Shown here: positions 1 through 30,764 of the stretch, piece by piece
Position numbering within the stretch: the first letter of the stretch is position 1
How the letters are laid out: the number at the start of each line of letters is the position of its first letter
The notes under the pieces: model-generated
Database searches by the model: none
Told to the model about the DNA's origin: nothing
The model's input: only the letters and a program-made list of their open reading frames with translations
DNA from: a virus
Lineage: Duplodnaviria; Heunggongvirae; Uroviricota; Caudoviricetes
Direction: 5' to 3' (one strand)
Virus record (IMG/VR): IMGVR_UViG_3300014893_000002
Location: 1-30,764 of that record
Length of the DNA: 30,764 bases
Translations under genes and position numbers: made by a program

Positions 1-22
1 GTTTCCTGCTGTATATCCTGCA

Positions 23-364
23 TCAGTGAGTGACCTCTTCAAAGGTACAGTTAAAATCGGTATACATGGCATTATCCGAAATGCTCCACTCCCTGCAGAC
101 AACCCGGACAGTCCTGTTGTGTTTTGGCGGACGCCACAAAAAAGCACGAACCCCGGCATGACGGGATAAAAAACTGTCCAGCGCGGCACGGGAATATTCA
201 TCCGTGACACGAAATACCGGTTTAAACGTTTTCAGATCTGCATTCAGACCACCAGCCCGTCGCTGTTCATATCCGTCACCGAACTTTACCGTAATAACAG
301 ATGGCTTTCGTGTCGTCTCCATCCCCTCGCGGGGGATCCAGTTAAAAACTTCAGACTCAGGCAC
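23..364 (-). CDS. phage minor tail protein M (lambda gpM-like)
   Basis: Translation carries the gpM-like FGDGYEQR..GLNA.LKT motif and FNW near the N-terminus. Start set at in-frame GTG 364 with GGAGG about 9 nt upstream; the ORF track begins at TTG 409. Lies directly downstream of the tape measure gene. Confidence 0.8.
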   Translation of the reverse strand: MPESEVFNWIPREGMETTRKPSVITVKFGDGYEQRRAGGLNADLKTFKPVFRVTDEYSRAALDSFLSRHAGVRAFLWRPPKHNRTVRVVCREWSISDNAMYTDFNCTFEEVTH

Positions 365-3300
365 TGCATAATCCTCCGTCCCGACGTGATGACTGCATAA
401 TTGACACAACCCTGCTGTCGATCAGATCCACCAGTCCCCTGGCTGAGCGCGCATCTATCTCGCCATTGCTCCCTTGATTCTGAATGCTGATGTGATACAC
501 GGGAGAATAAACAAATCCACCGCCACCATTCACATTTCCAATGGCCCTGACCCCAAGAGAGCCGTCCGCTGCCCGTGTCAGTGGCATGATTGCTTCAGGC
601 CCGGCCTCGCCCATCAGCCCGGCACCTTTCGCAAAAGCAAAATACGTCGGGGTATCCACAATGGTGTTACTGTAAGCACTCAGATTTGCCGATGTATAAA
701 CACCACCTTTTGCGTTTGCCACTGCACCGGAAAGCCAGTCGCCGACTGTACCAAGCCATCCTCCGGCACCGGACATGCTTTTGGAAAGTGACTTCAGCCC
801 GTTAACGATGGCAGCGTTCATCAGAATTTTTGAAACTTCCTGGAGAATTGAACTCCCCCAGTTTCTCCAGTCCACAACATTTCCGGCCAGTGCATCGGAA
901 ATATTTGATACCAGCCCGTCCATAGTGGAAACGACAGCATCTGCCGCCTGCGAAGCATAATCGGTGGCACTGTCTGCCCAGTTCGTCAGTCCCTCCTGGA
1001 GTCCGGCATTCCAGTTACTGCGTAAAGCATCAGCCTTTGCATAATAATCCTGCTGATCGCTGAGACGCTCTTCCAGATATTTTTCATTCAGAGATTTTTC
1101 CTGTTTCCACAGGGCTTCTTCAATTTCTCCGGCCTGATACTGTCTCAGTAGCTCGTTATTTTTCTGCTCAAACTCCTGCCGGATGCTCCACATTTCCTGA
1201 AGTCGTTCACGCATCCGTGAGCCTTCACCATATCCCAGTAACTGAGCCTCATTTGATGCTCTGACACTGGCATTACTGTCCGCCAGACTGCTCTCATACG
1301 CAGCAAGCTGCTCACGAATCTTTTTCTGGTCGATGAGTGCTGCATTCTGCAAAAGCGTTTTTTTCTGCGCTTCTGACAGGGTTGATAATTCGCCCTGGCT
1401 GACCTGATATTTCATCTTAGCCAGTTCAGTATTCTGCCCTGCCAGTGCTATTTGCTCTTTTTGCTGTTTAATCAGTTGCTTATAAGTATCTTCTATTTTT
1501 TCCGCTTCGGTCTTTTTATGCGCTTTGGGTTTATTTGCCTGGTTATTTCGCCATGCATCCAGTGAGTTATTTATATAATTCAGTCTTGCTGTCTGATACG
1601 CCTCTCCCACAAAGCCGAGATCATCCGCAGCATAACCCAGGCGGGCACGCTCACGAGCTTCCCCCTTCAGGCGGGACAGAGCCAGTTCGCGCTCGCTGTT
1701 ATTCAGTGCGGTCTGCTGTTTATCATCCAGGGTTGCCTGTGGTAGCCGTAACGGTACATTCACCAGCCCCTGTCGCTGCTGAAGTAATTCATTACCGAGC
1801 CCGAGAAGGCGATTAAACTCGGTATGCTGCCCATTCATGATCAACAGGGACTGATACGCTTTGTTTTGTTCCGCTGCCTGTTGACGGATCAACGCCACCC
1901 GTCGCTCCTCCAGCCCGGCAAGCACATCCTGAATGGATTGCGCTTTGCCCTGCATTTGAGTGAGGCGAGACTGTTCAACTGCCAGTTGATTTGTTGCTTC
2001 TGCAAGCCCTTCTGTGACAGTTTTTACCGACGTCATGTGGTTAATCATAAAACCGTTATCGGTTGTCCAGCCCGGGTTTGCCAGCACATACTGATAGCCA
2101 GCAATTTTTTCCTGTAAGGATTTAATCTTACTTTTCTGCTCGTCAATTAACCTGTTTTGCTCCTTCAGTGCCTGTCGCGTCTTTTCCTCATTATCTGACG
2201 CTTCAGGAAGCGACATTGCCGACGTTTTCTGGCGAATTTCGTCGATTGTTGCGGCATACTGTCGTGCAGATTCTCTGGCCTGCTCCTGATTCTGATACAT
2301 CGTGTACCAGGCCGCAGCCCCCAGCATGACGAGTCCCGGCACACCACCAACCAGCCCCAGCGCGCCACTTAATAAACGACTCCCCACTGACGTAACATTA
2401 TTCAGCGTTGTCTGTGCCGCTGTTCTGGCCGCAATATTACGGGTAAGTGACACCTGGGCAGCTGTCAGCTTCGCTTCTGCTGCGGCCTGCCTTTCGGTAC
2501 CGCGAGCAGCAACAACCGCCTGTTGCGCACGATAAACCGCCGCACGCGCCCTGGCGGTTGCTATCTGTGTCCCCCGAAGTTGCACTTCAGCAAGAGCCAC
2601 TTCGTTTCTGGCTGCAGTAATTAATCCGGCAGTTGCAGATCCAGCAGACGACGCCATATTGCCAAAATATCGGGCTACCCCGACGGCAACCAGAGCACCA
2701 GCAGCGGTTGCCACGGTGTCAATATTGCCTGCAATACCATTCAGCACACCGGAGAGCGTCTTCGTCACTCCGCTTGCCTCGTTCGCACCACCAACCCAGG
2801 CCATAAAGGCGTTTTCAACTTTGGTTGCAGAGGATGAAACCGTATCAGGCATTGCTGCATATTCATCACGCAACGCCCCAAGCTGACTAATCAGTGCAGG
2901 AACAACCTTATCGGCGGTCAGTTTTCCGTTATCCGCCATGGCCTTCAGATCCTTACGGGCAACCCCCATTCCCGCAGCCAGCGCACGAATAACACGATCG
3001 CCGTTCTCATTCACCGAGTTAAACTCTTCACCGCGCAGCACTCCCTGCGCCAGTGCCTGACTGAACTGCGTGATCACCGAACTGGCTTCTGCTGTACTGG
3101 CACCGGATAATTTCAGGCCCGTGGAGATCGCCTCGGTGACTTTCAGTACCTCCTCAGAACTGTAACCATACTCCCGCATGGAAGCTGCAGAACGGGCAAA
3201 AAGGCTGGCGTTATCAGAAAACGCCGTCCCCGTTCTCTGGCTGATCGCCATTAATTCACGCTGTGATGACTGAAAATCATCACTGGACTGTGAGGCCTGC

Positions 3301-3602
3301 TTCAGACGGGCATTTACTGAATTCCACTCATCGGCGAGAGAAATAAGATGACCGGTAGCAAAAGCCCCGGCAAATGCCCCCGCCATGTTCAGTGCCGAAG
3401 ATTTAGCTGTATTTATCTGATCCGTCACTTCTGCCAGTGCACGCCGCATTTCACGGGATGCAGCAGCGGACTGTCGGCCTCCGTTCTGCATGGTACGGTA
3501 GTAATCCTGCCCCATACGCGAAGCCCGGGAGATCTCTGACTGGAATGACCGGGAATTTGCCGAGATTTTAATAATCAGTTCACGTAATGTCGCCACACTC
3601 AT
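357..3602 (-). CDS. tail tape measure protein
   Basis: 1081 aa ORF with a long coiled-coil and Gly/Ala-rich segments, positioned between the GT chaperone and gpM as in lambda-like tails. Confidence 0.9.
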   Translation of the reverse strand: MSVATLRELIIKISANSRSFQSEISRASRMGQDYYRTMQNGGRQSAAASREMRRALAEVTDQINTAKSSALNMAGAFAGAFATGHLISLADEWNSVNARLKQASQSSDDFQSSQRELMAISQRTGTAFSDNASLFARSAASMREYGYSSEEVLKVTEAISTGLKLSGASTAEASSVITQFSQALAQGVLRGEEFNSVNENGDRVIRALAAGMGVARKDLKAMADNGKLTADKVVPALISQLGALRDEYAAMPDTVSSSATKVENAFMAWVGGANEASGVTKTLSGVLNGIAGNIDTVATAAGALVAVGVARYFGNMASSAGSATAGLITAARNEVALAEVQLRGTQIATARARAAVYRAQQAVVAARGTERQAAAEAKLTAAQVSLTRNIAARTAAQTTLNNVTSVGSRLLSGALGLVGGVPGLVMLGAAAWYTMYQNQEQARESARQYAATIDEIRQKTSAMSLPEASDNEEKTRQALKEQNRLIDEQKSKIKSLQEKIAGYQYVLANPGWTTDNGFMINHMTSVKTVTEGLAEATNQLAVEQSRLTQMQGKAQSIQDVLAGLEERRVALIRQQAAEQNKAYQSLLIMNGQHTEFNRLLGLGNELLQQRQGLVNVPLRLPQATLDDKQQTALNNSERELALSRLKGEARERARLGYAADDLGFVGEAYQTARLNYINNSLDAWRNNQANKPKAHKKTEAEKIEDTYKQLIKQQKEQIALAGQNTELAKMKYQVSQGELSTLSEAQKKTLLQNAALIDQKKIREQLAAYESSLADSNASVRASNEAQLLGYGEGSRMRERLQEMWSIRQEFEQKNNELLRQYQAGEIEEALWKQEKSLNEKYLEERLSDQQDYYAKADALRSNWNAGLQEGLTNWADSATDYASQAADAVVSTMDGLVSNISDALAGNVVDWRNWGSSILQEVSKILMNAAIVNGLKSLSKSMSGAGGWLGTVGDWLSGAVANAKGGVYTSANLSAYSNTIVDTPTYFAFAKGAGLMGEAGPEAIMPLTRAADGSLGVRAIGNVNGGGGFVYSPVYHISIQNQGSNGEIDARSARGLVDLIDSRVVSIMQSSRRDGGLCSA

Positions 3603-3611
3603 TCTCCGGAC

Positions 3612-3634
3612 GAAAAAAAACCGCCGAAGCGGTT
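3612..3634 (-). terminator. intrinsic terminator or attenuator between GT chaperone and tape measure gene
   Basis: Minus strand reads AACCGC-TTCG-GCGGTT followed by a run of 8 U; perfect 6 bp stem with a TTCG tetraloop. Confidence 0.55.
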
Positions 3635-3642
3635 ATGTTGAC

Positions 3643-3933
3643 TCACTGAGACACTATTAAAAGCGCGTTTTCCAGTCCAGCAAATGGATCTGATACGCCT
3701 TCTGTCTGCTCCTTCTCCCACTGAAGAAGCGCATCATTCAGTGGCACTTTGACCCCCTGCGCACCGTAAACAGCTGAAACAATCTGGGCAGCCCGGATAT
3801 CAGCCCGTTCGTCCCCCAGCGTGCTGAACCTGTCAAATTCTGCCCACATCATGATTTCTGATGCGGACATTTCCCGGCGTAACTCTGACAATGTGCGCCC
3901 CATCCTGAGCGCCAGCATCATCAGAAAACGCAT
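3643..3933 (-). CDS. tail assembly chaperone GT, -1 frameshift extension (gpT-like segment)
   Basis: ORF in the -1 frame relative to G, entered from the slippery heptamer at 3948-3954; fused reading gives ..GEVKKKVALPGMRFLMM.. and it ends just upstream of the tape measure gene. Confidence 0.7.
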   Translation of the reverse strand: MRFLMMLALRMGRTLSELRREMSASEIMMWAEFDRFSTLGDERADIRAAQIVSAVYGAQGVKVPLNDALLQWEKEQTEGVSDPFAGLENALLIVSQ

Positions 3934-3944
3934 CCCCGGAAGCG

Positions 3945-4331
3945 CTACTTTTTTTTAACCTCGCCGGCATCACTGATTAGTTCCAGAGACTGCCGAAGAA
4001 GCCGCGCATGCACCGGGCCATACACGGCAATCACCTGTTCACGATCATCCTCTGAAAATACAGGTTGCAGTCCGGTATCACACAGAACATCGATGAACAG
4101 TTCAACATCCGCTTCCAGATTTCGGCGGGCGCGCTCCGCAACGGATAACGGTGTCTCATCATCTTTTGCTTTAACGATCTCCTGCCAGCGCAACCAGGCT
4201 TCTGCAGAAGGTTCCCGTAATACAACCGTTGCCCCTTCCCATTCAGGCACATCAACAGTTTTATGGCGAAACCCCGACATCGTTGCCAGTGCCAGATTAC
4301 GGATATTTTTAGTCATCACATCTATCCTCAT
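3945..4331 (-). CDS. tail assembly chaperone (gpG-like)
   Basis: 128 aa acidic ORF between major tail and tape measure genes, ending in the slippery site. An alternative start at ATG 4316 has a better RBS (GAGGAT). Confidence 0.75.
   Translation of the reverse strand: MRIDVMTKNIRNLALATMSGFRHKTVDVPEWEGATVVLREPSAEAWLRWQEIVKAKDDETPLSVAERARRNLEADVELFIDVLCDTGLQPVFSEDDREQVIAVYGPVHARLLRQSLELISDAGEVKKK
3948..3954 (-). other. programmed -1 ribosomal frameshift slippery site (A AAA AAG)
   Basis: Minus strand reads GTT AAA AAA AAG TAG at the 3' end of G; a -1 slip places the ribosome in the 3643-3933 frame (frame arithmetic checked). Confidence 0.7.
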
Positions 4332-5035
4332 TAACTGACGGTAACAGTGCAGGAAGTAGAGGTCACTTTGTTAACCGGGCTTGCTGAATCAGAAATCTCG
4401 CAGGTATATGCACCCGCATCACCGGATACTGCCGATGCCTTACTGAACGTTGCCGCCGTCTGTCCGGAAACAGGAGAACCACCTTTCTTCCAGACATAAG
4501 AATAAGGCGGCACACCACCCGCAGCCTCAACCGCCATTTCAAGTTTCGATCCGGAAGCAACCCGCAGCGTGCTTTTTAAATCGACCTTCACTTTCAGCGG
4601 CTCTGTCGTCAGCACAGGTTTACCTTTCAGGCGCAGAGAAAACGTTGCAGCCACAACACCATTGGTTCCTGCAGACCAGGTATGCTGACGCACCTCTGCC
4701 ATAAAGGTAAATCCGTTGCCTGACGGAAAAATAACTTTAAAGCCATACGTGGTGTCATTGTCATAGGCACTGCGCAACGCGTTCTGGGCAGCATTGAGGT
4801 AAAAGTTGCCTGACATGGAAATCTCTGAAGCAGCACCAAGGCCGTTAATATTTTCCTGCTCAACAGAACACAGCGTGGTGACATCAATATCCTGCTTTTG
4901 TCCTGCAGTAAACTGCACCTCTTTGATTGTACAGCTCAGGCCAAGATAGCTGGCAGAATCCAGGGTTTCTGCTGTTACCGGTGCAGACGAAATCATAATT
5001 TTCGTCAGTTGCGAACGCTCAAAATTAGAGGACAT
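4331..5035 (-). CDS. major tail protein with C-terminal Ig-like domain
   Basis: Position upstream of G/GT; C-terminal region resembles a Big_2-type Ig-like domain (..GGVPPYSYVWKKGG..AGAYTCE..). Start at ATG 5035 with AGGAG RBS; stop overlaps the G start (TAATG). Confidence 0.8.
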   Translation of the reverse strand: MSSNFERSQLTKIMISSAPVTAETLDSASYLGLSCTIKEVQFTAGQKQDIDVTTLCSVEQENINGLGAASEISMSGNFYLNAAQNALRSAYDNDTTYGFKVIFPSGNGFTFMAEVRQHTWSAGTNGVVAATFSLRLKGKPVLTTEPLKVKVDLKSTLRVASGSKLEMAVEAAGGVPPYSYVWKKGGSPVSGQTAATFSKASAVSGDAGAYTCEISDSASPVNKVTSTSCTVTVS

Positions 5036-5094
5036 ACTCGTCTCCTGAAAATAAAAAACCCGCCAGCGGCGGGTGGGTAAAATCATTAACGACC

Positions 5095-5439
5095 TCAGGC
5101 TATTACCTGAAATTCAAGCGTGGCTCTGCTCAGACGGGAGTCAGGATCATACCCCTGCGTTTTAGAAATAACGGAGGGTGCCAGTTTCCTTACTGCATCA
5201 AGCGCCTGCTCACGAATATCATCTGCGTCATCAGGTACTGTCGCCCAGACATCGATCTGCACGGTAATTCTGGATTCAGCCTGCCCATCAAGCACATCAG
5301 ATGCCGTGTCAGACACCACAGAAAACACCAGCCACGGCGGAGATACCGCAGGCTTTCCCTCCGTCAGCGGGACCACATAAGGATAAACCTGTCCTCCGGC
5401 CAGCTGAGACAACAGGGAATACAGTGTGCCCTCCCTCAT
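5095..5439 (-). CDS. tail component, DUF3168-like (putative tail completion or terminator protein)
   Basis: 114 aa ORF between the gp10-like gene and the major tail gene; family assignment is from position and general resemblance only. Confidence 0.5.
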   Translation of the reverse strand: MREGTLYSLLSQLAGGQVYPYVVPLTEGKPAVSPPWLVFSVVSDTASDVLDGQAESRITVQIDVWATVPDDADDIREQALDAVRKLAPSVISKTQGYDPDSRLSRATLEFQVIA

Positions 5440-5885
5440 TTACTTAAGACCTCATCAATAGCCTGATTCATTCGCTGTATGGCAACCTGCGCCGCCAGCT
5501 CCTCTGTCGTATCGAAAGCCGGGCGAATGAATGGATGCGCGGGCATGTTTATCGTTCCCAGCTCCACAAAGCGCCAGTAAAATGCATTTCGGGGATCGCT
5601 GGCTTTCATGCTGTTATCACTGTTTCCGGTTCGCAGGTTCCGTCCGCGAATGTGGACACCCGAGATAATTTCCCCCCGACGCTTTGAACGCTGAGTGAGA
5701 ACAACCACATTTTTCTTCAGTTTCCCGGTTCGCTCCGGCGCACGTTCAACAACTGCATCCCGCATAACTTCAGCACCGGCACGGGTGGCATCGCGCAGAA
5801 CCTTATTGTTTTCTGCCCTGCTGAGCGTCTCCAAATCCCGTGCAATATCCGCCAGGCCGGAAAAATCAAGACTGAAATCCATCAC
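5436..5885 (-). CDS. HK97 gp10 family phage protein
   Basis: 149 aa with the characteristic ..AFYWRFVELGT..P..PFIRPA.. segment; translationally coupled to both neighbours by overlapping start and stop codons. Confidence 0.65.
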   Translation of the reverse strand: MMDFSLDFSGLADIARDLETLSRAENNKVLRDATRAGAEVMRDAVVERAPERTGKLKKNVVVLTQRSKRRGEIISGVHIRGRNLRTGNSDNSMKASDPRNAFYWRFVELGTINMPAHPFIRPAFDTTEELAAQVAIQRMNQAIDEVLSK

Positions 5886-6220
5886 ACATTCCCCTTCAGG
5901 CTGCAGAGTATTTCAAGCCGGGTAGCGCGCGCATCCGGTATTGGTGGACCTTCTATACCCAGAATGGCCCCTTTAAATGCACCGGTCAGCACTTTCAGAC
6001 GTGAAGTCGCTGTCACATCGCGCCGGAATCTCATCCAGACTCTGACCGTAGCCTGAGCGGTTTCTGCTCCGCCTGAGATTATCTCCCTCCCGCTGATACC
6101 CTTAACTTCTGCCCATACGGTAGCTCCCTCCGTCACCGTCTCCACCGGATGCCCTGACGGAGAGCGGGCGGTGGTGACATTCAGAATAATTACGCGATCA
6201 CGTAATCTGCCCGCCTGCAT
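5882..6220 (-). CDS. head-tail adaptor / head closure protein (SPP1 gp16-like)
   Basis: 112 aa with RDRV.I, VWAEVKGISGRE, TIRVW and SRLKVLTGAF motifs; close paralog of the ORF at 14097-14435. Confidence 0.75.
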   Translation of the reverse strand: MQAGRLRDRVIILNVTTARSPSGHPVETVTEGATVWAEVKGISGREIISGGAETAQATVRVWMRFRRDVTATSRLKVLTGAFKGAILGIEGPPIPDARATRLEILCSLKGNV

Positions 6221-6228
6221 GTCTCCTC

Positions 6229-6546
6229 CTACAAAGGAATAAAACGATAAGGCTCCAGCAGAGAAGAAAAACCAAACGGGACTGGTGCCTTGCTGACATC
6301 TGAGGAATTTTCCCGGTTTTCGTACCAGTGCCCGACCAGCAACATGAGCGCCAGCAAAACATCATCAGCTATAAGCACCCCTTCAGGATCACCTTCCGGC
6401 ACCGTCTCCTCATAAAGCTTACGGTTGATAAAATTTTCTGCCTTGCGGCAGGCAGCCCGGAAATACAGCATCAGTAACTCATCATCAGTTGCATCATCTG
6501 TATCAATACGGCACTGCGCCCTGAGTTTTTCCACTATTGCTGCCAT
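6229..6546 (-). CDS. head-tail connector protein (gp6-like)
   Basis: About 105 aa starting MAAIVEKLRAQCRID..; gp6-like pattern, directly downstream of the major capsid gene. The track ORF extends upstream to 6726 and overlaps the capsid gene, which is unlikely. Confidence 0.65.
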   Translation of the reverse strand: MAAIVEKLRAQCRIDTDDATDDELLMLYFRAACRKAENFINRKLYEETVPEGDPEGVLIADDVLLALMLLVGHWYENRENSSDVSKAPVPFGFSSLLEPYRFIPL

Positions 6547-6580
6547 CAGAAACTCCTGCCCGCAACACTGTGCGGGCATA

Positions 6581-6603
6581 AAAAAACCGCGTCGGCGCGG
6601 TCT
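6581..6603 (-). terminator. intrinsic terminator downstream of major capsid gene 1
   Basis: Minus strand reads ACCGCG-CCGA-CGCGGT followed by a run of 7 U. Confidence 0.6.
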
Positions 6604-6622
6604 GTAACTGAACAACGAGTGG

Positions 6623-7840
6623 TTATTTGCCAGTGAGCGCCTTGATGGCTGCCACATCTTCCAGCACACAGTCAAAACGATGGAAAGCCAGAAATGCCAC
6701 CTGATCAAACTCAGCATAACGCTCAACCAGACGTTTCAGTTCCATATAAGTAACGCGGCGAATGATAAAGCGGTTGAAATCCCCCAGGAAAATGAATTTT
6801 TTTCCGGTACCAATCCCGTCAATAGCCTGATCAATAACATAAGGGATCCCCAGCACAGTAGCCGGCGTACCGCCTGCAATATCCGGCAGCCATAACGGGC
6901 GTTTCTGCCCATCCTCCATCTCTTCAATAGTCTGCAATGTGGCATCATTGAATGCCCAGCGGTATTTCGGCCCACCACGATATGCCGGATCAATGGCATG
7001 TTTCAGGGCATTCATTTCTTTCCAGGTGAAAGCGGCAGAGGCTGCAGTCTGGATGGTTCCCGTCACCGACGCTGCCAGCCCTTTTGGCTGTAACGGTGAT
7101 CCCGTTCCGGTCCCCTGAACCAGATATTTTGCCTCTCCACGACCAATACGCTGGGCAATACGGTTTGCCAGATAAGATTCAATATCCACCCCACTGTCCT
7201 GGAGCAGCTCATTGGACACACGAATTATTTTTGATGACAGCTTTTTAGCCCCCAGAATAGCGGTCCCGAACGTCACATCCTGTTCCGTTGCGGCTGTATT
7301 TTCCGCCAGCAGTTCGCCCTCTTCAGTCGTGCCATCAGACGTTGACCAGGTGATATCCTGCCCGGTTGATGTGGTCAGAAGTTGCGCCACACTGGCAATC
7401 CCGCCATAAGCCTTCATGGTGTCAATGATTTTGTTACGCATCTGCGTGGGCACCGTATATCCGCCCTGAGAATCCGTTGTTACACTCTGAGCCCGCAGTT
7501 CACGCATCAGATTACGCTCTTCAGCATTCAGTTCTGCAAATCCGGCACGCAGAAAACGGTTAAATGCCGCAGCGCGCTTCTCTTCCACCGCCTTTTTCCC
7601 GTTCTCCGCCTCATTATTCTGGCGCTCTTCCGGCCCGGACTCATCCACATATGCCTGATCCTGACGGCGCAACTCTTCTTCACGGGCGATTTGCTCATCC
7701 AGCGCATCCAGCTCAGCTTTCGCCCTGTTCCACTCTGCCCGTTGCTCATCAGTCCATGCGTTATCACCAATTTTTTCATGCAGTGCACGCATATCCTTTG
7801 CAATGGTGTTTCGTTTTTGCTTCATCTCATGAAGTTTCAT
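6623..7840 (-). CDS. major capsid protein, HK97 fold (head module 1)
   Basis: 405 aa with an N-terminal coiled-coil delta-like domain and a QGTGTGSPLQPKGL segment matching the HK97 NGDGTG..L.GL region. Confidence 0.9.
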   Translation of the reverse strand: MKLHEMKQKRNTIAKDMRALHEKIGDNAWTDEQRAEWNRAKAELDALDEQIAREEELRRQDQAYVDESGPEERQNNEAENGKKAVEEKRAAAFNRFLRAGFAELNAEERNLMRELRAQSVTTDSQGGYTVPTQMRNKIIDTMKAYGGIASVAQLLTTSTGQDITWSTSDGTTEEGELLAENTAATEQDVTFGTAILGAKKLSSKIIRVSNELLQDSGVDIESYLANRIAQRIGRGEAKYLVQGTGTGSPLQPKGLAASVTGTIQTAASAAFTWKEMNALKHAIDPAYRGGPKYRWAFNDATLQTIEEMEDGQKRPLWLPDIAGGTPATVLGIPYVIDQAIDGIGTGKKFIFLGDFNRFIIRRVTYMELKRLVERYAEFDQVAFLAFHRFDCVLEDVAAIKALTGK

Positions 7841-7854
7841 CGTCAGTAGTATCC

Positions 7855-8454
7855 TTATGCATTAAGAAGGGTCAAAAGACGCTCACGCGCCATTCGTTCG
7901 TTAACAGCTTTCTTCAGCGCACCACTCGCCCGCGCTTCCTGCCAGGCTTTCATTGAGCGGACACCAGAGTCTGCGTCCTGATAGGCCGGATATGTCACCG
8001 GGCTGACGTCATACAGACGAGAAATGCGCGTGATTTCCCGGATAACAATCCCCTCGTCGTCTTCATACCAGCTCTCTCCGTCACGGGCGACACGAAACGC
8101 GAACGAGGACTGATTAATGTCACCACGCAACATTGGAGACAGCACCAGGTCACAAATAGTCGGAGTATCCGGTGCAACAATGTCATAACGTAAACCGCGT
8201 TCATCCACCGACAATGACAACGTGCCGGCAGAACTTCGTCCGAGAATGAAATTAGGATCATGATTAAACAAGCCACGTACATCATCATTCAGTACATCAT
8301 CAAAAGCCCCCGGCTTGATGATTTCACGAAATCCCCACAGAGGTTCTGAACGACTGTTAAATACCGAGCCATACCCCAGAATGTGGGTCGGGGCATTATC
8401 ATATTGTTCCGCCCGCACCTCCCCGCTGTAACAGCGCGTTTCACGGTCATTCAT
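7855..8454 (-). CDS. prohead protease, HK97 gp4 family (head module 1)
   Basis: 199 aa with ..GYGSVFN.., ..KPGAFDD.. and ..PAY.. pattern typical of caudovirus prohead proteases; sits between portal and capsid genes. Confidence 0.85.
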   Translation of the reverse strand: MNDRETRCYSGEVRAEQYDNAPTHILGYGSVFNSRSEPLWGFREIIKPGAFDDVLNDDVRGLFNHDPNFILGRSSAGTLSLSVDERGLRYDIVAPDTPTICDLVLSPMLRGDINQSSFAFRVARDGESWYEDDEGIVIREITRISRLYDVSPVTYPAYQDADSGVRSMKAWQEARASGALKKAVNERMARERLLTLLNA

Positions 8455-9673
8455 CGTTCTTTTCCTCTTTGCCTTTCGTATCTTTAAAGTTATTCAACGG
8501 ATTTGCTGCATTTACGCTGACCAGCATTTCATCCAGACCGTCAACCGGGTTCATATCCTCAAATGCCCTGGCTTCATTCCGACTCATCCAGCCATCTGTA
8601 ATGGCAAAGTGATAGAACTGCGCACGCTCCTGTGGGGTCCCACGGAGCAACCCCGTGAGGTTGAAACGAACGTAATACCCGGCAGCCCGTTCTGTACGGG
8701 TAAACAGGCGACGGTTAAGCTCCTGCTCCCAGTTCGCAACCCAGGGCATCATCGTGTAGCGAACAAACTGAATCGCCTGCTGCGTAATATTCGAAAATGT
8801 GGCTTTTTCCAGGTCATTAATCATGTGCGCCGGGACATTAAAAATCCCGGCAATCATCGACCGGTTCAGCTTGGTCATATCAATGATCTGAGCATCCACC
8901 GGAGAAACTGTCAGAGCGCGGTAATCCAGTTGCGCAGGCAGCAACATGGTTTTATTTTCCTGGCTGCGAAGCGCTGTCACCGCCCGCTGCCACATATTTT
9001 TAAGCCTGCCCCAGCTTTGTTCGTTCAGTTCATTTTTCACAGAAATAATACCGGCAGGACGGGCATTACCGTTAAAAAAGGCGCTGGTATACTGCTGGCC
9101 ACTCATTCCCATACCAATGGTTTCAGCATGCTGCATGATCGGGCTCAGTCCCATTTTCTGATTGTTTCCCAGCGCCCTGATATGGATCATGTCGTCCGGA
9201 CTTACCGCAAATGCACCCTCTTCGTTATACACCCCGTAAGTATGACGCCCACCGGTGTTAAGTAACGTGGTTTCCCATGGCATACAGCATTCAAGGCTGG
9301 TAACCTCTCCACGACGATTACGTTTTACCCACGTATAACCATTGCCCCACCCCAGCACATGACGCTGCTTCAGTTCCCGCCACTTATAGCTGGTCTGCCA
9401 GGCATTAGGTTCATCATGAACGAGCCAGAACAACGGATGATCGCGTGCCGGCTGAACATGCTCATTCGTTTTTCGCATCACATGCAGGGGCATCTGAGCC
9501 ACACTGGATGAAATAACATAAATACAGGCATAGACAGCAGCCAGCTTCATGGATGTTTCCGGACTGACATACACATCCCGGGCAAAAATATTATCCGTCT
9601 CAGCGGCCTCTCCGGTTACCGGAACCGAGGGATTTTCCAGAGGCTCACTGCGAAACAGAGCATCAAGAAGCAT
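8447..9673 (-). CDS. portal protein, HK97 family (head module 1)
   Basis: 408 aa with typical portal C-terminal motifs (..AGIFNVP.., ..PWVANWEQELNRRL..); GAGGAG RBS 5 nt upstream of the ATG. Confidence 0.9.
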   Translation of the reverse strand: MLLDALFRSEPLENPSVPVTGEAAETDNIFARDVYVSPETSMKLAAVYACIYVISSSVAQMPLHVMRKTNEHVQPARDHPLFWLVHDEPNAWQTSYKWRELKQRHVLGWGNGYTWVKRNRRGEVTSLECCMPWETTLLNTGGRHTYGVYNEEGAFAVSPDDMIHIRALGNNQKMGLSPIMQHAETIGMGMSGQQYTSAFFNGNARPAGIISVKNELNEQSWGRLKNMWQRAVTALRSQENKTMLLPAQLDYRALTVSPVDAQIIDMTKLNRSMIAGIFNVPAHMINDLEKATFSNITQQAIQFVRYTMMPWVANWEQELNRRLFTRTERAAGYYVRFNLTGLLRGTPQERAQFYHFAITDGWMSRNEARAFEDMNPVDGLDEMLVSVNAANPLNNFKDTKGKEEKNDE

Positions 9674-9820
9674 GTTTTCTCCTCATGGACACCACCAGTG
9701 CATAAAGCAGCAACAAACAGCCCGACAGCATCAGAGACGCTGGCAGACCTGCATACAGATAAACGCCAGCAGTGAGCAAACCGAAACCGATCAGCCCGGT
9801 CATATCAGTAATAAGCTGTT

Positions 9821-10584
9821 TCACAGAATTAACAGGTCCTCATCAGGATCAAGCGTGGACAGAAAGTCATTCACGCCCCCTCCATTTACCAGAAAGCGGC
9901 TCATGGCTGTAAAAAGCGCAACAGGGCCGTCGATTTTGGCTTCCGGCGTGGATTTATTCGGGAAGATGTTGTCGTTTTTGTCCGGTTTTACAGTAACGTT
10001 AGACATCATCCAGTTCATGACCGGATGATTGCTGTGATGGAAACGCCCGGCATAAACCAGTGATTCCGTTTCCTTCATGGCCTCTGACAGATTGCGGACC
10101 GTCTGCGGAACCTCCACCAGCGGTATCCCTTCTTCAGCCAGTGCCAGGCTGAACTGCATTGCGCTCCACGGGTCAAATCCCAGTTCCCTGAGGTTTTCAC
10201 CGCCAATCCATTCCAGTAAGTCACTTTTTATCTGAGCATGATCGATAACATCACCATCCGTCAGGATGAGCTTATCCATCTCCGCCCACTTCCGGTAAAG
10301 TTCTGCCTGCTGCCGCGAGCATCGTTCCAGCCGTCCTTCCGGAAGCCAGAATTTAAAATCAGCATGAACATGTCCGTTATCGGTTCGCCAGAGTTTTGCC
10401 GCCGCACAGATATCAATCTTATGAGCAAGGTCGACGCCGACCCACATGGGATATGTTTTCAGCTCATGTTGTGGAGCAATGTATTCGCACTTCTCCCACT
10501 TAATCATATCCATCCAGGCAGATTCGGCAGTGACCCACACATTCATGTGTTTGGTAAGAATATTTCAAGTTTTTTAAAATCACC
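9821..10584 (-). pseudogene. terminase large subunit remnant (C-terminal nuclease-domain portion only)
   Basis: The 241 aa ORF aligns residue-by-residue to the C-terminal part of the intact TerL at 11074-12741, from about residue 330 to its end (e.g. LTKHMNVW vs LTKRFNIW, WVGVDLAHKIDI vs YAGLDLSSTSDI). No N-terminal ATPase domain; upstream frames are broken by stops and a frameshift, but weak homology can be followed to about 10584. Confidence 0.7.
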
Positions 10585-10615
10585 TGTATATCAATCATTT
10601 AACATGAAAAAACAG
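10585..10615 (+). other. candidate Mu-type terminal sequence (element end, putative transposase-binding site)
   Basis: TGTATATCAATCATTTAACATGAAAAAACAG begins with 5'-TG and resembles, from memory, the phage Mu left-end terminus (TGTATTGATTCACTTGAAGTACGAAAAAAAC). It lies exactly where TerL homology stops. Confidence 0.4.
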
Positions 10616-10838
10616 TCTTTATAAATCATCAAGCAATACACAGCGCAATACACGTATCTGTATTGTTTTAATGCTGATACACACCGTTTTTTTGATACAG
10701 TGATTCGACCTACCATCGCGAAGCATTTTTTATTTCTTGTGTGTAACAATCTGACGAGGTGAGCACTCAAAGAGATAAGAGGCAGTAGAAATTTCGATCC
10801 CCCCTGAATGCAATTTTTCGTATATATATACAAAACAG

Positions 10839-10865
10839 CGCGGGTTATGCGGGTTAGCGGGTTAT
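10839..10865 (+). repeat. three tandem 9 bp direct repeats (GCGGGTTAT, GCGGGTTAG, CGGGTTATC)
   Basis: Read directly from the sequence in an AT-rich non-coding region downstream of TerL. Confidence 0.8.
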
Positions 10866-10941
10866 CTTCGCGTGCTAAGTATTTTTTACTCTTTAATATC
10901 AATACGTTAAAAAACAACGTATTTAAATATCAGCCAGAGTG

Positions 10942-10994
10942 TAACCCGCAAGACATTCAAAATAACCCGCAAACACCCCTCAAAAAACCCGCAA
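10942..10994 (+). repeat. three copies of (T)AACCCGCAA at about 22 bp spacing, inverted relative to the GCGGGTTA repeats
   Basis: TAACCCGCAA at 10942 and 10964, AACCCGCAA at 10987; reverse complement of the GCGGGTTA unit about 80 bp upstream. Confidence 0.8.
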
Positions 10995-11073
10995 AAACAT
11001 CCCTGAAAGTGGGTGCCGGTAATACTGAAAATTTATTCCATTAAATGAGCATTGTCCTCTCTCATCCATTCCG

Positions 11074-12741
11074 TTACACACCATCAAACGCCGCAAGCCG
11101 CTCTTTGTGGCTGTCGCTCATATCAAATGCAAATTCCTCATGCTCTGCCTGGAATGTGCCAAACGCCATCAGCGCCGCAACGCTCGGGTCTATCTTGTTG
11201 GATGATTTTTTCTTGTTCGGCTTGATATTGGCGTTCGCGTCACTCTGCATCACAACATTACACATTGACCAGGCCAGCACCGGATCGCCACGATGCACAA
11301 TCACCTTCCGGTTAACAAAAACTTCGAACGATTTCGCCGCCGGACTGAAACGAAGGTATGTTTGCGGGAACGGCTCCACCTCAAATCCTGCCCCCTGTAG
11401 CTGCGTCCTCAGGTGCGTAGCGTTCCATGTATCGAAGCCCACCAGCCTGATATTGAAATTCTCTGCATCCGCCATGATGTCATCACGGATACGGTCATAA
11501 TCAATGCAGTCACCCGGTGTTGTGCGTATCCAGCCCGCCTTTACCCACTGGCGATAGATGGCGCGGTTTTTATTAGCGGGGTTCTGTAGCTGAAATTCCG
11601 GCAGATAGTGACGGGAAACCAGCATAATCTTTTTACCGACCGGAAAGGCATAGCACACGCTGGAAATATCGCTGGTTGATGATAAGTCCAGCCCTGCGTA
11701 GCACTCCTGCCCGTATAAATCCGCCTCCGCGAACGTTCCGGCGCACTCCGCCCATGCACCATTACCCATCCACGGCGTAGCCCCCTGACACCAGATATTG
11801 AATCGCTTGGTGAGCATTTCCACCCACTGCGACGGAATACCCCGCGCTTTCTGGATGGTTGAGGCCAGTTTTTCACGATCGACGGAAACATCGATATTGG
11901 GATTCGCCTTTATCCACATCGCCGGATCGTCAACCTCGCTTTCATCATCCAGCTCGTAAATCAGCACGAACATGGATTCGTTCACCTCTTCACCATCCAG
12001 TATCTGGCAGCAATAGTCGTAGTGTTGTTTACAGGCTGAAACAACGTTGCTCCCCGATGTGGTGATGGCAAATAATAACCCCTCCGGACGCGCCCCCATT
12101 CCCAGTTCAAGCGCGGAATAAACCCCGTTGTCAGGGTGCAGGTGATATTCATCCACAATGGCAAGACTCGGGTTCTTCCCCTCAATGGTTGCCGCTTTTG
12201 CTGCCAGTGGCTTTAACAGGCTGTTGGTTTTCGGGTGTATCACCTTGTTCGCCTGAATATTTACCCGCTTTCGTAACGGTCGGGATAAAAGGCACATCTG
12301 ACGCGCATCATCAAACACGATCCGCGCCTGATCACGACTCACGGCGGCGGTGTAAATATCCTGCTGCCCGTTTTCCATAACCAGAAACCAGTTAGCCAGG
12401 ATAGCGGCGACCGTGGATTTGGCATTTTTTCGCGGTACTTCAATGAATGCGCTGGTGTATTTGCGCCGTCCGGTGGCCTTAACCTTAAAGCCCAGGATGC
12501 ACGCAAAGGCGAACTGCTGCCACGGCTCCAGTTCAATGGGGCTACCGTGCATTGCGCCTTTTACGTGCGGGCACACCCTGGAAAAGGCAATAAACCGCTC
12601 CACGACCTCCGAATCGAACATATAAAGGGGGTTTTCAAGGTCAGAAAAATACCGTTTAACGGTCTGTTTCAGTCGTTTACAGGCCGTAATTTTGCCGTTT
12701 TTTACGCCTTCTGCGTACTCATGCCAGGCGGTCAAGCTCAT
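11074..12741 (-). CDS. terL: terminase large subunit (intact)
   Basis: 555 aa with an N-terminal ATPase region and a C-terminal nuclease-type region (..AGLDLSSTSDISS.., ..VGFDTWNA..); start overlaps the TerS 3' end. Confidence 0.9.
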   Translation of the reverse strand: MSLTAWHEYAEGVKNGKITACKRLKQTVKRYFSDLENPLYMFDSEVVERFIAFSRVCPHVKGAMHGSPIELEPWQQFAFACILGFKVKATGRRKYTSAFIEVPRKNAKSTVAAILANWFLVMENGQQDIYTAAVSRDQARIVFDDARQMCLLSRPLRKRVNIQANKVIHPKTNSLLKPLAAKAATIEGKNPSLAIVDEYHLHPDNGVYSALELGMGARPEGLLFAITTSGSNVVSACKQHYDYCCQILDGEEVNESMFVLIYELDDESEVDDPAMWIKANPNIDVSVDREKLASTIQKARGIPSQWVEMLTKRFNIWCQGATPWMGNGAWAECAGTFAEADLYGQECYAGLDLSSTSDISSVCYAFPVGKKIMLVSRHYLPEFQLQNPANKNRAIYRQWVKAGWIRTTPGDCIDYDRIRDDIMADAENFNIRLVGFDTWNATHLRTQLQGAGFEVEPFPQTYLRFSPAAKSFEVFVNRKVIVHRGDPVLAWSMCNVVMQSDANANIKPNKKKSSNKIDPSVAALMAFGTFQAEHEEFAFDMSDSHKERLAAFDGV

Positions 12742-13075
12742 CCTCTTCCTCTGTTTCCGGTGGATTTCTGCGACGGCTTACCGGGTCAAAACCCAGCAAA
12801 GAAGCCATTTTGATCATTATTCTTTCCGCGTCAGCCTTTGCGCTCAGGGCCGGGTTTCTGCTCTCGCTGCCCTGACTGTTAACAATGCTGAACCCGCGCG
12901 TCGCAAGGTCTTCGACGGCTTTGCGGTATATGGAGTAGTTAACGCAATACAGTTCCAGATTGCTCCAGTCGGCGGGGGTAAGGTCTTCCCGCCCGGAAAG
13001 CTGCCGCGATTTTTCCTTCCACTGCTTTACCGCGATTTCATCCAGGTAAGCGGGGGCTTTTGGTGGTCTTGCCAT
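12719..13075 (-). CDS. terS: terminase small subunit, P27 family
   Basis: Starts MARPPKAPAYL.., the characteristic N-terminus of P27-family small terminases. The track ORF runs from 13216, but that region is more likely non-coding. Confidence 0.8.
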   Translation of the reverse strand: MARPPKAPAYLDEIAVKQWKEKSRQLSGREDLTPADWSNLELYCVNYSIYRKAVEDLATRGFSIVNSQGSESRNPALSAKADAERIMIKMASLLGFDPVSRRRNPPETEEEDELDRLA

Positions 13076-13363
13076 GTTCTTTTTTCGCCCAATTATTTTC
13101 AAAAAAATTCCCGTGCACAAAAATTTGAGGAGGCGGTCGGTGTCCGGCAGGGACGGTTTCGTCCTGAAAACCTCCCCCACCCCCTCTGACGACTTCACCA
13201 GCGATTGCGAAAACATTCCATGACCTCGCGGTCACGGTCGGTTAATCGCTTCGCTGTGGTGCGTTCTGTGCGTCCTATCCTGTTGGCTTTGTGCCCTGTC
13301 TCCTGTGTCTTCCATAAGTCACGCTGCCTTATCAGTCCACGTATCAGCCTGTTTTGCTCCTGT

Positions 13364-13804
13364 TCAGTCATCATCGCCATACATCCAGTCGTTACGATGT
13401 GCCGCCCGTTCTTCCTGCTCGCGATACATGCCCGCCTTACGGTTCGCTTTCGTGGCTGGATCTTCCCGTGTCGTCTTACGGTTGTGGCACGTCTGGCACA
13501 ATGCCTGGTGGTTCCACTCAGGCCAGAAGAGAACATCACCGCCGCCATTGATGGGGATAATGTGATCCACCACAAAGGCTGGCGTATAAATACCCTCAGC
13601 CAGACAACGCACACATAACGGATTTTTTTTCAGGTACAGGGCGCGATATTTGTCCCACTGTCGGGAATACCCGCGCGCGCGGCGGTGTCCCCGTCTGGCA
13701 TCCTCTGCACGCCATGCGGCCCGCCTGTGTTCTTCACACTTGCCGGACTTCACGCGCTTATTACAGCCCGGCTCTGTGCATCGCCTTAATGGTTGCCACG
13801 GCAT
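13364..13804 (-). CDS. HNH endonuclease (packaging-associated)
   Basis: Cys-rich N-terminus and HNH core (..VVDHIIPINGGG..NHQALCQTCHNRKT..); located immediately upstream of TerS as in HK97-type cos phages. Confidence 0.85.
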   Translation of the reverse strand: MPWQPLRRCTEPGCNKRVKSGKCEEHRRAAWRAEDARRGHRRARGYSRQWDKYRALYLKKNPLCVRCLAEGIYTPAFVVDHIIPINGGGDVLFWPEWNHQALCQTCHNRKTTREDPATKANRKAGMYREQEERAAHRNDWMYGDDD

Positions 13805-14100
13805 CAGTACACCCCCACATCACGATAAACCGACCAGAGCGCGGAAATCGTCAGGGGAATTTCTTTTGTATCTGTATCGCCAAGCGTTGTCCGGTACTCG
13901 TACAGTTGCGAGATGTACATCAGGCAGCCAATTTTTATTGCAGGGGTAAATTCCAGGCCATCATCAAAACGCCTACCAATATGTTTCTGACATACCTCCA
14001 GCGCCGCGCTTATGTATGCCTGAATCAGTGTGTCTTCTGTGTTACCGTCTATGCGGCAGTGAAGTTTGGCTTCTTCCAGGGTTATTTTTTCTGCTGTCAT
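13804..14100 (-). CDS. head-tail connector protein (gp6-like), head module 2
   Basis: 98 aa; paralog of 6229-6546 (..L.E.K.H.RID..D.LI..YI.AA..). ATGA overlap with the HNH start. Confidence 0.65.
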   Translation of the reverse strand: MTAEKITLEEAKLHCRIDGNTEDTLIQAYISAALEVCQKHIGRRFDDGLEFTPAIKIGCLMYISQLYEYRTTLGDTDTKEIPLTISALWSVYRDVGVY

Positions 14101-14435
14101 TTTTCTGTACCCACCTTTGCCAGAATTTCCAGCCGGGTTCTTTTCGCATCAGGTAAGGGGATCCCGATGATATTAAGCGTGCTCCCGGCAAAAGCACCGG
14201 TAAGCACTTTCAGTCGACTGGCGGCGGATATGTCGCCACGATAGCGAACCCATACCCGAATCGTTGCAGGTGCGGTTTCTGCGCCTGCGGTCAGTAATTC
14301 CCGTCCGCTGATCCCCTTGACCTCTGCCCAGATGGTTTCCCCTTCCGTCCATATCTGCCGGATCGCTCCTGACGGCAGGCGCTGCGTGATAAATGTCATA
14401 ATCGTCACCCGGTCCCGCATATTTCCGGCTATCAT
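14097..14435 (-). CDS. head-tail adaptor / head closure protein (SPP1 gp16-like), head module 2
   Basis: 112 aa; shares VWAEVKGISGRE, SRLKVLTGAF and TRLEIL with the copy at 5882-6220, roughly 60 percent identity by eye. Confidence 0.75.
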   Translation of the reverse strand: MIAGNMRDRVTIMTFITQRLPSGAIRQIWTEGETIWAEVKGISGRELLTAGAETAPATIRVWVRYRGDISAASRLKVLTGAFAGSTLNIIGIPLPDAKRTRLEILAKVGTEK

Positions 14436-15655
14436 TCGTCACCGCCCTGACTGTTCTTGCTGATTGTCACTTCCTGCTTCCATGCCTGGCTGAACTCGTC
14501 GCCACCTTCACGCGGCGGCATTCCCTCACGCTCACGGGCTTCGTTCGGATTCATGATCCCGTTCTTAATCCCTTTCTCATACGTGGCGTAACGTTCGGTA
14601 GGGGTGGCGCGTAATAAATCAGCTGAATCAAACTCAACCAGATAACGGGTACCGGGTACGGGAGAAGCCACCAGCAAAGCGGCCTTGATTTGCTGTTCGA
14701 AGTTCGCCAGCCACGGGCGCATTGTCATGGTCAGAAACGCGCGGCTTGCCTCGCTGAAATTGCTGTAGGTGCTGTTGCTGTATTCCTGCAGAAAAATAGG
14801 CGATACGTTGAACATCCGGGCGATGTCTTCAATGGAGAAGCGACGGGAGGCCAGCCATTCCGCATCCTGGTTACTCATTCCCAGTTGCTTGTAATCCATG
14901 CCCCCTTCAAGGATTGGCGTTTTTCCGGCATTTTTCGCCCCCTTGTAGCGTTCCAGAGCATCCAATGCCTGTTTACCTTTCACGCCGTCCAGCCATTCGC
15001 CTGACGTGATAATCCCTGCCGCCATCATGCCATCTTTCATAATGCTGGCTCCGTGGCGCTGTTGAGCAAGGCCAAGCCCAAGTGCCTCACGGCAAATCGT
15101 GACAGGGGAGCGCCCCAGAAAGCCATCATCCGAGGCATAGCGGAGATGCAGAACTTCTTCCTGTAAATACGTGCGCACCGTTCCTGTATAGGGTTCGGTG
15201 ATGGTATAGCGGTATTTGTGTGCGCCTGTGCGTTCCGGTACAACACAACCCGGTGCATAAGGATGAAGTGATTTTGGCTGACCGTCCCGCCCCCACTCAA
15301 TAACCGCATAGGCGTTACCGTTCAGCAGGCAGTGACGCATCATTGTGCGTTTAAACTGGTAAGGTGTCTGGCACGAATTAGGCTGCTCATTCAGCAGAAT
15401 ATCTACCGGATGACTGTCCAGCCATTCCCGCGCCTCCCTGCCCTTGTCATTACGTACCAGATACAGATAACAAGGCATCGTGGCCACCGCCTCAGCGATG
15501 ACAGAAACCGCGTTCATCACTGCAGGCAATGATTCAGCCGTCCCGGCAGAAACATATTCTCCGGATCCGGTATTCGGTACGCCGGCCAGCGCCAGAAAAT
15601 CATCAATGGACAGGTTACGTTGCTCACTTTTTTTACGACTAAAAGGCCACCACAT
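14432..15655 (-). CDS. portal protein, HK97 family (head module 2)
   Basis: HK97-type portal motifs (..LLNGNAY.., ..GMSNQDAEWLASRRFSIEDIARMFNVSP.., ..NPNEAREREGMPP..GGDE). Start placed at ATG 15655, just after the protease stop; the track start at 15745 overlaps the protease gene. Confidence 0.85.
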   Translation of the reverse strand: MWWPFSRKKSEQRNLSIDDFLALAGVPNTGSGEYVSAGTAESLPAVMNAVSVIAEAVATMPCYLYLVRNDKGREAREWLDSHPVDILLNEQPNSCQTPYQFKRTMMRHCLLNGNAYAVIEWGRDGQPKSLHPYAPGCVVPERTGAHKYRYTITEPYTGTVRTYLQEEVLHLRYASDDGFLGRSPVTICREALGLGLAQQRHGASIMKDGMMAAGIITSGEWLDGVKGKQALDALERYKGAKNAGKTPILEGGMDYKQLGMSNQDAEWLASRRFSIEDIARMFNVSPIFLQEYSNSTYSNFSEASRAFLTMTMRPWLANFEQQIKAALLVASPVPGTRYLVEFDSADLLRATPTERYATYEKGIKNGIMNPNEAREREGMPPREGGDEFSQAWKQEVTISKNSQGGDE

Positions 15656-15656
15656 A

Positions 15657-16217
15657 TCACAACCCCGCCAGCTCTGCCCAGCGATGACGATTATTTCCTG
15701 CCGGGCGTAATTCAGGGTGCAGTGCAAACAACGAACGGTGGGCAATCTCCACGCCAGATTCTGGATAAGCAGGCATCGACGTTATCGTGATTTCACGGAG
15801 TTCTGCGGCGGTAACAGTGCGCAGATACGGTTTTTGCGCGATATTCCACTCCTCGCATAATGCGCGAAAGCCAAAGCTCATTCCTGTAATGTCGCCCCGC
15901 TCCACCAGCGTAAGCACATCTTTCCCAAGCTGGGTATCCGGCGGTGTCAGTTCAAAACGTAACCCGGTGTTATCCTCAGTCAGTACCAGAGTGCCGGATT
16001 TGGTACGCCCCAGCAGTCGGGTACAGTCATGCTCATACAGGCAGCGCACATCATTACCCGCAGCCAGATAGTCAGCAAAAGCCCCCGGCGTGAACTGTTC
16101 GCGGAACTCATCCCAGATAATTTCTGAAAGGCTGTTCCAGCGAACGGCATACCCCACCAGCTTTTTATTGCTGGCGGTCAGTTCAGATGTGCGGATTTCA
16201 AAATCGGTGTTTTTCAT
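15657..16217 (-). CDS. prohead protease, HK97 gp4 family (head module 2)
   Basis: 186 aa with ..GYAVRWNS.., ..TPGAF.., ..GMSFGF.. and ..MPAYPESG.. pattern; GGAG RBS. Confidence 0.85.
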   Translation of the reverse strand: MKNTDFEIRTSELTASNKKLVGYAVRWNSLSEIIWDEFREQFTPGAFADYLAAGNDVRCLYEHDCTRLLGRTKSGTLVLTEDNTGLRFELTPPDTQLGKDVLTLVERGDITGMSFGFRALCEEWNIAQKPYLRTVTAAELREITITSMPAYPESGVEIAHRSLFALHPELRPAGNNRHRWAELAGL

Positions 16218-16234
16218 CGGTGTACTCCATAAAG

Positions 16235-16260
16235 CTGAAAAAGGAGGCCGCAGCCTCCTC
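16235..16260 (-). terminator. intrinsic terminator or attenuator between capsid gene 2 and protease gene 2
   Basis: Minus strand reads AGGAGGC-TGCG-GCCTCCT followed by UUUUU. Confidence 0.55.
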
Positions 16261-16271
16261 CTTACTCATGA

Positions 16272-17441
16272 CTAGCCAGCTTTCATTTCCAGAATTTTGA
16301 TGGCGTTTGAATCCACCACACCACCGCCCAGATATTTATCCGTGTGGACCTTGTAGAATCCGGGTTCAGTAATGTTGTCCGGTCGGGTGCGAATACCCGT
16401 TACATGATCAACGATGAAATAACCACGACTGAAATCACCAACCGCGAGCGGTGCTTTTCCTGCGCCGATGTCCGGCATGGACTCCAGGCAGTAAACAGGA
16501 CGACCAAGCAACATATCCGGCGCACCTTCTTTAAGGCTGTCGCGCCAGATATAATCGCCGTTCTCGTTTTTCAGCTTCTGTAGTGTCCCTGCCGTGCCCG
16601 AGTTCATCACCCAGACGGCATTTTTGCGGTATTTCGCTTTCAGCTTGTAGAGAATGTCGATCAGTTCGTCCGCTGTAATGGCGGTTCCACTTGCCGCTAC
16701 CATTTTTTCAATGGTGCCAAAAGCGCGGGTTTTGTCACTGGTCGCTGCACGGGTGTAAGCCATGAAGCCTTTCGGCTTGCCGTTACCGTCGCCATTAACA
16801 AAATCATCCTCTTCGGTGCTGGCGAACGTGTCGGCAATTTCGGAGGATAACCAGCCCAGAATATCCACCTCTGAAAAATCCAGAATTTCCTGCGTGGTTT
16901 TCGGGTAGGCGTAGATAGGATTCAACTTGATGGTTACGCGTTCAATTTTCGGGGTGTTGGTTTCGCTGCGCGCGCTGCCTTCTGTGCCTCGTCCTACAGT
17001 TGCGCCGCCAGTGGAAACCAGTTTCTGAAACTCATTTGATTTTGCGGTCTTCACGGTCGCAATCACGCGCATAACACTGTCATCCTGTAGCTGGCGCATG
17101 ACTTCGCGATCAAGCTCAGGAATTACGGTATATCCGCCATCCCTGCCGCTGTCAGTGCTGGTGGACAGTGATCGCACATCTCCGGTTACGATGTAGTTAC
17201 GCAATTCATCAGATGATAATTTCCGGATACCCGTTCCTGGCTTGCTGCGTTCTTCATCATCCACAGATTCGAGGCGGGAGATTTCTGTGTCGAGGGAATC
17301 GGCTTTTGCACGCAGTTCATCAAACTGTTTGCCCTCGTCATCGTTCAGGCTGCGGTTTTCACTGTCGGCTTTTTCCAGCAGAGATCGCATCTGGTTTTTC
17401 AGGGCGGTTTTTTGCTGGCGGAGTTCGATTAATTTCTTCAT
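16272..17441 (-). CDS. major capsid protein, HK97 fold (head module 2)
   Basis: 389 aa with an N-terminal coiled-coil delta-like domain and the ..DFVNGDGNGKPKGF.. segment matching the HK97 NGDGTG motif. Confidence 0.85.
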   Translation of the reverse strand: MKKLIELRQQKTALKNQMRSLLEKADSENRSLNDDEGKQFDELRAKADSLDTEISRLESVDDEERSKPGTGIRKLSSDELRNYIVTGDVRSLSTSTDSGRDGGYTVIPELDREVMRQLQDDSVMRVIATVKTAKSNEFQKLVSTGGATVGRGTEGSARSETNTPKIERVTIKLNPIYAYPKTTQEILDFSEVDILGWLSSEIADTFASTEEDDFVNGDGNGKPKGFMAYTRAATSDKTRAFGTIEKMVAASGTAITADELIDILYKLKAKYRKNAVWVMNSGTAGTLQKLKNENGDYIWRDSLKEGAPDMLLGRPVYCLESMPDIGAGKAPLAVGDFSRGYFIVDHVTGIRTRPDNITEPGFYKVHTDKYLGGGVVDSNAIKILEMKAG

Positions 17442-17727
17442 GAAGGTTTTCTCGTATTGGTTAAGATTCAGGACGTGAAACCAACACGGAGGGAGCGCCG
17501 CCCGACACTCTCGGAATCTCGCAGATCAACCCGGCATCGCGCAGGGGGTCAGGCGGCATTGTGGCGGCTCACGTCTGAGTGCCACGCTCCAACATATACA
17601 TAAAAATCAGTATGTAAACACCTGTCAGTCAGACCGAACAACCACGAAAGAACACGAACAAATAATTTACAAAAGAAGTAAACCATGGCCTATTATTGCT
17701 GTCTCTGACTACAACAAAGGACGCATC

Positions 17728-18234
17728 ATGAATTTAAGCGCAATGGTATACCCTGATACTTTCATAATTAATGGCGAATCATTCAGAGGTAAAAGAAACG
17801 CAAAAGAAAACAAGGTATTAATTCCATATACAAATGAACCGGAAGTAACTATTGGTCAACACATTATCCAGCGTGTCGGTAAAAACGAGATAAATCTAAA
17901 AATTATAGATATGAAGTTGCTTCCCAATGGAACCCTCAGACAGGGAACCAATCATCCAAATATGTTGACTCTCTATATTGAAAATATCACGGGAAATGAA
18001 CATATGACGCCAACTAAAAGTAATACATTTAACATTGGTTCAATTAGTGGTGATCAAGTGCAGATAGGTGAGCATAACCATATGCTGGTAAACATCAGCA
18101 TCACTGAACTGGTTGAAAAAGTCGCTAAATCGGGGGATGTACAAGCCAAATCAGTATTAAAGCAGTTACTGGAAAACAGTACCGTTGCCAGCATTGTTGG
18201 GGCTGGCGCAAGTGCCCTAATAGGCTTACTGTAA
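17728..18234 (+). CDS. hypothetical protein with C-terminal hydrophobic tail, AT-rich cargo gene
   Basis: 168 aa ORF on the opposite strand to the phage operons, with AAAGGA RBS, markedly lower GC than its surroundings, its own terminator, and a C-terminus ..STVASIVGAGASALIGLL. No recognisable family. Confidence 0.6.
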   Translation: MNLSAMVYPDTFIINGESFRGKRNAKENKVLIPYTNEPEVTIGQHIIQRVGKNEINLKIIDMKLLPNGTLRQGTNHPNMLTLYIENITGNEHMTPTKSNTFNIGSISGDQVQIGEHNHMLVNISITELVEKVAKSGDVQAKSVLKQLLENSTVASIVGAGASALIGLL

Positions 18235-18271
18235 AAAAATGGCCTGGATTTTACCAGGCCTTTATTATTTT
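18233..18271. terminator. bidirectional intrinsic terminator
   Basis: GGCCTGG-ATTTTA-CCAGGCC hairpin flanked by an A-run upstream and a T-run downstream; sits between convergent genes. Confidence 0.65.
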
Positions 18272-18518
18272 ACCGTTTCACGGGATCGCGCATTCTGCGC
18301 CTTATTTTCCACAGATATTCGATCATCGCTTCCACCTGTTCACGGTTGGTTGCGAAAATTTCCCCGGTCAGTGAGCTGCGCAGAAAATCATGATGATCCA
18401 CAACAAACAACGCATCGGAAGAAAGCAGACGGCGATATTTTTTTGCTGTCGTGGTTTCCAGATCATCAAAACCATGAAACTTTTTATGTTGCTGAACTTC
18501 TTCAAATGTCACAGGCAT
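18270..18518 (-). CDS. hypothetical protein
   Basis: 82 aa from ATG 18518 with a strong AGGAGG RBS; no recognisable family. Confidence 0.5.
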   Translation of the reverse strand: MPVTFEEVQQHKKFHGFDDLETTTAKKYRRLLSSDALFVVDHHDFLRSSLTGEIFATNREQVEAMIEYLWKIRRRMRDPVKR

Positions 18519-18563
18519 GTTTCCTCCTGCTACCACGATACCAGAAACAGTTAACAACCGTTA

Positions 18564-18767
18564 TCAATTATCCCTTTTTTTCGGGTAGTTCCTGAACATC
18601 TCACCGCCAGGTTTCTGTAAGCCCATCCCGGTATGTGTGCGGTTTATGGCCTCTTTCAGTATTCCGAAATTATCCGGTATGACTGGTTGGCGCGCTGCCT
18701 TACGGATACATTCAGCGCGACGCTTTGCCACCTGTTCGCGCTCCTTGTCAGTGCTCACCAGCCACAT
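18564..18767 (-). CDS. hypothetical protein
   Basis: 67 aa ORF upstream of 18270-18518 on the same strand; weak RBS. Confidence 0.3.
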   Translation of the reverse strand: MWLVSTDKEREQVAKRRAECIRKAARQPVIPDNFGILKEAINRTHTGMGLQKPGGEMFRNYPKKRDN

Positions 18768-18943
18768 AACATCAGCCCAACGTGCCGCTGCTCTCCGGTA
18801 CAGCTGAAGGGACGTAAGATAAATGAATGGTGATTCGTGAGATAATTTCGAACGGGAGTGGGTTAAAACGAATGCTACCGAATAATTTTATGAAATTGTT
18901 TTGCTGTATGTGAAACGGTAGCAGTTCACAAAAAACAGAGAAT

Positions 18944-19144
18944 ATGAGTGGTAAAATTTCTAATCCGTGTTCCGTGAATGGAGAAATATTGCCCATGCCC
19001 GATAAAAATAGCAACCCATCTGACTTTTCTGAAGATATGAAAGGATGCGTTACCTTTGAGTCAGAACGTTATGGACCATCAGGCGACTCATCAGATAACC
19101 GTTCTTCTCAGTCTGATGACGATGCACCGCCACCACGGGACTAA
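18944..19144 (+). CDS. small acidic Ser/Asp-rich hypothetical protein
   Basis: 66 aa ORF (possibly shorter from an internal Met) ending ..DSSDNRSSQSDDDAPPPRD; convergent with the membrane protein gene. Coding status uncertain. Confidence 0.25.
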   Translation: MSGKISNPCSVNGEILPMPDKNSNPSDFSEDMKGCVTFESERYGPSGDSSDNRSSQSDDDAPPPRD

Positions 19145-19785
19145 TCTTTCTGCCGTGCGCTAATGGCTTTATTTCTGGTTCGTCTGATCCTCACCATGGC
19201 AATCTGATCTGCAGGGATATAGGTTGCCATCGCTCCCCAGCTTTTACTTTCAACATCTTTTTCAATCCATTCATCGCGCCCCGGTTTCTTTTCATGAGTG
19301 ACATACATCACTATGTCTTTTTCCACTCCTAACACAAAAGAACCGCTGGCCTGGCCTTCAAATTTCCCCGGATTTTCAGAAAGCAGCACAGTACCATTCT
19401 TCAGATAGACATACGCCTCGCTGATATAGTATCCATGTTGATCAAACATACGCATCCAGGCAGAGGGGGTATCATCAGACCATGATATATCCTTATTTCT
19501 GAGGAATCTGTACATCCATTTACGCCCATATTTTCTCCATAATGCAGCGTATGCAAAAGCGCAAAGAAGTGTTGGAGGTGTCGCCAGCCACGAATTCAGA
19601 CCTGCCCACATAACAGCCTGGTAAACCATCATTGACAGCAAACCAAAAATCAGCGTCGAAAACGTCACCTCAATGGGTTTGTGATGGTTCTTCAGCCCCA
19701 CGTTCGCAATAAAATAGCCGATATAACCACTGGTGAGCGTCACCAGCGTTGCCCATGGCAGATTCAGCAAGGATGCATCAAACAT
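19141..19785 (-). CDS. integral membrane protein of unknown function
   Basis: 214 aa with several predicted N-terminal transmembrane helices and a soluble C-terminal domain; GGAGG RBS. Separated from the Mor-side genes by a terminator. Confidence 0.6.
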   Translation of the reverse strand: MFDASLLNLPWATLVTLTSGYIGYFIANVGLKNHHKPIEVTFSTLIFGLLSMMVYQAVMWAGLNSWLATPPTLLCAFAYAALWRKYGRKWMYRFLRNKDISWSDDTPSAWMRMFDQHGYYISEAYVYLKNGTVLLSENPGKFEGQASGSFVLGVEKDIVMYVTHEKKPGRDEWIEKDVESKSWGAMATYIPADQIAMVRIRRTRNKAISARQKD

Positions 19786-19817
19786 ATTTCCTCCGGTGAT
19801 ATGTTTTTCTGCCAGAA

Positions 19818-19853
19818 TAAAAAAAGCGCAACAGGTTATCCATTGCGCTTTTC
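19818..19853. terminator. bidirectional intrinsic terminator
   Basis: AAAAGCGCAA, an 11 nt loop, then TTGCGCTTTT; perfect 10 bp complement flanked by A and T runs. Confidence 0.5.
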
Positions 19854-19879
19854 ATAAACCGGGAATTTATTGACGTTCG

Positions 19880-20116
19880 TTAACACTTTGGTGGCGGTGG
19901 TGGTGGGTTACGTAAAACTTTCCCGTAATACAAAACACAATTTTCATCAGGCCCGATATGCAGGCGCGAGTTGTCAATCAGCCTGTCGCATTCCCGGAGA
20001 ACATATCTCGCCTCAGCAGAAGTCAGACCGTCAAAAAAATGCCGGATAATTTCCATCGCCATATCTGCATGGTCTGCCTTCTTCAGGGGGGCGCTGTTGG
20101 GGGTTTTATAGCGCAT
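19880..20116 (-). CDS. hypothetical protein (Pro-rich C-terminus)
   Basis: 78 aa from ATG 20116 with GAGG RBS; ends ..RNPPPPPPKC; immediately downstream of mor. Confidence 0.45.
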   Translation of the reverse strand: MRYKTPNSAPLKKADHADMAMEIIRHFFDGLTSAEARYVLRECDRLIDNSRLHIGPDENCVLYYGKVLRNPPPPPPKC

Positions 20117-20133
20117 TATCACCTCGCTTTTGA

Positions 20134-20520
20134 TTAATCCCGGCTGTCATCCGGTTCATCATCGTCTTCGAATAACTGTCCCTGCAACCGGCTGATTTCT
20201 TCCTTTCTTACGCGCTTCACCAGGTTGTAAATCCAGGGAACTGAAACCCTGAATCTGCGGGACAGTTCGTGGTGGTTACGTCCGTTAAACGCCTCATAGA
20301 TTTCACGGTCACGCTGGCTTATCTTCCATCTCATCCCCATAGGAAAATAAACGTTTTGCCCGCCCCAGACCTGCATCATGCGGTTCGCGACGGCCTGACC
20401 AATCTGGTCGGCAATTGCGGGCTCAATATCAATAATCTCGCGAACGGTCTCAGAGGTATGCTGTGCCAGTTCCACCAGGAGTTCCGGCCCTTTACTTCGA
20501 AACTGATTCAGGTCGCTCAT
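20134..20520 (-). CDS. mor: Mor-family transcriptional activator (phage Mu middle operon regulator-like)
   Basis: C-terminal region ..GGQNVYFPMG..REIYEAFNGRNHHELSRRFRVSVPWIYNLVKRVRK matches the Mu Mor/C family pattern (GGQ.VYIP.G .. FNGRN..EL...Y.V). Acidic C-terminal tail. Confidence 0.8.
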   Translation of the reverse strand: MSDLNQFRSKGPELLVELAQHTSETVREIIDIEPAIADQIGQAVANRMMQVWGGQNVYFPMGMRWKISQRDREIYEAFNGRNHHELSRRFRVSVPWIYNLVKRVRKEEISRLQGQLFEDDDEPDDSRD

Positions 20521-20944
20521 GTTTTACTCCCGCAGCTCTGCGCTGCCACTTCTTCAGTTTCTCAATAACACTGCTTGCCTGTTCAGTATTGAGCCAGCGC
20601 AGGGCGCTGATGCCCGTTTCCCGCTTGATCCACCGCGCTAATGCATTTTCTGAACGGTCACGAACAATGCCGGCAGCAGCCATTTCAAGCCATAGCGCAC
20701 GAATTTTCCTGGACTGCGGATGGTTATCCAGCGGTAAACCGGAGCTGGCTTTTCTGGCAGGCTTAACGCGAAAGCCTTTCCTTTTCATGGATTCCAGCAC
20801 GCAGTTTAGTTGTGTGGTATCCATTCCTTTGGTTGAGGCTTTACCGGTCAGCCCCTGTAACATCTGGCGGTAGGTGTCTTCATCCATACCCAGTTCATTA
20901 CGGGCAATATGAATGAGCTGGATAAGACGTTGTTTAGTCATCAT
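20492..20944 (-). CDS. gemA: GemA / Mu gp16-like protein (DUF1018)
   Basis: MTKQRLIQLIHIARNELGMDEDTYRQMLQGLTGKAS.. is typical of Mu gp16/GemA-like proteins; AAGGAG RBS upstream of ATG 20944. Confidence 0.65.
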   Translation of the reverse strand: MMTKQRLIQLIHIARNELGMDEDTYRQMLQGLTGKASTKGMDTTQLNCVLESMKRKGFRVKPARKASSGLPLDNHPQSRKIRALWLEMAAAGIVRDRSENALARWIKRETGISALRWLNTEQASSVIEKLKKWQRRAAGVKHERPESVSK

Positions 20945-21149
20945 CGTTGCTCCTTTTACCTGCGCCACCGATATAATCGACATATAAAGGAAGCGCCACA
21001 GGCCAGCACAGGAACATCACCGACCAGCTAATCCAGTAGCCGGCACCACTGTAACGTGAATAAAACCCTGAACGGCGGTGCAGTTCAGCAGTACACCAAC
21101 CGACAAAACAATACCAGAACAGGGCACATACAACAGATTCAGCCGTCAT
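20934..21149 (-). CDS. small membrane protein
   Basis: About 71 aa from ATG 21149, hydrophobic (..VVCALFWYCFVGW.., ..WSVMFLCWPVALPLY..). Confidence 0.4.
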   Translation of the reverse strand: MTAESVVCALFWYCFVGWCTAELHRRSGFYSRYSGAGYWISWSVMFLCWPVALPLYVDYIGGAGKRSNDDD

Positions 21150-21369
21150 TCTGAATATCCCCCCAACTGATATGAATATTACGGGCAGCAATGACAGGGT
21201 CGTTATTCCACCATGCACCTGACATGTATTTTTCAACCTGTTCGCGTCCGGCAATAACACCAATTGTGATCCCCGGCCTGACGTTCTTAAAAAAGGCGCG
21301 GGCAAAAAGGTATCTGGCAGATATTCGGCAGGCTTTTAATTTCCGGCTGTTACCTGATAGCGTAATCAT
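21139..21369 (-). CDS. hypothetical protein
   Basis: 76 aa; ATG overlaps the stop of the upstream gene (ATGA), consistent with an operon. Confidence 0.4.
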   Translation of the reverse strand: MITLSGNSRKLKACRISARYLFARAFFKNVRPGITIGVIAGREQVEKYMSGAWWNNDPVIAARNIHISWGDIQNDG

Positions 21370-22049
21370 CTGGCCTCCAGTTTCTGTTGTTCCTGCCCAC
21401 TGACCGGGCGGTGCAGTCTGACGTTCTGCCCTTCACGAAACCCCGCATAGCGCGAGGCGTCGCCATTGCGGCTTCTTCCCGGTTTACGCGCCCTGGTGGT
21501 TTGCGTTTGCGGGTATTTATGTTCCAGCCACTGTTGCATCAGTTCACGCTCATCATCGGTCAGGGCAAAGGACTGTATTTCACTGATAACGGCCAGTACC
21601 CAGCCTTCAGCAAACTGGTCTCCACGGCTGGTACGGGTGGCGTTTTTTATTCTTTTGTTCTGTGCGCTGATATACTGCTGACGCGCCTTTTTCAGCTGGC
21701 GGACCAGCACTTCCCAGGTGTACGCAGCCAGTGCCGCTCGTTCCCGGTTACCGTAGAACCCCACAGACGGATGCGTGCCGGGGTGAATGATGGAGTTAAC
21801 ACCAAATGCCTCGCGGATGATGTTCATCAGGCCCAGCATGTAGCGCGGTGGACGGAGACTGCCTGTCGGCCAGTAATGACTGATGGTTTCATCAATATCA
21901 CTCATAGCAATGTCGGAATGTGTGATGCCGTGAACATCCATCAGTTTACGGGCTCGGCGCAGTGCCAGAGCGGCCTCGTGCGGGTTGCCGGATGCGGCCA
22001 GCGCCAGCAACTTTTTCAGTTTCTCAATGTGTTTATTCTGGTCTGTCAT
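21366..22049 (-). CDS. DUF2786-like phage protein
   Basis: N-terminus MTDQNKHIEKLKKLLALAASGNPHEAALALRRA.. resembles DUF2786-type proteins common in prophage early regions; start set at ATG 22049. Confidence 0.5.
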   Translation of the reverse strand: MTDQNKHIEKLKKLLALAASGNPHEAALALRRARKLMDVHGITHSDIAMSDIDETISHYWPTGSLRPPRYMLGLMNIIREAFGVNSIIHPGTHPSVGFYGNRERAALAAYTWEVLVRQLKKARQQYISAQNKRIKNATRTSRGDQFAEGWVLAVISEIQSFALTDDERELMQQWLEHKYPQTQTTRARKPGRSRNGDASRYAGFREGQNVRLHRPVSGQEQQKLEAR

Positions 22050-22261
22050 TGTTCTGTATCTCCGGTATTTTTCTGCCGTTTCCATGCCCGGACAGCGTCG
22101 GACAGCTCTTTCAGGCTGTATGCTGCTTTAAGCTTTTCCCATAACCACTGTGTTGTTATGTGCATCAGCAGGGCAGCCAGGGCTGCCCCCGCACTGAGGC
22201 ATGTCGCCAGGCCAGTAAGAATCAGTGTCCATGCGGTGATTTCCCTGAGTATGTCAGCCAT
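22046..22261 (-). CDS. small membrane protein
   Basis: 71 aa with a central hydrophobic helix (..WTLILTGLATCLSAGAALAALLM..). Confidence 0.4.
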   Translation of the reverse strand: MADILREITAWTLILTGLATCLSAGAALAALLMHITTQWLWEKLKAAYSLKELSDAVRAWKRQKNTGDTEQ

Positions 22262-22275
22262 TGAATGCCTCCCGG

Positions 22276-22572
22276 TTACTCGTTCGTGTAAATCACGCCC
22301 AGTCGTGCAGCCAGACGTTCCAGTTTTTTCTGTTTGTGGAAGTCAATCAGCCGGTCCATCCCCTGAAGGCGCAGTTGCTCTGTCATGATTTCCACGTCTG
22401 CCAGCTCTGCCGCGAGGTCACTTTCGCTGCCCTGTCCGTTCAGGTTGCGGGCGGCACTGGCCGCCAGTTCAGCGGCCTCTTCTGTCAGTTTCAGGGCCTG
22501 TGCGTCCGGCCCGAAACGCTGCAGGGCCAGACGGTAGAGGGCGGTGCGGGTGAGTTCGGTGTTTCGTGTCAT
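22276..22572 (-). CDS. MazG-like nucleotide pyrophosphohydrolase domain protein (putative)
   Basis: 98 aa with ..LTEEAAELAASAA.. and ..AAELADVEIMTEQL.. resembling the EExxE/ELADV helices of small MazG-like proteins. Tentative. Confidence 0.4.
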   Translation of the reverse strand: MTRNTELTRTALYRLALQRFGPDAQALKLTEEAAELAASAARNLNGQGSESDLAAELADVEIMTEQLRLQGMDRLIDFHKQKKLERLAARLGVIYTNE

Positions 22573-22581
22573 GCCGCGCCC

Positions 22582-22854
22582 TCAGTGCTTCCGGCTGACG
22601 GTGATGTGCAGGCCGCCTTCTGCAGTGGTTTCCATCCGGTACGGCACCTCATGCTCTGCCGTGTGGGTGAGTGTGTTCATCAGTACCTGCAGGGCAGCCT
22701 CCTTTCCGTTGGTCGCCACAATGGCCTGTGTGGCCATGCTGATTAGCGCCGTCAGGACGTGCTTCACATCGGTGAGGTCGCGGCATTCACACTCGTTGAC
22801 ATAGTGTTCAACAAGAGTTCGGGTGCGCTGTCGTGCTTCCTGTGGGGTAATCAT
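22582..22854 (-). CDS. hypothetical protein
   Basis: 90 aa ORF within the early operon; no recognisable family. Confidence 0.4.
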   Translation of the reverse strand: MITPQEARQRTRTLVEHYVNECECRDLTDVKHVLTALISMATQAIVATNGKEAALQVLMNTLTHTAEHEVPYRMETTAEGGLHITVSRKH

Positions 22855-23045
22855 TGCGCGTCCTCCCTGTCAGGGCGGGAGAATTCTATGACGGGCACGT
22901 CCGCCGAAAAATGCTGGCTGCAGTACGGGCAGACCAGGGTGACACGTACTGCAGGTATGTGATACTTACCGGACATCACGGCGATGGCGCTGTGAAAACG
23001 CAGGGCTGTTATATCCCTCTCGCACTGAATACATTTAAATATCAT
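22851..23045 (-). CDS. small zinc-ribbon protein
   Basis: 64 aa with paired CxxC motifs (C5/C8 and C39/C42); GAGGAG RBS. Confidence 0.45.
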   Translation of the reverse strand: MIFKCIQCERDITALRFHSAIAVMSGKYHIPAVRVTLVCPYCSQHFSADVPVIEFSRPDREDAQ

Positions 23046-23142
23046 AATTTAATTCTCCTCTGTTTCCGGCGTGCAGAAGCCCACGGCGCTGACGCCGGAA
23101 TAAAAAAGAAAATGTTTTTATTAAATAATTAACGTGGTGTGT

Positions 23143-23673
23143 TTACTGCACATCCTGCTCAAAAGGAATTATTGAAAAATCCTCAATATCACTTTTTATG
23201 GTAATACCGGGAATATTTTTCACAGCCTCTTTTTCATTCAGAATGGCATCTTTATTTATTTCCTCCTTTACACGAATAAAGCGCTCAAGCCCCAGACGTC
23301 TCAGCAGTTCAATGACATTATCCGCCCCGCGAATGCTGACTGACGGCGGACGGTTTCGCCACTGCACCTCGCCGGTGGTGAGGTTAGCGAACTTCACCTT
23401 CCCGTTGCCGGTCAGTTCATCACGGTGCGCCTCACACCATGTCTGGATACCGGACTGCAGTTCGGCCATGCGTTTTTTCAGGCTCTCGGTGAGCGGGGCA
23501 TAACGTGCAGTGATGTCGCCAATGGTGTCATTCATTTCTGTTTCAGCCCTGACCAGTTCACGTTGCGCGTCACCAAGCAGTCTGATTCCCTCAATGACCT
23601 CTTCGCGTGTCCCCGGCACCCAGAGTGCTGCTGCGGCTTTGATACGTTTTGCCCCTTTTGTACTTTTTGCCAT
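23143..23673 (-). CDS. gam: host-nuclease inhibitor protein Gam (phage Mu Gam-like)
   Basis: 176 aa; near-colinear similarity to Mu Gam as recalled (MAK..KRIK.AAA..VP, ..WCEA.RDELT..GKVK.ANL.TG.V.WR.RPPSVSIRG.., ..GIT.KS.IEDFSIIPFEQ). Confidence 0.85.
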   Translation of the reverse strand: MAKSTKGAKRIKAAAALWVPGTREEVIEGIRLLGDAQRELVRAETEMNDTIGDITARYAPLTESLKKRMAELQSGIQTWCEAHRDELTGNGKVKFANLTTGEVQWRNRPPSVSIRGADNVIELLRRLGLERFIRVKEEINKDAILNEKEAVKNIPGITIKSDIEDFSIIPFEQDVQ

Positions 23674-23700
23674 ATTTTATGACTCCTCCTGTTGTGCTGA

Positions 23701-23970
23701 TTACCACAAAGATTCCGGCCACACGACGCGACAGCCGTGCAGTTCGAAAACGCCCTGACGGAAATATCCCCTGTGGTCATGTCCGGTATACAGATAACAG
23801 GCCTTTCCCTGCTCAAGCATGCGCATGCAATGCGCACTCCTGGAAACACGGATGACAGGTTTGTTACCCCTGATGGTGATGCTTTGTACATCCGTGTTCG
23901 TCGCCTTAAGCGCCATAATGGCTGACTGCACTTTACTGATTTGCTGGTTGATACCTGTGGTGGATTTCAT
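23701..23970 (-). CDS. hypothetical protein
   Basis: 89 aa ORF between the B-like ATPase and gam; no recognisable family. Confidence 0.4.
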   Translation of the reverse strand: MKSTTGINQQISKVQSAIMALKATNTDVQSITIRGNKPVIRVSRSAHCMRMLEQGKACYLYTGHDHRGYFRQGVFELHGCRVVWPESLW

Positions 23971-23972
23971 TA

Positions 23973-25139
23973 TTAAACCCCTTTGACAACGTCAGCGTTG
24001 ACCTGTGGAGCCCCGATTTCAGCGGCCAGATTCATGGCGGCTATTACCAGGTTACTGACGGCCAGCGGATACAGCAGGCTGACCATATTTTTACGATGAC
24101 TTCCCGGATTGCTCAGGCGGGGACGTATGGCATCCACTGCGCTGGCGTCCATAATGTCCGTCAGTTGTTTACCGGCCCGTTGCAGTTTGAACGTCAGAAA
24201 CTCTTCAAGGTGATTGTCCAGAGGCAGAAGTTCGACCACCTCACAGCGCTGAACGACTTCGCGGACTTCCATATTGCGTTCAGACAGTTTTGTCGCCAGT
24301 TCCGGCTGGCCAATCAGCACGATGGACAGCAGTTTTTTAAAACCGGACTCCAGCTCAAAAAAGCGTTTGAGGTGTTTCAGTGTCGGAATGGGCAGACTGT
24401 GGGCCTCCTCAATCACCAGAACGTGGCTGAACCCCGCCTGGCTGCTGTCTTTCAGGACGCGATGCAACTGGCGAAAGCGGGCGTCCTGACTGCGTCTGAT
24501 GCTTTCCAGTGGTGCGATGGTACTGATAATGGCTTCGGCAATCGCTGCTGCCTTCAGGGTTTTCCCTTTCACATCGTTGTCTTCCATAGCGATGATGTAT
24601 GGCTCGATAACAATTACCGGCGCATTCTCGCGGTTGATACGTTCAGTCAGGTCGCGGCGCAGCGTGGATTTACCCGCACCGGACTCACCGATGACGGCCA
24701 TAAACCCACCATGACGGGCTGTCTGGTACAACGCCTCACGCACGTAGCGAATGTCCGGGGTGGTGAACACATCATCAGAACCCTGCATGGCTTCGTCGGC
24801 GAACGGGTCACGGAAAAGACCAAACGCTTTTTTGGTTGCTGGAAATAACACCTGTTTTTTGAGTAACATATTCTCTTCCTCACTGAGGCTCGTTTTATCT
24901 GTGGTACCCGCTGTACGGGGCGTGGCCGCGCCCTGTACAGCATCAAAACTCTTCGTTGTATCAATCCCCTGACTTTCCAGCCAGGACGCAAGACGCCGGC
25001 GCACTTCTCCGGGACTGGTGCGGGGCCACGCGTTATGATTCACAATCTGGGCCAGCGTGGCCTCAGAAACATCGACAGCTCTCGCCACCACCGCCTGTGG
25101 AATACGGGCCTCTTTCAGTTGCTGCTTCAGTACCAGCAT
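23973..25139 (-). CDS. transposition ATPase (MuB/TniB-like AAA+ protein)
   Basis: N-terminal HTH-like segment, Walker A GESGAGKST and Walker B ..HVLVIEEAH; immediately downstream of the DDE transposase. Start set at ATG 25139 with GGAGG RBS. Confidence 0.7.
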   Translation of the reverse strand: MLVLKQQLKEARIPQAVVARAVDVSEATLAQIVNHNAWPRTSPGEVRRRLASWLESQGIDTTKSFDAVQGAATPRTAGTTDKTSLSEEENMLLKKQVLFPATKKAFGLFRDPFADEAMQGSDDVFTTPDIRYVREALYQTARHGGFMAVIGESGAGKSTLRRDLTERINRENAPVIVIEPYIIAMEDNDVKGKTLKAAAIAEAIISTIAPLESIRRSQDARFRQLHRVLKDSSQAGFSHVLVIEEAHSLPIPTLKHLKRFFELESGFKKLLSIVLIGQPELATKLSERNMEVREVVQRCEVVELLPLDNHLEEFLTFKLQRAGKQLTDIMDASAVDAIRPRLSNPGSHRKNMVSLLYPLAVSNLVIAAMNLAAEIGAPQVNADVVKGV

Positions 25140-25149
25140 GTATCCCTCC

Positions 25150-26919
25150 TCAGTTGCCGTTAACAATGCTGATAACGCTGCTGCGGGCCGGCGTGGTCAG
25201 CGTGGCCATGACTTCATCCAGTGCGGCTTCCGGTACGCCGTCCGGGTACTGTGCCGTTAACTGGCGGTAATGTTCCGGCGTCCAGGTAAGGCCGTCGGCG
25301 CTGAACTTATCGCGCAGGGCTTTCGCGGCCTCCACATGAGTCATGGGACGTTGTTCAGTGCGCGGCCCGCGTACGTCAGAGGCCTGACCACGCTTCGGCA
25401 TATAGGCCGGAAGTGTGGTGTCGTCGATATGTTTATACGGGTCAAGCCGCCCGCCGAACGGCAGCGCCTTCGCCTTGCGTGCGGCGGCTGCATCTGCAGC
25501 GTTGTCTGTACCGGTAACCAGCGCTTCAGTTTCTTTTGCCGCCATCTGTGCCGAGGTTTCCGGCAGGGCTTTGTAACTTTCGCCAAATACCGCCGCGCCT
25601 TCAGCAAAGCCAAACTCGTTCTTTCTGACCTCTTCGACCAGGAAGAACGTCTCGTGGCCGTCCTCACCGGTCAGAACCACCTGTGCCACATCGCTGCGCC
25701 ACGGGTTACGGGTAATCATCAGTTTTTCACCAACCAGTACGCCCGGTACCGTTGATACGTCAAATTCAGTGCCCCGGAACGAGACACGAAGTTTTGGCGT
25801 GACTTTGCGGAGTTCTGGTGCCGCCACAGCCAGTTCACGACATACCTCAACGGAAGGCGCTTTTTTCAGCTGCTCAGCAGTAATCTTCAGCCAGATATCC
25901 GTGCGGGTTTTACCGTGGCGGCTGTGAACAGCCGTGGCGTTAAAGTGGCTGCGCCATTTCGCGGCCAGCGCGTTGAGTTCTTCCAGACTGTGAACCGGCC
26001 GGAACTTCAGACCCGGCTCCAGCTTGCGTTCGATAATGTCCCGCGCCTTTTCCACCTGTCCGGTGGCGCGGGCGTTATGCGGCTTGTGCGCTATCAGGTC
26101 GATGCCCAGTGAGCGGCACATGTTTTTCGTCATACCCGCGGTGTTTGCCGAGCCGGGGTCGAGATAGAGTATTTTCGGCACACCGTGCAGCACGTCTGCG
26201 CCGCCACGCTCCTGCATGGCGTTGATAAGCACAGAACACAGGTTCTCACCTGATTCCGCGCCCGTCACATACTCAACGTAAATCCAGCCGCTGGCATGGT
26301 CGGTAATCTCGTAACTCCACACGCGGTCACTGGCGATACGGGCAAGGTTAGCGGGCTTGTTCTTGTAGAACTTCGCGCTGTCCATCACCTGCAGCCCTTT
26401 ATGTCCATTGCTCAGGTAGTAAAGCGTGCAGAGTGAGGCGTCAATCTGCCAGACATGATTGGGATGCAGACTGGCCACTTCGGTATGTGGTGCAGGGGCA
26501 TCCAGTTGTTCCGGGTGCAGGCCATAGTTACGCAGGGCACGACTGATGGCATCTTCGGACAACGGGAAAAACTCACCGGTGGTTTCATCTGTTCTGCCTG
26601 CGGTGATAAAGCCGTTAGCCCGCAGGGTTTCCACTGCATCTGCGATGGAATAGAGACGCTTACCGTTCTTGCGGGTGGCCTCACGCAGTGTGGCAGATAT
26701 CAGCGCGGCTTCGTCGCGGGTCAGGGCGCTGCGCCCGGCATCGGCGCGTTTTTTGCGTTTATCAGTCACAGATACCTCCTTCAGCCTGCGCAGCAGAGTG
26801 GCGCGGGACATGCCAAGTTCAGCACAGGCAGCGTCGTATATTGCACCGCGTTTACCATGCCCCGCGTCACGTGCCGCGCGGGCGACATAAACCAGTCGTT
26901 CAGTCAGGGCAGCATTCAT
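25150..26919 (-). CDS. DDE transposase (Mu A-like, rve/integrase core)
   Basis: 589 aa with an N-terminal HTH region and integrase-core motifs (..HVWQIDASL.., ..ILYLDPGSANTAG.., then an E-containing helix); paired with the AAA+ ATPase gene as in Mu A/B. Confidence 0.75.
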   Translation of the reverse strand: MNAALTERLVYVARAARDAGHGKRGAIYDAACAELGMSRATLLRRLKEVSVTDKRKKRADAGRSALTRDEAALISATLREATRKNGKRLYSIADAVETLRANGFITAGRTDETTGEFFPLSEDAISRALRNYGLHPEQLDAPAPHTEVASLHPNHVWQIDASLCTLYYLSNGHKGLQVMDSAKFYKNKPANLARIASDRVWSYEITDHASGWIYVEYVTGAESGENLCSVLINAMQERGGADVLHGVPKILYLDPGSANTAGMTKNMCRSLGIDLIAHKPHNARATGQVEKARDIIERKLEPGLKFRPVHSLEELNALAAKWRSHFNATAVHSRHGKTRTDIWLKITAEQLKKAPSVEVCRELAVAAPELRKVTPKLRVSFRGTEFDVSTVPGVLVGEKLMITRNPWRSDVAQVVLTGEDGHETFFLVEEVRKNEFGFAEGAAVFGESYKALPETSAQMAAKETEALVTGTDNAADAAAARKAKALPFGGRLDPYKHIDDTTLPAYMPKRGQASDVRGPRTEQRPMTHVEAAKALRDKFSADGLTWTPEHYRQLTAQYPDGVPEAALDEVMATLTTPARSSVISIVNGN

Positions 26920-26922
26920 TGG

Positions 26923-27837
26923 TTATGCCTCCAGCCCGTTAATCTGTGGCGTCGGCTCAGTCAGCCATGAAGGCGCTGCATTGCCTGTTGGCTCGTCCGG
27001 CAGGTCAAATGTGGAGCGCAGGCTACGCGCTGTGCTTTCCAGTTGACAGACCAGGCCTGCCATGAAGTCTCTGGGGGTATCAATCATGTTTTCAGCACAA
27101 TATGCGCACAGCGTCTCAAAAGCGCTGGACAGTCGGACGGCGATAGCAGATTCCGCCTCAACCGCTAATGCTGTTACTTCCGCCCGCAGCTTCTTAACCT
27201 CCTCATCAGGCTCAGGCGGCTGAATACGGGATTTCTTCTCCAGTCTGGTGGAGAGTGAATCTATTTTTTCATTTTTGTCGGCGAGTACGCGCTGTTGTGC
27301 TGCGTTGGTTTCGCGCGCTTCGCGCAGGGCCTGACGCAATTCACGTACTGACATGCGATCAACGTCGTCAAGCGTCAGGCCGGCAACTGTGCCGCCGTCG
27401 GCCAATTCATCAAGTTCTTCATTATCCAGAACCATCAGGTCGTACAGTTTGGCTTTCCCCAAAACGCTCAACGTTGAGCGTTTTGTTGGCTCATCACCTT
27501 CTCCCAAAAACTTCATACTGGCTTGCATCATGCGGCGAGCAACTTGTGGTGCAAGTCCGAGTTCATTTTCTAAAATGTTTGTAAAATCACCGTGTGGCTC
27601 ATTTTCTTTTAAGATGATCAGCCGCTTACCCGCTTCCAGCATAGATTCAGCACTCTGCGCCATATAAAAACGTGCTTCGTGAACAATGCGATCACGTTCA
27701 TAAGGCAGTCCATCACCAAACTGCTGCATAATTTCCATGCGATGCTGTGTCATAGCGTTCAAATTGACATTGATGTTATCTGACAGCGGAACCTCAACAT
27801 TCAGTTCAGTGTTAACGGGTGATTTGGTGCGTCCCAT
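26923..27837 (-). CDS. hypothetical protein (coiled-coil rich)
   Basis: 304 aa ORF with AAGGAG RBS lying between the Ner-like gene and the transposase; no confident family. Confidence 0.5.
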   Translation of the reverse strand: MGRTKSPVNTELNVEVPLSDNINVNLNAMTQHRMEIMQQFGDGLPYERDRIVHEARFYMAQSAESMLEAGKRLIILKENEPHGDFTNILENELGLAPQVARRMMQASMKFLGEGDEPTKRSTLSVLGKAKLYDLMVLDNEELDELADGGTVAGLTLDDVDRMSVRELRQALREARETNAAQQRVLADKNEKIDSLSTRLEKKSRIQPPEPDEEVKKLRAEVTALAVEAESAIAVRLSSAFETLCAYCAENMIDTPRDFMAGLVCQLESTARSLRSTFDLPDEPTGNAAPSWLTEPTPQINGLEA

Positions 27838-27847
27838 TGATTACTCC

Positions 27848-28156
27848 TTACAAACGACTACCTGAAATAACTCGTTGGTTGATTTCGTTAATACGATCCT
27901 GTGCACGCGCCATCTCGTGACTGTGAGCCATGGCGATCTGTAGTAACTGGATTCCCGGTGCGAAACGTCCGTTCTCTAATTTCATGGCCAGTCCCTCTTC
28001 AATAAGGGTATTAAGTGCTCGATTGATATTCGCCGGGGACTCCCCCAGGGCTGATGCCAGTTCACCGTTAGAAACACCGTTCAGAGCATGACCGCGTAGA
28101 GCTTTGAGTACACGTAGGATGCGGGTCCCAGAACTGGAAATATTTACTTTACTCAT
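27848..28156 (-). CDS. winged-helix DNA-binding protein (putative transcriptional regulator)
   Basis: About 102 aa from ATG 28156; ..GVSNGELASALGESPANINRALNTLIEEGLA.. is an HTH/winged-helix pattern. Confidence 0.45.
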   Translation of the reverse strand: MSKVNISSSGTRILRVLKALRGHALNGVSNGELASALGESPANINRALNTLIEEGLAMKLENGRFAPGIQLLQIAMAHSHEMARAQDRINEINQRVISGSRL

Positions 28157-28208
28157 GTCACATTTCCATTTTTGCAATATGTGATAACCTGTTGCATATG
28201 TGGAAAAT

Positions 28209-28397
28209 TTATGCCGCATTTGACGTGGGTTTTAATCCCAGTTTTACGGCAATTTCATGGGCTTTGCCGTAACGAGCTTTGGTCTGTCCATTGAGAACAC
28301 GATAGACCTCATTGCGGCTGTAGCCGTGTTCTTCGGCCCAGCGGGTAAACGTGATACCACGCTGACGGAAGAGATTTTTAACTTGTTCGGAAGTCAT
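28209..28397 (-). CDS. ner: Ner/Nlp-family DNA-binding protein (Mu Ner-like early regulator)
   Basis: 62 aa; ..LFRQRGITFTRWAEEHGYSRNEVYRVLNG..GKAHEIAVKLGLKP aligns with the Nlp/Ner pattern (..L..KG.S.A..SR..GLS.STLANAL.R..P.GE.IIA.ALG..P). AAGGAG RBS; first gene of the minus-strand early operon. Confidence 0.7.
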   Translation of the reverse strand: MTSEQVKNLFRQRGITFTRWAEEHGYSRNEVYRVLNGQTKARYGKAHEIAVKLGLKPTSNAA

Positions 28398-28448
28398 TGT
28401 TGTCTCCTTTGTTGATGCAATGATGTTTGTTTTATATGTGATAGATTA

Positions 28449-28466
28449 TGAGAACTATTGTTCTCA
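28449..28466. promoter_or_regulatory. candidate operator: perfect inverted repeat TGAGAAC-N4-GTTCTCA in the divergent promoter region
   Basis: Read directly from the sequence, between the divergent Ner-like and XRE-family genes. Confidence 0.5.
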
Positions 28467-28483
28467 TTGTCAATGAGGTTTGT

Positions 28484-28909
28484 GTGAATTTTGATTCTCT
28501 TTGCGCGTCGCGGTTCAAAGCTGAGCGTTCGCGGTTATCACTCAAGCAGGCTGAAGTAGCAGCCCTTTGTGGCGTTTCAAGAGAAATGTGGGGGAAATAT
28601 GAACGAGGGGTTGCTGTTCCCGGAGGTGAGTTACTTGCAGCCTTTGCAAGAATTGGGGCCAATGTACAGTTCATTCTTACCGGGGAGTCATCAGGTATAA
28701 CTTTATCACGTGATGAAATGGAGTTACTGCAGCACTACCGGCAGGCACCATTACAGGTCAAAGGTTCAGTTTTGTCGGCCTTGACTACTGGCTCCTCCAG
28801 AGAACGGGCGGAACAGGTTATTCATGGAGATGTTCTGGGGAATGTTATCAAAGGTAACGTAACCATAGGAACAGGTGGAATAATGAACAAAAATACCAAG
28901 AGAAGATGA
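28484..28909 (+). CDS. XRE-family HTH transcriptional regulator (candidate prophage repressor)
   Basis: HTH_XRE signature ..LSLKQAEVAALCGVSREMWGKYERGVAVPG..; divergent from the Ner-like gene, as for c versus ner in Mu. Start placed at GTG 28484 (GAGG RBS); the track ORF begins at ATG 28448. No LexA-like S24 peptidase domain seen. Confidence 0.7.
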   Translation: MNFDSLCASRFKAERSRLSLKQAEVAALCGVSREMWGKYERGVAVPGGELLAAFARIGANVQFILTGESSGITLSRDEMELLQHYRQAPLQVKGSVLSALTTGSSRERAEQVIHGDVLGNVIKGNVTIGTGGIMNKNTKRR

Positions 28910-29892
28910 GTAAAGAGAAGCAAACAGTTAACGGGGATGTGGGTAACGTTGTCAGCGGTGATGTTACCATTCATAACTATTCTGCTGACATACTTCCTTC
29001 GGCCCAGCAACCAATTTCGTTGCTGCAAAAACGCGATTTACACAGATTGATGGATGAATTGGTTGATCTGGGGGAAAGTAAGCGCGAGCTATGGATGACG
29101 ATCCACACGAAACTTAATACCAAAACAGTTAATGAAATGACTGCGGCTGATTATCATGGTGCGGTTGAGATCCTTCAGAGATATGCACAACAGATCCAGA
29201 ATATGAAGGACTGTAATCTTCTGGTCAGCAAAATAATGGCGCTTACTGACCCTGGGTATCGTCTTGACCGTGACAGATACTGTCTGAAGCATTTCGGTAC
29301 AACCCATCTTAAAGGCCTAGACAAAGAGCAGTTGCAGGCTGTGTTTGGTTATTTTGATGATCTGCTGAATATTCGTGATGAGAGTAAAACTCTATCACCT
29401 CCATCGGAAAGCGGTGCAAAATCAGTCGCAACTGTACCAACCAGAAGCCGGAAGCCTCATGTAGTAGTGTTGGGGGGAGTGTTAGTTCTTGTAGCAATAT
29501 TTTTCGTGGGAATGATTGTGTTCGCTGGTAAATGGGGAAATGCCAAAGCAGTAGCTTCTACTGAAACCAGCGTTTTTAACATTAAAACCAACGATAAAAT
29601 AATAGAAGATTCCATCCCCGCACTGCGCAGCATGTTTCCAGGGTTAAATAAGTACTCAGATGATTTCCATTCGGTTTCAAGCTACAAGCAAAAAACGGGC
29701 TGGCATACCCTTAAATTTACTGTATCAGCAAAGGCATCCGTCCCCGAAAATTATAGTGTTAAGGGCAAGGTTTGTTACATTAACATAAGCCCTGATGGTA
29801 GTTATGCTCGGGTTTTGACTGCTCCATGTCGTTCACTGCTACTTGATCAGCAAAGCACTCCTGACAGTAAATACCGTTTTATTCTTAAATAG
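28906..29892 (+). CDS. hypothetical single-pass membrane protein (repressor-linked cargo)
   Basis: 328 aa; ATG overlaps the XRE stop (ATGA); one central hydrophobic helix (..PHVVVLGGVLVLVAIFFVGMIVFAG..); AT-rich; no recognisable family. Confidence 0.6.
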   Translation: MSKEKQTVNGDVGNVVSGDVTIHNYSADILPSAQQPISLLQKRDLHRLMDELVDLGESKRELWMTIHTKLNTKTVNEMTAADYHGAVEILQRYAQQIQNMKDCNLLVSKIMALTDPGYRLDRDRYCLKHFGTTHLKGLDKEQLQAVFGYFDDLLNIRDESKTLSPPSESGAKSVATVPTRSRKPHVVVLGGVLVLVAIFFVGMIVFAGKWGNAKAVASTETSVFNIKTNDKIIEDSIPALRSMFPGLNKYSDDFHSVSSYKQKTGWHTLKFTVSAKASVPENYSVKGKVCYINISPDGSYARVLTAPCRSLLLDQQSTPDSKYRFILK

Positions 29893-29982
29893 AAAATAAC
29901 AGCTGAATTACCATGGGATCAGAAAAAAGACAAAGGCGGCATCATGCTGCGTTCTGAAATTTTAATGTAAAAGGTGATGAAC

Positions 29983-30564
29983 ATGGCAGGGATTCAGGTT
30001 ATCGCAGGAAGTTTTCCTAAAGGGTGGGCAAGCATGGGGTTCGGTACCATCGTGTTTGCCAAAAAACCAAAACAAGGCTTTCCTGAAAATATTGTATTAA
30101 ATCTGAAAGAAGAGCTTTTATCGATTGAACTTGCGGATAGTGAAGAGGAAAGCCGTATAGGTAAGGCGGCAGGCGCAGGTTTGCTTGGTGGATTAATCTT
30201 TGGTGGTGCAGGGTTGGTCATTGGAGGTTTGCTTGGTGCGGCGGACAAGACGAAAAAAACTATCACTTTTAAGGCAATGTTTACGGGAAATAGGTTACTT
30301 CTGGCTAAAACAGATTCAAAAACTTTTGTAAAACTTCAGTCAATTGCTGCTGATAATGCCCATAACGCATCTGTAATCAACATGAAGCAAACTAATAGGG
30401 GCGATGTTTCTTCTCGTAAACAACTAACAGAAAATCCACAGCAGCAAGACTTACCTGCGCCCGCTACAACAGTAAAAATGACTGCCAAAGATAAGTTAGA
30501 ATCGGCTCTTGGGCTGGGAATCATCGTTATAGCTGTTTGGGCAATAATACACTTCTTTTTTTAG
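29983..30564 (+). CDS. hypothetical glycine-zipper membrane protein (repressor-linked cargo)
   Basis: Start at ATG 29983 with AAGGTGA RBS; glycine-zipper segment ..AAGAGLLGGLIFGGAGLVIGGLLGAA.. and a C-terminal helix ..LGLGIIVIAVWAIIHFFF; followed by a terminator. Confidence 0.6.
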   Translation: MAGIQVIAGSFPKGWASMGFGTIVFAKKPKQGFPENIVLNLKEELLSIELADSEEESRIGKAAGAGLLGGLIFGGAGLVIGGLLGAADKTKKTITFKAMFTGNRLLLAKTDSKTFVKLQSIAADNAHNASVINMKQTNRGDVSSRKQLTENPQQQDLPAPATTVKMTAKDKLESALGLGIIVIAVWAIIHFFF

Positions 30565-30566
30565 TG

Positions 30567-30590
30567 CAGCCCTTCAGGGCTGTTTCTGTT
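30567..30590 (+). terminator. intrinsic terminator ending the plus-strand repressor-linked operon
   Basis: CAGCCC-TTCA-GGGCTG hairpin followed by a T-rich tract (TTTCTGTT), directly after the stop codon at 30562-30564. Confidence 0.6.
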
Positions 30591-30601
30591 CAGGAGGTAT
30601 C

Positions 30602-30764
30602 TTAAGGATTATCCGGGGCGTTTTCCTGTTTGCCGTACTTCGGAGACGAACAACATTCTGTTGGCTGACCGGTGAGTTTACGTAACTCCTTCATGAGCAG
30701 CTCCTGATCGTAAACTGTCATCAGTGCCGCAATGGTGGCATGCAGTGCATCGGGCAGTATCCAG
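30602..30764 (-). CDS. 3' end of an unidentified gene continuing beyond the window
   Basis: Open minus-strand frame from the window edge to a TAA stop at 30602-30604 (..DALHATIAALMTVYDQELLMKELRKLTGQ..); not in the ORF track because the start is outside the window. Confidence 0.35.
   Translation of the reverse strand, partial: WILPDALHATIAALMTVYDQELLMKELRKLTGQPTECCSSPKYGKQENAPDNP

What the first reader, a model, noticed from the sequence alone, without database searches (positions are those of the whole stretch)
28484..30590. Repressor-linked three-gene operon encoding two uncharacterised membrane proteins: candidate superinfection-exclusion or abortive-infection module
Seen in sequence: the XRE regulator, a 328 aa single-pass membrane protein (ATGA-coupled to the regulator) and a 196 aa glycine-zipper protein form a plus-strand unit ending in a terminator. 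It lies opposite the lytic operon, and the two cargo genes are distinctly AT-rich. Established knowledge: genes co-transcribed with prophage repressors are often lysogen-expressed exclusion or defence functions (lambda rexAB/sieB, P22 sieA), and glycine-zipper membrane segments are common in pore-forming or membrane-depolarising effectors. Neither cargo protein matches a family I recognise.
Basis: partly seen in the sequence, partly recalled or inferred. Interest (0 to 1): 0.7.

Follow-up and report, generated by a model that had tools for sequence, protein, structure and literature searches.

The report
Phage repressor twinned with membrane partner
This is the lysogeny-control operon of a Mu-like prophage, and its repressor ends in a short motif that is repeated at the start of the membrane protein encoded next to it; the motif pair changes in step across many phages, which suggests an undescribed physical link between a phage repressor and the cell membrane.

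Summary
The three genes, the ATGA overlap, the membrane segments, the low G+C and the terminator-like hairpin are all present. The element is a BcepMu-like transposable prophage of E. coli. The unit lies in the middle of the prophage, between the early operon and the late operon.

It is not one module. Gene 1 (XRE repressor) and gene 2 (328 aa) form a translationally coupled pair. The pair is conserved in BcepMu-like prophages of many Proteobacteria, in phages BcepMu (gp17/gp18) and KS10 (gp13/gp12), and in P2/186-like prophages. Gene 3 (193 aa) is a PH-like domain with a glycine zipper and a tail anchor (Pfam PH_gly_zipper). It is a swappable moron.

The main result is a twin motif. The repressor's C-terminal tail and the partner's N-terminus carry the same ~20-residue motif. 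The motif differs between lineages but stays matched within each pair (0 of 100,000 permutations reach the cognate score). It is the most conserved part of both proteins and is not a recent DNA duplication.

I infer that the two motifs bind each other and couple the repressor to a membrane-anchored Flk_N protein. Exclusion or abortive infection remains untested: neither protein matches a known defence family. It is most plausible for gene 3.

The parts
28445..28473 (-). Early promoter (TTGACA-17-CATAAT, 11 of 12 matches) driving the Ner-like/transposase operon
28448..28467 (.). Perfect 20-bp palindrome ATGAGAAC-TATT-GTTCTCAT in the spacer of the early promoter; candidate repressor operator
   Evidence: single match in the window; 0.11 expected by chance
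28209..28397 (-). Ner-like 62-aa HTH protein, first gene of the divergent early operon
   Evidence: phrog_925, E 1e-32
28484..28909 (+). XRE-family repressor, 141 aa (RefSeq start ATG 28448 gives 153 aa); homologue of BcepMu gp17 and KS10 gp13
28814..28870 (+). Twin motif, copy 1: repressor tail QVIHGDVLGNVIKGNVTIG, followed by the basic end NKNTKRR
28906..29892 (+). Gene 2, 328-aa bitopic inner-membrane protein, start overlapping the XRE stop (ATGA)
28918..28980 (+). Twin motif, copy 2: partner N-terminus KQTVNGDVGNVVSGDVTIHNY (disordered in the AF2 model)
29011..29376 (+). Cytoplasmic helical Flk_N domain (residues about 36-157; pLDDT above 90)
29464..29520 (+). Transmembrane helix (residues 187-205), preceded by the basic TRSRKPH, so N-in/C-out
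29566..29889 (+). Periplasmic alpha/beta domain (residues 221-328; two conserved Cys); homologous to a stand-alone 177-aa lipoprotein in other prophages
29983..30564 (+). Gene 3, 193 aa (196 aa from GTG 29974): PH-like domain with an inserted glycine-zipper hairpin and a C-terminal tail anchor (PF27000 PH_gly_zipper); a swappable moron
30160..30246 (+). Glycine-zipper segment of gene 3 (residues about 60-88)
30505..30561 (+). C-terminal hydrophobic anchor of gene 3 (residues 175-193)
30566..30590 (+). Terminator-like hairpin plus T-rich tail, lying between the converging gene 3 and the P-loop gene

Best explanation
The region is the lysogeny (immunity) operon of a BcepMu-like transposable prophage, and it has two evolutionary layers. 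Layer 1 is genes 1 and 2. Gene 1 is the XRE-type repressor. It most likely binds the 20-bp palindrome in the spacer of the divergent early promoter and shuts off the Ner-like/transposase operon. Gene 2 is its dedicated partner, made by translational coupling. It is an N-in/C-out inner-membrane protein with a disordered N-terminal motif, a cytoplasmic Flk_N helical domain, one transmembrane helix and a periplasmic domain that exists elsewhere as a separate lipoprotein. The repressor's C-terminal tail and the partner's N-terminus carry the same ~20-residue Gly/Asn/Val-rich motif. I infer that the two copies bind each other homotypically, by beta-strand pairing or a small beta-solenoid or amyloid-like stack. 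That would bring part of the repressor pool to the membrane protein. The interaction could either pass a membrane or periplasmic signal to the repressor (controlling maintenance or induction) or make the membrane protein's activity depend on the repressor. Layer 2 is gene 3. It is an independent, lysogen-expressed moron: a cytoplasmic PH-like domain carrying a glycine-zipper hairpin and a tail anchor, so a membrane-active protein and the best candidate here for an exclusion or abortive-infection function. Shown: gene anatomy, conservation of the pair, co-variation of the motif, domain assignments, exchangeability of gene 3. Inferred: repressor function, motif-motif binding, direction and purpose of the coupling, and any defence role.
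Against: No experiment or complex prediction shows that the two motifs bind; AF2 jobs were single-chain only. One lineage with a Gly/Val/His-rich tail has a non-matching DUF4236 neighbour (L018/L049), and a few partners show no clear TM segment. Many XRE relatives without such a tail show no match, so the rule applies to a subclass. The repressor role is assigned from position, HTH family and annotation of homologues, not from a functional test. The co-variation could also arise if both motifs are read by a third, phage-specific factor.
Confidence: 0.55

Rival explanations
1. One reading: genes 2 and 3 are lysogen-expressed superinfection-exclusion or abortive-infection effectors that merely ride on the repressor transcript. 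The shared motif would then be an accessory feature, for example a switch that keeps a membrane effector silent while repressor is abundant.
For: Repressor-linked position, low G+C and membrane location. The periplasmic module of gene 2 occurs elsewhere as a stand-alone prophage lipoprotein; from my own knowledge, that type includes receptor-blocking exclusion proteins such as Cor and Llp. Gene 3 is a swappable moron with a glycine zipper, found behind two unrelated repressor types. An E. coli prophage defence pair that signals through a shared C-terminal/N-terminal motif exists: Bab/Agp (doi 10.1101/2024.11.07.622273).
Against: Neither protein matches any PADLOC model at E < 0.01 (gene 3 has none at <=0.1; gene 2's best is E 0.014), and there are no relevant Pfam or NCBIfam defence hits. 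Gene 2 is conserved with the repressor across unrelated phage types instead of varying like a defence moron. The conserved features across partners are the motif and, usually, a membrane anchor, not any effector-like domain.
Confidence: 0.25
2. Gene 2 acts like host Flk. Through its Flk_N domain it would bind the flagellar type III export gate and alter flagellar assembly or FlgM secretion in lysogens, changing motility or sensitivity to flagellum-dependent phages.
For: Residues 19-147 match NCBIfam PRK10715 Flk (E 2.9e-12). Homologues carry a precomputed Pfam Flk_N hit. Short homologues have Flk's topology, with a cytoplasmic bulk and a C-terminal anchor. [quoted passage not shown]
Against: The score of 46.6 bits is far below the 353-bit family cut-off, and only the N-terminal domain matches. 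Which part of Flk contacts the export gate is not established in what I read. Partners in other lineages lack Flk_N yet keep the twin motif. This reading does not explain the motif shared with the repressor.
Confidence: 0.1
3. The two motifs do not bind each other. Both would be recognised by a third factor, such as a protease or adaptor, or a phage antirepressor. The membrane protein would then act as a decoy or competitor that tunes repressor turnover.
For: From my own knowledge, the C-terminal tail of the Mu repressor governs its ClpXP sensitivity, so tails of transposable-phage repressors can be regulated degrons. The tail ends in a conserved basic stretch that the partner lacks.
Against: Different flavours coexist in the same host species: types A and B both occur in E. 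coli. No third motif-bearing protein was found in 49 kb of the prophage, and no co-varying third gene was identified.
Confidence: 0.12
4. Genes 1 and 2 are a toxin-antitoxin-like addiction pair, with an XRE antitoxin and a membrane toxin, rather than the phage immunity module.
For: Weak HTH-level similarity of the XRE protein to MqsA, HipB and PezA antitoxin models, and a two-gene translationally coupled layout.
Against: Those hits cover only the generic HTH and lie far below the family cut-offs. The gene sits where BcepMu and KS10 have their annotated repressor. It faces the early promoter, which contains a palindrome, and it is the only plus-strand HTH gene facing the early operon in this stretch. 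In the P2-like context the pair sits in the operon that also holds the integrase.
Confidence: 0.05

Closest known systems
BcepMu gp17 (Cro/CI-type repressor) and gp18 (membrane protein); KS10 gp13 and gp12
   Same: Same genome position between the Ner-like early operon and the holin. Same XRE repressor family. In BcepMu, the same 4-nt overlap with the downstream gene (KS10 gp13 and gp12 are separated by about 50 nt). Both pairs have a matching tail/N-terminus motif.
   Different: The motif flavour differs. gp18 and KS10 gp12 were not tested for Flk_N similarity, and neither has the periplasmic module of the window protein. No function is published for gp18 or gp12 in the papers I could search.
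Amyloid-signalling gene pairs: fungal HET-S/NWD2, bacterial BASS pairs (Bell + NLR), and E. coli Bab/Agp
   Same: A ~20-residue Gly/Asn/Gln and hydrophobic motif sits at the C-terminus of one protein and at the N-terminus of the product of the adjacent collinear gene. There are many sequence flavours that match within pairs, and the motif is disordered in the monomer model.
   Different: Here the C-terminal motif is on a DNA-binding repressor, not a pore-forming Bell/HeLo effector, and the N-terminal motif is on a small membrane protein, not an NLR/STAND or TPR sensor. Amyloid formation is untested, and I could not compare with BASS profiles.
Lambda cI-rexA-rexB (and sieB, P22 sieA): lysogen-expressed exclusion genes co-transcribed with a repressor
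   Same: Membrane protein genes sit downstream of the repressor in the maintenance transcript. Gene 3 in particular behaves as such a moron.
   Different: No sequence or domain similarity. From my own knowledge, no shared motif between Rex proteins and cI has been reported. Gene 2 is conserved with the repressor across phage types.
Flk (RflH/Fluke), flagellar export regulator of Salmonella and E. coli
   Same: Flk_N-type helical cytoplasmic domain. Short homologues share the tail-anchored topology.
   Different: Only the N-domain is related (46.6 bits against a 353-bit cut-off). The window protein has an extra N-terminal twin motif and a periplasmic domain, and it is phage-encoded and repressor-coupled.
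Pfam PF27000 PH_gly_zipper, often found with a SHOCT domain
   Same: Gene 3 has the PH-like sandwich with an inserted glycine zipper. There are 210 remote relatives, many of about 118 aa or with SHOCT.
   Different: Gene 3 ends in a hydrophobic tail anchor instead of SHOCT. I found no function reported for the family.

Membership tests
BcepMu-like (Bcepmuvirus-type) transposable prophage | Early operon with a Ner-like HTH protein, rve transposase, AAA/ExeA-like B protein, Gam and Mor, divergent from the repressor; then holin/SLT lysis genes and Mu-type head genes | tested here: met
   DNA match to Escherichia phage PhiKM, classified in Bcepmuvirus. Same gene order as BcepMu.
XRE/Cro-CI-type phage repressor | N-terminal HTH_3/HTH_31 domain | tested here: met
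   PF13560 at 30.5 bits (cut-off 27) and PF01381 at 23 bits (cut-off 23); phrog_8 and phrog_2328.
XRE/Cro-CI-type phage repressor | Divergent from the lytic promoter, with a dyad-symmetric operator in that promoter | tested here: met
   An 11-of-12 promoter at 28473-28445 with a unique perfect palindrome at 28448-28467 in its spacer. This is sequence evidence only.
XRE/Cro-CI-type phage repressor | Represses lytic genes and confers immunity | not testable with these tools
   Needs DNA-binding and immunity assays. Homologues BcepMu gp17 and KS10 gp13 are annotated as repressors.
Flk (NCBIfam PRK10715 equivalog) | Full-length match above the curated cut-off of 353 bits | tested here: not met
   46.6 bits; only residues 19-147 align, to profile positions 14-143 of 339.
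Flk_N domain (Pfam PF27202) | Match to the Flk_N profile | tested here: met
   Precomputed PF27202 hits on P0001 (the 90% cluster representative, one residue different from the window protein in the alignment) and on relatives. My own HMM of the region recovers partners in 9 further genera at E <= 1e-27. The model is not in my local Pfam copy.
Flk | Cytoplasmic protein held by a C-terminal membrane anchor with almost nothing in the periplasm | tested here: not met
   The window protein has about 120 residues after the TM helix that form a confident domain. The short 187-209-aa homologues do meet this feature.
Amyloid-signalling gene pair (HRAM/BASS type) | Short shared motif at the C-terminus of one protein and the N-terminus of the adjacent collinear gene product | tested here: met
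Amyloid-signalling gene pair (HRAM/BASS type) | The N-terminal motif is on an NLR/STAND-like or other large sensor, and the C-terminal motif is on a membrane-targeting cell-death effector | tested here: not met
   The carriers are an HTH repressor and a small membrane protein.
Amyloid-signalling gene pair (HRAM/BASS type) | The motif forms amyloid fibrils or templated aggregates | not testable with these tools
   Needs peptide fibrillation tests, ThT and Congo red binding, and foci assays, as done for Bab/Agp.
Amyloid-signalling gene pair (HRAM/BASS type) | Match to a published BASS/HRAM motif profile | not tested
   The profiles are not available in these tools.
Known anti-phage defence or exclusion systems (PADLOC-DB; RexAB, SieA, SieB) | Sequence match to a defence protein model | tested here: not met
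   Gene 2's best hit is PDC-M19B at E 0.014. Gene 3 has none. The XRE protein gives only generic HTH hits.
PH_gly_zipper (Pfam PF27000) | PH-like beta-sandwich with an inserted glycine-zipper segment | tested here: met

The most novel reading that the evidence does not exclude
The twin motif is a functional templating or beta-zipper signal. Clustering or a conformational change of the membrane partner, triggered by an envelope or periplasmic cue or by an incoming phage, would nucleate assembly of the repressor tails. That would remove repressor from the operator (an SOS-independent induction or anti-immunity pathway) or, conversely, lock it in place. This would be amyloid-like signalling applied to a phage lysis-lysogeny switch, and it would be widespread in Mu-like and P2-like prophages of Proteobacteria.
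Probability: 0.15. Interest if true: 0.9.

Novelty: new variant of a known kind. Interest (0 to 1): 0.72.

Why it matters
Repressor-linked membrane genes are usually filed as exclusion morons. Here one of them is a fixed partner of the repressor, and the two share a co-evolving peptide motif. That layout is so far known only from amyloid-signalling immune gene pairs. If the motifs bind, it would define a new input to prophage maintenance or induction: a membrane-anchored partner wired directly to the repressor. The input would be present in BcepMu-type phages, including those of Burkholderia cepacia complex pathogens, and in about 2% of complete E. coli genomes (127 of 5,426). It would also give a first functional handle on the Flk_N domain. 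The prediction is cheap to test with proline substitutions and motif swaps. Separately, gene 3 is a compact member of the uncharacterised PH_gly_zipper family sitting in a defined lysogen-expressed slot, which makes that family approachable experimentally.

Tried and rejected
- **Defence models.** Neither downstream protein matches a PADLOC model at E < 0.01.
- **Local Pfam and NCBIfam.** Nothing for gene 3 and only sub-threshold hits for gene 2, apart from the Flk N-domain.
- **Cultured phages.** tblastn found no homologue of gene 3 and only distant partial matches of gene 2.
- **The search for related loci with the Flk_N alignment.** It failed for lack of a conserved stretch. I used the XRE alignment instead.
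- **Recent duplication or gene conversion as the origin of the twin motif.** Rejected: 58-69% DNA identity and different codons at identical residues.
- **Third copy of the motif in the prophage.** None found in 49 kb.
- **Module at the prophage end, as with Mu c.** Rejected from the IAI39 annotation.
- **ATG 28448 as the XRE start.** Judged unlikely, because it lies inside the early promoter and operator.
- **Photorhabdus XreR1/XreR2 (PMC7905540).** This is a different locus with ccdAB between the two genes.
- **Literature.** No paper in the searchable library combines 'amyloid signaling', 'prophage' and 'repressor'. Searches combining Flk with prophage/repressor/membrane protein, and combining 'glycine zipper', 'PH domain' and SHOCT, returned nothing relevant.
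Full report
**1. Observation**

- **XRE gene.** It runs from GTG 28484 (GAGG 5 nt upstream) to 28909.
- **Gene 2.** It starts at 28906, inside ATGA, and encodes 328 aa with a single strongly hydrophobic segment at residues 187-205.
- **Gene 3.** It encodes 193 aa from ATG 29983 (196 aa from GTG 29974), with a glycine-zipper stretch and a C-terminal hydrophobic anchor.
- **Terminator.** A 7-bp GC-rich hairpin with a T-rich tail follows at 30566-30590. By the tools' own controls it is unremarkable (z = -1.66; 2.9 such sites expected).
- **Base composition.** G+C falls from 0.536 in the early region to 0.47, 0.43 and 0.42 in the three genes.
- **Start codon.** The RefSeq start for the XRE gene (ATG 28448) lies inside a near-consensus minus-strand promoter (TTGACA-17-CATAAT, 28473-28445). 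The spacer of that promoter holds a perfect 20-bp palindrome, ATGAGAAC-TATT-GTTCTCAT, which is unique in the window. It also marks the likely early promoter and operator.

**2. Context**

The window is E. coli chromosome. The region from about 20,000 to the end is the early half of a BcepMu-like transposable prophage. On the minus strand it carries Mor, Gam, an ExeA-like AAA protein, an rve transposase, DUF3102, an IclR-type HTH protein and a Ner-like HTH protein. Its DNA matches Escherichia phage PhiKM, classified in Bcepmuvirus.

In strain IAI39 the same DNA continues with a convergent P-loop gene, then holin, SLT endolysin and Mu-type head genes. The unit therefore sits in the middle of the prophage, where BcepMu has gp17-gp20 and KS10 has gp13-gp11. 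It is not at an end.

**3. Two layers, not one operon of cargo**

The XRE gene plus gene 2 occurs in 127 of 5,426 complete E. coli genomes. Gene 3 occurs in 97-102.

In relatives the XRE gene and a gene 2 homologue stay together, usually with the same 4-nt overlap, while the next gene changes:

| Host / locus | Gene after the pair |
|---|---|
| Salmonella | 89 aa |
| Yersinia | 249 aa |
| Serratia marcescens | none |
| E. coli B7A | 203 aa plus DUF2441 |
| Loci with a short gene 2 (L010/L011) | 177-aa lipoprotein |

Conversely, a gene 3 homologue sits directly behind a different, CI-type 121-aa repressor, with no gene 2, in another widespread lineage. PhiKM carries unrelated minus-strand genes in this slot.

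So genes 1 and 2 are a fixed pair and gene 3 is a moron.

**4. The proteins**

*Gene 2.* The AF2 model, built from 20 homologues, shows five parts:
- a disordered N-terminus (residues 1-30);
- a confident helical domain (31-157);
- a low-confidence linker;
- a TM helix;
- a confident alpha/beta domain (221-328).

The helical domain is Flk_N. NCBIfam Flk matches residues 19-147 (E 2.9e-12) but scores far below the family cut-off, and homologues carry precomputed Pfam PF27202 hits. Basic residues before the TM helix and two conserved cysteines after it indicate N-in/C-out topology.

The periplasmic domain is homologous to a stand-alone 177-aa lipoprotein. That lipoprotein is encoded after short (187-209 aa) Flk_N-TM proteins and after an unrelated repressor in KP12_2. 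The 328-aa protein is therefore a fusion of two modules. Neither domain has a significant match among solved structures.

**5. The twin motif**

The repressor ends ...ERAEQVIHGDVLGNVIKGNVTIGTGGIMNKNTKRR. Gene 2 begins MSKEKQTVNGDVGNVVSGDVTIHNY.

Among flavour-A homologues these are the most conserved parts of both proteins:
- partner: motif 0.90 mean pairwise identity, Flk_N 0.71, periplasmic domain 0.57;
- repressor: tail 0.87, HTH 0.59.

Other lineages have different tails, and in each the downstream protein's N-terminus has changed in the same way:

| Locus | Repressor tail | Partner N-terminus |
|---|---|---|
| P2/186-like prophage | VNVSGNGNRVAGRDYNEKK | VNSSGDQNRTAGRDFTENR |
| Dickeya | QVFHGNVSGQFAGNQIVN | QEFNGTASGQFSARDIIN |
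| Photorhabdus | KITGNGNRIAGRDYNEH | KINGDNNRVAANDYHEY |

The Photorhabdus partner is a Zn-ribbon plus TM protein, not Flk_N.

Statistics:
- In eight hand-checked loci, 6 of 40,320 permutations reach the cognate sum.
- A scan of 185,579 species genomes with the XRE alignment returned 80 loci.
- Among 42 dereplicated pairs, 0 of 100,000 permutations reach the cognate sum, and 11 pairs exceed the 99th percentile of non-cognate scores.
- Clear matches occur in Serratia, Pectobacterium, Brenneria, Enterobacter, Orbaceae, Gilliamella, Pseudomonas, Francisella, Actinobacillus, Acidovorax, Polaromonas, Comamonas and Thiomicrorhabdus.
- The cultured phages BcepMu (gp17/gp18) and KS10 (gp13/gp12) show it too.

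The two coding segments are only 58-69% identical, with different codons at identical residues. The resemblance is therefore maintained at the protein level. No third copy exists in the 49 kb examined.

Exceptions: a Burkholderiaceae lineage with a DUF4236 neighbour, and XRE relatives that lack such a tail.

**6. Mechanism**

*Shown.* The anatomy, the conserved coupling and the co-variation.

*Inferred.* Co-variation within pairs, with several flavours coexisting in one host species, is best explained by direct and specific motif-motif contact. A tail-anchored or bitopic membrane protein would then hold or nucleate the repressor's C-terminal tails.

The layout is that of HET-S/NWD2, the bacterial BASS pairs and E. 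coli Bab/Agp: a C-terminal motif in one protein and an N-terminal motif in the next gene's product, with a Gly/Asn-rich alternating pattern that is disordered in the monomer. In those systems the N-terminal copy on the sensor templates the C-terminal copy on the effector.

By analogy the membrane protein would signal to the repressor. The carriers here are entirely different, however, and amyloid formation is untested. I therefore give the templating version only about 0.15. I give about 0.55 to the broader claim that the pair is physically coupled through the motif and that gene 2 belongs functionally to the repressor module.

The rivals are set out in the Rival explanations section: pure exclusion or abortive-infection cargo, a Flk-like effect on flagellar export, a shared degron or decoy, and a toxin-antitoxin pair.

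For gene 3, the most likely role is a lysogen-expressed membrane-active accessory protein. Exclusion or abortive infection is plausible but has no homology support.

**7. Comparison and novelty**

No paper in the searchable library combines 'amyloid signaling', 'prophage' and 'repressor', and my searches on Flk with prophage terms found nothing relevant.

The locus is a new variant of two known kinds: repressor-linked lysogen-expressed membrane genes, and twin-motif gene pairs. It is not a member of the Flk equivalog, not a member of any PADLOC system, and not a canonical BASS pair.

**8. Verdict**

- The real interest lies in the repressor-partner twin motif, which is widespread, statistically solid and directly testable.

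Noticed in passing
window 1-17441 (minus strand): A second, unrelated prophage region lies next to the Mu-like element. It has two HK97-type head gene sets: portals at 8447-9673 and 14432-15745, and major capsids at 6623-7840 and 16272-17441. It also has a large terminase (11074-12741) and a 1081-aa tape measure (357-3602). The upstream set runs in the unusual order capsid, then portal. This could be tandem prophages or a capsid-encoding satellite.
   Followed up: partly
window 17500-19800: A low-G+C stretch (0.41-0.46) lies between the two prophage regions. Its ORFs have no Pfam hit: 17728-18234 (+), 18239-18595 (+) and 19141-19785 (-). The left boundary of the Mu-like prophage probably lies near here.
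   Followed up: no
window 30602-30764 (minus strand; continues beyond the window; L001:10203-10679): A convergent 158-aa P-loop protein annotated 'ABC transporter ATPase'; only weak AAA/KAP/HerA-like hits. It is 242 aa in phage PhiKM (L002:5737-6465). It is another variable gene of the same slot, present in some relatives (L010) and absent in others (B7A).
   Followed up: partly
L022 (Escherichia phage 520873, NC_049344), about 2770-3700: This P2-like phage has a repressor with the tail LNISGGNNRIAGRDYNETKGR. Downstream is an unannotated Flk_N gene beginning MAVNSNGSNNRVAGRDFHEKN, and it is broken across three reading frames. It is either a pseudogene or a sequencing error.
   Followed up: partly
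L030-L034 (Lonsdalea), L043-L046 (Pseudomonas), L061, L090: A different repressor class has a long helical C-terminal domain (...RVLKLVVNR) and no Gly/Asn tail. It is followed by a protein that carries a similar-looking motif about 30 residues in, rather than at the extreme N-terminus (ITISVGGDNPGSIHV, KIKGDYGNINLG, VRIDGSHNIVGDG). Some of these proteins have weak Flk_N similarity. What that motif pairs with is unknown.
   Followed up: no
L018/L049/L050 (Burkholderiaceae MAGs): The repressor tail is rich in G, V and H (IRIDGTVHGHVVQGDVVQHG), but the neighbouring gene is a DUF4236 protein with no matching N-terminus. This is an exception to the twin-motif rule.
   Followed up: partly
L011:2295-2828 and L021:2986-3519 (Klebsiella phage KP12 clone KP12_2): A stand-alone 177-aa lipoprotein (lipobox LVGC/LSGC) is homologous to the periplasmic domain of gene 2. 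The record named KP12 (Vequintavirinae) contains a BcepMu-like segment with a transposase and an IclR-type HTH gene. This suggests a co-assembled prophage rather than part of that virulent phage.
   Followed up: no
L001:13171-13716 (E. coli IAI39): The DUF3486 (Mu gp27-like small terminase) gene of the IAI39 copy is annotated as a pseudogene with an internal stop. That copy of the prophage may therefore be defective.
   Followed up: no
window 28289-28332: Further half-site-like repeats of the operator arm lie inside the Ner-like gene (CATTGAGAACA at 28289-28299, and AGAACACG / CGTGTTCT at 28294-28301 / 28325-28332). They may be secondary operators.
   Followed up: no
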